54,675 bases of DNA from an uncultured Candidatus Saccharibacteria bacterium (GTDB lineage: Bacteria; Patescibacteriota; Minisyncoccia; Phycocordibacterales; PALSA-1337): NCBI GenBank assembly GCA_964389975.1, contig CAYMGJ010000003.1, positions 1 to 54,675 on the forward strand, written 5' to 3'. Positions 1 to 54,675 of the stretch are shown piece by piece. The position numbers were made by a program, and so were the translations under genes. Under the pieces are notes generated by a model. The model ran no database searches and was not told the origin of the DNA. It saw only the letters and a program-made list of their open reading frames with translations. Position 1 is the first letter of the stretch. Each line of letters begins with the position of its first letter.

Positions 1-110
1 ACAACGGTTCCGAAGACCGGTATGATATCCATTTCACCACGAGAGCAATGCGCATATCATATGCTGAATATTGAGTTTTGCCAAGCTCTACTGTGAAAAA
101 TAGGGCATTA

Positions 111-119
111 TGTTACAAT
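111..119 (+). promoter_or_regulatory. Extended -10 promoter element (TGtTACAAT) 6 nt upstream of the cca ATG
   Basis: TG at 111-112 and TACAAT at 114-119. A 6-nt spacer is followed by the ATG at 126. There is no Shine-Dalgarno sequence between them. Confidence 0.5.
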
Positions 120-125
120 CATCGC

Positions 126-1604
126 ATGAAAGAATTGGCAATACCACATGAAATACGCTCTATAGTAGAGACTCTCGAAAAGGCTCATTTTGAGGCTTTT
201 CTTGTTGGTGGATGCACCAGAGACATCCTTTTAGGGAAGATACCTAAGGATTGGGATGTAACAACGAATGCAACTCCTGAGGAAATAATAGCTCTTTTTC
301 CTAAAACATTTTATGAAAATTCATACGGAACAGTTGGTGTAGTCAATGAAGAAACACAGGATGATCGTTTGAAGGTTGTGGAAGTGACTCCATATCGCCG
401 TGAGAGCTCATATACTGACCATAGACACCCTGATGAGGTTCAGTTCAGTAAAAGTATCAACGATGATCTTGAACGTCGTGATTTCACAATTAATGCGATT
501 GCAGTGAGTTTGTCTCGAGGTGCGATAAAAGACATAGTTGATTTGTTTGATGGTCTTAAAGACATAAAAGACAAAACAATACGTGCAGTGGGGAATGCAG
601 ATAATCGATTTACCGAGGACGCATTACGAATGATGCGGGCAGTTCGCCTAGCTACAGAGCTCGGTTTCACGTTAAACAATGATACAAAGAAGGCCATACT
701 GAGCCATTCTTCTCTTCTCAAGAAGATATCTATGGAGAGAATACGGGATGAATTTGTGCGAATCATTATGTCTTCTGAGCCTAAAAAGGGAATTGAAATG
801 CTTCATGATCTAAACCTACTCGAACATTTCCTTCCTGAATTGGTAAAAGCCCGAGGGGTAGAGCAGAACCAAGCTCATGCATATGATGTATGGGAGCATC
901 TTCTTCGAACCCTTCAACATGCAGCTGACAAGAATTGGACTCTTGATATACGGCTTTCAGCACTCTTTCACGACATTTCAAAGCCGGAAACTCGTCGTTT
1001 TTCACATGAAACTAATCAATTTACCTTCTATGGGCATGAGGTTGTTGGTTCACGTGTAACAAAAAAGATACTTGAGAGATTGAAATTCCCAACAAAAACC
1101 ATTGAAAAAGTTACAAAGATGATACGTTGGCATATGTTTTTCTCAGATACTGAGTCTATAACTCTCTCAGCGGTACGAAGAATGATAAACAATGTAGGGA
1201 AGGAGAATATCTGGGACCTTATGAATGTTCGTATATGTGACCGCATTGGAACTGGTCGCCCTAAAGAAAACCCATATAGACTAAGAAAATACCAGTCAAT
1301 GGTAGAGGAAGCGATGCATGACCCAATATCAGTTGCAATGCTAAAAACAGATGGGAAACGTATTATGGATGTTACACATGTAACACCAGGGCCTAAAATA
1401 GGCTTTACTTTGAATGCACTCCTTGAAGAAGTCTTGGAGAATCCAGCCTTAAATACTCAAGAATATCTTGATTCTAGAGCTCTAGAACTTATTAAATTAC
1501 CTGAAAAGGAACTGAAGGACCTCGGAGAAAAGGGGAAACACAAGAAGGAAGAACTCGAGCATGAAAATATAGAGGAAATACGTAAGAAATATCATGTTTC
1601 ATAA
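126..1604 (+). CDS. cca: CCA-adding enzyme / tRNA nucleotidyltransferase with HD domain
   Basis: The ORF track gives 78-1604, opening on TTG. The first ATG is at 126 (MKELAIP). It carries the polymerase-beta-type head motif GGCTRDILLGKIPKDWDVTT, RDFTINA, and an HD-domain motif LFHDISKP. Confidence 0.85.
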   Translation: MKELAIPHEIRSIVETLEKAHFEAFLVGGCTRDILLGKIPKDWDVTTNATPEEIIALFPKTFYENSYGTVGVVNEETQDDRLKVVEVTPYRRESSYTDHRHPDEVQFSKSINDDLERRDFTINAIAVSLSRGAIKDIVDLFDGLKDIKDKTIRAVGNADNRFTEDALRMMRAVRLATELGFTLNNDTKKAILSHSSLLKKISMERIRDEFVRIIMSSEPKKGIEMLHDLNLLEHFLPELVKARGVEQNQAHAYDVWEHLLRTLQHAADKNWTLDIRLSALFHDISKPETRRFSHETNQFTFYGHEVVGSRVTKKILERLKFPTKTIEKVTKMIRWHMFFSDTESITLSAVRRMINNVGKENIWDLMNVRICDRIGTGRPKENPYRLRKYQSMVEEAMHDPISVAMLKTDGKRIMDVTHVTPGPKIGFTLNALLEEVLENPALNTQEYLDSRALELIKLPEKELKDLGEKGKHKKEELEHENIEEIRKKYHVS

Positions 1605-2099
1605 GAAACATTAGGGGGCATATTACACGTGAAACTCTAGTTATGGCCATATTTAAAGCCATATAAACAAAAACAACCGGTCATTACAGAACGGTGTCTC
1701 GAGGTTAGATGAGATACCAAACTGAATTGAACGGTTGTTGGTGAAATCCTTAATATGAGGAGCCTACAAAGAATCCACAGATTCTTACGACTCAAGCGAG
1801 AACTGACCTAAACATCATCACCTCAGGGGAGTTTTGCATGAAACCTACTTAATAATAATGGTCTCTCGAGCGAGAGATATAAATTGTTTTTGAGAAGGCA
1901 TGCAGTGACTCAAGTTTGAGCTAATGAAGGGTTGTCCTCTTCAATGAAAACGGATTTCAAAAAAAGAGCTGTCTTACTACCCTTACCTAACACTTATTCA
2001 AAGAACAATTGCTGAGCTAATCCTCGGTTGATAACTCTGCTGATCTGGGATTATTATAGCAAGCATAAAAGACATGTAAAGGACATTACAAACAAATAC

Positions 2100-2108
2100 T
2101 GTGGATAA
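2100..2108 (-). promoter_or_regulatory. Isolated perfect DnaA box (TTATCCACA on the minus strand)
   Basis: The plus strand reads tgtggataa at 2100-2108, the exact reverse complement of the consensus. A 7/9 variant (TTATCAACC on the minus strand) lies at 2026-2034. Confidence 0.4.
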
Positions 2109-2109
2109 C

Positions 2110-2133
2110 TTATGTCTTTTATAAAAGACATAA
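2110..2133 (-). terminator. Hairpin immediately downstream of xth (weak terminator candidate)
   Basis: ttatgtctttt/aaaagacataa is a 10-bp AT-rich inverted repeat 4 nt past the xth stop. No clear U-tract follows it. Confidence 0.3.
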
Positions 2134-2136
2134 TTA

Positions 2137-2904
2137 TTAATCGATACTAAGCTCTATAGGACAATGATCAGAACCCATTATTGTGGCTAATATATTAGCT
2201 TTTTTAACCTTCTTTACCAAACCTGGAGTTATAAAAAAATAATCAATTCTCCAACCAACATTTCTTTCTCGTGCAAAAGTTTTTAGATCCCACCATGTAT
2301 ATGCATCTTTTTTATGTGGATTTTTTTCTCGAAATATATCTACATAACCACTGTGAATAACTTGATCAATCCAAGCTCTTTCTTCAGGAAGAAAACCTGT
2401 ATTTTTTTCATTTTCTTTTGGGCGGGCAAGATCGATCTCTGTATGAGCAGTATTAACATCTCCACAAAAAATAACTTCATAACCAGCTTTTCTCTGTTTT
2501 TCAGTATAAATAAGGAACTCATCATAAAAACGCATCTTGTAATCTAGACGCTCAGGTCCACCGCCACCGTTAGGGAAGTAGCAATTAATGAGTACAAAAT
2601 CTTTATAAAATAGAGCCAACATTCTACCTTCACGATCAAATTCTTCAATACCAAGACCATAATCAACCTTTTCTGGCTTTTCTTTTGCATATACAGCAAC
2701 CCCACTGTAACCCTTTTTCTCCTTTGAATGGTCAAAAAACGAGTAGTATCCCAGAGGATTACGTACTCCTTCTTCAAGTTGCTCAGGATGTGCTTTTGTC
2801 TCCTGAAAACACATAAAATCTGGAGATTGTTGTAGAAACCAATCAAAACCACCTTTTTTTACATTTGCCCGCAATCCATTTACATTCCAGCAGATAATAT
2901 TCAT
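2137..2904 (-). CDS. xth: Exodeoxyribonuclease III / AP endonuclease
   Basis: N-terminus MNIICWNVNGLRA, the QETK motif, the C-terminal SDHCP motif and a 255-aa length are typical of the ExoIII family. Confidence 0.9.
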   Translation of the reverse strand: MNIICWNVNGLRANVKKGGFDWFLQQSPDFMCFQETKAHPEQLEEGVRNPLGYYSFFDHSKEKKGYSGVAVYAKEKPEKVDYGLGIEEFDREGRMLALFYKDFVLINCYFPNGGGGPERLDYKMRFYDEFLIYTEKQRKAGYEVIFCGDVNTAHTEIDLARPKENEKNTGFLPEERAWIDQVIHSGYVDIFREKNPHKKDAYTWWDLKTFARERNVGWRIDYFFITPGLVKKVKKANILATIMGSDHCPIELSID

Positions 2905-2943
2905 ATGATGATTATATCAAAACAGGGGAAATAGTGTGTATAC

Positions 2944-3882
2944 CTATGATCGATTTTTGTTGTGAAATTTCTTGTGAATATTCTTGAGCTCAGTATCAGT
3001 AATATGAGTATATATCTGGGTTGTATTGATATTTGCATGACCAAGAAGAACCTGAACGGAGCGGAGATCTGCTCCATTTCGCAGAAGATCAGTTGCAAAA
3101 GAGTGTCGAATGACGTGAGGAGTCACTTTCTTTGATATACCACTCTTAATTGCATAGTGTTTGATAATACGTTCAACAGAACGACTTGTTAGACGTAATG
3201 AGTCTTTCTTTGTATTCTGCTTCCTTTTTCCTTCAAGAATCTGAACAAACAGGGCATCATCCATGTCATCTCGAGCATCAAGATACTTCCTTACAGCAGT
3301 TTTCGCATCATCTGAGAGGAAAACAACCCTTACTTTCTCACCCTTTCCACGTACAGACACCTCATCAAGCTTCAAATTTATATCCCGGGGCAATGAACAA
3401 AGCTCAGAAACACGTAATCCTGTTGAAAAAAGGAGTTCAAGAAGAGCCTTATCACGCATTCCTCGTAAAGTTGATATGTCGGGAGCATTCAAAAGACGTT
3501 GTAATTCCTCAATAGTTATGAGATCGAGTGATCTTTCAGGAACTTTTGCAAGCTCAATACGATCAGGGGCAAGGGAAGATATACCTTGGCGTGCTAGATA
3601 TTTAAGAAAAGCACGTAAGGCAATGAGGTAGTAATTCTGGGTGCGTTTTTTAAGTGTTGAGGCAGAAACACCTTTTTCACGCTTTGCTTCTTGACGATTG
3701 AGCCAGATACGGAAATCACGAACAAGAGAATCTGTTATATCCTTAGGATCTTTTATCTTAGTATATTCAAGAAAACGACTTAGATACTGATCATAATTAC
3801 GAACTGTATTCAAACTACGTCCTCTTTCTATCTCTACATACTGTAGAAACTCTGTTTTTAAATCCTTGAGATTGTGCGACAT
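2944..3882 (-). CDS. Tyrosine site-specific recombinase, XerC/XerD-like
   Basis: The C-terminal catalytic region reads HVIRHSFATDLL...LLGHANINTTQIYTH. The N-terminal core-binding domain reads FLQYVEIERGRSLNTVRNY. Confidence 0.85.
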   Translation of the reverse strand: MSHNLKDLKTEFLQYVEIERGRSLNTVRNYDQYLSRFLEYTKIKDPKDITDSLVRDFRIWLNRQEAKREKGVSASTLKKRTQNYYLIALRAFLKYLARQGISSLAPDRIELAKVPERSLDLITIEELQRLLNAPDISTLRGMRDKALLELLFSTGLRVSELCSLPRDINLKLDEVSVRGKGEKVRVVFLSDDAKTAVRKYLDARDDMDDALFVQILEGKRKQNTKKDSLRLTSRSVERIIKHYAIKSGISKKVTPHVIRHSFATDLLRNGADLRSVQVLLGHANINTTQIYTHITDTELKNIHKKFHNKNRS

Positions 3883-3921
3883 GGTATAAGTATAACTCTA
3901 ATTGTCCACTTTGGAGAGTGC

Positions 3922-3952
3922 TTGACCGATAAGAAAGTAGTGGTAGTATATC
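3922..3952 (+). promoter_or_regulatory. Candidate sigma70-type promoter (TTGACC, 16-17 nt spacer, TGgTAGTATAT)
   Basis: The -35 element TTGACC is at 3922-3927. The extended -10 tggtagtatat at 3941-3951 is nearly identical to the tgctagtatat element in front of rpsO. Confidence 0.4.
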
Positions 3953-3955
3953 TTC

Positions 3956-4118
3956 TAGATGTTCTTCTGTTTCCTCATTAGAGGTGCTGAACATCAGAAA
4001 GCCAACAAGAGGTGAACTATGGAATACCCAACGACGGGCGCCATCTTACCGACTGAAGTGGCGCCCACATAAACAAATCCCCGCTTGTCACCTCACGTGA
4101 CTGGCGGGCTTTTCTTTT
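3956..4118 (+). ncRNA. Candidate small structured RNA, or an attenuator-type leader of rpsO; family unknown
   Basis: This is an ORF-free stretch that is GC-rich relative to its surroundings. A GC-rich 8-bp hairpin gggcgcca/tggcgccc lies at 4036-4066. An intrinsic terminator hairpin at 4080-4108 is followed by cttttctttt at 4109-4118. Confidence 0.4.
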
Positions 4119-4163
4119 CAAATACTTGCGCTATAAAGCCATTTATGCTAGTATATTCGAATC

Positions 4164-4433
4164 ATGTTAACGACACGACAGAAATCAAATATTATCAAAA
4201 CAGTAGCAATTCACGATAAGGACACTGGTTCTGCAGAGGTCCAAATTTCAATTCTTACAAAGAGAATTGAAGAACTTGCTCTCCATCTTAAGAAACATAA
4301 GAAAGACAATCACTCACGACGAGGACTCCTCGCTATGGTTGCTGATCGTCAGTCTCATATGAATTATTTAAAGAAAAAGCATCCTAAGCGTTACACAAGT
4401 ATCGCAAAGAAGCTTGATCTCAAGGCAAAATAA
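4164..4433 (+). CDS. rpsO: 30S ribosomal protein S15
   Basis: It is 89 aa and contains TGSAEVQISILTKRIEELALHLKKHKKDNHSRRGLL, characteristic of S15. Confidence 0.95.
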   Translation: MLTTRQKSNIIKTVAIHDKDTGSAEVQISILTKRIEELALHLKKHKKDNHSRRGLLAMVADRQSHMNYLKKKHPKRYTSIAKKLDLKAK

Positions 4434-4434
4434 A

Positions 4435-4464
4435 TCATAAACCGCCCCGAAGGGCGGTTTATGA
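4435..4464 (+). terminator. Intrinsic terminator after rpsO
   Basis: tcataaaccgccc / cgaa / gggcggtttatga forms a 13-bp stem followed by T-rich sequence. Confidence 0.75.
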
Positions 4465-4542
4465 TTATATGATATACTTTCTCTAGAGTATTTTAATACG
4501 TATCGTTACACATTTTTATTTCATACATTTTAATTTTTATAT

Positions 4543-5163
4543 ATGTCAGTTATCAAACACAAAGAACAACGTGTCGGCGTTTTTATCGACACACAAAACA
4601 TTTATCACTGTGCCAAAAATCTGTACCATTCAAAGGTTAATTTTGGCCAAATACTCAAAGATGCCGTAGGGGAGAGATCTCTCATCCGTGCAGTTGCTTA
4701 CGTCATCACCACAGAAGCTGGTGATGAAAAAGCTTTCTTTGAAGCCCTTACAAAAATGGGTATAGAAACAAAAACAAAAGATCTTCAGATATTCGGAAGT
4801 GGTGCAAAAAAAGCAGACTGGGATGTGGGCATGGCAATTGATGCCGTAAAACTTGCGCCAAAACTTGATGCAGTCATTCTTGTAACGGGTGATGGAGACT
4901 TTGTACCTCTTGTTTCATATCTTCAAATGAACGAAGGATGTCAGGTTGAGGTTGTTTCATTCGGAAAATCAACATCTTCAAAGCTCATCGAATCAGTTGA
5001 TGATTTCGTCGATCTTGATACTAATCCACACAAATACCTCATTGGTCATCAAAATAGATTTCAAGGAAAGGGAAAGAATCGGGGTAAGGTTTCTTTCAAG
5101 AAGCGAGAATCATTTGAAAACCAAGATGCAGTAGAGATATCAAAACTCTCTGGTCAGGAATAG
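4543..5163 (+). CDS. NYN-domain (LabA/DUF88-like, PIN-like fold) protein
   Basis: VGVFIDTQNIYH near the N-terminus and AVILVTGDGDFVPLV later match the acidic-residue pattern of NYN/LabA-like domains. Confidence 0.65.
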   Translation: MSVIKHKEQRVGVFIDTQNIYHCAKNLYHSKVNFGQILKDAVGERSLIRAVAYVITTEAGDEKAFFEALTKMGIETKTKDLQIFGSGAKKADWDVGMAIDAVKLAPKLDAVILVTGDGDFVPLVSYLQMNEGCQVEVVSFGKSTSSKLIESVDDFVDLDTNPHKYLIGHQNRFQGKGKNRGKVSFKKRESFENQDAVEISKLSGQE

Positions 5164-5210
5164 ATACTCACATAAAAAATCAGCATCATAGGTTATACTA
5201 TATATAACAC

Positions 5211-6464
5211 ATGAATGAAGAACCAAAAAATAATCAACAGAAACCAGATCTTCAGTCTCTTGTAGACAGGGAGCTTGAAACTGCGCTACCCAAAAAAGCT
5301 GAAGAGGTTCAGAATCCAGACATACCTTCACCTGGATCACTTAAGTATCCGAATATTCCAAAAGTTCCACTTCAAAAGCCAATACGCACTTACGAAAGTG
5401 ATGTAGCGGAGGCTCTTTCTCATCAACAGACAACACTTGCAACTATGGTGGTTGCTGAAAAAGAAAAACAACTAAAGAAAGAAGTTGGGCCTGTACCAAC
5501 AAAAACAGCCCCTGCAACATATTCTGTACAGACACCAAAACCTGCAACAACCATAGCAAGTAATCCATTTGAAAATATTCCCCAGAAACAGGATTATTCA
5601 TCTCTTGCTCAGCCTCAAAAACCAATAGTTCAAGAAACTCCAGCTAAAATAGTTCCTGAATTACCGAAAGAGGAAGTGCAAGAGGAAGAGGAACCTCCTC
5701 GACATTCAGGAAAAAAGATACTTCTTGCAATCATGAGTATACTGTTCCTTGGAGGGGGTATTTTGGGAGCATATTTTCTCTATCTCAAGAGCCCACTTTC
5801 AATACCAGAACCAGTTGCTACACAGATAAAATTACCGAGTGTTGTAACAACACAAGGTCAATCATTCTTTCCTGTGGGGAATTTAAAAGGGGAAAAACTC
5901 CTCAAAGGTATACGAGGTAACCTAGACACACATACACCAGCAGGTGGGTCTCTCTATGAAATTGTTCCTACATATATACGAGCATCGAGTACTTTGAGAC
6001 TTCCTGCCTCAGAATTCATTTCTCGTGCAGATTTTTCAATGCCAGATATCCTATCACGTTCAATTCTTGATCGTTTTATGATTGGTTCATACGGAAATGA
6101 AGATGGAACAACCTTTCGCTTTATAATCCTTACAACTGATTTCTTCCAAAATGCATATGCAGGAATGCTTGAATGGGAAGGAAGTGTGGTTGATGAGTTT
6201 TCTCCTTTCTTTGGAATACGAGAGAGGGTTGAACAACAGCTAAACACACAAGGAACATCATCAATTGCAACTTTCTTCAGTATTCGAGGTAATTTCATAG
6301 ACAGGATTGTGAGAAATAGGGATGTACGAGAATTCATAGGGGAAAATGGAGAACTACTCTTCCTCTATACATTTCTTGATAAGGATACAATTCTCGTAAC
6401 AACATCTGAATCTGTTATCGAAGGGGTCATCAATCAGGTTGAAAAGGCTACCTATGTACGATAG
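5211..6464 (+). CDS. Hypothetical single-pass membrane protein with a Pro/Gln-rich N-terminal region
   Basis: This is a long intact ORF with one hydrophobic helix (ILLAIMSILFLGGGILGAYFLYL). I recognise no family motif. Confidence 0.5.
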   Translation: MNEEPKNNQQKPDLQSLVDRELETALPKKAEEVQNPDIPSPGSLKYPNIPKVPLQKPIRTYESDVAEALSHQQTTLATMVVAEKEKQLKKEVGPVPTKTAPATYSVQTPKPATTIASNPFENIPQKQDYSSLAQPQKPIVQETPAKIVPELPKEEVQEEEEPPRHSGKKILLAIMSILFLGGGILGAYFLYLKSPLSIPEPVATQIKLPSVVTTQGQSFFPVGNLKGEKLLKGIRGNLDTHTPAGGSLYEIVPTYIRASSTLRLPASEFISRADFSMPDILSRSILDRFMIGSYGNEDGTTFRFIILTTDFFQNAYAGMLEWEGSVVDEFSPFFGIRERVEQQLNTQGTSSIATFFSIRGNFIDRIVRNRDVREFIGENGELLFLYTFLDKDTILVTTSESVIEGVINQVEKATYVR

Positions 6465-6476
6465 AATATAGGTATT

Positions 6477-6842
6477 ATGAACAAAAAAGATTTAGCATAT
6501 TTCAAAGACAAGCTGGAAAAAGAAAAGGCTCTTCTTGAAGAGGAGCTTCGTACTGTCGCCCATGAGAATCCCGATAATCCACGAGATTGGGAGGCAACAC
6601 CTGGATCGATAGAAGTTGATAGTGCTGATGAAAATGAAGTTGCTGATAAAATGGAAGAACTTGAGGAAAATGAAGCTATACTGGAGAAACTTGAACCTCA
6701 ACTTAATGATGTAAAGAATGCCCTAAAGAAAATAGAGGATGGAACATATGGTATATGTGAAATCTCTGGGGAACCTATAGAAAGAGAAAGGTTAGAAGCA
6801 AATCCTTCAGCTCGAACTTCAATAAAACACATGAGAGACTAG
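6477..6842 (+). CDS. DksA/TraR-family-like protein lacking the canonical C4 zinc finger
   Basis: It has a coiled-coil N-terminus and a C-terminal motif DGTYGICEISGEPIERERLEANPSARTSIKH with only one Cys. This resembles Gram-positive YteA/DksA-like proteins. Confidence 0.55.
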   Translation: MNKKDLAYFKDKLEKEKALLEEELRTVAHENPDNPRDWEATPGSIEVDSADENEVADKMEELEENEAILEKLEPQLNDVKNALKKIEDGTYGICEISGEPIERERLEANPSARTSIKHMRD

Positions 6843-6876
6843 TAAAATAAAACCCCTTAAAGGGGTTTTATTTTAC
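6842..6876. terminator. Bidirectional intrinsic terminator between convergent genes
   Basis: gtaaaataaaacccc / ttaaa / ggggttttattttac forms a 15-bp stem with A/T runs on both sides. Confidence 0.75.
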
Positions 6877-6883
6877 TTCTTCC

Positions 6884-7969
6884 CTAGAAAGGGTTTCGAG
6901 CTCCTCGTATTTCAAAGTGAACATGAGGTCCAGTTGATTTTCCTGTGTTTCCAACCTTTGCAATCAATTGACCTTGTTCAACACGATCTCCTACCTTAAC
7001 AAAATTCTTTTGAGTATGAGCATAGAGTGTAAATGATCCATTGGCATGAGAGATAATCACATAATTACCATAACCACCATTCCATCCTCCATTTGAAAGA
7101 CTTACAATAACAGTTCCATCAGCAGCTGCATGAATAGCTGTCCCTATCGGCGCAGCAAGATCAACAGCGTTATATCCATGAAGACCCTGGGAACGTGTAC
7201 CTCCATCTATAGGGCGAATATAATAACCAGGATAGAAAGGACCATTTGAATCATGAACAGGATTTTGATTTGTCTTTTTTGCAAGAATCTTAGGAGTATC
7301 AATAATAGTAGGTTCAGCATCAGGAATGATGAGAACATCCCCAACAGAGAGGGTAGAGGAAAGAGTTAGATCATTATACTGGAGCACTTCCTCAAGATCA
7401 GCCTTGTATCGAGAGACAACTCCTTTTATCGTATCACCCTTCTTTACCGTATATTTAATACCTGATATAGGTAATATAACAAGATTCTGTCCCTCCTTAA
7501 TAACAGGGTTTTTACCAAGTTCATTAGTCCAAATAATAGTATTAATAGAGACACCGAACATTTTTGCAATACCTGAAAGTGAGTCACCAGAACGTACTGT
7601 ATATATGCTTATCTGTGTTGATATTTGATTTTCCACATCAATAGCTGTTCCAGCTGGACCAATTTCTGCAACAAGAGCATTACCTGAAGATATAGGCGCT
7701 TCGATGAAGGAAATATTTGCATTAGGATCTAAATTAACCGAAGCCTGTAAAAGAGCCATATTTTGAGCATTTTGAACTGGAACACTCTCTACAGTTTTTG
7801 CAGAAACCATATCAACAGATATATCTTCGAAGAATGAGAAAAAGCCAGCAGACGCTGTTTTTGGATGGAAAGTACATACAGAGAGGGTGAGGAAAGCTAC
7901 AGAAAGCCCCTTCAGAGAAACATATGGAATATTATGAAACTTGTGTTTTTTTTGCGAAATAAATTGCAT
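6884..7969 (-). CDS. Secreted LysM-domain M23 family metallopeptidase (peptidoglycan hydrolase)
   Basis: Two LysM-like repeats are present (YTVRSGDSLSGIAKMFGVSINTI and YTVKKGDTIKGVVSRYKADLEEV). The M23 motifs are HGYNAVDLAAPIGTAIHAAADG and GNTGKSTGPHVHFEI. I moved the start to the ATG at 7969, before a signal-like segment. The track ORF to 8071 opens on TTG. Confidence 0.8.
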   Translation of the reverse strand: MQFISQKKHKFHNIPYVSLKGLSVAFLTLSVCTFHPKTASAGFFSFFEDISVDMVSAKTVESVPVQNAQNMALLQASVNLDPNANISFIEAPISSGNALVAEIGPAGTAIDVENQISTQISIYTVRSGDSLSGIAKMFGVSINTIIWTNELGKNPVIKEGQNLVILPISGIKYTVKKGDTIKGVVSRYKADLEEVLQYNDLTLSSTLSVGDVLIIPDAEPTIIDTPKILAKKTNQNPVHDSNGPFYPGYYIRPIDGGTRSQGLHGYNAVDLAAPIGTAIHAAADGTVIVSLSNGGWNGGYGNYVIISHANGSFTLYAHTQKNFVKVGDRVEQGQLIAKVGNTGKSTGPHVHFEIRGARNPF

Positions 7970-8154
7970 AACAAGAATAGTCGTTTGGCAATATCTGGAG
8001 GGTGTCATTTCTGACACAAAATCAGGACGGTATATTCTGTAAATGGCTATGTTAAGCCATTTTGTAACCAATATTCATAAGGTACCTAAACAGCGTACGC
8101 GAGCTAGCTTTAAAAGTCAACAGGTAACTCAATCTATGATATAGTTGTATAACT

Positions 8155-10098
8155 GTGAGTGAACATTCATTAAACATGCGACAAAAAGAGGCGGTAGAGA
8201 CCACTGAAGGGCCTCTTCTCATTCTTGCTGGAGCAGGTGCAGGAAAAACCAAGACAATAACTCATAGAATACTCCATATAATCAAAAAGGGTATTCGCCC
8301 AAGCTCAATTCTTGCCATTACCTTTACCAACAAAGCAGCCAAGGAAATGCGAGAGAGAGTGTTCCACCTCATAGCATCAGACAAGACTCTGAATATACCA
8401 ATATCGTACAATGAACGACCATTTGTAAGTACGTTCCATTCCCTTGGAGTTCATATTATAAAAGAAAATAGTTCTTTTCTTGGAATTCCTCGTCATTTCA
8501 GTATTTTTGATAGGGGGGATTCAAAACGTGCCATTAAAGATGCCTTGGAAGAGTTGAACTTGGATCCAAAGCAGTATGAACCAGGAACACTTCTCAGTGC
8601 AATCTCTCGAGAAAAGGGTGATGGGGTAAGCCTATCCGAATTTAAAAACCGCCATCATGATTTCTACAAAGGAATTGTTCTGAAGGTATGGGAAAAATAT
8701 GAACAAGCTCTTGCACGAGAAAAAGCTCTTGATTTTGATGACCTTCTCTTAAAAACAGCAGTACTTCTACGAACCCATGAGGAAATACGGAAGAAATATA
8801 GTTCATTATGGACATATATACATATAGATGAGTATCAGGATACAAACCGGGTTCAGTATGAAATAGCCCAACTCTTAGCTCAGGAACATAAAAATATTTG
8901 TGTTGTGGGTGATATTGATCAAAATATATATAGCTGGAGAGGTGCTGATATACAGAATATTCTTAATTTTGAAAAAGAATATCCACAAACAAAGATAATT
9001 CTCCTTGAAGAGAACTATCGTTCAACACAAACAATACTTACTGCAGCGAATAATGTCATAAAGAAAAACCTCATACGAAAAGAGAAAAACCTTTTTACCA
9101 AAAATGGAGAAGGGGAGAAGATAGAGCTCCTCATTTCATACACAGAACATGAAGAAGCCCGTACTGTTGCTGAAAAAGTCCGTGAAATCATAAAAGATGG
9201 CGTAAATCCTAAGGAAATAGCCATTCTTTACCGTGCAAATTTCCAATCAAGAGTTCTTGAAGAAGCATTTTTGAATAAAAACATTCCATACCAACTACTG
9301 GGAGTAAAATTCTTTGAACGTAAGGAGGTTAAAGATGTTCTTTCTTTCATACGGGCCTCCCTTAATCGAGATAGTGTGTCTGATCTTGTACGAATCATCA
9401 ATGTACCACCTCGAGGAATAGGGAAAACAACCCTCCTCAAGGTTGTATCAGGACAAGAAAGTACACTTGGACCATCTCTTCGTGTGAAAGTTCAACAGTT
9501 CATGTCTCTTCTCGATACAATACAATCAAAATCGAAAACGGAGAGACCATCAGAGCTCATAAAATACATCCTCAAAGAAACAGGAATGGAGCACGCATAC
9601 CGACAGGGAACATCAGAAGATCATGAAAAACTTGAAAACCTACAGGAACTTGTAACTGTCGCAAGTCAGTATGATGCTCTACCTGAAGAAGAAGGTCTTG
9701 AGAAGTTTCTTGAAAACGCAGCATTGGCAACCGATCAAGATGAACTAGAAGAAGAAGTGAATGCAGTAAAAATGATGACGGTACATGCCTCAAAAGGTCT
9801 TGAATTTGACTACGTATTCATCACGGGACTTGAAGAAGATCTCTTTCCTCATCAAAGAATGAATGAGAAAGACTCTGAGAACAAGGATACCGAGGAAGAA
9901 AGACGTCTTTTCTATGTAGCTATAACCCGAGCACGAAAGAAGGTATTTCTCAGTTATGCACAGATACGCACCATTTATGGAGCTCAGAAAGTTAATACAC
10001 CATCTAACTTCATTTCTGATATTGGTGATGAACAAATAACATCAGTGGGGGATTCTGAGGCTCCACGAGGTATAAAAGCTATTTTTATAGATTTTTAA
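8155..10098 (+). CDS. pcrA: ATP-dependent DNA helicase PcrA/UvrD family
   Basis: It has Walker A AGAGAGKTKT, FTNKAAKEMRER, DEYQDTN, VHASKGLEF and YVAITRARKKVFLS. The start is GTG at 8155; an alternative ATG lies at 8176. Confidence 0.9.
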   Translation: MSEHSLNMRQKEAVETTEGPLLILAGAGAGKTKTITHRILHIIKKGIRPSSILAITFTNKAAKEMRERVFHLIASDKTLNIPISYNERPFVSTFHSLGVHIIKENSSFLGIPRHFSIFDRGDSKRAIKDALEELNLDPKQYEPGTLLSAISREKGDGVSLSEFKNRHHDFYKGIVLKVWEKYEQALAREKALDFDDLLLKTAVLLRTHEEIRKKYSSLWTYIHIDEYQDTNRVQYEIAQLLAQEHKNICVVGDIDQNIYSWRGADIQNILNFEKEYPQTKIILLEENYRSTQTILTAANNVIKKNLIRKEKNLFTKNGEGEKIELLISYTEHEEARTVAEKVREIIKDGVNPKEIAILYRANFQSRVLEEAFLNKNIPYQLLGVKFFERKEVKDVLSFIRASLNRDSVSDLVRIINVPPRGIGKTTLLKVVSGQESTLGPSLRVKVQQFMSLLDTIQSKSKTERPSELIKYILKETGMEHAYRQGTSEDHEKLENLQELVTVASQYDALPEEEGLEKFLENAALATDQDELEEEVNAVKMMTVHASKGLEFDYVFITGLEEDLFPHQRMNEKDSENKDTEEERRLFYVAITRARKKVFLSYAQIRTIYGAQKVNTPSNFISDIGDEQITSVGDSEAPRGIKAIFIDF

Positions 10099-10102
10099 TC
10101 AT

Positions 10103-10927
10103 ATGAATCAAGACTACGAAGAAAAATCACTATCATTCTCTGCAAAAAAATCATTAGGACAGAATTTTCTCCATGCACCAAACATAATTAGTGCAATGGC
10201 TCATGCAGGAAATGCTGGTCCAGATAGTATTGTCCTTGAAATTGGCCCTGGAAAGGGAGCTCTGACCAAGACACTCCTTGCTTCAGGATCACGAGTTATA
10301 GCCATAGAAAAAGATGATCGGGCTATACCTTTTCTCAATGAACTCTTTAAAAATGAAATAGAATCTGGTCAGCTATCGCTCATTCATGATGATGTACTGC
10401 TCTGGGACCTTGAGAAATATGGATTAAAGAAAGATGAATATGTCGTTATAGCTAATATCCCCTACTATATCAGTGGGGAATTTATGAGAAAATTCCTCGA
10501 AACGGCTCAACATCCACAAAAAATTGTAGTAATGCTCCAGAAAGAACTTGCGAAAAGAATAGTTGATAGCAAAGAAAGTATTCTTTCTCTTTCAGTAAAG
10601 GCATATGGAAGCCCAAAATACCTTGTAACTGTGCCAAGGAAGCTTTTTAGACCCATTCCAAATGTAGACTCGGCCGTACTTGTCATAGATACAATATCAA
10701 AAAAATTCTTTGAAGAAAGTGGAATACCAGAGGCACGTTTTTTTGAAATCATAAAAGCAGGCTTTGCTCATAAAAGAAAGGTACTCATACGAAATCTTGA
10801 GGTGGTTATGGACCCCGCTATACTTAGAAAGATATGGGAAACAGAACAAATACCACTCACGGCACGAGCGGAAAATCTTTCTCTTGAAATGTGGAAAAAA
10901 ATCATAGGATATAATCATATATCTTGA
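10103..10927 (+). CDS. rsmA: 16S rRNA (adenine1518/1519-N6)-dimethyltransferase
   Basis: KKSLGQNFL and the SAM-binding VLEIGPGKGALT motif are present, along with NIPYYIS. Confidence 0.9.
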   Translation: MNQDYEEKSLSFSAKKSLGQNFLHAPNIISAMAHAGNAGPDSIVLEIGPGKGALTKTLLASGSRVIAIEKDDRAIPFLNELFKNEIESGQLSLIHDDVLLWDLEKYGLKKDEYVVIANIPYYISGEFMRKFLETAQHPQKIVVMLQKELAKRIVDSKESILSLSVKAYGSPKYLVTVPRKLFRPIPNVDSAVLVIDTISKKFFEESGIPEARFFEIIKAGFAHKRKVLIRNLEVVMDPAILRKIWETEQIPLTARAENLSLEMWKKIIGYNHIS

Positions 10928-10936
10928 TATAATTTA

Positions 10937-10958
10937 GGGCAGTATTTAAATACTGCCC
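10937..10958. promoter_or_regulatory. Perfect 22-bp palindrome GGGCAGTATTTAAATACTGCCC, 2 nt upstream of the first gene of the VirB4 cluster
   Basis: I verified this base by base: gggcagtattt is followed by its exact reverse complement aaatactgccc. No U-tract follows. Confidence 0.6.
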
Positions 10959-10960
10959 GC

Positions 10961-11917
10961 GTGAAGTATCCAAGCGCAAAAAACACACTTTTAATACTTG
11001 TAGCATGCCTGCTTGTAGGCGGTTCTTTTCTTGTTGCCGAATACAGAAACAAAAAAGCACAACCTATATATTCATCCTCTCTCAACACAAAACCAGCTGA
11101 TCACGAAACAGCTCAAATCGTAGATACAGACGGTGATGGACTTAAGGATTGGGAAGAGGTTCTCATAGGATCATCAACACGAAATCCAGACACTGATGGA
11201 GATGGTACAACTGATGGGGAAGAAGTGAGATTAAACAGAAACCCACTCGTAAAAGGACCTAAGGACAAATCTCAGAATACAACAATCATCTCTCAATCTG
11301 AGAAACTCGAACCTATCGATGCAGTGAGTCGAGAATTCTTTGCTCGATATATGCAATTGAAACAGGTAGGACTCTCTACTGATGCAGAAAGTCAACAAGA
11401 ACTCATCACATCAACAGTGAACAGTGTCGGTTTTGCAGAACCAAAATCATATACCACTGCCGATATTGTGATAGAAGAAGATAGTAGTGCTGAATCGATA
11501 AAAAAATATGGAAATGCCCTTGGTTCTGTTATACAAAAAAATATGATCTCTTCACGTAATGAAGGGGAGATAGCAAAGGAAGCCCTTGAGACCGGAAATT
11601 TAGAGATTCTCAAGGAATTGGATCCAATAATAGAAAATTATCGTAAAATTATAAATGGCTTCATATTAATACCAGCTCCTAAGGCGCTCGCATCTCTTCA
11701 CGCTGATTTATTAACAGGAATGAATGCAGCACTCTTTACGGCTCAATCCTTTAAACAGTCTGGGGTTAATCCAATCTCAGGACTTCAAGCAATCAGCCAG
11801 TACACCCTTGCCGAAGCAAAGATTAGGAGTGCACTCAATGCAATACGTAGCTATATGACGTTTCTTGGTATAAGTTTTATTGGAGAACCTGGGGAAATAA
11901 TTTTTACACAAAATTAA
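10961..11917 (+). CDS. Membrane-anchored or secreted protein with two thrombospondin-type-3-like Ca-binding repeats (cluster gene 1)
   Basis: GTG start. The N-terminal hydrophobic segment is LLILVACLLVGGSFLV. The repeats are DTDGDGLKDWEE and DTDGDGTTDGEE. The C-terminal half is helical. Confidence 0.6.
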   Translation: MKYPSAKNTLLILVACLLVGGSFLVAEYRNKKAQPIYSSSLNTKPADHETAQIVDTDGDGLKDWEEVLIGSSTRNPDTDGDGTTDGEEVRLNRNPLVKGPKDKSQNTTIISQSEKLEPIDAVSREFFARYMQLKQVGLSTDAESQQELITSTVNSVGFAEPKSYTTADIVIEEDSSAESIKKYGNALGSVIQKNMISSRNEGEIAKEALETGNLEILKELDPIIENYRKIINGFILIPAPKALASLHADLLTGMNAALFTAQSFKQSGVNPISGLQAISQYTLAEAKIRSALNAIRSYMTFLGISFIGEPGEIIFTQN

Positions 11918-11920
11918 ACT

Positions 11921-13504
11921 ATGAATTATTTCAAGAAAATAAACAAAGTAATTTCTGGTCTAATTATTTTAGCAATACTAATTACCCCTTTTGCATCTTT
12001 TCCTAAAAAAGCTCATGCTGTTATACCAACACAAGAAGTGGGTACTAGCCTATTCCAACAAATTATTAACACCATAAGTACCGTATCTAGTGAGGTGCTT
12101 CAGTATTCGAATGAATACAAGGAAAGTGTGCTTGATCCTTTGGCTTATACTGTTGCCAAAATGATTATCCGACAAGTCACATCTAGCATTGTTAATTGGA
12201 TAAATTCTGGTTTTCAAGGTAGTCCAGCATTCGTAACTGATCCAAATTCTTTCTTTCTTGATATTGCAGATCAAATAACAGGTGAATTTATTGCTAAGAG
12301 TGGAACATTAACTGAACTCTGTTCAAATTTTAATCTTGACCTTCGTCTTGCACTGGCATTTAAATACAGGCCTAACGTACAAAAAAGATATACATGTACC
12401 TTGAGTACAATAATTAACAACGGTATCAATGCCGTTGAAAATGCATCTATTAATGGATTTACCGCGGGAGACTTTAGACAAGGGGGATTACCTGCATTCG
12501 TCTCTCTTACCACAGAACCTCAGAACAATGTATATGGGGCATATATAGAAGCTGAGTACGATCTTTCATGGAGAGTACTTTCTGCACAAGGACAACAACA
12601 AAAAGAACTTGATCAAGGAAAAGGATTCTTGTCATGGAAAAAATGTACCCTATGGTCTGATAGTTCTAATGCGGTTTCAAATAGTTTAGATCCATGGGGA
12701 ATGAACACATCTCCCGGATCAACTGACAAAAAGACGTGCTTGAAATACGAGACCCAGACACCTGGATCAACAATCGCAGGTGCTCTTGAAACACAACTCG
12801 GATCTCCTGTACGACAACTCGAGCTTGCTGATGAGTTTGGAGAAATTGTAAATGCGCTTTTTGCCCATCTTGTAACAAGAGTCTTGCAGGGAGGTCTCAC
12901 AAATGTTAACAAGAAAGACAATAGTGGTCTTTCATACCTTGATAAAATTGATAAGGACATGAATACAAATAATGCTGCTATTTTAAATATCAAGAAACAA
13001 ATACTTTCAAAAATTGACGATCAGATAAAGAAAACTGAACAATTGAAGATCCGTCGAGAGGGGGTATTGAATAAAATTTCAGGAGTTAAAAATATATTTG
13101 ATGATGCACGAGTCTGTTATGTAGCAAAAATAGCAAGCTCAACCCCACCTATTTCAAGTAGTGAAAAGGAAGCTATTGAAGAGAGTATAAAAGAACTTGA
13201 TTCACAGGTTAGTGAAAACATTGCACCTTCAGCGGTAAGAATGATGGACCTAACACAGGTTGCATCATCAAGTCTTAAAGAACTAAAGGACATACAATCC
13301 GGAGCAAGTGCAGCAACAACAGTTGATGATATTATTAGCCTTAACGATCGATATACATTCCTACTTAATAGTGGACTTATTCCGAACTCAAACGATATTG
13401 GTGGTGTTGCTAAAGACGAAAATGAGGTAAACGACCTTGTAACAAATATGAAGCCGATAGGGATAAAAGCTTTGAATGACTGTCGAGGAATAAGAAGAAG
13501 ATAG
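11921..13504 (+). CDS. Secreted hypothetical protein, 527 aa (cluster gene 2)
   Basis: It has a signal peptide with a probable cleavage site at KKAHA/VIP, several Cys residues and a coiled-coil-like C-terminus. I recognise no family. Confidence 0.55.
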   Translation: MNYFKKINKVISGLIILAILITPFASFPKKAHAVIPTQEVGTSLFQQIINTISTVSSEVLQYSNEYKESVLDPLAYTVAKMIIRQVTSSIVNWINSGFQGSPAFVTDPNSFFLDIADQITGEFIAKSGTLTELCSNFNLDLRLALAFKYRPNVQKRYTCTLSTIINNGINAVENASINGFTAGDFRQGGLPAFVSLTTEPQNNVYGAYIEAEYDLSWRVLSAQGQQQKELDQGKGFLSWKKCTLWSDSSNAVSNSLDPWGMNTSPGSTDKKTCLKYETQTPGSTIAGALETQLGSPVRQLELADEFGEIVNALFAHLVTRVLQGGLTNVNKKDNSGLSYLDKIDKDMNTNNAAILNIKKQILSKIDDQIKKTEQLKIRREGVLNKISGVKNIFDDARVCYVAKIASSTPPISSSEKEAIEESIKELDSQVSENIAPSAVRMMDLTQVASSSLKELKDIQSGASAATTVDDIISLNDRYTFLLNSGLIPNSNDIGGVAKDENEVNDLVTNMKPIGIKALNDCRGIRRR

Positions 13505-13520
13505 GATATAATAAACAGAG

Positions 13521-15383
13521 ATGAAAAAGAAACTATCCAACATTCTCATAAGTATCGCACTCATCTTTACTGTAGGGGGTTTTGCACTTACCCCGATCCC
13601 TGCAGATGCTGCGTGTTGGATTGCAAATTTTAGAATAGTAGACTGTGTAGCAGATCTTGGAAGTGTACTGCAAGGTATCGTTGGGGTTGTACTCAGCACA
13701 TCAGCCACCCTTCTTAGTTTTTCTCTCAATATAACAATCAACATAAAGGAGATATACGAAAAAACTCCTGCAATCGAAAGTACTTGGCTTCTCATAAGAA
13801 ATCTTTCAAGCATGTTCATCATATTCATGCTTATGTATGCTTCAATTAAAACAATTCTGGGGGTTGATGAAGGGGGGCTTAAGAAGCTTGTAGGGAATGT
13901 TGTGGTGGCCGGTCTCCTCATTAACTTCAGTCTCTTTGGTACAAAAGCATTAATTGACGCTTCAAACCTTATCTCTCTCCAATTCTATAGAGCAATTGCA
14001 CCTGAATATGTAGGTAATGGAGGAATTGGGACAATTGACTCGGCGTATAGTAAGGGGGGAATTGCAAATGTTCTTCTTCAAAGTTTGAAAATACAAAAAA
14101 TATATAACCCAGCAACAGCAGGACTTTCAAATGCCAAAAATCAGGGGTCAATTTTCTTTGCAATAGTAATAGCAACATATGGAGGTATCATTCTTATGAT
14201 ATTTGCAACAATTAGCTTCCTTGCAGCAGCTGTTGCTTTTGCTATTAGAACAGCCTTACTACTACTTCTTATGGCATTTTCTCCAGTATATTTCGTTGGA
14301 ATGATTTTTCCTGAGATCAAAGCTGATATATCTGACAAATGGAAAAAGGCTCTCGTAAATCAACTCATATTCATGCCGGTATATCTTCTTCTTCTCTATG
14401 TTGCTCTTCGTTTCGTGAGTGATAGTAGTTTTATGAGTTTCATACAAGATCCTAAGGGAGTTACCTCAGGTGGGGTAATTGGGATGCAACATCTTGGTGT
14501 TATCATGCAGTATTTTATCGCAATTGTATTTATCAACCTACCCCTCATAGGAGCAGTAAAGTTCGGAGCTATAGGAGTTGGTTTTGCAGAAAACATGACA
14601 AAAGGATTTAAAGAAAGACTCTATGCTCAGCCCGGTTGGCTTGGTCAACACACCCTTGGTAGGGGAGCTAAGAAACTTTCTGAAACACTTGCTTCATCTG
14701 AATTTGCCCGTAACAATCCAAATTTTGCAGTATTAGCAAACAGTACACTTGGTAAAGTATCAGGTGCGACATTTGGTGGATCAAAGGGTGGATATGACAA
14801 GAGATTTAAGGAGTATTCAAAGGCACGAAGTGATTATGCTACTAAAAATCTTTCATTGAGTAGTAGTGAAAAGAATGATATCAAGAAGGCCGCTGAAAGT
14901 GAGGCAATGATCCAAATCAACAAGAAGCTTGAGGAGCGAAGAAATATAGAAAGGGAGATAGCTGAAAAGGAAGTAAAATACGACGAGGTTGTTAGAGAAC
15001 TTGGTCCAAATACATCAAAAGCACTGAAACTCAAAGAAGAAATCGATGAACTCCGAAAGAAAGTTGCTGATCCTTATGATGAACAGAGTGAGAAAAAGAA
15101 GTTAACTCGTGAAATCAAAGACAAGAAAGAGGCTGAGGCAAAGAAAGAAGTTCAGGGAACATTCATAGACAATCTTGAAAACAAAGAGGGAAGTATTGTG
15201 TCAAAGTTTTTTGGAAGTGCAACATCTAAGGCTCGATCAGATGCCGCTGATGCAATACGAAAGAAGATGAAGGAGGGTAAGGAAGCCAAGATAATAAAAG
15301 ATATTGCTAAAGCAGTGAAAGATAATTCAGATGGGGATGAAAAGAAAGAGGAGGGAGGTGGAGGTGATAAAAAAGATAAATAA
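13521..15383 (+). CDS. Polytopic membrane protein, VirB6/TrbL-like by topology, with a long Lys/Glu-rich tail (cluster gene 3)
   Basis: It has a signal/anchor segment followed by at least 6 hydrophobic helices up to about aa 360. The C-terminal region of about 200 aa is highly charged and ends KKEEGGGGDKKDK. Confidence 0.55.
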   Translation: MKKKLSNILISIALIFTVGGFALTPIPADAACWIANFRIVDCVADLGSVLQGIVGVVLSTSATLLSFSLNITINIKEIYEKTPAIESTWLLIRNLSSMFIIFMLMYASIKTILGVDEGGLKKLVGNVVVAGLLINFSLFGTKALIDASNLISLQFYRAIAPEYVGNGGIGTIDSAYSKGGIANVLLQSLKIQKIYNPATAGLSNAKNQGSIFFAIVIATYGGIILMIFATISFLAAAVAFAIRTALLLLLMAFSPVYFVGMIFPEIKADISDKWKKALVNQLIFMPVYLLLLYVALRFVSDSSFMSFIQDPKGVTSGGVIGMQHLGVIMQYFIAIVFINLPLIGAVKFGAIGVGFAENMTKGFKERLYAQPGWLGQHTLGRGAKKLSETLASSEFARNNPNFAVLANSTLGKVSGATFGGSKGGYDKRFKEYSKARSDYATKNLSLSSSEKNDIKKAAESEAMIQINKKLEERRNIEREIAEKEVKYDEVVRELGPNTSKALKLKEEIDELRKKVADPYDEQSEKKKLTREIKDKKEAEAKKEVQGTFIDNLENKEGSIVSKFFGSATSKARSDAADAIRKKMKEGKEAKIIKDIAKAVKDNSDGDEKKEEGGGGDKKDK

Positions 15384-15388
15384 AAACC

Positions 15389-16054
15389 ATGGATATAGAA
15401 CAAATCATTAAAGAACGATATCAAGAACTTCCCGCTGATATTCAGCGAGCTATACAGAGCAATGATCTTGCGGGTAAGTTTGATATGATTGCACAAAAGC
15501 ATAATCTCCATGTTGATCAAAATGGTTCACTACAAACAGAAACAGTTCTTGTTATGCTTGGACTAGAATCCTCAAAAAAATATGTTTCAAACCTTGAAAG
15601 AGAACTTGAAATATCTCATGAAAAAGCCTTAGCTATAAGTGAGGACGTGAACCGAGAAATCCTTATGAGCATTAGGGATTCTCTAAGAAAAATGGAAGAG
15701 GGGCAAGAGAAAGAGGATGACACACATCAACCTGAAAGCATCGACAAGGAACAAACCCTCTCAACCATAGAACAGGTAGGACAATTTACCCTCGAACGTA
15801 ATCCTCAATCAACATCACCTCAGTACAAGGAACAGGGGATAAGTAAGGACAACCTTCTTGCTCATATAGAAGATAAGGAACACCACAATCCAATAACCCT
15901 CACTGACCATCTCCTAAGCACTCCTGTTATAAATGCAGAAAAGAAAGTGGAAGTGAAGGTAGAAATTGTACCGAAAGAGGAGCCCCAGAAGAAAATTCCT
16001 GTGCCCGAAGTAAAAAAATACACAAGTGATCCCTACAGAGAACCGCTAGCATAA
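15389..16054 (+). CDS. Soluble hypothetical protein (cluster gene 4)
   Basis: Intact 221-aa ORF starting 5 nt after the previous stop. It has no transmembrane segment and no motif I recognise. Confidence 0.5.
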   Translation: MDIEQIIKERYQELPADIQRAIQSNDLAGKFDMIAQKHNLHVDQNGSLQTETVLVMLGLESSKKYVSNLERELEISHEKALAISEDVNREILMSIRDSLRKMEEGQEKEDDTHQPESIDKEQTLSTIEQVGQFTLERNPQSTSPQYKEQGISKDNLLAHIEDKEHHNPITLTDHLLSTPVINAEKKVEVKVEIVPKEEPQKKIPVPEVKKYTSDPYREPLA

Positions 16055-16076
16055 GTGTGTGTGATATACTATATAT

Positions 16077-16502
16077 ATGCGCTATCAAGTTCCTCAATTT
16101 ATCGAATTTGAAGACAAGATCTTTGGACCACTGACATTAAAGCAGTTCGTATATATTGCTGGTGGAGCAGGACTAGCTTTCATCATATACAGAGTACTGC
16201 CCTCAATATTCCTTTCTGCCATTCCTATGCTGTTGGTACTCACATTCTCAGCAGCACTTGCTTTTTACAAAGTTAATAACAAACCATTCATTACGGTTGT
16301 TGAAGCTGCATTTAAATATCTCATTGGTACAAAACTATATATCTGGAAGAAAGTAGACAAGAAACCGGGTAATAATCCTGCTCAAGAAGCAAAGGAATAT
16401 GCAGGAATTATGGTACCAAAGATATCTGACAGCAAGCTTAAGGACCTTACATGGAGTCTCGATATAAAGGAAAGTTTGTATAGTAATAAAAATCAGAAAT
16501 AG
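16077..16502 (+). CDS. PrgI-family / VirB3-like small membrane protein (cluster gene 5)
   Basis: The N-terminus MRYQVPQFIEFEDKIFGPLTLKQFVYIAGG followed by two hydrophobic helices matches the PrgI/VirB3-type pattern that usually precedes VirB4. A TGaTATACT -10 element at 16062-16070 sits 6 nt before the ATG. Confidence 0.7.
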   Translation: MRYQVPQFIEFEDKIFGPLTLKQFVYIAGGAGLAFIIYRVLPSIFLSAIPMLLVLTFSAALAFYKVNNKPFITVVEAAFKYLIGTKLYIWKKVDKKPGNNPAQEAKEYAGIMVPKISDSKLKDLTWSLDIKESLYSNKNQK

Positions 16503-16505
16503 AAT

Positions 16506-17138
16506 ATGGCAACACCATCAAAAACAACGCAAGACTTTGTACCAATACAAGAAATACGAGATGGTATTGTGGTACTTAAAGATGGTTCAATGAGAGCACT
16601 TATGCTTGCATCATCATTAAACTTTGCATTGAAATCTGCAGATGAACAGAATGCAATCATTCTTCAGTTCCAAAACTTCCTTAACTCTCTTGATTTTTCT
16701 GTACAGATCTTCGTGCAGTCAAAACGCCTTGATATACGACCATATATAGCCCTTCTGGAAGGGAGGTACAAGGAACAAGTTACCGAGCTCATGAAAATAC
16801 AGACAAGAGAATATATTGAATTCATAAAAACCTTTGTTGAAAACAGTAACATCATGACGAAGTCATTCTTCATCGTCATTCCATACTCTCCACCAATTAC
16901 AGTTTCTGGCAAAAATCCTTTTGGTTCACTTGTGAAGAAAAATGGTTCATCTCCACTCCTTGAAAATGGGAAATTTGAAGAATTTAGAAGTCAGATAGAA
17001 CAAAGAGTTAGTGTTGTAGAACAAGGACTTGTTCGCTGTGGAATACGTCTAGCAGAACTTGGTACTGAAGAGGTGGTAGAATTGTATTACAAAATATTCA
17101 ACCCTGGGGAAACGGAGAAACCAATTCAAATTAATTAA
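16506..17138 (+). CDS. Stand-alone protein resembling a VirB4/TrsE N-terminal domain, with no ATPase motifs (cluster gene 6)
   Basis: FVPIQEIRDGIVVLKDGSMRALMLASSLNFALKSADEQ followed by LDFSVQIFVQSKRLD parallels the N-terminal region of the next ORF. There is no Walker A or B motif. Confidence 0.5.
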   Translation: MATPSKTTQDFVPIQEIRDGIVVLKDGSMRALMLASSLNFALKSADEQNAIILQFQNFLNSLDFSVQIFVQSKRLDIRPYIALLEGRYKEQVTELMKIQTREYIEFIKTFVENSNIMTKSFFIVIPYSPPITVSGKNPFGSLVKKNGSSPLLENGKFEEFRSQIEQRVSVVEQGLVRCGIRLAELGTEEVVELYYKIFNPGETEKPIQIN

Positions 17139-17140
17139 TC

Positions 17141-18970
17141 ATGAGTATATTTTCAAAAATTTTAGGAAAAAAAGAAGAAAAGGAACCTGTGGTTTCTCTC
17201 ATGCCTCAAGAAATCTATGAGGCTGGTGTTCTTGAACTTAAAGACGTCATTGCTCCTTCTGCACTTAAAATTAGTCCTAAGGAGATAAATTTGGGGGAGA
17301 AGGTTGCACGAACATTCTTTGTCATTTCATACCCCAGATTCCTCTCAGAGAGTTGGTTTGCTCCGATCATAAACCTCGACAAGATATTTAATATTTCAAT
17401 ATTTGTTCATCCAGTAGATACAGCAAAGATTCTTCGACATTTCCAAAAGAAAGTTGCTGAGGTTCAAAGTCAGATATCACAAAGAGAGAGAAAGGGACTT
17501 GTTCGAGATCCTATGCTTGATACAGCATATCAAGATCTTGAAGCTCTTCGAGATAATCTCATGCAGGCACAAGAGAAGATATTTGATGTAGGAGTATATA
17601 TAACAATTTTTGGTGATTCAAGTGCTGAACTTGATAAGATAGAGTCTGAAGTTAAGTCAATACTCGAATCAAAGCTCGTATATCTCAAACCAGCACTCTT
17701 CCAGCAGGAGAGTGGTTACAAGAGTGTACTCCCAATTGCTTCAGATGAGCTTAATGTGCATTCAAAACTTAATTCATCTCCTCTTTCAAGTCTTTTTCCC
17801 TTTGTTTCATTTGACCTCACCTCAGACAAGGGAATACTCTATGGTATCAATCGACACAACTCATCACTCGTACTCTTTGACAGGTTCCTTCTTGAAAACT
17901 ATAACTCAGTAACATTTGCAAAAGCTGGATCAGGAAAATCATATTGCACAAAGCTTGAGATATTAAGAACCCTCATGTTTGATACTGAAGTTATTGTTAT
18001 CGACCCCGAAAAAGAATATGAGTATATGGCTGAAGCAACGGGAGGGAAGTACTTTAATATATCCCTCAATTCAGAACACCATATAAATCCATTCGATCTT
18101 CCAGTTCCACGCGAAGATGAGAGTGCGGCTGATGTACTCCGTTCAAATATCATTAATCTTGTGGGTCTTTTTAGAATCATGCTTGGAGGACTTACTCAAG
18201 AAGAAGATGCCATTATCGATCGAGCAATTACCGAAACATATGCACTTAAAGACATAACACCTGAATCAGATTTCAGAAACATTGAACCACCACTTCTTTC
18301 AGACTTTGAACTCGTACTTGCTGGTATGGAAGGTGCTCCGTCTCTCGTAGATATGCTTACCAAGTATACAAAGGGAACATGGTCAGGTTTCATCAATCGT
18401 CCATCGAATGTTGATATCAACAAAAAATTCGTAGTATTCTCACTTCGAGACATGGAAGATGAATTGAAACCTGTTGCAATGTACATTGTTACCCACTATA
18501 TATGGAATGCAATACGTAAAAATCTACGAAAGCGTCTTCTTGTTATCGATGAGGCATGGTGGATGATGAAATCTGAAGATACAGCATCATTTCTCCTCGG
18601 TCTTGCAAAGCGAGGACGAAAGTACTATCTCGGACTTGCAACTATAACTCAGGACGTTGATGACTTTCTTAAGTCACCTTATGGACTTCCCATCATCACT
18701 AACTCATCAATACAAATACTTCTCAAACAATCTCCTTCATCGATTGATAATATACAAAAAACATTCAATCTAACTGATGAAGAAAAATACCTACTCCTTG
18801 AATCAGATGTAGGGGAGGGGATATTCTTCGTTGGACTCAAGCATGTTGCATTGAAAGTTGTTGCCTCATACACAGAAGACCAAATCATCACCACAAACCC
18901 AGCTCAAGTTCTCGCTATTAAGCAAGCAAAACAAAGCTTAGAGCTGGAACAAAATGGAACAACAAGCTAA
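17141..18970 (+). CDS. VirB4/TrsE-like type IV secretion ATPase (cluster gene 7)
   Basis: Walker A is FAKAGSGKSY and Walker B is RLLVIDEAWWMM, with LGLATITQDVDDF downstream. The N-terminal domain carries RTFFVISYPRFL. Length is 609 aa. Confidence 0.85.
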   Translation: MSIFSKILGKKEEKEPVVSLMPQEIYEAGVLELKDVIAPSALKISPKEINLGEKVARTFFVISYPRFLSESWFAPIINLDKIFNISIFVHPVDTAKILRHFQKKVAEVQSQISQRERKGLVRDPMLDTAYQDLEALRDNLMQAQEKIFDVGVYITIFGDSSAELDKIESEVKSILESKLVYLKPALFQQESGYKSVLPIASDELNVHSKLNSSPLSSLFPFVSFDLTSDKGILYGINRHNSSLVLFDRFLLENYNSVTFAKAGSGKSYCTKLEILRTLMFDTEVIVIDPEKEYEYMAEATGGKYFNISLNSEHHINPFDLPVPREDESAADVLRSNIINLVGLFRIMLGGLTQEEDAIIDRAITETYALKDITPESDFRNIEPPLLSDFELVLAGMEGAPSLVDMLTKYTKGTWSGFINRPSNVDINKKFVVFSLRDMEDELKPVAMYIVTHYIWNAIRKNLRKRLLVIDEAWWMMKSEDTASFLLGLAKRGRKYYLGLATITQDVDDFLKSPYGLPIITNSSIQILLKQSPSSIDNIQKTFNLTDEEKYLLLESDVGEGIFFVGLKHVALKVVASYTEDQIITTNPAQVLAIKQAKQSLELEQNGTTS

Positions 18971-19382
18971 TCAGAAAAAACATAAAATAGGGAATATAGG
19001 GGCTGCGGTATTGATAATATCAGCCATAATTGCTGATCTTATAACTCTCATACCACTTGCGGGGGATATCGTGGGGCCACTCTTCTTTATACTTTCCTCT
19101 CTCTATTTCTGGAAAATAGGTTTGGGATTTGCTACAGGACGACGTTTTACAACGAATCTCACTGCCATGATTGCTGAACTCATACCAGGGGTACAAGAAC
19201 TTCCCATGATTGCCATTGGTGCAATTGCAATAGTTATAATGACACGGGCCGAAGAGAAAACAGGTATATCAATGATGAATCTCGGAAAAAAACCAGGAGT
19301 TACACCTCCACGTATACAAAAATCACCACTCAATCAAGGGGGAAAAAGATTGCCTCCTAAGATACAATCTGTGGTAAAATAA
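18954..19382 (+). CDS. Small polytopic membrane protein (cluster gene 8)
   Basis: It overlaps the VirB4-like stop by 17 nt. It has 3-4 hydrophobic helices and a basic Pro-rich tail. Confidence 0.5.
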   Translation: MEQQANQKKHKIGNIGAAVLIISAIIADLITLIPLAGDIVGPLFFILSSLYFWKIGLGFATGRRFTTNLTAMIAELIPGVQELPMIAIGAIAIVIMTRAEEKTGISMMNLGKKPGVTPPRIQKSPLNQGGKRLPPKIQSVVK

Positions 19383-19388
19383 ACATCA

Positions 19389-20429
19389 ATGAAATTGATG
19401 TTTAAATTATCAATATTTACTCTTGTTTTCTTCCTCATATCACTTGTACAAACAAGTATAGTTCACGCTCAACTAGTACCCATTTCCATCGATGGTATTG
19501 ATTTTGTAATTAACCCAGAAAATCCACGACCACGAGACACTGTTACCATACGAGCAGAGAGCTATAGCAGTGATTTACCCTCATCATCATTCGTATGGAG
19601 TGTGAATGGAAAGGTATATAAACAAGGAATTGGTGAGTATAGCATTGATGTGATTGTTCCAGAAATTGGAAATGTTGTTACCATAAAAGCACGAATTCAA
19701 GACACTAAAGGAAAGATAGTGGAAAAGAATATCGAAATACGACCATCTCTTGTTGATATTGTATGGGAATCCCAAAGCTACAAACCTCCATTCTACAAAG
19801 GAAAGAACAATATATCGTATGATGATCAAGTACGACTCATTGCAGTACCCCAGCTTTCTCATGGAGGAGTATCCCTCATTGATCCAAAAACACTTGTATA
19901 TCATTGGAAAATGGGAGGAAAAGATATCGATGGGGGAGTTGGGTATGGAACACAGAGTGTTATTATCCCCATGGGAAATATTCCCAAAGATATAGAAATA
20001 CAAGTTGAAGTAGCTACTCGAGATGGACTCGTAGAGGGTTCTGCATCAACAATATTGAAACCAGCATCTCCATCTGTTGTTTTCTATGAAGAAAGTAGTT
20101 TGTATGGACCTCTTTTTAACAAAGCTCTTGTAAACAAAGTTCCACTAAAAAATTCTGAAATGAAGGTCATTGCAACACCCTTCGGTTTTACCATTAACAA
20201 AAACAGAAATGATGTAAGTTATATCTGGTCAATAAATAGTGTGGATCAGGAAGATCTTGCTGGAAACAAAAGTGTGACCATACGAGCAAAAGGGGATACT
20301 GAGGGGTCTTCATTAATCAATCTTCGTATGAGAAATGTGGAACAAATACTCCAAGGTGCTGAGAACTTTGTAACCATATACTACAGCAAGAGAAATCTAG
20401 AATCTGAACCAACAGAACCAATATTCTAA
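19389..20429 (+). CDS. Secreted beta-rich protein with three internal repeats (cluster gene 9)
   Basis: The signal peptide ends VHA/QL. Three modules each contain an aromatic-W pattern (FVWSVNG, VYHWKMGG, SYIWSINS). Confidence 0.5.
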   Translation: MKLMFKLSIFTLVFFLISLVQTSIVHAQLVPISIDGIDFVINPENPRPRDTVTIRAESYSSDLPSSSFVWSVNGKVYKQGIGEYSIDVIVPEIGNVVTIKARIQDTKGKIVEKNIEIRPSLVDIVWESQSYKPPFYKGKNNISYDDQVRLIAVPQLSHGGVSLIDPKTLVYHWKMGGKDIDGGVGYGTQSVIIPMGNIPKDIEIQVEVATRDGLVEGSASTILKPASPSVVFYEESSLYGPLFNKALVNKVPLKNSEMKVIATPFGFTINKNRNDVSYIWSINSVDQEDLAGNKSVTIRAKGDTEGSSLINLRMRNVEQILQGAENFVTIYYSKRNLESEPTEPIF

Positions 20430-20433
20430 ATAT

Positions 20434-21522
20434 ATGAAAAAAATACTTATATACATAATCATACTCTGCGCACTTCTCCCCTTAAAAACTGAGGCACAGA
20501 AGTATACGCTACTTGAGCCATTACCTTGTATTCCAGAAGCAGGGACAAACTGTGCTCCAGGTGAAACAATCAAAGAAATCAATATAGTTGGATTTGTTGG
20601 GTATGTCTTCAAATTCTCAATCGCTCTTGCCGCTTTTCTCGCAGTTCTCATGATTATGTGGGGAGGCTTTGAGTACGTAATGAGTGAAACACCTTTTGGA
20701 AAAAGTGATGGAAAAGAGAGGATTACAAATGCCATAGTAGGTCTTCTTGGAATTCTTTCTTCATATCTTATACTTGCAACAATAGATCCAAGACTTGTTG
20801 AAATATATACCGATATACCACCAATACAAATAGATACGAGGGATGCAGTTTCGTTTCAAAGACAACTTGAGAGCAATATATCAACTCTAGGTGAAGAGAG
20901 TAGGCTGGAATCATTAAAAATTGAGGGGGATATTAAAAAAAATACTGAGAAAATAAAAGGGTTTGAGGCTCAAAACGAAGCAATCGGACTTTCTGAGGAA
21001 GAAGAGAAGGAATACCAAAGATTGAAAGAAGAAACTCGAATTCTTAAATCGAACCAAATCAAGGTAATAGCTAATGGCGCAATGGATATACAGCTAAAAA
21101 TTGCCCTTGAAAATGCTTCTAGTGATAAATTTATAGGTGACAAAGATACAAAGGCAAGAGTCGATGATGCTTTAAGAGTTATAAATCAACAATACGATAC
21201 TTATAGCCTAAAATTTAGAGAAATAAATGACCCAGCTGCTGAAACAGAGCTCATGCTTAGAAAAAGTTTCTATGTCGACCAAATATACCAAGAGAAGGGC
21301 TTGAATGAACTTCTGTGGAAATATGAAGGAAATGATTTGAAATATATATCAGAAGTCAAAACTCTAAAAGATACGTATTCAAAAAAATTAGAGGAACTCG
21401 AAGATCCATTAAAAAGTGAGGACGAGGCTTCGGGAAAAAAACAAGACCCGGCTCTAAGAAATTTGCACATATCGATTTTGAAAAGCAGATTGGAGAAAAT
21501 AAATAAAGCATTAACAGAATAG
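20434..21522 (+). CDS. VirB2/TrbC-like pilin-fold N-terminal domain fused to a long coiled-coil extension (cluster gene 10)
   Basis: The order is: signal peptide, a Cys-containing loop (LPCIPEAGTNC), two hydrophobic helices (FSIALAAFLAVLMIMWGGFEYV and AIVGLLGILSSYLILATI), and about 230 aa of charged heptad-like sequence. Confidence 0.55.
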   Translation: MKKILIYIIILCALLPLKTEAQKYTLLEPLPCIPEAGTNCAPGETIKEINIVGFVGYVFKFSIALAAFLAVLMIMWGGFEYVMSETPFGKSDGKERITNAIVGLLGILSSYLILATIDPRLVEIYTDIPPIQIDTRDAVSFQRQLESNISTLGEESRLESLKIEGDIKKNTEKIKGFEAQNEAIGLSEEEEKEYQRLKEETRILKSNQIKVIANGAMDIQLKIALENASSDKFIGDKDTKARVDDALRVINQQYDTYSLKFREINDPAAETELMLRKSFYVDQIYQEKGLNELLWKYEGNDLKYISEVKTLKDTYSKKLEELEDPLKSEDEASGKKQDPALRNLHISILKSRLEKINKALTE

Positions 21523-21527
21523 TAGAT

Positions 21528-22796
21528 ATGAAAAAAACCATATACATCATAATAACCCTTCTCATAATAGCCCTCATCGGAGGGGGAGTATATTGGTTTT
21601 TCTTTATGCAAACAGGCATACCAGATACTACAAATGACGAGGGAACTTCAAAATCAAATATATTTAATCCTTTTAAAAGAAACACCGTCACGCCGTCACC
21701 AGTACAAACAACACAGCAATCAACATCTACAGTCGATGATATTGTTGATGAATTTGTCCCTACAAAAATACCTGCATTGAGAAAACTAAGCTCTGCTCCA
21801 GTAGGAGGTATGGCAGCAAGTACCACTGCATCTTCAACAATCGTGCGTTTCATAGATCGTGGGGTGGGGCACATATCCGAGGCCCGGGATACGAGCAATA
21901 CCATAGACAAGATATCAAACACCACCATACCAAAGGTATATGATAGTTTTTGGAACAAGAACCTCACAGCACTTGTACTACGATATCTTAAGGAAGACTC
22001 TGAAACAGTGGTTAACTTCTATGCCGAACTACGTCAGACAGGAACAAGTACAGCAACAAGTACATCGATAACTCCGTATGAACTCAAGGGAAAGTACCTT
22101 TCTGCTGATATACAAGAAATTGCAGTATCACCTCTAAAAGACAAAATATTCACATGGAATATAGAGAACGGAAAGGGGGTTGGATACATAAGTAGTTTTG
22201 ACGAGAAAACAAAGATAAAAATATTTGAAACTCCAATTACCGAAGCTCTTGTAGAGTGGCCTGAGATTTCTAAAATCTTCGTAACAACAAAAGCATCTGC
22301 ATATGCAACAGGACATGTATATACAGTCGATACAAAGACAGGAACATTTAAGAAGGTATTTGGTGGTCCTCGTGGTCTTGCAACGAAAGCAAGTAAAGAT
22401 CTTTCTAAGCTCCTATATTCTCAAGGAACTCAAGACTCAATACTTCTTAGTCTTCTCAATCTAAAAGATAATAAATCACAGAACCTTCTCATTCGAACTC
22501 TTGCTGATAAGTGTGTGTGGAGTTCATATCATAAAGAAGACATATATTGTGCTGTACCAACAGAAATACCTCAAGGAATCTATCCTGATGATTGGTATCG
22601 TGGCACCGTTTCATTTGTTGATGAAATTTGGCACATTGACTCAACAACAGGGGAGGTACATCTTCTTGCCAAACTTCTTAGTGCTGGCGATGCCCTTATC
22701 GACGCAACAAACCTTACACTTGATGACAAGGACAATTACCTTTACTTCATAAATAAAAGAGACCTTAGTTTATGGTCTCTTGATCTCAACAATTAG
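21528..22796 (+). CDS. N-terminally anchored hypothetical protein, possibly beta-propeller-like (cluster gene 11)
   Basis: It has one N-terminal transmembrane helix (IIITLLIIALIGGGVYWFFF), a Thr/Ser-rich linker and a beta-rich C-terminus. Its stop overlaps the convergent yidC stop by 4 nt. Confidence 0.5.
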   Translation: MKKTIYIIITLLIIALIGGGVYWFFFMQTGIPDTTNDEGTSKSNIFNPFKRNTVTPSPVQTTQQSTSTVDDIVDEFVPTKIPALRKLSSAPVGGMAASTTASSTIVRFIDRGVGHISEARDTSNTIDKISNTTIPKVYDSFWNKNLTALVLRYLKEDSETVVNFYAELRQTGTSTATSTSITPYELKGKYLSADIQEIAVSPLKDKIFTWNIENGKGVGYISSFDEKTKIKIFETPITEALVEWPEISKIFVTTKASAYATGHVYTVDTKTGTFKKVFGGPRGLATKASKDLSKLLYSQGTQDSILLSLLNLKDNKSQNLLIRTLADKCVWSSYHKEDIYCAVPTEIPQGIYPDDWYRGTVSFVDEIWHIDSTTGEVHLLAKLLSAGDALIDATNLTLDDKDNYLYFINKRDLSLWSLDLNN

Positions 22797-23515
22797 AGAG
22801 GTTGGTGATTTTTAAGATGTTTCCTTACAATAAGCTCTTGTCCGAGGGTAAACAAACTACTTACTGTCCAATAGATAGCAACTACAGCAGATATCTTGTA
22901 TGAGATAAAGAAAATCATAACAGGAAATATATATTTCATAGTCTTTGCCATGTTCTGAGCCATATCAAGCTGGGGATTTCCTGAAGGTTTTCCATTTGAT
23001 GTTGCTGATACAGAATAGTGAAGTTGAAGATACTGAGAAAGTGCCGCAATGAGAGATATGGGGATACTTCGTACAGAAACGTCAACAAAACCGAGAAAAT
23101 GCATATCAATAACCGGTGATGTTACAAAACTATAGAGAAGTTCTGACTTTATCTCAGGCAATCCAGATTTTACAAAAATAGAGTAGAGGGCCCAGATAAT
23201 AGGGAGCTGGATAAAGAGAACGAGAAAGCTTGAAAAGGGGTTTACCCCTTTTTCTTTGTAAAGGGCCATCACCTTAAGAGCTTGTTGCTGTTTGTCAGGA
23301 ACTTCGTTTTTTAAACGATTAAGCTCTGGTTCAATCTCTTTCATACGAACCTGGGTTACAATAGCCTTCTTTGAAAGGGGAAAGAGGACAAGGCGTATAA
23401 TTATTGTGAAGATGATAACTGCAATACCTGCATCCATCCATGGAAAGACATCGAGAAGGTAGATAAGACCATTATAAAGGGGATTGAAAATGAAAGTTGA
23501 GTATAAATGTAACAT
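22793..23515 (-). CDS. yidC: Membrane protein insertase YidC (short Gram-positive-type form)
   Basis: AVIIFTIIIRLVLFPLSKK, MALYKEKGVNPFSS and the position downstream of rnpA support the call. Confidence 0.9.
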   Translation of the reverse strand: MLHLYSTFIFNPLYNGLIYLLDVFPWMDAGIAVIIFTIIIRLVLFPLSKKAIVTQVRMKEIEPELNRLKNEVPDKQQQALKVMALYKEKGVNPFSSFLVLFIQLPIIWALYSIFVKSGLPEIKSELLYSFVTSPVIDMHFLGFVDVSVRSIPISLIAALSQYLQLHYSVSATSNGKPSGNPQLDMAQNMAKTMKYIFPVMIFFISYKISAVVAIYWTVSSLFTLGQELIVRKHLKNHQPL

Positions 23516-23527
23516 AATGGATTAATT

Positions 23528-23863
23528 CTACTTTAAAAGATCTGCTTTCACAAAGTTTTTATGTATTTCACCATAAAAATCTGTGAGGGATAGTTTCTCA
23601 GCACCTTGTTTTATAATCACAATAACAAGAAACCCCTCTTTCAAACTAGGGGAGAGAGATCTTATGAGACTATAGGTTCTTCGACGTAGCTTGTTACGTA
23701 ATACTGCGGTATGAGCAACTTTTTTGGGAACAGACACCGCATATCTACTACTCGAATCATGTTCGAGTAATTTAATTGAAGAAAAAGAACAATGGGTAGA
23801 TTGTCCTTTTTCTATAATCTCTGCAAATAATTCTGTTGTAAGCCTCTTTGAGTGAGGGAGCAT
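23528..23863 (-). CDS. rnpA: Ribonuclease P protein component
   Basis: It is 111 aa and basic, contains AVLRNKLRRR, and has the conserved rpmH-rnpA-yidC synteny. Confidence 0.85.
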   Translation of the reverse strand: MLPHSKRLTTELFAEIIEKGQSTHCSFSSIKLLEHDSSSRYAVSVPKKVAHTAVLRNKLRRRTYSLIRSLSPSLKEGFLVIVIIKQGAEKLSLTDFYGEIHKNFVKADLLK

Positions 23864-23864
23864 A

Positions 23865-23999
23865 CTATACAGCTATTTTCTTTCGGCCTTTTTGTCGGCG
23901 TCGCTTCAAAACATTACGTCCTGTACTTGATTTTGATCGTACAAGAAATCCATGTGTCTTAGCTCGCTTTCTTTTCTTTGGTTGATATGTAAATGACAT
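23865..23999 (-). CDS. rpmH: 50S ribosomal protein L34
   Basis: [44 protein letters not shown] (44 aa). The track ORF extends spuriously to 24059, across the DnaA boxes. Confidence 0.9.
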
Positions 24000-24019
24000 A
24001 GTGATACCACTATACACCA

Positions 24020-24058
24020 TAATCCACAGGTTATCAACATACTTATTACATTTCCACA
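24020..24058 (+). promoter_or_regulatory. DnaA-box cluster in the rpmH-dnaA intergenic region
   Basis: TAATCCACA at 24020-24028 and TTATCAACA at 24031-24039 each differ from TTATCCACA at one position. ATTTCCACA at 24050-24058 differs at two. An AT-rich tract follows. Confidence 0.65.
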
Positions 24059-24122
24059 AGTTTGTTATTTTATAAACAAGTATATACTTAATGTATTATT
24101 TTTTTACTACCTTCACACTATC

Positions 24123-25469
24123 ATGAAAGAACACATAGAATTATGGGAGCGTGCACTTGTTGAAATAGAATTAGCTGTCTCACAAGCCAACTTTTCTACA
24201 TGGTTCAATGGAACTTACATCATTAAAAATGAAGAGGGAACTATATTTCTTGGAGTACCAAACTCTTTCATCCAAGAATGGCTCTATAAGAAATTTCACA
24301 ATACCATTTTACGCACCCTAAGGAACCTCAATCCGAATGTACGAGCTCTTGAATACACCATAGTAAAAGATGCTGAGAAGAAGAAAGAAGAGGAGAAGAA
24401 AAAGGCTCAATTTAGCCCTACTATATCAATGCCTCTTCAAGATTTCTATGTGAACAAGGAGGACAACTTAAATCCTCGCTATATCTTCGACTCTTTTGTT
24501 GTAGGACCATTTAATGAATTACCGTATGCAGCATCAAAAGCTGTGGTTAAAAACCCTGGAGGAACGTATAATCCACTCTTTATCTACGGAAATACAGGAC
24601 ATGGAAAGACACATCTCATCCAAGCGATAGGGAATCATATAAAGAAGGATTTTCCTCATAAAAAAGTTTTCTATCTAACATCAGAGAGATTTGGAACTGA
24701 GTATTTAGCTTCACTTCAAACCAATACAGCTCATAAGTTTAAGGAGAAATACAGAAAGTATGATGTCATCATCATGGACGATATTCAATTCTTCTCAAGT
24801 AAGGAGAAATTTCAGGAGGAACTTTTCCATCTCTTTGAAACCTTCTATCAAACCAATAGACAATTAGTATTTTCTTCAGATAAGCACCCGAATTTCATTC
24901 CAGGACTTGAAGATCGTTTGAAATCAAGATTTGGCGCAGGAATGATCATAGATATTCCAGCACCTGACAATGAATCTCGTATGGCTATATTTAAAGCCAA
25001 GTTTTTAGCAAACAATATAGACCTTACCCCAGATATTATTGAGTTTCTTGCTCTTAATATTGAGAGTAATGTTCGTGAAATGGAGGGAATTGTAAATGCA
25101 GTTGTGTGTCAAACTCAATTAAAAAATAGACCTTTGTCTCTTAATGAGATAAAGGGGCTCATAAAAAACAGTACGAAACCAAAGAAAAACATATCTATAA
25201 AGGATGTTATAAAGATAATATCTGATTTCTATAATATCCCCGAAGAAAGTGTCTATGATAAAACAAGAAAGAAGGAGGTTGTTAAACCTCGTCAAATCAT
25301 CATGTATATTCTTCGAGAAGACTTAAACATCTCATTCCCTTCGATAGGGGACAAGATGGGAGGACGAGATCACACAACAGTGATTCACTCATGTGAGAAG
25401 GTTAAGGAGGATCTCAAAACAGATCCTACCCTTATGAGTGAGATTGCTCAGATACGAGCAATGCTGTAA
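24123..25469 (+). CDS. dnaA: Chromosomal replication initiator protein DnaA
   Basis: It has the AAA+ Walker A IYGNTGHGKTHL, Walker B DVIIMDDIQF and a C-terminal DNA-binding domain (GGRDHTTVIHSCEKV). Confidence 0.95.
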   Translation: MKEHIELWERALVEIELAVSQANFSTWFNGTYIIKNEEGTIFLGVPNSFIQEWLYKKFHNTILRTLRNLNPNVRALEYTIVKDAEKKKEEEKKKAQFSPTISMPLQDFYVNKEDNLNPRYIFDSFVVGPFNELPYAASKAVVKNPGGTYNPLFIYGNTGHGKTHLIQAIGNHIKKDFPHKKVFYLTSERFGTEYLASLQTNTAHKFKEKYRKYDVIIMDDIQFFSSKEKFQEELFHLFETFYQTNRQLVFSSDKHPNFIPGLEDRLKSRFGAGMIIDIPAPDNESRMAIFKAKFLANNIDLTPDIIEFLALNIESNVREMEGIVNAVVCQTQLKNRPLSLNEIKGLIKNSTKPKKNISIKDVIKIISDFYNIPEESVYDKTRKKEVVKPRQIIMYILREDLNISFPSIGDKMGGRDHTTVIHSCEKVKEDLKTDPTLMSEIAQIRAML

Positions 25470-25473
25470 ATGT

Positions 25474-25700
25474 AGTGGATATCCTGTGGGGAAGTTGGGA
25501 GAATTCCTGTGATATCTTTGTGGAGAAAAAAGAATAACTTGAGGATTTCCCACATACACCACAAAGTTGTTAAAAATAGGGTACAATATATCAACAAGAG
25601 CACATTCCAAGAAACACCTCTGATAAGCCATTAATTTGAGTTATCCACCTATCCACAGGACTAATAATAGTAATAGTATTTAATTATAGATATAAAGAGA
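25474..25700. promoter_or_regulatory. Probable oriC: DnaA-box cluster plus an AT-rich unwinding element between dnaA and dnaN
   Basis: Tandem boxes TTATCCACC at 25641-25649 and CTATCCACA at 25649-25657 are present. TTCTCCACA lies on the minus strand at 25519-25527. Weaker boxes lie at 25474-25482, 25485-25493 and 25546-25554. The AT-rich run is aataatagtaatagtatttaattatagatataaag at 25663-25697. Confidence 0.7.
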
Positions 25701-25706
25701 ATAACT

Positions 25707-26813
25707 ATGAATATCGAATGCCCCCAAGAAAAACTAAAGGAAGCTGTGAATTATGCAGAAAGAATTGCAGGTAAACATATGACATTACCTGTACTCTCAT
25801 GTCTCCTTCTCGATGCATCATCAAAGAATGCACTCATAATTAAATCAACTAATTTAGATATTGGTTTTGAATTTTCAATTCCAGCAAAGATCAATGAAAC
25901 AGGTATAGTTGCAGTTCCAGGTTCTGTGTTGAATTCCTTCATAGGAAGCGTTACAGGAGGGGAGAAGGGGGTTACACTAGTCCTTGATCAAAATAATTTA
26001 AAAATAAGCACCTCACGCAGTTCTGGAACAATTAAGACCATTCCTCATGAAGACTTCCCAAGTATTCCACGAGCATCAACAGAAAATTCATTCACTCTCA
26101 ATGCTCATGAATTCGTAAAAGGACTTAAATCTGTATGGTATAGCTCATCAATTTCAAGTGTTAAGCCAGAACTTTCAAGTGTTTATGTCTACTGTGAAGG
26201 GGAATACGTTGTTTTCGTTGCAACAGATTCTTTTAGACTCGCTGAAAAGAAGGTAAAGGTTAGGAAGAACAAGGATTTCGGACAAATACTCATTCCATTT
26301 AAGAATATACCGGAGATAATAAGGGTTTTAGAGTCTATAAACGACGATGTTGAGGTTTGTTTGGATAAGAATCAAATATCCTTTACCTACAAAGGACTCT
26401 ATCTCATTTCTCGAGTTATCGACGGTGTCTTTCCTGATTATAAACAAATCATACCTAAACAAAGTACAACTGAAGCCATTGTTCTTAAACAAGATTTAAT
26501 TAATGCATTAAAGATATCAAATATATTTTCTGATAAGTTTAATCAGATAAATATAAAGATTGATATTGAAAACAAACAGGTTCAGATAAAAACAAAGAAC
26601 AATGATGTGGGGGAGAACAGTACATCACTCGATTCCGCTATTACTGGTGAGTCTATAGAAATAAACTTTAACTACAAGTATATCGTCGATTGTTTCCAGT
26701 CAATCGATTCAGACAGTGTCTCATTATCGTTTAATGGGCTTAATAGACCCCTTATCATCACTCCGGTATCAGATACAACCTTCCGGTATCTTGTGATGCC
26801 TATGAATAGATAA
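25707..26813 (+). CDS. dnaN: DNA polymerase III beta sliding clamp
   Basis: It is 368 aa, lies immediately after dnaA, has a three-domain clamp-like pattern and ends LVMPMNR. Confidence 0.9.
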   Translation: MNIECPQEKLKEAVNYAERIAGKHMTLPVLSCLLLDASSKNALIIKSTNLDIGFEFSIPAKINETGIVAVPGSVLNSFIGSVTGGEKGVTLVLDQNNLKISTSRSSGTIKTIPHEDFPSIPRASTENSFTLNAHEFVKGLKSVWYSSSISSVKPELSSVYVYCEGEYVVFVATDSFRLAEKKVKVRKNKDFGQILIPFKNIPEIIRVLESINDDVEVCLDKNQISFTYKGLYLISRVIDGVFPDYKQIIPKQSTTEAIVLKQDLINALKISNIFSDKFNQINIKIDIENKQVQIKTKNNDVGENSTSLDSAITGESIEINFNYKYIVDCFQSIDSDSVSLSFNGLNRPLIITPVSDTTFRYLVMPMNR

Positions 26814-26818
26814 AACGC

Positions 26819-27076
26819 ATGCAAGGTATAGGATCATTTTTTGATAAGTTTAAAAACAAAGCCGTAGAAGAAATACAGAGACGCTCTGTCATTAGTGATA
26901 TTCTATTTTCTGTTCTAAAGATACGAATAGAGCCTGAGCTAATCAATCTAAAGAACGGGGTTATTACCCTCAAGGGAAGTCATTTGTTTAAGAATGAGAT
27001 TTTTATAAAGAAACAATTGCTCCTTGATGCTTTTAAAAAACAATTACCACACACTCGTATTGTAGATATACGATAG
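26819..27076 (+). CDS. DUF721/DciA-like small protein (candidate replicative helicase operator)
   Basis: It is 85 aa and lies directly downstream of dnaN. The pattern LKNGVITLKGSHLFKNEIFIKKQLLLDAF resembles the DUF721 core. Confidence 0.45.
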   Translation: MQGIGSFFDKFKNKAVEEIQRRSVISDILFSVLKIRIEPELINLKNGVITLKGSHLFKNEIFIKKQLLLDAFKKQLPHTRIVDIR

Positions 27077-27077
27077 A

Positions 27078-29624
27078 TTATTTTTTGATATCAACCGTTA
27101 TACTAGCTTCACCCTTGTTAAGTACCGTATCATATCCAATTACTTTAATAACAGTTCTTTCAGGAAGATCACGTATGTCCTGAGGATTGAATATGATATT
27201 TTGAGGATCTTTTTCATTAAAGAGAAGATATTTACCATTTATATAGAGTTCTGTTTTCTTGAGAGGATATTTTCCTTTAGATACTACCGTTATGAGAATT
27301 TTTGAATTCCCATCAAGGGTTACAGAGTCTTTTGGAGAGGTAATTGTTATGGTTGGCGCATTTTCAGGAATATGAACATCGTCTTTTTCTGTTGGTATTA
27401 CAATTTCAGCAGCTTCTTTGAATGAAGGATTGTCTTTTGCCCATGTTTCAAACCACTTTCGTACCCCAAACTCCCAGTATTCATACTGAGAATCTTGTTG
27501 TGGTTCTTTAGGAATATCACCACGAGGGTTATCTTTATCAACCCAGTGAAGAATCGAATGAACACCATTAAAAATAGTTTCTTGAGTTAATTCATGAGGG
27601 GTAAGGTCAGTTGCTATCTTTCCAGAAACACTATCAGTTTTATACGATACTCCACCTTTCCATATTCCACGAAGAGTTGGTTTTAAATCAGTATCTGTTT
27701 GTTCTGGTTTCTTGAAGTATTCTCGAGGAAGACTTGCATTAATTTCAGACATAAACGCTCCCCATACAGGTGCAATGATGAGACCTGCAACCTTTTTGTC
27801 CATAGGGGTATTATCATTCTTTCCTGCCCATGCACCAACAACAATGTTTGGAGTATATCCTTCAATCCAAACATCACGAAAATCATTTGTTGTTCCTGTT
27901 TTTATAGCAACATCACGAGAACCAAGGTTTTCTGCGATAGGGTTAAGAGTACTAAGTCGAACCTTTTTGTCAGACAAGATATCATTGATGAGTCGACTAA
28001 TTTCTGTAGGAATACTTTGTTCGGGATTAAGCTGGGCTTCTTCAAGTATTTTTCCCTGAGCATCTTCAACCTTAAGCACAGATCTATAGTGGTTTCGAAT
28101 TCCATCGTTAGCAAATACACCATACGCACTTGTAAGTTCAAGAAGTGATACTTCACCACCTCCAAGAACAAGAGTGAGTCCATATCGATTCGGATCCTTT
28201 AAACTTGTTATACCCATAGATTCAGCTGTATTGATTGATTTTGGAATACCCGCTAGATACAGGGCTTTTACAGCAGGAACGTTACGAGATTGAGCAAGGG
28301 CTGTTCTCATGGTCATAGGACCTTCAAAAATACCATCATATTCTTCAGGGGAATAGCAGTCTTTCTTTGGATCACCCTCAGGATCTTTAAGTTCTCCTTC
28401 CACAGTACATCGAGTAGAAAATTCTGTAGGAACATCGAAAAGAACTGTTTCAGGAGTATATCCCTTCATGAATGCTGTTGCATACACGAAAGGTTTAAAT
28501 GTTGATCCTGGTTGTCGTAGGGCAGTGGCTACATTGAAATTACCATCAATCTCTTTGTCAAAATAGTTACGAGATCCAACCATAACAAGTACATCACCAT
28601 TCTTTGGATCAATAGCAACCATAGCTGTATTACTTGCATTAAATGAACTCTCAAGATTTGGTGCAAAGTTACTAATCACTTTTTCAGCTTTGTCTTGCAT
28701 TGAAAAATCAAGAGTTGTTGTGACTTTCAACCCTCCATCTTCAACCATCTCTTCTCCATATTTTGAAACAAGATAGTCTTTAACATAGAGGGCAAAGTGA
28801 GGTGCTCGTATTCCTGTGGTGTTTTTCTCAAGAAAAACAACCTCTTTTTTCAAAGCATCCTTATATTCATCATTAGTAATAAACCCATTCTCTTTCATTT
28901 TAAGAAGAACAAGTTTCTGTCTTGCATCAAGGCGATCTTTGTTTTTTCCGTAAGGGGAATAGAAGGTGGGGGCCTGGGGAATTGCCGCTATATATGCAGC
29001 CTCAGCAAGGTTTATGTCTCGTGCTGATTTTCCAAAAAATGTTTTACTTGCTTCTTCAACTCCATAAATATTTCCACCATAAGGAGTTTCATTGAGATAT
29101 GTTGAAAGAATCTGATCTTTTGTAAGGAATCTCTCGAGTTTAAGGGCAAGGATCCATTCCTTGAGTTTTCTGGTTAGGGTTTTGTCTTTTGTAAGTACAG
29201 AGTTTTTTATAACTTGTTGAGTTATCGTTGAGCCTCCTTGAGTAAGTCCAGCACCAGGAGTTATGTTTGCAAGGAGGGCACGAAGAATTGCTGTTGGTTT
29301 TATCCCTTTATGTGAATAGAATTCATTGTCTTCAATTGCAATCGTTGCATCCTTTATATCCTGAGAGATAGTTTCAAAAGGAATAATAGTACGACGTGTG
29401 TCATTGTGAACATCATAGAGGAGAACTTCTCCTGTGCGATCATATATTTTTGTAGACTGAGATACCTTTCTTGTCTCAAAAGCACTTAAATCAGGTATTT
29501 GTAGGGTTGAAAACCAGATAATAACAAAACTAGATAATATAAAACACCCCGATATAAGTAATACAACAAGAGGCTTTATCAACTTCCAAAGAGCTCTTCT
29601 GAGCAGGCTTTTTCTATGACTCAT
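27078..29624 (-). CDS. Bifunctional class A penicillin-binding protein (glycosyltransferase/transpeptidase), PBP1A family
   Basis: The GT51 motifs are AIEDNEFYSHKGI, GGSTITQQVIKN and RKLKEW. The transpeptidase motifs are STFKP and KTGTTND. It has an N-terminal transmembrane anchor and a C-terminal extension of about 150 aa. Confidence 0.9.
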   Translation of the reverse strand: MSHRKSLLRRALWKLIKPLVVLLISGCFILSSFVIIWFSTLQIPDLSAFETRKVSQSTKIYDRTGEVLLYDVHNDTRRTIIPFETISQDIKDATIAIEDNEFYSHKGIKPTAILRALLANITPGAGLTQGGSTITQQVIKNSVLTKDKTLTRKLKEWILALKLERFLTKDQILSTYLNETPYGGNIYGVEEASKTFFGKSARDINLAEAAYIAAIPQAPTFYSPYGKNKDRLDARQKLVLLKMKENGFITNDEYKDALKKEVVFLEKNTTGIRAPHFALYVKDYLVSKYGEEMVEDGGLKVTTTLDFSMQDKAEKVISNFAPNLESSFNASNTAMVAIDPKNGDVLVMVGSRNYFDKEIDGNFNVATALRQPGSTFKPFVYATAFMKGYTPETVLFDVPTEFSTRCTVEGELKDPEGDPKKDCYSPEEYDGIFEGPMTMRTALAQSRNVPAVKALYLAGIPKSINTAESMGITSLKDPNRYGLTLVLGGGEVSLLELTSAYGVFANDGIRNHYRSVLKVEDAQGKILEEAQLNPEQSIPTEISRLINDILSDKKVRLSTLNPIAENLGSRDVAIKTGTTNDFRDVWIEGYTPNIVVGAWAGKNDNTPMDKKVAGLIIAPVWGAFMSEINASLPREYFKKPEQTDTDLKPTLRGIWKGGVSYKTDSVSGKIATDLTPHELTQETIFNGVHSILHWVDKDNPRGDIPKEPQQDSQYEYWEFGVRKWFETWAKDNPSFKEAAEIVIPTEKDDVHIPENAPTITITSPKDSVTLDGNSKILITVVSKGKYPLKKTELYINGKYLLFNEKDPQNIIFNPQDIRDLPERTVIKVIGYDTVLNKGEASITVDIKK

Positions 29625-29669
29625 TTCGAAATTTTATCATAAATATGGTACATTACATAGTATACATAT

Positions 29670-30893
29670 ATGTCATGGTTTAAAGAAAAAAAAGTAATAA
29701 CTGATGAATCTCGTATCGACGAAGTACTTACTCGTGGAGTAGAGAACATATTTCCTAACAAGGATTTTATTAAAAGTAAGTTTTTAAGGGGTGAGAAGCT
29801 CTCTTTCTATCTCGGTGTAGACCCAACATCACCATCTCTTCATCTTGGTCATGCAATACCACTTAAGAAACTTGGTGAACTTCAAAAGCTTGGTCATAAG
29901 ATAATATTTCTTGTGGGAGATTTCACTGCAATGATAGGTGATCCGACTGATAAAACTGCAACAAGAAAAAAACTTACAAGAGACCAGGTTCTCGCCAATT
30001 GTCGGGAATACAAGAAACAAGCATCAACATTTATCTCTTTCTCAGGTGATAATAAGGCAGATATGCGTTTCAATTCAGAATGGCTTTCATCTATGTCTTT
30101 TGAAGATGTCCTTGAACTCTCATCTCATATGACGGTTAATCAAATGTTGAAAAGAGATATGTTTGCTCGTCGTATTCAAGATGACAAACCACTTTTCATT
30201 CACGAATTTATGTACCCTCTAATGCAAGGATATGATTCTGTTGCTCTTGAGGTTGATGGGGAAGTTGGGGGAAATGATCAAACATTTAACATGCTTGCGG
30301 GAAGAGATTTTGTAAAAGATTTTAAACAGAAAGAAAAGTGTGTTATCGCAATGAAACTCCTCACTGATTCTTCGGGAAAGAAGATGGGTAAGACTGATGG
30401 AAATGCTGTGAGTCTTGATCAATCCCCAGAAGATATGTTTGGAAAGGTAATGAGCTGGAGTGATGATCTCATTGTTACAGGTTTTGAATTGATAACAGAT
30501 AAATCTCTTTCAGAAATTGAAGAAATTAAAAATAGATTACATCAGGGAGAAAATCCTCGAGACTTGAAAGCACTTCTCGCTTTCTCACTCGTTGAAAGTA
30601 TTCATGGCAATGAATATGCACTTCGAGCTCAAGAGTCTTTTGAAAATACATTTAAAAAAGGAGAAGTTCCTAATGATATCCCTACCATTTCTGGAGAAAA
30701 GGGTGCTGTGATAAAAGATATCATTGTTCGAGAGGGGATAGTTAGTTCAAATGCTGAGTGGAGAAGGCTCATTGAATCAAAGGCTGTGTCATATGTAGAA
30801 AGTGAAGAGGTTGTAACTGATCCCTATATAAAACTTGAAGATACTGTAGTTCTTCGAATTGGAAAGAAAAGATTTGTAAAAATACAGATATAA
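29670..30893 (+). CDS. tyrS: Tyrosyl-tRNA synthetase
   Basis: The HIGH motif is in DPTSPSLHLGH and the KMSKS-type motif is KMGKT. It has a C-terminal S4-like domain and is 407 aa. Confidence 0.85.
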   Translation: MSWFKEKKVITDESRIDEVLTRGVENIFPNKDFIKSKFLRGEKLSFYLGVDPTSPSLHLGHAIPLKKLGELQKLGHKIIFLVGDFTAMIGDPTDKTATRKKLTRDQVLANCREYKKQASTFISFSGDNKADMRFNSEWLSSMSFEDVLELSSHMTVNQMLKRDMFARRIQDDKPLFIHEFMYPLMQGYDSVALEVDGEVGGNDQTFNMLAGRDFVKDFKQKEKCVIAMKLLTDSSGKKMGKTDGNAVSLDQSPEDMFGKVMSWSDDLIVTGFELITDKSLSEIEEIKNRLHQGENPRDLKALLAFSLVESIHGNEYALRAQESFENTFKKGEVPNDIPTISGEKGAVIKDIIVREGIVSSNAEWRRLIESKAVSYVESEEVVTDPYIKLEDTVVLRIGKKRFVKIQI

Positions 30894-30922
30894 ACAAAAA
30901 AGCCCCAAAGGGCTTTTTTGTT
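30893..30922. terminator. Bidirectional intrinsic terminator
   Basis: aacaaaaaagccc / caaa / gggcttttttgtt forms a 13-bp stem between the convergent tyrS and the small acidic ORF. Confidence 0.75.
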
Positions 30923-31136
30923 ATTCCTCCCACTTATCTCTAAATGGGTCAACCTCATCATCATCGAGGTCGAGAGTGTCATCATCACCAAGAGCGTCTT
31001 CAATATCATCACTAAGAAGAACCTCCTCATCAACCTCTTTCTCTGCATCCTCATCATCTTTAATTTCTTTCACCTCTCCCTCTTCTTCTTTGGTTGTTTT
31101 TTTCTTTTTTAATTCAATGTCTTTTGACTTTGGCAT
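30921..31136 (-). CDS. Small, extremely acidic hypothetical protein (71 aa)
   Basis: By direct count, 32 of 71 residues are Asp or Glu. A basic N-terminal patch KKKKTTK is present. The gene sits between the ruvC hairpin and a strong terminator. The two + strand ORFs over the same DNA are low-complexity shadows. Confidence 0.5.
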   Translation of the reverse strand: MPKSKDIELKKKKTTKEEEGEVKEIKDDEDAEKEVDEEVLLSDDIEDALGDDDTLDLDDDEVDPFRDKWEE

Positions 31137-31202
31137 TGTCGTGTGTAAATCACTATTTTTAATTTCATATTTGTAACAAAACTGTTACTTTTTTGCAAAT
31201 TT

Positions 31203-31691
31203 CTAGACTTGGGGATAACTTCGTTTTTGTTTATGGGACTCATGAGCATCGCAGGTGAGGGCAACTGCTATCGCATCATATTCATCATCAAGGGCTTTTT
31301 TGAGCTTTGTTTTAAGAAGAAGAGGTATCATTTTTATAATCTGTGTCTTGTCACTTCCACCATGTCCTGTAACAGCAAGTTTAATTTGAGGAGGGCTGTA
31401 TTCAAAGAGGGGAATGTCTTTGAGTATAGCTTCATATGATATGACACCACGAGCCTCAGCAACCTTCATTGCTGTTTTCTGGTTTTTAGTTACAAAGAGA
31501 GATTCAAGAGCCATTGCCTCAGGTTTAAATTCCTCGATGACGACACGTATACGTAAACCGATCTCACGCAGACGTATATGAAAATCATCTTTAGGAGATG
31601 TTGTGAAGCATTCAGAGTGTACAAGAATACCATTGTCGATAACGGCAATTCCAAGTCGATCATATCCTGGATCTATTCCAAGAATTCTCAT
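31203..31691 (-). CDS. ruvC: Crossover junction endodeoxyribonuclease RuvC
   Basis: MRILGIDPGYDRLGIAVI, a C-terminal acidic residue in DDEYDAIAVAL, and the ruvC-yebC-ruvB neighbourhood support the call. Confidence 0.9.
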   Translation of the reverse strand: MRILGIDPGYDRLGIAVIDNGILVHSECFTTSPKDDFHIRLREIGLRIRVVIEEFKPEAMALESLFVTKNQKTAMKVAEARGVISYEAILKDIPLFEYSPPQIKLAVTGHGGSDKTQIIKMIPLLLKTKLKKALDDEYDAIAVALTCDAHESHKQKRSYPQV

Positions 31692-31696
31692 GAATA

Positions 31697-32227
31697 TTAT
31701 TCTGCGTTAGTGATGACATTCTGAACCTCATCGTTTTCCTCAAGTGCTTCAACAAGAATTTGAAGCTTCTCTATATCACCATCTTCAAGTGGCATAGTTG
31801 AATTAGCAACCCATCCCTCATGTGTCTTTGTAAATGCCCATGATGCACTTCCTGGTGCAGCGAGTTCACTCCCATTTAGAGAGAGAATGTGTTTTATTTC
31901 TTGTGCAGCTTTGTTTCTGTTGTCAGTTAGAACATCAATGAGAATTGCTATCCCTCCAGGACCATATGACTCATAGACGATAGATTCCATACTTGCTGAG
32001 GCATCAGTGGTTGCTTTCTTGATTGCTCGCTCAATGGTGTCATTGGGCATGTTTTCTTTCTTCGCTTTCTCAATTGCAAGAGCAAGTCCGGGAGACTTAA
32101 GATTTCCTCCAGCCTTCTTTGCCTCTACAGTAATGAAGCGAACAAGTTTTCCAAACACCTTACTCTTCTGCGCATCATTTTTTGCCTTCTGATGTTTAAT
32201 TTTTGAAAATTTATTATGTCCTGCCAT
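31697..32227 (-). CDS. yebC: YebC/PmpR-family protein, shortened form
   Basis: MAGHNKFSKIKHQKA, MPNDTIERAIKK and YESYGPGGIAILIDVLTDNRNK are present. It is only 176 aa, compared with about 240 aa typically. Confidence 0.8.
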   Translation of the reverse strand: MAGHNKFSKIKHQKAKNDAQKSKVFGKLVRFITVEAKKAGGNLKSPGLALAIEKAKKENMPNDTIERAIKKATTDASASMESIVYESYGPGGIAILIDVLTDNRNKAAQEIKHILSLNGSELAAPGSASWAFTKTHEGWVANSTMPLEDGDIEKLQILVEALEENDEVQNVITNAE

Positions 32228-32234
32228 ATATTTG

Positions 32235-33239
32235 TTATATTAATTTTCTAACAACACCTTTGATATTAAGATGTTCATATGCTTTGTCAGTAACAACCCT
32301 ACCACGGGGAGTTCTTTCAATGAGTCCCAATTGAAGAAGATACGGTTCATAGACTTCTTCAATTGTTGCTTGTTCTTCGGAAAGAGCTGCGCCCAGTGTA
32401 TTGAGCCCTACTGGTCCACCACCAAATTTCTCTATCATAATCTTGAGAATATCTCGATCTGCAGAGTTGAGTCCTAGTATATCAATACCAAGCATTGCAA
32501 GGGCTTTCTCTACAACGGGCTTGGTAAGGGGGGTTTTTTCAATTTGCGCATAATCTCTGCAACGTTTGAGGAAGTAGTTTGCTGTACGAGGGGTAAAGCG
32601 ACTTCTAACCGCTATCTCATGTACTGCTTCAGGATGTATTTCAATTCCAAGAATATCTGCTGATCTTTTAATGATCTGACCAATTTCGTGCTCGGTATAG
32701 AATTCGAGTTTGAATACTCCACCAGAGAATCTTGAACGGAGAGGGGAGGATATCATCGCTATTCGTGTCGTTGCTGCTATTAATGTGAATTGTGGAAGTT
32801 CAAGTTGAATAGTTCGCGCTGAAGGACCCTTTCCAATGATGATATCAAGGCTACCAGATTCCATTGCTGGATAGAGGACCTCTTCAATTGCTTTGTTAAG
32901 TCTGTGTATTTCATCAATGAACAAAATATCTCCTTGTGAGAGGTTGGTAAGTATTGAAGCAAGATCACCAACCTTGAGTATTGCTGGTCCAGACGTCACC
33001 TTCATTTGCGAACCCGTCTCTTTGGCTATGAGATGGGCGAGGGTAGTCTTTCCAAGACCAGGGGGGCCATAGAAAAGTATGTGTTCAGGGGGGTGTTTTC
33101 TCTCTTGTGCAGCAGTCAAAAGCACATGAAGGTTGTCCTTTATATTCTTTTGGCCAATGTAGTCAGCCCAACGCCCTGGTCGAAGGGTGTGGTCGAGGTA
33201 GCCCGTCTCTTTTTCTTGGGGTGTAATATCACTTGACAT
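32235..33239 (-). CDS. ruvB: Holliday junction branch migration helicase RuvB
   Basis: Walker A is GPPGLGKTTLA and Walker B is ILFIDEIHRL, with the TTRIAMISSPLRSRF sensor region. Confidence 0.95.
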   Translation of the reverse strand: MSSDITPQEKETGYLDHTLRPGRWADYIGQKNIKDNLHVLLTAAQERKHPPEHILFYGPPGLGKTTLAHLIAKETGSQMKVTSGPAILKVGDLASILTNLSQGDILFIDEIHRLNKAIEEVLYPAMESGSLDIIIGKGPSARTIQLELPQFTLIAATTRIAMISSPLRSRFSGGVFKLEFYTEHEIGQIIKRSADILGIEIHPEAVHEIAVRSRFTPRTANYFLKRCRDYAQIEKTPLTKPVVEKALAMLGIDILGLNSADRDILKIMIEKFGGGPVGLNTLGAALSEEQATIEEVYEPYLLQLGLIERTPRGRVVTDKAYEHLNIKGVVRKLI

Positions 33240-33290
33240 ATTTTGTATTGTATGCTAAGCTTTCAGTGAAAAGGTAGTTTTCCGACATAT

Positions 33291-33458
33291 CAGATTCATA
33301 AATCTCTAAACAATATAGCCTGTTTACTCAGGTTATCTGACATAATATTGAGGACATTCTGGTTATCACCCCGTGTGTATGTACTGGGGTTATCCTTGAG
33401 ATTACGTTTAACTTTTGGTGATCGCATTAAAAGTATTGTTTAGAGATTCATGCATCTG
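33291..33458. repeat. Imperfect 25-bp inverted repeat enclosing about 118 bp that carries three GGTTATC heptamers
   Basis: The left arm at 33291-33315 pairs with the right arm at 33434-33458 with about 2 mismatches. GGTTATC occurs at 33331, 33361 and 33388. The intergenic region is ORF-free. Confidence 0.55.
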
Positions 33459-33548
33459 AGTTTCTCTCTGAGATCTGCATATAATGGTACTCTTCTTTCA
33501 GGAAAATTCAATTGACACTACTTTTTTTATGCTTCGTAAGTCGATTCT

Positions 33549-35219
33549 CTAATCTTCAATTGTGATAACACGCTCAAGTTCATCAAGGGAAGTGACTCCT
33601 TTGATGATTTTTAATATCCCATCTTGTTTCATAGTGAGAATTCCTTGAGGTGCTGCAGCTTTCTCAATTTCTTCTTCACTCGGATTGTTATCAATGACCA
33701 TAACAACTTCTGGAGTGAGTCTTAGTCCCTCATAAATACCAATTCGTCCCTTGTATCCTGTATTGTTACAGTACTCACATCCATTCGCTGTATATACGTT
33801 CTGTGGAAGGGCAGGGATTTCACTCTTGTCATAGATGGTTGCAAGAACATCATCAATTCTTTTCTTTGTGATACCCTCATAGGCAACTGGTTTTTTACAT
33901 TTCTCACACAACTTTCGCACAAGACGTTGTGCAAGACTAATATTGATTGCAGAACTCATAATTTTAGAATTGATACCAAGATCAATGAGGCGAGGGAATG
34001 CTCCAGCAGCACTGTTTGTGTGAAGTGTTGAAAAAACAAGATGGCCTGTAAGTGATGAATTGATAGCGATGGAAGCCGTCTCGCTATCACGTATCTCACC
34101 GACCATGATGACATCAGGATCTTGTCGAAGTGCAGATCGAAGACCTTCAAGAAATGTGTATCCTTTGTCATTTGTCTGTGTTTGGACAATACCAGGAAGA
34201 TGATATTCAATCGGATCTTCTATTGTAATTATCTTCACGGTAGGGTTATGAACTTTCTTGAGGAAGGCATAGAGAGTAGTTGTTTTTCCGGAACCAGTAG
34301 GGCCGGTGGTAAGGAGCATTCCATTTGGTTTTGTTATCTCCCGCTCAAGTACCGCAAGAAGTTTCGGAGGAATACCAAGTTCTTCCATAGGGACACCAAT
34401 TGATTTTGGATTAAGGATACGCATTACAATTGATTCATTGTATGCACCAGGGAGTACTGAAGTACGAATTTCAATATCAGCTGTTCCAATATGAACACTG
34501 AATCGTCCATCTTGAGCATCCTTTTTGATATTTAGCTTAAGACCAGAAAGAAGTTTAATACGAGAAAGAAGAAGATTGTATGTATCTTTGTCGAAGTTGA
34601 TGACATTTACAAGTACACCATCGAGACGATATCGAAGACGAATATACTCTTCTTCAGGTTCAATGTGTACATCTGAAGCATTTGTACCAAGTGCTCCTGC
34701 AAGAATGGTTTCAAGTATACGAGATACTCGATAGCTTTTTTTCATTGAAAGAGTTGATTCCAAGAGAGAGATGATTTCAGGGAGACCTTTTGCTTGCTCC
34801 ATGATATGGGTCATCTCATCACTTGCAATTTCAAGAGACCCCGCTTTACTCTCATAGGCAAAAGAAAGATCTTTGTACGAAATCCATGCACGTTCAAGAC
34901 TTGCTGTTGAAGCAATGGTGAGAGTGGGGGAGAATCCTTTCTCTTTAAGAGAGGACATAACCTCTTCTATACCAGGAAGTTCTGGCATACGTGCTGCAAT
35001 TTTTACCTTTTTGTCTACCAGAGAGTATGCGGCAATTTTTAATTCACGAGCTTTCGTCTCTTCGATAAGTCGGAGAGCATCAGTGTTGATAATAGTTATG
35101 GAGAGATCAACATATTCAAGACCATACTTAGCAGAAAGAAGTTGAACAAGTTCTTCCTCTTCTCGACGATGAAGATCATTGATTTTTCTATTCTGCTTAT
35201 CTTCGTCAAATTGAATCAT
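33549..35219 (-). CDS. pilB: Type IV pilus / type II secretion family assembly ATPase (PilB/GspE-like)
   Basis: Walker A is TGPTGSGKTTTLYA. The Asp box, Walker B GEIRD, the His box TGHLVFSTLHTN and a tetracysteine CEKC...CEYC motif are present. Confidence 0.9.
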   Translation of the reverse strand: MIQFDEDKQNRKINDLHRREEEELVQLLSAKYGLEYVDLSITIINTDALRLIEETKARELKIAAYSLVDKKVKIAARMPELPGIEEVMSSLKEKGFSPTLTIASTASLERAWISYKDLSFAYESKAGSLEIASDEMTHIMEQAKGLPEIISLLESTLSMKKSYRVSRILETILAGALGTNASDVHIEPEEEYIRLRYRLDGVLVNVINFDKDTYNLLLSRIKLLSGLKLNIKKDAQDGRFSVHIGTADIEIRTSVLPGAYNESIVMRILNPKSIGVPMEELGIPPKLLAVLEREITKPNGMLLTTGPTGSGKTTTLYAFLKKVHNPTVKIITIEDPIEYHLPGIVQTQTNDKGYTFLEGLRSALRQDPDVIMVGEIRDSETASIAINSSLTGHLVFSTLHTNSAAGAFPRLIDLGINSKIMSSAINISLAQRLVRKLCEKCKKPVAYEGITKKRIDDVLATIYDKSEIPALPQNVYTANGCEYCNNTGYKGRIGIYEGLRLTPEVVMVIDNNPSEEEIEKAAAPQGILTMKQDGILKIIKGVTSLDELERVITIED

Positions 35220-35260
35220 TATGCATGTAATTATATCCTACGCTTAACTTTTACCACCCA

Positions 35261-35290
35261 TTGACTTAAGTATATATATTATGATATAAT
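35261..35290 (+). promoter_or_regulatory. Near-consensus promoter (TTGACT, 18 nt spacer, TGaTATAAT)
   Basis: The -35 element is at 35261-35266 and the extended -10 is at 35282-35290. It lies upstream of the lipoprotein ORF. Confidence 0.55.
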
Positions 35291-35335
35291 ATATACAACC
35301 TAAACAATGATGTTTAAGTTAAAGAAAGGCTCTTT

Positions 35336-35710
35336 GTGAATTATTTGTTTCTTCTTGTTATCTGTGTTTTTCTCACAGGTTGCGGTTCTCTTCGTAAGGG
35401 ATGGCAGGGACCACCCCTGGTTTCTGAAATTACGCCCATAGGGCGTACTCAGTTGCCGGACAATCCGGTCCCTCATCACTCCCACTCCCACAGTGATGGG
35501 GTAGGGAATTATGAGTACTACGAAAGAGGTACTCGATACCGGGTTGATGGGACATACTTTCAACATGTACGTCCATACGGATACACAAACTGGTACAAGT
35601 CGTATCAGTCGCCAACCCCTCCGACAGTTACAACCTACGATGACCCTCGTGGACCACGAGGGTCATATCAGGGGAGATATATAAATATTCTTCCACCACT
35701 TCCTCGGTAA
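35336..35710 (+). CDS. Putative lipoprotein, Tyr/Pro/Gly/His-rich and locally GC-rich
   Basis: GTG start. The lipobox signal peptide is MNYLFLLVICVFLTGC. It also has the His-rich stretch HHSHSHS and low-complexity Y/P/G-rich sequence, and it lies between a strong promoter and a strong terminator. Confidence 0.6.
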   Translation: MNYLFLLVICVFLTGCGSLRKGWQGPPLVSEITPIGRTQLPDNPVPHHSHSHSDGVGNYEYYERGTRYRVDGTYFQHVRPYGYTNWYKSYQSPTPPTVTTYDDPRGPRGSYQGRYINILPPLPR

Positions 35711-35732
35711 TGAGGGGTGGTCACAACATTAG

Positions 35733-35766
35733 TTCCAGCATCGCAAGATGCTGGAATTTCTTTTTA
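35733..35766 (+). terminator. Canonical intrinsic terminator
   Basis: ttccagcatc / gcaa / gatgctggaa forms a 10-bp stem followed by tttcttttta. Confidence 0.8.
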
Positions 35767-35781
35767 TGATATATTTCATAC

Positions 35782-36219
35782 ATGAAAACAATCCTCACAC
35801 ATTCTCCTGAAGAAACAGCGGTTTTTGCACATAACTGGCTTTCTTCTCTTGTCCCTAAAAAAGATGAGGCAACAATTGTGGGGCTCTATGGAAACCTTGG
35901 TGCAGGGAAGACCACCTTTACCCAAAGTGTTGCACGTGCTCTAGGAATTTCTGAAGATGTAACAAGTCCTACCTTTGTCATTGAAAAGATATATGACACA
36001 AAACATTCAGTGTTCAAGAAAATGATTCATATCGATGCATATCGTCTTGAACATGGAAGAGAGTTGTCTGTCCTCAATTTCGAATCACTTCTTGATAGCC
36101 CTCATAATCTCATTCTCATTGAATGGCCAGAAAATGTAAAAGAAGTTTTACCTGAAGATCATTACAAAATATATTGTACATTTGTCGATCAAAATTCACG
36201 AGAATTTAAGGTACAATAG
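35782..36219 (+). CDS. tsaE: tRNA t6A37 biosynthesis ATPase TsaE
   Basis: The P-loop LYGNLGAGKTTF, SPTFVI, DAYRL and a length of 145 aa support the call. Confidence 0.85.
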   Translation: MKTILTHSPEETAVFAHNWLSSLVPKKDEATIVGLYGNLGAGKTTFTQSVARALGISEDVTSPTFVIEKIYDTKHSVFKKMIHIDAYRLEHGRELSVLNFESLLDSPHNLILIEWPENVKEVLPEDHYKIYCTFVDQNSREFKVQ

Positions 36220-36224
36220 GGGGT

Positions 36225-38609
36225 ATGGAAAAACAACATACAGACATGAAGCGTGTGGTACTACTCGACTCCCATGCCATACTACATCGGGCATATCACG
36301 CTTTGCCTGATTTTGTTTCTGCAAAGGGAGAGCCAACTGGTGCACTCTACGGACTTACAACCATGCTCATCAAGATCATTGATGAACTTAAACCAACATA
36401 TCTCATTGCCTGCTACGATCTTCCTGGTCCTACGTTTAGAAAAGAGGTGTATAAGGATTACAAAGCAGGTCGTGCTAAGGCAGAAGATGATCTCGTTGCT
36501 CAAATGAAGAGATCTCGAGATATTTTCACAGCCCTTAATATTCCCATATATGACAAACCAGGATTTGAAGCTGACGACATGCTTGGCACAATCACTCATC
36601 AAATCAAAGATATCCCTCATATTGAAGTTGTCATTGCTTCAGGTGATATGGATACATTACAACTTGTCTCAGGTGACAAGGTTCAAGTGTATACTCTCAA
36701 GAAGGGAATTAAGGATACCATTATGTACAACGAAGAAGCTGTACAGGAGCGATTTGGTTTTGGTCCAGAACTTCTCCCTGATTACAAGGGCTTGAGAGGT
36801 GATCCATCAGACAACATTGTGGGGATTAAGGGGATAGGGGAGAAGACGGCCACAATTCTCATCACCACTTTCGGAACCATCGAGAGTATGTATGAAACTC
36901 TTGAGAAGAAGGGTGAAGGTGAATTCAAGAAGGTAGGAATTACTGATCGAATCCTCACCCTTCTCAAAGAGGGTAAGGAAGAGGCTTTGTTTAGTAAGAT
37001 GCTTGCAACCATACGTCGTGATGCACCGGTAACCTTTACAATGCCTCAACAAGAATTTAAGGATTCAGTTGATTTTGAAAAAATATCACATCTTTTTAAT
37101 GAACTTGATTTCCGTAGTCTCTCGACACGTCTCAAGACTGTGTTAGGGGGAACAGTAGAAGTCGTTGCTGAACAGAAAAAAGAAGAGAAAATCGAAGAAC
37201 ATATAGATAGCGATGATCTTACCAAAACATCTATAGCTCTCTGGCTTCTCAATTCAAATCTTACAGATCCTCAACTTCAAGACATCTATGAGTTTGCGAA
37301 AGTGGAGAATTTTCAAAAAGCTACTGATATTATCTTCAAAGAGCTCGACAAGAGAGGTCTTCGTAAGGTCTATGATTCTATAGAAGAACCAATCATCCCC
37401 ATCATAAAGAAAATGGATGAACGAGGTGTGCGAATTGATACAGATTTTCTAAAAGATCTTTCAAACACATACCACACAGAGCTTTCTAAATTGGAAAAGA
37501 AGATATGGGAATATGCAGGAGGGGAGTTCAATATAAATTCACCAAAGCAATTGGGAGATATTCTCTTCGACACTCTCAATCTCACAGCAAAGGGTCTCAA
37601 GAAGACAACGGGAGGAGCTCGTTCAACTCGTGAGTCTGAACTTGAAAAACTTCGTGATGCACATCCCATTGTTCCACTCATCTTTGAATATCGTGAACTT
37701 CAGAAACTCCTCTCTACCTACATAGATACCATACCAACTCTTGTTGATGATACAGGACGTCTTCATGCACATTTTCTTCAAGCAGGAACAACTACAGGTC
37801 GTATGTCTTCTCAGGGTCCAAATCTTCAAAATATTCCTGTTAAAACAGAATTAGGCAGAGCTATACGCAAAGCATTCATTGCTGAGAAAGGATATGTACT
37901 TTCAGCTCTCGACTACTCTCAAATTGAACTTCGCATAGCTGCATTTCTTTCAAAAGACAAAAGACTCATAGAAATCTTTACAGGGGGAGAGGATGTACAT
38001 ACCGCTGTAGCATCAGAAGTATTCGGTGTATCACTTAATGAGGTAGACAAGGAAATGAGACGTAAGGCAAAGATTATCAATTTCGGTATTCTCTATGGTA
38101 TGGGGGTAAATGCATTACGTCAAAATCTTGGTGAAAATACAACTCGAGCTGAAGCTCAACTTTTCTATAACGAATATTTTAAGAAATTTTCTGGACTTGC
38201 TACATATCTCGACTATGTAAAGGCAGATGCTGAGAGAAAGGGATATACAGAGACTTTCTTTGGACGACGAAGATATTTCGAAGGTATTACCTCAAAGATT
38301 CCGTATATAAAAGCTATGGCAGAGCGCATGGCAATCAATGCTCCAATTCAAGGTACGAATGCAGATATTATAAAGATTGCTATGAAGCGTATCGATGACT
38401 ATCTCATACATCACGATCTTTCTAACAAGGCATATCTCATACTTCAGGTGCATGATGAACTCGTCTATGAGATTGATGAGAAGATAGCTCCATCACTTGT
38501 TCCTGAGATACAGAGAATAATGGAAACAGTTATCAATCCTGAGGATATAGAGGGGATATCATGTCTTGTGAATGCTCATATTGGAAACAATTGGGGAGAT
38601 TTGAAATAA
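36225..38609 (+). CDS. polA: DNA polymerase I (5'-3' exonuclease plus polymerase domains; vestigial 3'-5' exonuclease region)
   Basis: The 5' nuclease motifs are DSHAILHRAYHA and GDPSDNIVGIKGIGEKTA. Pol motif A is LSALDYSQIELRIAA, motif B is RRKAKIINFGILYGM and motif C is LQVHDELVYE. I see no DxE ExoI motif in the linker. Confidence 0.9.
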   Translation: MEKQHTDMKRVVLLDSHAILHRAYHALPDFVSAKGEPTGALYGLTTMLIKIIDELKPTYLIACYDLPGPTFRKEVYKDYKAGRAKAEDDLVAQMKRSRDIFTALNIPIYDKPGFEADDMLGTITHQIKDIPHIEVVIASGDMDTLQLVSGDKVQVYTLKKGIKDTIMYNEEAVQERFGFGPELLPDYKGLRGDPSDNIVGIKGIGEKTATILITTFGTIESMYETLEKKGEGEFKKVGITDRILTLLKEGKEEALFSKMLATIRRDAPVTFTMPQQEFKDSVDFEKISHLFNELDFRSLSTRLKTVLGGTVEVVAEQKKEEKIEEHIDSDDLTKTSIALWLLNSNLTDPQLQDIYEFAKVENFQKATDIIFKELDKRGLRKVYDSIEEPIIPIIKKMDERGVRIDTDFLKDLSNTYHTELSKLEKKIWEYAGGEFNINSPKQLGDILFDTLNLTAKGLKKTTGGARSTRESELEKLRDAHPIVPLIFEYRELQKLLSTYIDTIPTLVDDTGRLHAHFLQAGTTTGRMSSQGPNLQNIPVKTELGRAIRKAFIAEKGYVLSALDYSQIELRIAAFLSKDKRLIEIFTGGEDVHTAVASEVFGVSLNEVDKEMRRKAKIINFGILYGMGVNALRQNLGENTTRAEAQLFYNEYFKKFSGLATYLDYVKADAERKGYTETFFGRRRYFEGITSKIPYIKAMAERMAINAPIQGTNADIIKIAMKRIDDYLIHHDLSNKAYLILQVHDELVYEIDEKIAPSLVPEIQRIMETVINPEDIEGISCLVNAHIGNNWGDLK

Positions 38610-38616
38610 TATACCT

Positions 38617-39273
38617 ATGATATACCTCTATCACGGAACAGATACTGATGCTTCACGCACAAAAGCACATGATCTCATAGAATCATTACGTCGTAAGAAA
38701 CCCGATGCATCTTTTTTCCGTATTGATTCTGAAACCATCACCCCAGAACTTCTCGAAGAATATACTTCAGGACAAGGACTTTTTGTAGAAAAAAGTATTG
38801 TGCTCATTAATCATCCTTGTGAAAACAAAGACACTAAAGCTGTCTTTCTCGATTACCTCGACCTCTTGAGAGAGTCACAGAATATTTTCATTGTTCTTGA
38901 AGGTAAGATTGATAAGGCGACATTGACTAAACTTGAGAAAAAAACCGAAAAGGTTGTTGTCTGTGATCTGTCTCAAAAGAAAGTGGTAAAAGAATATAAT
39001 GCGTTTGCGCTTGCTGATGCTGTTGGGAATCGTAACAAAAAGGAGGCTTGGATACTCTATGTCTCGGCTCGAAAGAGGGGAGATGTACCTGAGGCGCTCC
39101 ACGGAATGATTTTTTGGAAAATTAAAACCCTTCTTCTTAACAAAATATTCTCAACATGGAAGGAGAAGGAACTCAAATCAATGCTTACCCATCTCATAAC
39201 GATATATCATGAGTCACGTCGGGGTGGTCCTGATCTTGATAGTGCCCTTGAAGAAACTCTCCTTAGCCTCTAG
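38617..39273 (+). CDS. DNA polymerase III delta subunit-like protein (short)
   Basis: The N-terminus MIYLYHGTDTDASRTKAHDLIESL, the position after polA and the overall helical pattern resemble HolA. This is a weak motif-level call. Confidence 0.4.
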   Translation: MIYLYHGTDTDASRTKAHDLIESLRRKKPDASFFRIDSETITPELLEEYTSGQGLFVEKSIVLINHPCENKDTKAVFLDYLDLLRESQNIFIVLEGKIDKATLTKLEKKTEKVVVCDLSQKKVVKEYNAFALADAVGNRNKKEAWILYVSARKRGDVPEALHGMIFWKIKTLLLNKIFSTWKEKELKSMLTHLITIYHESRRGGPDLDSALEETLLSL

Positions 39274-40831
39274 GAATTGTGAATGTAAAGATACTTCCTT
39301 TTCCTTGTCCTTCAGATTCAGCCCAAATCTTTCCTTTATGATGAAGAACAATCTCTTTAGCAATGAAGAGTCCAATACCAAGACCCTCAGTGTCTGCAGC
39401 GCGAGCTCGAGAAGTTCGATAGAATTTCGAGAAAATATGAAGAAGCTCTTCTTTGTTCATTCCGATACCCTGGTCTTTAATTGTGAAGCGTACATTCTTT
39501 CCTTCATGTGTAATTTCAAGTACCACAGTTCCTTTTCCAACACTGTAGTGTATTGCATTTTCAATGAGAGTTTGAAGAACAAATTTCATTCGTACTTGAT
39601 CGAACTGAGCTGTGATTCCAGGGGTAAATTTCTTTTCAATTACTAAATCCTTTGTCTGTATTTGATGGAGAAGGGAATTGAGAACACTTTCAGTTGCTTG
39701 GGCTATATCACCTTGTTCAAAGTGATACTCATATGAAGCATGTTCTGCTTCTGATGTGGTTACGAGGAGATCGGTAAGTTCCACAAGTTTTTCATTTGCA
39801 TTTTTAATATAGTCTATCTGAGTTTTCTGTTCTTCTGTTGGGTTAAGTGAGTTAAGATTTTCTGTGGCCCATTTAATACCTGTTAAAGGTGTTCTAAATT
39901 TATGAGTTACTGTGGTAATGAATTCATATTTTAGTAAGTCTATCTCTCGTAAGTGTTTCCACACAATGAGACTTACGATAACTGCAAGACCGGAAGATAT
40001 GAGGGTGTTTGCCCAGAGGGGATAGTGTGGGTATGCGTTATGGATAATGGTATTTGAGTAGTTGAGAAGAGTAATGATACTTCCCACAATTACCATACCC
40101 ACGGTAAGTGCAAATGCTTGTTTTGCGATAACTTTTACATTGAAGAGTTCATATCGCACAGCTCCATATACCAGTGGTATTGCAAAGAGTGATGCGAAGA
40201 GCATGCCCCAGAGAGGATCAATCTGAATATTGTACACAAGAAAGTTGGGTATCATCCCTATGGTATATGCAACGATAACTGTTACACCGAAGAAACCATA
40301 TTGTTTTTGTAGAATGGGGTCAGGTGTTTCTCGTCGTTCCTTAAACAAAAGATATGCCATGTATACTGCACATATGAAATAGAGGAAAACAACACGAGTC
40401 CAATTGAGTGAACCTGCAACATAGTAATTAGGAAAATACATCTTTGGTTGAGAGGGGAGGAGGAAGAAATCAGGATTCATAATAAAAAACGCTATACAGA
40501 AAAGAGCAGATGCATATATGAATACAATCATCCATCGCATCGATCGGTTCTTCTTAACGAGTGCAAACACTGCGTGAACATTAAATGCTGCAATCATGAA
40601 AAGACACAGATTGAACATCAATATATTCTTTGAGATATACGGATCGATAACATTAACCCCGATAACATGTGAAGTACTGAATGCAGCTGCAGAAAGTACT
40701 GTAAGAGTGAGGGTGATATTTGCTATATTCTTCTTTCCATTAAAAAACGAAAGAAGAGCAATTCCAACAAGAACAATCGATGAGATGATTGAAATTATGT
40801 TATGGGCAATCAAATGTACATATGCATCCAT
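39263..40831 (-). CDS. Sensor histidine kinase with a polytopic membrane N-terminal domain (no adjacent response regulator)
   Basis: The H-box is THKFRTPLTGIKW, the N-box is LIENAIHYS, and the G-boxes are DQGIGM and GLGIGLFIAKEIV. About 8 transmembrane helices precede them. Confidence 0.85.
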   Translation of the reverse strand: MDAYVHLIAHNIISIISSIVLVGIALLSFFNGKKNIANITLTLTVLSAAAFSTSHVIGVNVIDPYISKNILMFNLCLFMIAAFNVHAVFALVKKNRSMRWMIVFIYASALFCIAFFIMNPDFFLLPSQPKMYFPNYYVAGSLNWTRVVFLYFICAVYMAYLLFKERRETPDPILQKQYGFFGVTVIVAYTIGMIPNFLVYNIQIDPLWGMLFASLFAIPLVYGAVRYELFNVKVIAKQAFALTVGMVIVGSIITLLNYSNTIIHNAYPHYPLWANTLISSGLAVIVSLIVWKHLREIDLLKYEFITTVTHKFRTPLTGIKWATENLNSLNPTEEQKTQIDYIKNANEKLVELTDLLVTTSEAEHASYEYHFEQGDIAQATESVLNSLLHQIQTKDLVIEKKFTPGITAQFDQVRMKFVLQTLIENAIHYSVGKGTVVLEITHEGKNVRFTIKDQGIGMNKEELLHIFSKFYRTSRARAADTEGLGIGLFIAKEIVLHHKGKIWAESEGQGKGSIFTFTIPRG

Positions 40832-40832
40832 G

Positions 40833-40905
40833 TGCGCCTAGTTGGAATCGAACCAACGACCCACTCCTTAAAAGGGAGATGCTCTACCGACTGAGCTATA
40901 GGCGC
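40833..40905 (-). tRNA. tRNA-Lys (anticodon UUU), CCA not encoded
   Basis: I folded the cloverleaf by hand: GCGCCTA TA GCTC AGTCGGTA GAGC A TCTCC CTTTTAA GGAGT GGGTC GTTGG TTCGATT CCAAC TAGGCGC A. Confidence 0.9.
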
Positions 40906-40952
40906 ATGTGGCCAAACTATAGCACAGTATGGCCAAATTTCAAGATTTTTTA

Positions 40953-41315
40953 CTAAAGAGGTAAATCAAAAGCAAAAGAGCCTGGTCCTGTGAAGAGGAG
41001 TGATAGGGAGATTACAAAAAGAACAAGATAGTAGTTGATACCATCAGTAAGAAAAGCCTTTGATCTGACCTTTGTAATGAGTTGAGTTCCGAGAATGATG
41101 AGTGCGAGAAGTGAACCAAGTTGAGTGAGATATCCAAGTATGAATGATATTCCGATAAGTACTTCAAGTGATGCTCGTGCTCTTTGTTTGTTACCCTGAT
41201 TTTGTTTCTTGAGTACAATATATCCCCAGTATATAAACACAGCGCCAAGGGTAAGTCTCAGAAAGAACGGAGCAAGACTCTCAAGACCAAGTAACGATGG
41301 AAAAAGTGAAAACAT
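40953..41315 (-). CDS. DoxX-family small membrane protein
   Basis: It is 120 aa with 4 hydrophobic helices and the N-terminal pattern LAPFFLRLTLGAVFIYWG. Confidence 0.6.
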   Translation of the reverse strand: MFSLFPSLLGLESLAPFFLRLTLGAVFIYWGYIVLKKQNQGNKQRARASLEVLIGISFILGYLTQLGSLLALIILGTQLITKVRSKAFLTDGINYYLVLFVISLSLLFTGPGSFAFDLPL

Positions 41316-41350
41316 ATTGATATTTGATTAATTTACTATACAGTAATGAT

Positions 41351-41833
41351 ATGGTATCACAAAAACAACGAGATATATACCTCCTTCTTGATAATATCCG
41401 AAGCACTCATAATGTCGGTTCTATATTCCGTACAGCTGATGCAGTGGGTGTTACCAAGATATTCCTCTCAGGATACACTCCAGCTCCCATCGATCGTTTT
41501 GGACGTGTGCGTGGAGATATATCTAAGGCATCTCTCGGTGCCGAGAATACAGTTCCCTATGAGATAGTGAAAGATCCTCTTGATTGTCTCAAGAAATTAA
41601 AAAAAGAAAAAAATATATCCATTCTTGCCCTTGAACAACATGAGAGATCTATGGATTACAGATCATATAGTGGAGAAGGGGATGTTCTTGTGGTTGTTGG
41701 TAACGAGGTGGATGGTGTGTCATCAGATATCCTAAGTATGTCTGATGAGATTATCGAGATACCCATGCATGGAGAAAAAGAATCACTTAATGTTTCAGTT
41801 GCTACCGGTATTGCTCTCTATGGCTTACGATAG
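41351..41833 (+). CDS. SpoU/TrmH-family RNA 2'-O-methyltransferase
   Basis: It has HNVGSIFRTADAVGV, VVVGNEVDGVS and IPMHGEKESLNVSVATGIALY. The first ATG is at 41351; the track ORF opens on TTG at 41324. Confidence 0.8.
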   Translation: MVSQKQRDIYLLLDNIRSTHNVGSIFRTADAVGVTKIFLSGYTPAPIDRFGRVRGDISKASLGAENTVPYEIVKDPLDCLKKLKKEKNISILALEQHERSMDYRSYSGEGDVLVVVGNEVDGVSSDILSMSDEIIEIPMHGEKESLNVSVATGIALYGLR

Positions 41834-42700
41834 TTTTTTTTTCTGATGGTGTGAACAAAAATGCGTTCCTCGTCCAGCCACAACTATTCGAGCAATCACT
41901 CCATTACATCCTTTCTTGCTACATATTGTTCCTGTTTTACGATATGCTCGATGATGCTCTTGAAATGAACCACGTTCACCGTGGATGTTTCGATAGTCAG
42001 ACATAGAATCTCCTCCAAAATCTATACCACGTGTAAGTGTAGTACGTAGTGCTTGATATAGTTTCTTGAGATAGTGTTCGGGAATATTCTTTACCAATGT
42101 CTCAGGGTGAATATTTGCTCTCCAGAGACTTTCATCTGCGTATATGTTTCCAATACCAGCAATGATACTTTGATCCATGAGTGTAGGTTTAATTTTACCC
42201 TGAGGCTTAGAGAACAATCTCTTTTTGAAAACAGGAAAGGTAAAAGATGGCTCGAGAGGTTCGGGGCCAATATCTCTTAAATGATCAGAGTCATGGAGTT
42301 TGTGTGTGTCTACTACAGCAATTTTTGCAAACTTACGCATATCAGAGAGTTCAATGTTCTTACCATTCGACAGGTTCATAACAAAGTGAATGAATCGATT
42401 GTAAGGATCTTTTTTGTTGTAATCTCCATACATGAGATGTCCTGTCATTTTCATGTGGATAATAATGGTGTGATTGTTTGAGAGATGTATGAGAACATTT
42501 TTTGCACGACGTGTAACATGGGTAATTGTGTTACCTGTAACCATCTTTTTAAAATACTTGAAATACACAGGATCTTTAATGGTATTTGATCCTTTAAAAA
42601 AGGAACTTCGATAGTCAGTCCATACATCATCAATACGGAGATTTCTCACCACCTCATCGAGTCCACGGGCTGTTGTTTGTACTTCTGGCAATTCTGGCAT
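41825..42700 (-). CDS. mutM: Formamidopyrimidine-DNA glycosylase (Fpg/MutM)
   Basis: It has the N-terminal MPELPEV catalytic motif, H2TH-like GIGNIYADESLW and a C-terminal zinc finger CSKKGC...RGTHFCSHHQ. Confidence 0.9.
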   Translation of the reverse strand: MPELPEVQTTARGLDEVVRNLRIDDVWTDYRSSFFKGSNTIKDPVYFKYFKKMVTGNTITHVTRRAKNVLIHLSNNHTIIIHMKMTGHLMYGDYNKKDPYNRFIHFVMNLSNGKNIELSDMRKFAKIAVVDTHKLHDSDHLRDIGPEPLEPSFTFPVFKKRLFSKPQGKIKPTLMDQSIIAGIGNIYADESLWRANIHPETLVKNIPEHYLKKLYQALRTTLTRGIDFGGDSMSDYRNIHGERGSFQEHHRAYRKTGTICSKKGCNGVIARIVVAGRGTHFCSHHQKKKLS

Positions 42701-42736
42701 ACAATTCTTATATCACACTTTGCTTTTTTATACCTC

Positions 42737-44008
42737 ATGCATAGACACAACACACAACAGGGAAGAGGAAACTATAATTTTATAGCACTATGCGCACTTA
42801 TCGTCTTGTCGGTGCCATGGCTCATGAATATTTTTCCTCAAAGTATCTCAATTATCGATCGAGGTTTCCGCTATGTGGGGAGTAATCTTGCTTCAGTCCT
42901 TCTCCATGATGTTGTAACTGTTGAAGAATTACATACGAAGTATGCTCAAGCAGAAAAAACTGAAGAAAAGATACGTATACTCATTGTTCCAGGACATGAG
43001 CCAGATTTCGGTGGAACAGAATATGGTGATTTAAAAGAAAGAAACCTTGCGGTGCAATTAGCTCAAAATCTAGCAACATTTCTCTCAAGAGATCCTCATT
43101 ATGAAGTTATCATTACTCGCGATACGCATGCATGGACTCCAACATTTGAATCTTTTTTCAAAAACTCAAGACAAGATATCCTCAATTTCTTCAAAGATCA
43201 TAAAAGTGAAATGGTACGTCTTGTAAATACAGGGAAGGTGACTAAGGTTAATGGGGTACAACACAATTCAGCACCTCAGGATGTTGCGCTACGACTCTAC
43301 GGTATTAACAAGTGGGTCAATGACAATGATATTGATATGGCACTGCATATTCACTTCAATGACTATCCACGACGTAATACAAGTACTCCAGGAGAATACT
43401 CAGGCCTCGCTATCTATGTTCCTGAGCGACAGTACTCAAACAGTACAACTACACGTGTTATTGCAGATTCTGTTTTTAAGCGATTATCAAAATACAATGC
43501 AGTTAGTAATTTACCAAAAGAAGATGCAGGGATAGTGGAAGAGCAGGAACTCATTGCAATTGGATCACATAACTCTCTTGGAGCACCAAGTATGCTCATT
43601 GAGTATGGGTATATCTATGAACCACAGTATACAGATCAGTCAGTGCGTGATCTCACACTACAAGATCTCGCATTTCAAACATATCTCGGTATACAAGATT
43701 TCTTTGGAAGTACTGATGGTAAAGCCCTTGCATACGATAGTCTCATGCTACCTCACAGTTGGAAATCAAAAATTTCTAAAGACTCCATCAATCGTAGTGA
43801 TGTCTTTGCATTACAAACAGCCCTAACTCTTGAAGGACAGTATCCTCCACGAAACAAAACAAAAAATGATTGTCCTCGTTCAGGACGTTTCGGTCCGTGT
43901 ACGATAGAGGCATTAACAGCATTTCAGAAAAAGTATGGAATAGATGGTGAGAGGGAGGTTGTAGGAGAGAAGACAAAAAAGATTCTTAATGAAAAGTATT
44001 CTCAATAG
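42737..44008 (+). CDS. N-acetylmuramoyl-L-alanine amidase (Amidase_3-like) with a C-terminal peptidoglycan-binding domain
   Basis: It has ILIVPGHEPDFGGTEY...ERNLAV and LHIHFND. The C-terminal PG_binding_1-like repeat is ALQTAL...FGPCTIEALTAFQKKYGI. I chose the ATG at 42737; the track ORF opens on TTG at 42677 inside mutM. Confidence 0.75.
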   Translation: MHRHNTQQGRGNYNFIALCALIVLSVPWLMNIFPQSISIIDRGFRYVGSNLASVLLHDVVTVEELHTKYAQAEKTEEKIRILIVPGHEPDFGGTEYGDLKERNLAVQLAQNLATFLSRDPHYEVIITRDTHAWTPTFESFFKNSRQDILNFFKDHKSEMVRLVNTGKVTKVNGVQHNSAPQDVALRLYGINKWVNDNDIDMALHIHFNDYPRRNTSTPGEYSGLAIYVPERQYSNSTTTRVIADSVFKRLSKYNAVSNLPKEDAGIVEEQELIAIGSHNSLGAPSMLIEYGYIYEPQYTDQSVRDLTLQDLAFQTYLGIQDFFGSTDGKALAYDSLMLPHSWKSKISKDSINRSDVFALQTALTLEGQYPPRNKTKNDCPRSGRFGPCTIEALTAFQKKYGIDGEREVVGEKTKKILNEKYSQ

Positions 44009-45274
44009 TTAACTTCGTAGTTTAGATAGTTCTTCTCGTACGATACGTGCATCATCCCAAGGGGTTTTGGTGCCCTGAGGTCCCATGATATATGGATCTG
44101 TTCCTTTTCCCGTGATGATGACAGTATCTCCAGTCTGTGCGAGGCTACACGCAGTATGGAGTGCTTCTCTCCGGTCCATGATGATACGTGGTTGCTGTGT
44201 TGATATACCTTCACGTATGTGATTGATGATGGTTTGAGGATCTTCGTCATAAGGATCTTCATTGGTGAGGATAATTTCATCACAATATGAATCTGCAATT
44301 CGTCCCATCTCTTTTCGTTTCCATGTATCACGTCCTCCTCCGGTTCCTCCGAGTACACAGATCATACGAGAACCTTTGAATACTTGATATACCTTCTCAA
44401 GTGAATCAGGTGTATGGGCATAGTCGACGATGACATTGAAATCTTGACCAGCTTTAATTTTTTCAACTCGTCCTCGTACACCACTAAATTTCTCAAGTGT
44501 TCTTGAAATGATTTCAGGAGATACACCTAATTGAGATGCACAGGTAATCGCTGCAAGTATATTGTAGAGATTGAAGAGTCCTGAAAGAGGGGAGTGAATC
44601 TTGGTGTTGTGGTATGTGAAATCGATCCCTTCCTTCTTAACTTCATAAGGTTGAACATCATTGATACGATAGGTAATTTTTGTATCTGCGTCACATTCAA
44701 GAAACCGTGATGCTTGTGCATCATCTCCATTTACAACAATCACAGTGTTCTTTTTTGATGAAGATGCAAGGGTTTTTGCAATTGCTACTTTTGCATTGAG
44801 ATAGTTTTCAAATGATCCGTGAGATTCAATGTGTTCAGGGGATATATTGGTAAAGATGAATGCATCGAGATTTATGAACAAATGACGATACTGCAAAACT
44901 CCCTGAGAGGTAATTTCAAGAATTGCATAATCACATTTTTTTTGTACTGCCTTTCTCAAAAAACGTTGAGTGAAGAAACGTCCAGGCATAGACATTTTGT
45001 ACATATTCTCACTCGATTCATTTCCGATCTTGTGGCGAATGGTATTTGCAACTGCTGTTGTGTATCCAGCTTCTTCAAGAATTGCATTAAGAATTTCTGT
45101 AGTAGTACTTTTTCCTTTCGTACCGGTAACCGCTATGACCTTAAGTGAACGAGAAGGGAATCGATATACAAGTCCAGCGCAGAAGGCGAGTGTTAAGTGA
45201 TATGCAGGCTGAAAGAATGCATAGAGGTTATGTGGTATATATTTACGAATTGTAGAGAGTGTTGAATCTATCAT
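44009..45274 (-). CDS. murE: Mur ligase, most likely UDP-MurNAc-L-Ala-D-Glu:diamino acid ligase (MurE), short form
   Basis: The ATP-binding loop is VTGTKGKSTT, with VDYAHTPDSLEKV and a C-terminal WDDARIVREEL. It is 421 aa and lacks the usual N-terminal domain. Confidence 0.7.
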   Translation of the reverse strand: MIDSTLSTIRKYIPHNLYAFFQPAYHLTLAFCAGLVYRFPSRSLKVIAVTGTKGKSTTTEILNAILEEAGYTTAVANTIRHKIGNESSENMYKMSMPGRFFTQRFLRKAVQKKCDYAILEITSQGVLQYRHLFINLDAFIFTNISPEHIESHGSFENYLNAKVAIAKTLASSSKKNTVIVVNGDDAQASRFLECDADTKITYRINDVQPYEVKKEGIDFTYHNTKIHSPLSGLFNLYNILAAITCASQLGVSPEIISRTLEKFSGVRGRVEKIKAGQDFNVIVDYAHTPDSLEKVYQVFKGSRMICVLGGTGGGRDTWKRKEMGRIADSYCDEIILTNEDPYDEDPQTIINHIREGISTQQPRIIMDRREALHTACSLAQTGDTVIITGKGTDPYIMGPQGTKTPWDDARIVREELSKLRS

Positions 45275-45278
45275 GCTA

Positions 45279-45857
45279 TTATCTTCCTAAAATTTTTAAT
45301 GCTTCCTTTATCTTCTCACCTGTCTTGGTAATATCTTTCTTGATACTTTTCAAAGCATCTCGACTCTCATTCTGTGTATATCCAAGTGACATGAGGGCCT
45401 CGAGAGCATCGGCATCATTTTTCATTGCACTTTGTGCTTCAGGGGTATGTGATATTTTCTCAACCTTGTCTTTAAGTTCAAGAACGATTTTTTCAGCAAC
45501 CTTCTTTCCGATACCAGATATCTTCGTAAGGTGAGAAGTGTCTCCCGTTTGTACTGCTGTTTCAAGTGCATGTACTGAAGCGGAGTTAAGTATGCCAAGC
45601 GCTGTTTTTGGTCCAATACCTGATATGGTAATGAGGAGTTCGAAGAATGAGAGTTCAGCAGGGGATATGAAACCATAGAGATCCATGGCATTCTCTCGAA
45701 CTGCAAGATATGTATATATAGTTATGACCCCAGTATCCTTTCCAAGCTTGGTTATCATGTCTGCTGTTGTGAATACCTTATACCCAATACCACCAACATC
45801 AAGGACGATATGTTTGGGGTCTATATGAGCAATGGTACCGGTAAGTCGAGATATCAT
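45279..45857 (-). CDS. ruvA: Holliday junction DNA helicase subunit RuvA
   Basis: It has MISRLTGTIAHIDPKHIVLDVGGIGYKV and HhH motifs (ISGIGPKTALGIL and ISGIGKKVAEKI). Confidence 0.9.
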   Translation of the reverse strand: MISRLTGTIAHIDPKHIVLDVGGIGYKVFTTADMITKLGKDTGVITIYTYLAVRENAMDLYGFISPAELSFFELLITISGIGPKTALGILNSASVHALETAVQTGDTSHLTKISGIGKKVAEKIVLELKDKVEKISHTPEAQSAMKNDADALEALMSLGYTQNESRDALKSIKKDITKTGEKIKEALKILGR

Positions 45858-45932
45858 GGACTTATCATAGCTTAATCCTTGTCTTTTTTAAAGGTATATG
45901 TTAGTTTTGTTCTATAAACATTTAGGAAATAT

Positions 45933-46202
45933 ATGGCAATTACATCATCAGCAAAGAAGGCGCTCCGTGCATCATCTCGAAAGAGAGTCTATAACCTCCG
46001 AACAAAGGCGGCTATCGACTTACCTTTGAAGAAGTTCCGAAAGCTCATTCTCGCAAAAAACACAAAGGAAGCAGAGGCACTTGTACCTTCTCTCTATCAA
46101 GCTCTGGATAAGGCGGCAAAGAGAAACCTCATCAAGAAGAATACAGCAGCTCGATACAAGTCTCGAATCATGAGTGCTTTGAAGAAAACAGCTACTAAGT
46201 AA
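45933..46202 (+). CDS. rpsT: 30S ribosomal protein S20
   Basis: It is 89 aa and basic, starts MAITSSAKKALRASSRKRVYNLRTK, and has an AGGAAA Shine-Dalgarno-like sequence 5 nt upstream. Confidence 0.9.
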   Translation: MAITSSAKKALRASSRKRVYNLRTKAAIDLPLKKFRKLILAKNTKEAEALVPSLYQALDKAAKRNLIKKNTAARYKSRIMSALKKTATK

Positions 46203-46203
46203 C

Positions 46204-46247
46204 TTACATAACAAAAGAGCTCCCTTAGGAGCTCTTTTGTTATGTAA
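46204..46247. terminator. Bidirectional terminator with a 20-bp stem
   Basis: ttacataacaaaagagctcc / ctta / ggagctcttttgttatgtaa lies between rpsT and the convergent ABC ATPase gene. Confidence 0.8.
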
Positions 46248-46928
46248 CTATGATTTAGTTATCGAAATAATCTTACCATCATCGAATCGCACCACCTTCT
46301 CTGCGGTCTTACCATACTCCTCTTCATGGGTAACCATAATGATTGTTTGTCCCTCAGCATGAAGTTCTTTGAAGATTGAGAGAATGACCTTCGATGATTC
46401 GTTATCAAGATTAGCAGTAGGTTCATCTGCGAAGAGAATGTCTGGTTTGTGTGCAATTGCTCTTGAGATACTCACTCTCTGTTGTTCTCCTCCCGAGAGT
46501 TGGCTTGGAAGTTGATCAACATGTTTTTCAAGGCGAACTCGAGTAAGTGCATCGCGTGCAATTGAATATGCTTTTGATTTTGGTATATCTTGCATGAGAA
46601 GGGGAAGAGCGACATTCTCAAGTGCTGTTAATTCGGGTATGAGTGCATAGTCTTGAAATACATACCCAAGTCTCTTAAGGCGGAAAAGGGTTTTTTCCTC
46701 AGACTTCATTGAGTGAGTATTTTGACCATCGATTATAATTTCTCCACTTGTTGGTTCATCGAGGAGACTAATCTGATACATAAAGGTACTTTTTCCAGCT
46801 CCTGAACGTCCCATGATTGCAATGAATTCTCCTTTTTCAACAGAGAAATCAATACCCTTAAGAACAGTTGTTTCTGTTTGTCCATTTTTGAATGATCTTT
46901 TTAAATTTCGTGTTTCAATGATTGTCAT
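46248..46928 (-). CDS. ABC transporter ATP-binding protein (MacB/LolD-like)
   Basis: Walker A is GRSGAGKST, the signature is LSGGEQQRVSISRA and Walker B is ILFADEPTANLD. Confidence 0.9.
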   Translation of the reverse strand: MTIIETRNLKRSFKNGQTETTVLKGIDFSVEKGEFIAIMGRSGAGKSTFMYQISLLDEPTSGEIIIDGQNTHSMKSEEKTLFRLKRLGYVFQDYALIPELTALENVALPLLMQDIPKSKAYSIARDALTRVRLEKHVDQLPSQLSGGEQQRVSISRAIAHKPDILFADEPTANLDNESSKVILSIFKELHAEGQTIIMVTHEEEYGKTAEKVVRFDDGKIISITKS

Positions 46929-46931
46929 ATA

Positions 46932-48188
46932 TTATTTTCTTCCTAAGATTGAATCAAGTGTATTCTTACGAACAATCATTCGTGCGGGAATGTATCCAGC
47001 AATGAGTGTTGCAAGAATGAGAAGGCCTACACGAATACTTGTTCCTGTAAGGGTTGCAACGAGAATACCATCACTGAAAGGGAAGTTGATGGGGTGGCGG
47101 GCAATGAAGGGTTGTAGGATGCCGTAGAGAAGGATGAGACCAACTATTGATCCCACTACGGAATAGAAGACGGATTGAAGAAGGTATGCCATTTCAATTG
47201 CCTGACCATTGATGCCGATACCCTTAAGAATACCGATAAATTTTCTACGAGTTATCGCATTGATGAATATCACAATGAAGATGGTGATAGAAGCAACAAC
47301 AAGTCCGATTGAACTAATCATATTTCCAAGAAGTGCAAAGGTATCCTTTATATCCTTAAGAAACTTTGGTTGAGCATCAGCAGATGTTTGAACTTTTGCA
47401 AATTTATCTGCTCCACTTCTCTTGATTGCATCACGAACACTGTCGGGATTAGAACCTTCCTTGAGTTTCACTGCAATTTCGTCAACATTGAAATCATTAC
47501 GACCAATCATACTTCGAAGTTGTGAGTCGATCATATATACTCTAAAACTCACTTCATCAACTTTGGTTTTAACAATTCCTTTCACGGTAACTTCACGTGT
47601 GGTTCCATTTGTTTGAATGCGGATCTTTGTTCCTGGTTCTACATCACTGAGAGCACTAAATCCTGGACTATCAACAGGAACATATTTTTTTATGAGATAT
47701 GATCCAAGAAGTACCTGGTCATAGTCTCCAGGGGAGAGATATTCACCCTCAATGACATACTTTGAAAGACCCGTTACCTTGTCTTCAGCGATGGGGTCAA
47801 TACCTACAATCTGTGAAGAGGCAATATTAGCTTTGTCGGTAAGGTTAATTTTTGTTTTGTAATTTGCTTCGAGTGTACTGCCGTTGAGGTATCGTGCAGT
47901 TACGAGATCTACCTGGGGTAGGGCTCTGATATTTTCGAGAATCTCAGGACTATGTTCTATATATGTTTTGTTGTTGAGATTAGAGACGATAATATCACTT
48001 GTATACTGATTACGAACAGCTTCTACAGCACCTTCGATAAGTCCTACAAGAATACCTGAGACGATAACAAGATTAAGAAAGGTGAGTATCATCACAAAGA
48101 TAATGAGACCATTGGTCCAGATACTCGAACGACGTATCTGTCGTATGGCAAGAAAGAATCCAATTCGTATATTAAGTGATGAAAACAT
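46932..48188 (-). CDS. ABC transporter permease, FtsX/MacB-like
   Basis: It has an N-terminal transmembrane helix, a large extracytoplasmic domain and three C-terminal transmembrane helices, which is FtsX-like topology. It is adjacent to the ATPase gene. Confidence 0.8.
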   Translation of the reverse strand: MFSSLNIRIGFFLAIRQIRRSSIWTNGLIIFVMILTFLNLVIVSGILVGLIEGAVEAVRNQYTSDIIVSNLNNKTYIEHSPEILENIRALPQVDLVTARYLNGSTLEANYKTKINLTDKANIASSQIVGIDPIAEDKVTGLSKYVIEGEYLSPGDYDQVLLGSYLIKKYVPVDSPGFSALSDVEPGTKIRIQTNGTTREVTVKGIVKTKVDEVSFRVYMIDSQLRSMIGRNDFNVDEIAVKLKEGSNPDSVRDAIKRSGADKFAKVQTSADAQPKFLKDIKDTFALLGNMISSIGLVVASITIFIVIFINAITRRKFIGILKGIGINGQAIEMAYLLQSVFYSVVGSIVGLILLYGILQPFIARHPINFPFSDGILVATLTGTSIRVGLLILATLIAGYIPARMIVRKNTLDSILGRK

Positions 48189-48191
48189 ATA

Positions 48192-49721
48192 TTATTTTTG
48201 AACGTCAACACGTATGATGTCTCCCTCAGATACACCCTCGGTAATCTCAACCTGTCCAAGAGTTGTCACATTTCCTGTCTTAATTACAACATCAAGATAT
48301 TCATCTCCTACACGTTTCTTTACCGTCATAATTCCATCGGTATTAGTTGTGATGATACTTCTAGGGAGTATGAAGACATTAGGTTTTTCAAGAGTTGTAA
48401 TTGTTACATTTGCTGTCATTCCTGATCGTATGCGTGGATCCTGCTCGGTGAATGCAAGAGTTACCTTGTAGGTAGAAACCCCATCACGTATTGTTTCGGC
48501 AGGATCGATAAATGTTACATTTGCGGTAAAGGTAATATCAGTTCCATATGCATCAAGAGTTACCTTTGCAGGGTCTCCAACTTTAATATGAGCAATGTTT
48601 ACCTCAGGGATATAGCTCTCAATTTTAAATGACGAAGTGCTCATAATCGAAACCTTCGAAGTATTAGGGGAAACAATTTCTCCTTGTTTGAGGTCCATTC
48701 GAGTAACAACTCCATCAAATGGTGCGATGATAAGGGTTTTGGTAAGACGAGCTTCTGCGGAAATGAGATCTGCACGAGCTACTTCAATTGCAGCTTTCTG
48801 TATATCAAGATCGGTATTTGTACTACCAGCTTTTGAAAGGGTAAGAGAGTTTCGACTTTGTTTCCACTTTGTTTCTGCTGTTTGGATAGTATCAATTGCT
48901 GATGCAAGAGTTTGGGCTGACGTGTTTACTGATGCCTTGTATGCATCAATTGATGATTGAGAATATCCAGAATTTCCTGGGTAGAGGTCATTAGTTATAT
49001 CAGTTAGAGTTATGGTGAGTGTGCCCATAGCAACAAATACTTCACGAATTTGAGAGAGACCTGTTTCGATGAGAAGATCATCGGAAGAATCTGTAAGAGA
49101 AAGAAGAGTTTGCTTCAGAGTATCTCCTTTTTCAGTCACCGCAAATCTCTGCATATTTATTTTCTGTTCCTTGCTATATGTTTCTGTAAGAATACTGATT
49201 CTTGGGTTTACACTGTTACCATTTTCAAACATAGTATCAACTTCAGTGAGAAGGGAACTCTCAATGGTAAGAGATGATGATCGAAGTGCAACTATGAGAG
49301 CATTACGAGCGTCTTTGTATGTCTGCTCATCGATGGCAAGTTGTTCTGGACGAGTCCCGTTTTCAAGTGATATGAGTCGAGATTCTTCTTTGCTAAGAGC
49401 GGCACGTTTCTGAAGAACCTCAGCTTGTGCATCTCCATTTTCAATTGATGCAATGAGGGAACCCTTAGACACAACGGTACCTACTGGTGTGACGACTCGA
49501 GATATTCTTCCACCTTGCTCAAAGCCAAGTTCTGAACTTAATTGAGCAACAACTTTTCCAGAAGCAGATACTTGTTGTTTGAGGGTAGAACGGGACATGG
49601 TAACCGTTTCAACAACATCAGACGAACCACCAAACACCATTACAGCGATGATAATGACAGCGATGATAACAAGGGAACTTACAAGCACATTCTTTTTAAA
49701 CGTATTCTTTATTTTATTCAT
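48192..49721 (-). CDS. HlyD/MacA-like periplasmic adaptor (membrane fusion) protein
   Basis: It has an N-terminal anchor, a lipoyl-like half-motif (GTVVSKGSLIASIE and DGVVTRMDLKQGEIV) and a long coiled-coil insert. It is the first gene of a 3-gene efflux operon. Confidence 0.75.
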   Translation of the reverse strand: MNKIKNTFKKNVLVSSLVIIAVIIIAVMVFGGSSDVVETVTMSRSTLKQQVSASGKVVAQLSSELGFEQGGRISRVVTPVGTVVSKGSLIASIENGDAQAEVLQKRAALSKEESRLISLENGTRPEQLAIDEQTYKDARNALIVALRSSSLTIESSLLTEVDTMFENGNSVNPRISILTETYSKEQKINMQRFAVTEKGDTLKQTLLSLTDSSDDLLIETGLSQIREVFVAMGTLTITLTDITNDLYPGNSGYSQSSIDAYKASVNTSAQTLASAIDTIQTAETKWKQSRNSLTLSKAGSTNTDLDIQKAAIEVARADLISAEARLTKTLIIAPFDGVVTRMDLKQGEIVSPNTSKVSIMSTSSFKIESYIPEVNIAHIKVGDPAKVTLDAYGTDITFTANVTFIDPAETIRDGVSTYKVTLAFTEQDPRIRSGMTANVTITTLEKPNVFILPRSIITTNTDGIMTVKKRVGDEYLDVVIKTGNVTTLGQVEITEGVSEGDIIRVDVQK

Positions 49722-49779
49722 AGCGATTTAATACCAATTGTATCACGTTGTGAGCGCTTTTTACATCTGATAAATTTTA

Positions 49780-49900
49780 CAATCTAGTGCCCGCACCCAG
49801 TATCGGAATTTATCCCAGTAAGCCTCACAAGCGTTCCTTGGGGACTGAAATCAGTCTTTACTGACCCCTCTCGGTAGCGCGTCTTTAACTTGCTATTCTA
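49780..49900. promoter_or_regulatory. GC-rich structured element between the divergent efflux operon and the MazG-like gene; candidate cis-regulatory RNA or operator
   Basis: Two hairpins share tcagt and are mutually exclusive: 49843-49856 and 49851-49864. GGGG at 49840-49843 and CCCC at 49865-49868 flank them. The direct repeat CCCAGTA occurs at 49796 and 49814. No ORF is present. Confidence 0.35.
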
Positions 49901-49923
49901 GGTGACTATGGCATCATTTATAT

Positions 49924-50274
49924 ATGGACATAAATCAATATAAAAAGAAAGCTTTACGAACAGATTATGCTGATTACTCTGATTTTCATACTGGAGATGT
50001 TTCAGCAAGATTGGATTATGGTGCAATTGGTCTAGTCACCGAATCTTCAAAAATTTTAGATTTAATAAAAAAATCAAAGAAGTCTCTACATCCCCTAGAA
50101 AAACAAAAGGTAATTGAGGAACTCGGTGATTTGTTATGGTATTTGAACCTAACTTTGGATGAATTAGGTCTTTCTTTTGAAGATGTCATGGAGGCTAATC
50201 TTGATAAGATTTCTAAAAAGTATCCAGAAAACGATTCTAATGTTTCAAAGCTGATTCGTGGAAATATAGACTAA
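49924..50274 (+). CDS. Small MazG-like all-alpha nucleoside triphosphate pyrophosphohydrolase
   Basis: It is 116 aa. EELGDLLWYL followed by DVMEANLDKISKKY matches the EExxD/E metal-binding helix pattern of MazG-type domains. Confidence 0.7.
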   Translation: MDINQYKKKALRTDYADYSDFHTGDVSARLDYGAIGLVTESSKILDLIKKSKKSLHPLEKQKVIEELGDLLWYLNLTLDELGLSFEDVMEANLDKISKKYPENDSNVSKLIRGNID

Positions 50275-50346
50275 AAACAAGACCACTAAGTGAGCAGTTT
50301 TGTTTTTAGTTTGAATTTTGGCTTTTCATTAGGACTCGCTAGACTG

Positions 50347-50418
50347 TGCCCTCGGTAGGAATCGAACCTACATCACAACTTCCGCAAAGTTGTGTCCTAT
50401 CCATTGAACGACGAGGGC
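50347..50418 (-). tRNA. tRNA-Arg with anticodon GCG, CCA not encoded
   Basis: Hand-folded as GCCCTCG TC GTTC AATGGATA GGAC A CAACT TTGCGGA AGTTG TGAT GTAGG TTCGATT CCTAC CGAGGGC A. Confidence 0.85.
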
Positions 50419-50464
50419 AAATACCTATCAAGATGATAGATGAAACTAGACTAGCATATTTTCT

Positions 50465-50923
50465 TTAAAACCCAAATCTTTCAAGTAGTTTTTGTGACAG
50501 AGGTTCACGATGCTCGGTTTCTGCAATATAGTTGAGGAGAATATCTCTCACTTCTTCAGGATCAACCTCCTCAATATGAACTATGATGTATGGCATGAAA
50601 GTTTTGAGAGATTTCAGAAGTATTTTTGGTTGTGGGTCTTGTGCATCAATCCAAAATGACTCAAGGGTAAGGAAAGGGTAGAGTATATTGTTTAATATAA
50701 TCCCTCTGTCATTGATTTCACACTTAATTTCTTTAGGTTGTTTTGCTGCATGTACAACAAGAGCAAAAGAACTCACTAATATGAGTATGCCGAAGATTGG
50801 ATTTCCAAATATAAAAGCAAGAGTTGCTGCAGTAATTGTTATGATACCGACAGCCCAGTACCAATCATTATTTTTTTCAACATAATGATGTTCAGGAGCT
50901 GTCCATGAGATCAAGGGTTTCAT
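50465..50923 (-). CDS. Hypothetical two-pass membrane protein
   Basis: It is 152 aa, with two adjacent hydrophobic helices followed by a soluble C-terminal domain. I recognise no family. Confidence 0.5.
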   Translation of the reverse strand: MKPLISWTAPEHHYVEKNNDWYWAVGIITITAATLAFIFGNPIFGILILVSSFALVVHAAKQPKEIKCEINDRGIILNNILYPFLTLESFWIDAQDPQPKILLKSLKTFMPYIIVHIEEVDPEEVRDILLNYIAETEHREPLSQKLLERFGF

Positions 50924-51046
50924 ATACCTAGTAGTATATCATCATGTGGTGTGTGTTTTAATATGATTTGTTCACACATCATATATGACGGTGGCACTCA
51001 GATGTTGTGTGTGGGGATAGAGTGCTATAAGTATATTTTCAAATTA

Positions 51047-51391
51047 CTATTGAAAGAAAAATTTTAAACCTCCCATAGCAATAAAAACTAATAGACTAAA
51101 TGAAAGGTAGCCAATTAAAGTCAATCCGATAATTTTAGTGAATTTAGATAATGGAGGGTTTACTCCTCCTACTGATTTATTTACTAATCTTTTTATTAAA
51201 TTAATAAATAAATAAATAATTGCTATTAGAAATAATATATAAAATACCCATAGCACTATATTCATTACACGCTCCTCCTCTCCTGAGTTAATTCCTAATT
51301 GAATGAGTAGGGGAATAGATATTATTACACATATTACATATATTATTTTTTTCATAACTATAATGTTAGCATAGCTCCTTAATGTTTTCAC
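51047..51391 (-). CDS. Hypothetical small polytopic membrane protein in a very AT-rich segment
   Basis: It is 114 aa with 3 hydrophobic helices. The ORF could be a by-product of AT-rich sequence, hence the modest confidence. Confidence 0.4.
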   Translation of the reverse strand: MKTLRSYANIIVMKKIIYVICVIISIPLLIQLGINSGEEERVMNIVLWVFYILFLIAIIYLFINLIKRLVNKSVGGVNPPLSKFTKIIGLTLIGYLSFSLLVFIAMGGLKFFFQ

Positions 51392-51613
51392 TCAATATAT
51401 CTTTGTTGAAAATTATTACCTAGATAAATAGGAGTTAAAATATTTTTTATATTCATACCACAATCGAATCTTATCTCGCGTCATCATGATGTAGCGAGGG
51501 TGGTTAGATACGTTCAGAACCGTAAATTGGAAGATTATAAGGTTATCTTTGGGCGTATTACAATATGTCCATATTCGTGGTTAAATTAATATGTTATTAA
51601 TTAATTCAAGATA

Positions 51614-52645
51614 ATGCCCCCTCAAAATTCAAACCCCATTTTTCAAGAGCCCCTCAAACCAAAAACGAATATATGGAGAAGATTAATTGTAATCGTTGGA
51701 GTGGCTGTTGCCTTGATAATTGCACTCACTATTCTTACAGGAGGTTATGGATTAATAATGATTATGGGTGCCGTGAGAGCTCCTTTCAAGGTTTTGGTGG
51801 AAGCAAAGTATCATAGTCCGATAGTTGAGGAATATGCAGTAATTAATTACAAAATAGGAAGTCCTTATTTTGCTTCAAAGAGTCCATTTGTAGTTTTCAC
51901 AGAAGAGACTAGAACTCCATATCGTGAGAATGATTACGGGGGGAGTAGGACTGGCTTACTTAATCTTGAGTCAAAAGAAGCTTTAATTTTGGCCGAAAAC
52001 GGAATACCTAAAAACACTTCTATGTTTTCGCCTAATGAAAAATATCTTGTTTATGCTGTAGCTCGAAAGGACGGGGAAGATGTTTATAAAAATGAGTACG
52101 GGAACTGGAGAAGTCTAAGAAGCTTTGATTTATATATGCGAGACTTGGCTTCCGATGAGTCAATTTTAATCTCGAATGAAAAATATCCATTGTGGATAAC
52201 AAACAGCGCACTTGGAGAGAATAGTTTTGGTTGGCTTAATGAAGATACTGTATTTTATACGTGTGCTGATGATAAAAAACAACCATTTGCAAGCTATTGT
52301 TTTAGGAATCTCAAGGAGAATTCTTTTAAATTCATTCCCGCTAGTATATATAATCCAACTATTCCAAAAGAAATAGTTGATGCTCCTAAAGCAATATCTC
52401 AACCCGAACAAATTCAAAACTACCCAAACTCAAGTCCTTCAGGAAAAGCTTCTGTAATTTCTGCATGTAAATTTCATATTTATGATGGATGTGGAGTTTC
52501 TGTGGTGCTGGTGAGAGAAAATGGAGAAGACAAATTTCTTTATAATAGTAAAGAAACACCATACATATTGAGATGGGGAAATGACGACCATCTGTACGGC
52601 TTTTTGTATTCTGATAATCAAACTAAGATATACAGATTACACTAA
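51614..52645 (+). CDS. N-terminally anchored hypothetical protein with PD40/TolB-like beta-propeller-type repeat signatures
   Basis: It has one transmembrane helix (LIVIVGVAVALIIALTILTGG). Motifs such as FSPNEKYLVYAV are reminiscent of PD40 repeats. Confidence 0.5.
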   Translation: MPPQNSNPIFQEPLKPKTNIWRRLIVIVGVAVALIIALTILTGGYGLIMIMGAVRAPFKVLVEAKYHSPIVEEYAVINYKIGSPYFASKSPFVVFTEETRTPYRENDYGGSRTGLLNLESKEALILAENGIPKNTSMFSPNEKYLVYAVARKDGEDVYKNEYGNWRSLRSFDLYMRDLASDESILISNEKYPLWITNSALGENSFGWLNEDTVFYTCADDKKQPFASYCFRNLKENSFKFIPASIYNPTIPKEIVDAPKAISQPEQIQNYPNSSPSGKASVISACKFHIYDGCGVSVVLVRENGEDKFLYNSKETPYILRWGNDDHLYGFLYSDNQTKIYRLH

Positions 52646-52658
52646 GTTAAAAATTTCT

Positions 52659-52748
52659 TGGCGGATGGGGTGAGATTCGAACTCACGACCCAGTTTCCCG
52701 GGTGACGGTTTTCAAGACCGTTGCTTTAGACCACTCAGCCACCCATCC
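52659..52748 (-). tRNA. tRNA-Ser (anticodon UGA) with a long variable arm and genomically encoded CCA
   Basis: It is 90 nt. The anticodon arm is ACGGT CTTGAAA ACCGT, the variable arm is ACCCGG GAAA CTGGGT, and the T arm is GTGAG TTCGAAT CTCAC. The 3' end reads GCCA. Confidence 0.9.
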
Positions 52749-52809
52749 AGGGTGTACAAAGATACTCTCATATTTTGCTACAATTTTCAACTTCAGGTAC
52801 ACTGAAGAC

Positions 52810-53196
52810 ATGCGAATACTCGGAATTGACTATGGAAGCAAGAGGGTTGGTGTGTCACTTTCAGATGAGGGACTTCAGTTTGCTATGCCCCTCATAGTTC
52901 TTTCTAATAGTAAAGATCTTCTTGAAGAAATCACTTCTCTTGCAGAGAAAAACGGTATACAAGATATTGTTATGGGAGAATCTCGAAACTACAAAGGAGA
53001 AGCAAATACAATTCATCCTGAAAGCATGACTTTCAAGGAAGAATTAGAAAAGAAAGGATTTGTCGTTCATCTTGAACCAGAATTTATGACAAGTGTTCAC
53101 GCTGAACGGTTTCAGGGTAAGAATGACATGCATGATGCCTCAGCTGCAGCTCTCATACTTCAGAGTTTTCTTGATAAGAAGGGGATGAGGGGTTAA
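52810..53196 (+). CDS. ruvX: Putative pre-16S rRNA nuclease / Holliday junction resolvase-like YqgF (RuvX)
   Basis: MRILGIDYGSKRVGVSLSD, ending AAALILQSFLD. I moved the start to the ATG at 52810 because the track ORF from 52702 overlaps tRNA-Ser. Confidence 0.85.
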   Translation: MRILGIDYGSKRVGVSLSDEGLQFAMPLIVLSNSKDLLEEITSLAEKNGIQDIVMGESRNYKGEANTIHPESMTFKEELEKKGFVVHLEPEFMTSVHAERFQGKNDMHDASAAALILQSFLDKKGMRG

Positions 53197-53208
53197 TATA
53201 GAACAATT

Positions 53209-53580
53209 ATGATTTCATACGATGATTTTGCAAAAGTAGAGATTAGAGCAGGAAAGATTCTGTCTGCAGAAAAGATTCCTGATACCGACAAGCTTCTCAA
53301 GCTATCAGTTGATTTTAATGAATACAAAGAGACTGTTGATGAGGCAGGAGTCACAGCAATGGTCCACACACCACGACAGATTGTTTCAGGGATTTCTATG
53401 TATTTTCCTGATCCTGCTGTTCTTGTGGGAAAGGTTTGTATGTTTGTTACTAATCTCGAGCCACGAATGATACGTGGACATCAAAGTAATGGAATGCTTT
53501 TTGCACTTTCTACAGAAGATGGAAAGTTTTCTCTCCTCGAACCACATGAAAGTATTCCACTTGGAACAAAGGCAAAATAA
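53209..53580 (+). CDS. tRNA-binding domain protein (CsaA/Trbp111/MetRS C-terminal-like OB fold)
   Basis: FAKVEIRAGKILSAEKIPDTDKLLKLSVDF and MIRGHQSNGMLFA are characteristic of this domain. Confidence 0.75.
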   Translation: MISYDDFAKVEIRAGKILSAEKIPDTDKLLKLSVDFNEYKETVDEAGVTAMVHTPRQIVSGISMYFPDPAVLVGKVCMFVTNLEPRMIRGHQSNGMLFALSTEDGKFSLLEPHESIPLGTKAK

Positions 53581-53582
53581 CT

Positions 53583-54200
53583 ATGGAATTTATACATTCA
53601 TTTCTTGATCCTCTCACGATTATAAAGACGGTAGGACTTATAGGAGTTGTATTAATCGTCTTTGCCGAATCAGGTCTCTTCTTCGGTTTCTTTTTACCCG
53701 GAGACTCACTTCTTTTTACCGCAGGATTTCTTGCTTCTCAAGATCTCATATCCATAGTATGGCTCCTTATTCTCACCTTCATTGCTGCTGTAGCAGGGGA
53801 TACTGTCGGGTATTTCTTTGGAAAAAAAGCAGGTCCAATGATTTTTAATCGTGAAGATTCTTTCTTTTTTCATAAAAAACATATTGAACGAGCACAGGCT
53901 TTCTACAATCGATATGGCAAGAAAACAATCGTTTTTGCTCGCTTTGTTCCTGTGGTAAGAACTTTCGCTCCAATCGTCGCGGGTGTTGCTTCTATGGAAT
54001 ACAGAACATTCATTTCCTACAATCTCATCGGAGGATTTGTATGGACATGGGGAATGCTTGGGGCAGGGTATGTTCTTGGTAATCTCATTCCTCATGCAGA
54101 AAAGTACTTAACCCCCATCATTCTCGCTATTATTTTCCTCTCTTTTGTACCCGCAGTCATTGAGTGGATTACGTCACGTCGTATTGAGAAAAAAGTATAG
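53583..54200 (+). CDS. DedA-family membrane protein
   Basis: FGFFLPGDSLLFTAGFL and FARFVPVVRTFAPIVAG match DedA/SNARE-associated motifs. Confidence 0.8.
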   Translation: MEFIHSFLDPLTIIKTVGLIGVVLIVFAESGLFFGFFLPGDSLLFTAGFLASQDLISIVWLLILTFIAAVAGDTVGYFFGKKAGPMIFNREDSFFFHKKHIERAQAFYNRYGKKTIVFARFVPVVRTFAPIVAGVASMEYRTFISYNLIGGFVWTWGMLGAGYVLGNLIPHAEKYLTPIILAIIFLSFVPAVIEWITSRRIEKKV

Positions 54201-54233
54201 TATACTATATGGTGAATATTTGATGTTCACTGT

Positions 54234-54675
54234 ATGTTTACCAAAACATTTTTTAAACTATTTCCTCCTCCGAAATTCTTGAGTATCCCTCATGCAGGTA
54301 TTGATATATCTGATGATGCAATACATTGTATTGAATATGCCACAGGACTCCATGGATATACAATTCAAAAGTATGGAATGAAACCGCTTCCACCAGGTAC
54401 GGTTGAAGGGGGAACGATAAAGGATGAGAAAACTCTCACCGATATACTCACGTCCTTGGTAAAGGAATTACATATTACTCATGCCCGCGCTTCGTTACCT
54501 GAAGAACGGATGTATCTTTTTAAAACAGAAGTTCCCACTATCGATGAAGATCAGATACGACAGAATATAGAATTTAAATTTGAAGAAAATGTTCCTCTGT
54601 CTCCACTCGATGCTGTATTTTTCTTCGATCTCATGCCAGGTATATCAACAGGGAAACATTTTGTGAGTGTATCAG
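54234..54675 (+). CDS. pilM: Type IV pilus assembly protein PilM-like (actin-like ATPase fold), 5' partial that runs off the window
   Basis: It is not in the ORF track because it is open-ended. I translated it by hand from the ATG at 54234: MFTKTFFKLFPPPKFLSIPHAGIDISDDAIHCIEY...ASLPEERMYLFKTEVP...IEFKFEENVPLSP. This pattern is typical of the PilM N-terminus. Confidence 0.65.
   Translation, partial: MFTKTFFKLFPPPKFLSIPHAGIDISDDAIHCIEYATGLHGYTIQKYGMKPLPPGTVEGGTIKDEKTLTDILTSLVKELHITHARASLPEERMYLFKTEVPTIDEDQIRQNIEFKFEENVPLSPLDAVFFFDLMPGISTGKHFVSVS

Follow-up and report, generated by a model that had tools for sequence, protein, structure and literature searches.

A chromosomal, non-conjugative T4SS-like gene cluster beside dnaA in a probable Patescibacteria episymbiont

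A compact row of eleven genes with type IV secretion signatures raises the question of whether it is a conjugative element or a resident surface machine and, if the latter, whether that machine is new. The preliminary description of the window (the whole 54.7 kb stretch of DNA analysed here) had favoured an uncharacterised, chromosomally fixed surface apparatus consisting of a secretion core and seven orphan proteins. Our ORF check found all eleven + strand ORFs of 10961-22796 exactly where they had been described, with gaps from g1 to g11 of 3, 16, 5, 22, 3, 2, -17, 6, 4 and 5 nt, so the tight array (spacing -17 to +22 nt) is real. Its genes are as follows.

10961..11917, + strand: g1, 318-aa protein anchored by its N-terminus; TSP3 calcium-binding repeats, conserved C-terminal domain (TSP3_bac, TM scan)
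11921..13504, + strand: g2, secreted 527-aa protein (signal-like TM segment, aa 10-28)
13521..15383, + strand: g3, VirB6/TrbL-like polytopic membrane protein (TM scan, Foldseek, TrbL matches of orthologues)
15389..16054, + strand: g4, acidic protein of 221 aa, cytoplasmic, ending in an invariant DPYRE (no TM segments)
16077..16502, + strand: g5, PrgI/VirB3-like two-TM protein (Pfam PrgI 41.8 bits, cut-off 27)
16506..17138, + strand: g6, TrsD-like protein, the VirB4 N-terminal domain as its own gene (NCBIfam, BLASTP)
17141..18970, + strand: g7, VirB4 motor ATPase comprising the middle and C-terminal ATPase domains (NF045971 profile match)
18954..19382, + strand: g8, small polytopic membrane protein of 142 aa with about 3 TM segments (TM scan)
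19389..20429, + strand: g9, secreted protein with three homologous ~100-aa repeats (signal-like segment, aa 7-25)
20434..21522, + strand: g10, VirB2-like T4SS pilin (PF18895 in orthologues)
21528..22796, + strand: g11, N-terminally anchored 422-aa protein (TM segment, aa 7-25)

The profile search confirmed g7 as a member of the VirB4 family. It scored 371 bits against NCBIfam NF045971 (conju_CD1110 VirB4-like; cut-off 325), also matched Pfam P-loop_TraG and AAA_10, and carries Walker A (GSGKS, aa 263-267) and Walker B (DEAW, aa 470-473), motifs that are intact in 80/80 and 79/80 VirB4 orthologues, respectively. The neighbouring g6, originally noted as a VirB4-N-domain look-alike, is indeed a TrsD-like split N-domain: its matches cover the N-terminal ~120-170 positions in several NCBIfam VirB4 models, TrsD/TraD NF041427 is matched as well, and BLASTP aligns it with residues 20-197 of full-length clostridial VirB4 (E 5e-9). 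The same g6/g7 split was found in 79 loci.

The PrgI/VirB3-like assignment of g5, whose identity is 50-87% in 79 loci, likewise stands, given a Pfam score above the cut-off. For g10, the protein in the window reaches 22.3 bits against Pfam T4SS_pilin, under the cut-off of 26.6, but 44/46 of its orthologues match this family (PF18895, best E-value 4.7e-10), which upholds its reading as a VirB2-like pilin. It was the single match of a local HMM search and thus the sole pilin gene within the window. The pilin domain (aa ~20-125) is followed by a 240-aa C-terminal coiled-coil extension, which may not fit into a canonical VirB2 filament, and this C-terminal module is swapped, differing between lineages. 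The VirB6/TrbL-like reading of g3 is the weaker one. About 6-7 TM segments precede a ~270-aa K/E-rich hydrophilic tail in the TM scan, and the window protein itself matches no curated family profile. Three weak lines, each below threshold, nevertheless agree: TrbL PF04610 matches 6/46 orthologues; the best Foldseek PDB matches of the AlphaFold model (pLDDT 73, pTM 0.67) are the R388 TrwI/VirB6 chains 8rt9_F, 8rtd_L and 8rtd_H (E 7e-3, probability 0.99); and among 84 local hhalign pairs that of g3 with pCF10 PrgH ranked first.

The closest VirB4 proteins outside the CPR, 27-35% identical, belong to the CD1110 family of Firmicutes/Actinobacteria conjugative plasmids, which carry the order VirB6-PrgI-x-VirB4. 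The cluster shares this VirB4 with the MPF-FATA systems (pCF10 Prg/Pcf, CTn2/CD1110-type, pGO1/pSK41 Trs TrsD-TrsE); the order VirB6-x-PrgI-(TrsD)-VirB4 is common to the window and to clostridial and enterococcal conjugative elements, and the separate TrsD-type N-domain occurs as in the pGO1 subclass. In contrast to MPF-FATA, the cluster includes neither a VirD4 coupling protein nor a relaxase, and a PrgK/SLT-type hydrolase, VirB8-like PrgL/PrgD and LPXTG adhesins are missing from it too; it encodes a VirB2-like pilin that the Gram-positive systems lack, and it sits in the chromosome, keeps its synteny between species and is not mobile. We estimate a probability of roughly 0.85 that it belongs to the Patescibacteria T4SS lineage, which descends from monoderm (MPF-FATA) conjugation machinery, lost the DNA-processing parts, and has been inherited vertically beside the replication origin.

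The same homology of the VirB4, PrgI and VirB6 core to monoderm conjugation genes could instead mark a degraded or cryptic ICE that has recently lost its relaxase, coupling protein and integrase or keeps them just beyond the cluster. Three genes in the surroundings deserve mention.

2944-3882, - strand: Xer-type tyrosine recombinase with a Phage_int_SAM_1 domain, 7 kb upstream of the cluster
6884-8071, - strand: M23/LysM peptidase, 2.9 kb upstream of the cluster
33549-35219, - strand: PilB-like T2SSE ATPase, 10.7 kb downstream of the cluster

The first two qualify the statement that neither a cell-wall hydrolase nor an integrase lies in or beside the cluster, which is correct for its interior and not for its upstream flank. 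The recombinase would suit an ICE, but it is Xer-like, and housekeeping genes lie between it and the cluster. The 54.7 kb window encodes neither a relaxase nor a VirD4-type coupling protein, and neither was found within 10 kb of virB4 in 80 related loci; because it has no such companions, the cluster would not conjugate. The label "coupling-protein-less" applies to the 54.7 kb window: VirD4 homologues have been reported elsewhere in most Patescibacteria genomes, and a T4CP or relaxase could be encoded outside the window in this genome too. We found no VirB8-like or VirB1-like component inside the cluster and no flanking direct repeats around it, and GC content is uniform.

Gene order argues in the same direction. 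The cluster lies between ksgA upstream and rpmH-rnpA-yidC plus dnaA-dnaN directly downstream, and the block ksgA-[11 genes]-yidC-rnpA-dnaA-dnaN is collinear in 79/80 related Paceibacteria-type species-level genomes. Its divergence follows that of DnaA and UvrD, with identity to the window VirB4 correlating across loci with identity to both (rho about 0.7). Orthologues across 80 species are 79-95% identical to g7, median identity in related genomes is 83% for VirB4 versus 61% for DnaA, and VirB4 exceeds both DnaA and DnaN in conservation in 47/47 loci, a difference that is inflated by the selection of the 80 loci by VirB4 similarity. Because of this collinearity and the stronger constraint on VirB4 than on DnaA, we regard the cluster as a vertically inherited core machine. 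Synteny, co-divergence, missing repeats and the lack of a relaxase or T4CP in the window essentially refute the ICE, to which we give only a minimal chance. The proposal of a chromosomally fixed, non-conjugative apparatus, here a T4SS-derived envelope machine, thus holds. Its placement next to oriC is read from the rpmH-rnpA-yidC/dnaA-dnaN gene context; DnaA boxes (26 versus 18.6 expected) are not significantly enriched.

The claim of an uncharacterised system, in contrast, did not survive. The eleven genes are the already described chromosomal, non-conjugative T4SS-like machine of Patescibacteria (CPR). Quinonero-Coronel et al. 2025 described a Patescibacteria T4SS with TrsD, PrgI, VirB6 and VirB2-like pilins, without a relaxase and next to dnaA/dnaN/rnpA/ksgA (PMC12102498; reviewed in PMC12857230), and Wang et al. 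2023, listing the same core, found the Saccharibacteria T4SS essential for epibiotic growth (PMC10633639). Since one study describes the system and the other tested its Saccharibacteria version genetically, it is not new. The window shares with this T4SS and with the S. epibionticum locus SEML1_0006-0019 the VirB4 gene with an adjacent TrsD-like gene, PrgI/VirB3, VirB6, a PF18895 VirB2-like pilin, the lack of a nearby relaxase or T4CP, and the dnaA/dnaN/rnpA/rpmH/ksgA neighbourhood; the core order VirB6-x-PrgI-TrsD-VirB4 is the same in Southlakia epibionticum. Yet in place of the 6 short pilins arrayed in S. epibionticum the window has a single one with a long coiled-coil tail, and the window cluster lacks internal NTF2 (VirB8-like) and lysozyme/M15/M23 hydrolase genes and carries a Paceibacteria-specific accessory set (g1, g2, g4, g8, g9 and g11). 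Essentiality is a result for the Saccharibacteria counterpart. The cluster is thus a good example of a known machine, to which we add a conserved probable promoter before gene 1, the invariant DPYRE of g4 and the swapping of pilin C-terminal modules.

The accessory genes hold their position in about 80 species. Among the former "seven orphans", six accessory proteins are still without an assigned family, but g6 is TrsD-like and g1 carries TSP3 repeats (39.5 bits against Pfam TSP3_bac). The latter protein, with one TM segment (aa 8-26), was found in 44 loci with Y183, P240 and H247 invariant; no PDB relative was found. The N-domain of g2 (aa ~60-330) contains Cys, is highly conserved and precedes a C-terminal helical bundle; the alignment of the protein has 46 invariant columns. 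AlphaFold modelled aa 340-527 with pLDDT > 90 and the N-domain with low confidence; Foldseek and PDB profile searches gave no match, and some homologues reach Pfam DUF4141 across the signal peptide. In 55 loci the PrgI gene is directly preceded by an ORF ending in DPYRE, the counterpart of g4, and every other ORF at those loci lacks this C-terminus. No PDB or Pfam relative of g4 was found; it is possibly an adaptor. A 110-200 aa ORF with 2-4 TM segments fills the g8 slot in at least 49/68 loci, tblastn detected g8 in only 18/80, and judged from these comparisons the gene is fast-evolving. The g9 repeats, aligning with one another at 90-95% hhalign probability in a protein found in 77 loci, look Ig-like from weak Ig-family matches in orthologues. 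Finally, g11, whose family counts 3273 representatives at 50% identity, has a conserved C-terminal motif (C329, C341, PDDWY 353-357) and may be a beta-propeller, its TolB-like matches being marginal (E 1.3e-3, weakening to 0.06 when the profile is diversified).

How might these parts work together? The cytoplasmic-membrane core comprises VirB6-like g3, PrgI/VirB3-like g5 and VirB4 as g6 (N-domain) plus g7 (motor). A VirB4 hexamer would dock on VirB3/VirB6 and power pilin extraction and assembly into a short wall-spanning filament or tube, while calcium-binding g1, helical g2, Ig-like g9 and g11 could form the wall-crossing or tip part and touch the host cell. Most probably the machine serves as a host-contact conduit that the episymbiotic lifestyle needs. 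As cargo direction we tentatively prefer uptake of host-derived macromolecules, ranked over protein export and over adhesion alone.

A rival reading is a DNA-uptake machine drawing nucleotides from host or environmental DNA, analogous to Helicobacter ComB or archaeal Ced. With these and with Bordetella Ptl, all T4CP-less, VirB4-dependent uptake or secretion systems, the cluster shares a non-conjugative use, a VirB4-type ATPase and the lack of a coupling protein or relaxase, and it retains a pilin; macromolecule or DNA import is also the favoured hypothesis of PMC12102498. Past VirB4, however, there is no specific homology, envelope components differ, and the partial, weak VirB4 match to CedB (32 bits) is far under the cut-off of 700. 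The cluster offers no recognisable nuclease or DNA-binding component, and S. epibionticum competence needs ComEC and type IV pili, with comEC deletion viable and the T4SS essential (PMC12857230). We thus consider DNA uptake unlikely. Protein export was suggested as an alternative by Wang et al. (PMC10633639); a system that delivers proteins to manipulate or kill the host bacterium, with g4 or others as cargo or adaptor, appears possible but doubtful. T4CP-less effector systems such as Ptl and Brucella VirB exist (PMC12102498), and the invariant C-terminal peptide and disordered linker of g4 are reminiscent of C-terminal T4SS signals, but g4 shows the conservation of a structural part and not the variability of an effector, a T4CP for substrate recruitment is absent, and neither cluster nor window holds effector-like or toxin/immunity genes.

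VirB4 alone is enough for pilus biogenesis in some T4SSs, and with a pilin and Ig-like, calcium-binding and possibly beta-propeller surface proteins at hand the cluster could build an adhesive pilus or surface fibre that attaches to the host without transport. Against this, Patescibacteria already have type IV pili for adhesion (PMC12102498, PMC12857230), a PilB-like ATPase is encoded in the window, and the bulky, swappable g10 modules speak against a simple filament, making attachment alone rather improbable beside the preferred conduit.

With respect to expression, the cluster had been taken for a single operon. Conserved promoter-like motifs precede genes 1, 5 and 9, so it probably comprises several transcription units. 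Two elements lie ahead of g1.

10925..10933, + strand: extended -10 promoter-like motif TGATATAAT, overlapping the ksgA stop codon
10937..10958, + strand: perfect palindrome of 22 nt, GGGCAGTATTTAAATACTGCCC, whose end lies 2 nt ahead of the g1 GTG start

In 29/42 related loci TGnTAnAnT occurs in the 80 nt preceding gene 1 (background 2.9% per 80-nt window), and this motif evidence makes TGATATAAT the cluster's probable main promoter. The palindrome has an RNAfold folding energy of -14.8 kcal/mol, its arms AGTATTT/AAATACT are kept in five close relatives without covariation, and it could act as a leader hairpin or an operator.

The cluster at 10961-22796 is the Patescibacteria T4SS, exactly as described by Quinonero-Coronel et al. 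(2025; PMC12102498). In that work, the VirB4 proteins of Patescibacteria form a monophyletic clade nested in MPF-FATA; TrsD, PrgI/VirB3, VirB6 and VirB2-like pilins are encoded near virB4; relaxases are almost absent and a T4CP is rarely linked; and dnaA, dnaN, rnpA, ksgA and rpmH lie nearby in Paceibacteria and Microgenomatia. A 2025 review (PMC12857230) treats the Patescibacteria systems as a recognised T4SS subgroup. The preliminary description had called the cluster the best candidate for an uncharacterised system in the window, a label that has to be dropped since the system is already described; the window thus offers no new kind of system, and provides a clean, complete Paceibacteria example.

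All eleven plus-strand ORFs named in that description (g1 to g11, starting at 10961, 11921, 13521, 15389, 16077, 16506, 17141, 18954, 19389, 20434 and 21528) were recovered at the same coordinates. From g1 to g11 the intergenic distances are 3, 16, 5, 22, 3, 2, -17, 6, 4 and 5 nt, and the GC content across the region is flat at ~0.37-0.39. Upstream, uvrD/pcrA and ksgA are transcribed in the same direction as the cluster. The features around it are:

2944-3882, minus strand: Xer-type tyrosine recombinase with a Phage_int_SAM_1 N-domain, 7 kb from the cluster
6884-8071, minus strand: M23 peptidase carrying two LysM domains, 2.9 kb upstream of g1
8155-10098, plus strand: uvrD/pcrA, upstream of the cluster
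10103-10927, plus strand: ksgA, 33 nt upstream of g1
22793-23515, minus strand: yidC, convergent with g11 and overlapping it by 4 nt at the cluster end
23528-23863, minus strand: rnpA, downstream, after yidC
23865-23999, minus strand: rpmH, downstream, after rnpA
24123-25469: dnaA, downstream, after rpmH
25707-26813: dnaN, downstream, after dnaA
33549-35219, minus strand: PilB/GspE-type T2SSE ATPase (384 bits), 10.7 kb from the cluster

The downstream genes yidC, rnpA, rpmH, dnaA and dnaN are the classical origin-proximal gene set, and with ksgA on the other side the cluster occupies the chromosomal position reported for Paceibacteria. DnaA-box-like nonamers number 26 against 18.6 expected, an enrichment that is not significant, so the placement next to oriC made in the preliminary description stands on gene context (rnpA, rpmH, dnaA, dnaN) and not on DnaA boxes. 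In Pfam scans, the other window ORFs of at least 100 aa are housekeeping genes only.

The g7 product (17141-18970) scores 371 bits on the NCBIfam model NF045971 (VirB4-like conjugal transfer ATPase, CD1110 family; cut-off 325), spanning model positions 178-732 of 752, and also matches Pfam P-loop_TraG (94.5 bits), AAA_10 and DUF87. Both Walker motifs are intact, A as GSGKS at aa 263-267 and B as DEAW at aa 470-473, and among the orthologues Walker A is kept in 80/80 and Walker B in 79/80; the VirB4 assignment made from sequence alone is thereby confirmed. Only 2 nt upstream of virB4 lies g6 (16506-17138), a TrsD-like neighbour with matches to the TrsD/TraD family and to the N-terminal parts of several VirB4 models; against a clostridial VirB4 of 797 aa it aligns over residues 20-197 (E 5e-9). 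On these alignments g6 provides the N-terminal ~180 positions missing from g7, which means that VirB4 is split into two genes in different reading frames; the same split is seen in 79 related loci and is therefore not a sequencing artefact. The PrgI/VirB3-like identity proposed for g5 (16077-16502) also holds, with a Pfam PrgI score of 41.8 bits (cut-off 27) and two TM segments in this membrane protein near virB4.

The g3 product (13521-15383) is very probably VirB6. A TM scan shows ~6-7 hydrophobic segments followed by a ~270-aa K/E-rich tail, and three individually weak, independent lines of evidence agree on a VirB6/TrbL-like polytopic protein near virB4. First, TrbL/VirB6 is the leading family among g3 orthologues (6/46). 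Second, with an AlphaFold model of residues 1-400 (pLDDT 73, pTM 0.67), the best Foldseek matches in the PDB are the R388 TrwI/VirB6 chains 8rt9_F, 8rtd_L and 8rtd_H (E 7e-3, probability up to 0.99, ~300 aligned columns, low TM-scores). Third, when profiles of all orphan proteins were compared with the Prg/Pcf proteins of pCF10 (NC_006827), the best of 84 hhalign profile-sequence pairs was g3 with PrgH, the VirB6-like protein of that plasmid (E 0.0034), and no other pair stood out. No family competes for g3. The window protein itself passes no curated Pfam or NCBIfam threshold, a PDB profile search with the g3 orthologue alignment found nothing significant, hhalign of g3 against a single clostridial CD1112 VirB6 was not significant, and the PF19590 annotation carried by g3 homologues was not reproduced in our Pfam scan. 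The original VirB6/TrbL-like call is thus accepted on the orthologues, the R388 matches and the PrgH pair, and not on curated models.

A similar picture emerges for g10 (20434-21522), the sole pilin gene of the window in a local HMM scan. It scores 22.3 bits on Pfam T4SS_pilin PF18895, under the cut-off of 26.6, and the same family is matched in 44/46 of its orthologues (best E-value 4.7e-10); the VirB2-like pilin near virB4 is thus supported through the orthologues, the window protein itself being sub-threshold. Across the g10 family the PF18895 domain is kept while the C-terminal module is swapped between lineages (differing modules occur in loci L042, L046, L055, L059, L063, L067, L074, L076 and others). 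The window's own lineage has a coiled coil of ~240 aa as this module; some orthologues carry a globular domain of 150-200 aa with an H..G..D...HWH pattern (LAS/M15-like), and others show weak CHAP, NlpC/P60 or 3D matches at the C-terminus or have no module. PDB profile searches returned nothing for the hydrolase-like C-terminal domains and nothing significant for the g10 alignment, and BLAST of these domains against the window's M23 peptidase and amidase and against a clostridial SLT protein found no match.

We then compared the cluster with its relatives. At 91-100% identity, the VirB4 homologues belong to MAGs of Patescibacteria, Paceibacterota and Taylorbacteria and are annotated at source as VirB4, TraC or DUF87, and every match in the 79-100% range stems from a Patescibacteria MAG. 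This, together with the 27-35% identity of the best plasmid VirB4, speaks for a putative place of the window protein within the monophyletic Patescibacteria VirB4 clade. Among species-representative genomes, a scan yielded 80 loci with VirB4 at 79-95% identity, from Taylor-, Zambryski-, Campbell- and Wolfebacteria and other Patescibacteria. By tblastn with all window proteins, the order ksgA-[g1...g11]-yidC-rnpA-dnaA-dnaN is collinear in 79/80 of them, the sole exception being a paralogous best match, so the gene order raised for checking in the preliminary description is indeed conserved across these related loci. Median identities across the loci are 83% for VirB4, 68% for the TrsD-like protein and 60% for PrgI, 61%, 55% and 58% for DnaA, DnaN and UvrD, and 29-41% for the accessory proteins (g1, g2, g4, g8, g9 and g11). 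VirB4 identity exceeds that of DnaA and DnaN in 47/47 loci carrying the three genes, although the loci were chosen by VirB4 similarity and the absolute gap is biased upward. VirB4 identity also correlates with that of DnaA (rho 0.70) and UvrD (rho 0.72), as expected under vertical co-divergence.

This conservation bears on whether the cluster could be a conjugative element, as its nearest relatives outside the CPR might suggest: the best VirB4 matches there (27-35% identity) lie on conjugative plasmids of Firmicutes and Actinobacteria. The pCDC3875 neighbourhood reads VirD4-x-VirB6-PrgI-x-VirB4-x-SLT hydrolase, and that of pCF10 reads PrgH-PrgI-PrgJ-PrgK-PrgL...PcfC-relaxase. Among window ORFs of at least 100 aa no relaxase or coupling-protein Pfam family was detected, and tblastn with a clostridial VirD4 found no VirD4/TcpA-type coupling ATPase in the window or in the 80 related loci; an ICE or plasmid of the MPF-FATA type is rejected on these grounds. 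An ICE would also bring an integrase, att sites and a patchy distribution. The sole recombinase of the window, at 2944-3882, is probably XerC/D-type and lies 7 kb away, the block is syntenic across species, and direct repeats flanking the cluster amount to short chance matches, in line with the originally noted absence of att-like repeats. Taken together, the collinearity and the lack of relaxase and VirD4 in the window bear out the proposal that an episymbiont has here a surface apparatus which derives from a T4SS, is fixed in the chromosome and does not serve conjugation.

Two other kinds of machine were considered. For a DNA-import T4SS of the archaeal Ced or Helicobacter ComB type, g7 reaches 32 bits on CedB over a partial stretch, against a cut-off of 700, and no ComB- or Ced-specific proteins were recognised; a component set of either type was rejected. 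So was a type IV pilus or T2SS, as PilB, PilC, a prepilin peptidase and type IV prepilins are absent from the cluster in Pfam scans. The T2SSE ATPase at 33549-35219 stands alone between ruvB and a gene without assigned function, and probably belongs to type IV pilus machinery. The M23/LysM peptidase at 6884-8071 may take the place of the missing VirB1-type wall hydrolase; only ~12/80 loci show it near the cluster. The account of the surroundings given in the preliminary description was therefore correct on relaxase and the VirD4-type coupling ATPase, but these three genes, the recombinase, the peptidase and the ATPase, are present in the window.

Functional evidence comes from Southlakia epibionticum, in which Tn-seq identified the genes of the T4SS (SEML1_0006-0019) as essential to epibiotic growth (Wang et al. 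2023; PMC10633639), placing the Patescibacteria T4SS among the few machines shown to be essential for episymbiosis in a huge, mostly uncultured radiation. The same authors noted pilins and a lack of coupling and relaxase proteins, and their supplement lists VirB6 (0013), an NTF2-like protein (0012), PrgI (0010), a gene in the TrsD slot (0009), VirB4 (0008) and M15/M23/lysozyme-like hydrolases (0007, 0006). The core genes there run in the order seen in the window cluster. As to mechanism, a VirB4-driven, pilin-containing, wall-spanning conduit would form at the site of host contact, and its use for uptake seems more likely than for export; Quinonero-Coronel et al. (PMC12102498) hypothesise that DNA or other macromolecules are imported from the host.

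The accessory proteins are less readily placed. The g1 product is N-terminally anchored; it carries calcium-binding repeats of the TSP3 type as well as a conserved C-terminal domain with no assigned fold. The secreted g2 product has a strongly conserved, Cys-containing N-domain; its AlphaFold model is confident for a C-terminal helical bundle and not for the N-domain, and Foldseek against the PDB gave generic helical matches only. A few g2 homologues (P0126, P0131, P0137, P0186) reach the Pfam DUF4141 gathering score of 30 bits, a match of doubtful meaning since it takes in only the signal peptide and the very start of the mature protein. The acidic, cytoplasmic g4 product (15389-16054) ends, after a Pro/Lys-rich linker, in an invariant DPYRE(P/E/S)xx peptide (16028-16051), which reads DPYREPLA in the window. 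An ORF with this ending lies directly upstream of the PrgI gene in 55 loci, no other ORF of the window or the loci carries it, and the peptide resembles a docking motif. The g8 product is small, polytopic and quick to diverge, with its slot kept in at least 49 of 68 loci, and g9 comprises three homologous ~100-aa repeats with weak Ig-like signatures. PDB profile searches with orthologue alignments of g1, g2, g4 and g9 gave nothing significant. Finally, a Cys pair in the anchored g11 product (21528-22796) is invariant, and the protein also contains a PDDWY motif. Its family of ~400-440 aa anchored proteins numbers 3273 cluster representatives (50% identity) at E<=1e-3 and 1302 at E<=1e-30; no Pfam or NCBIfam model matched it in these scans, and marginal TolB beta-propeller matches in the PDB profile search weakened with a more diverse alignment. 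At the sequence level no orphan matched PrgL, TraM, TcpC or PrgK (VirB8-like/hydrolase). Of the seven products first listed as without a family, the one at 16506 is TrsD-like; the other six, g1 with its TSP3 repeats included, are the accessory proteins and keep that status.

These proteins invite a more specific proposal, which we regard as unlikely: that the Paceibacteria system is a housekeeping-grade import conduit with an architecture of its own. In such a conduit, the DPYRE peptide of g4 could dock on the split VirB4 (g6/g7) and replace the missing coupling protein; g10 could serve not as a classical pilus but as a membrane-anchored carrier whose extracellular modules, be they a coiled coil or wall hydrolases of the M15/CHAP/NlpC type, are interchangeable; and g1, g2, g9 and g11 could form a new wall-spanning assembly. 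With the cluster read as the known Patescibacteria T4SS, an 11-gene order fixed across ~80 species, a VirB4 motor more conserved than DnaA in these VirB4-selected loci, the DPYRE tail, pilin module swapping and a conserved promoter are modest leads, not a discovery, and the six accessory proteins, including the 3273-member g11 family, are concrete targets for structural and interaction studies.

Regarding the promoter, a scan for consensus terminators and sigma-70 promoters gave counts at chance level. An extended -10-like motif, TGATATAAT, lies at 10925-10933 in the ksgA-g1 junction and overlaps the ksgA stop codon. In the 80 nt preceding g1, 29/42 loci have the pattern TGnTAnAnT, compared with 2.9% of background windows. 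The 60 nt preceding g9 show an enrichment too (30/70 loci; window copy at 19372), and there is a lesser one before g5 (14/73 loci; window copy at 16062). Judging from this conservation, the cluster is probably transcribed from a promoter of its own and may have internal ones as well. Between the -10-like motif and the GTG start of g1 lies a perfect 22-nt palindrome (10937-10958). Close relatives keep its arms and show no covariation in them, a pattern that does not discriminate between an RNA hairpin and a DNA operator.

Elsewhere in the window, the minus strand at 46248-49721 encodes an ABC transporter set of the MacB type, made up of an ABC ATPase, an FtsX/MacB permease and an HlyD-like adaptor, in a presumably monoderm genome. 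In addition, a tRNA-Ser gene (52659-52748, minus strand) overlaps the 5' end of the RuvX ORF (52702-53196, plus strand), for which the GTG start was called mechanically; the true RuvX start is probably further downstream.
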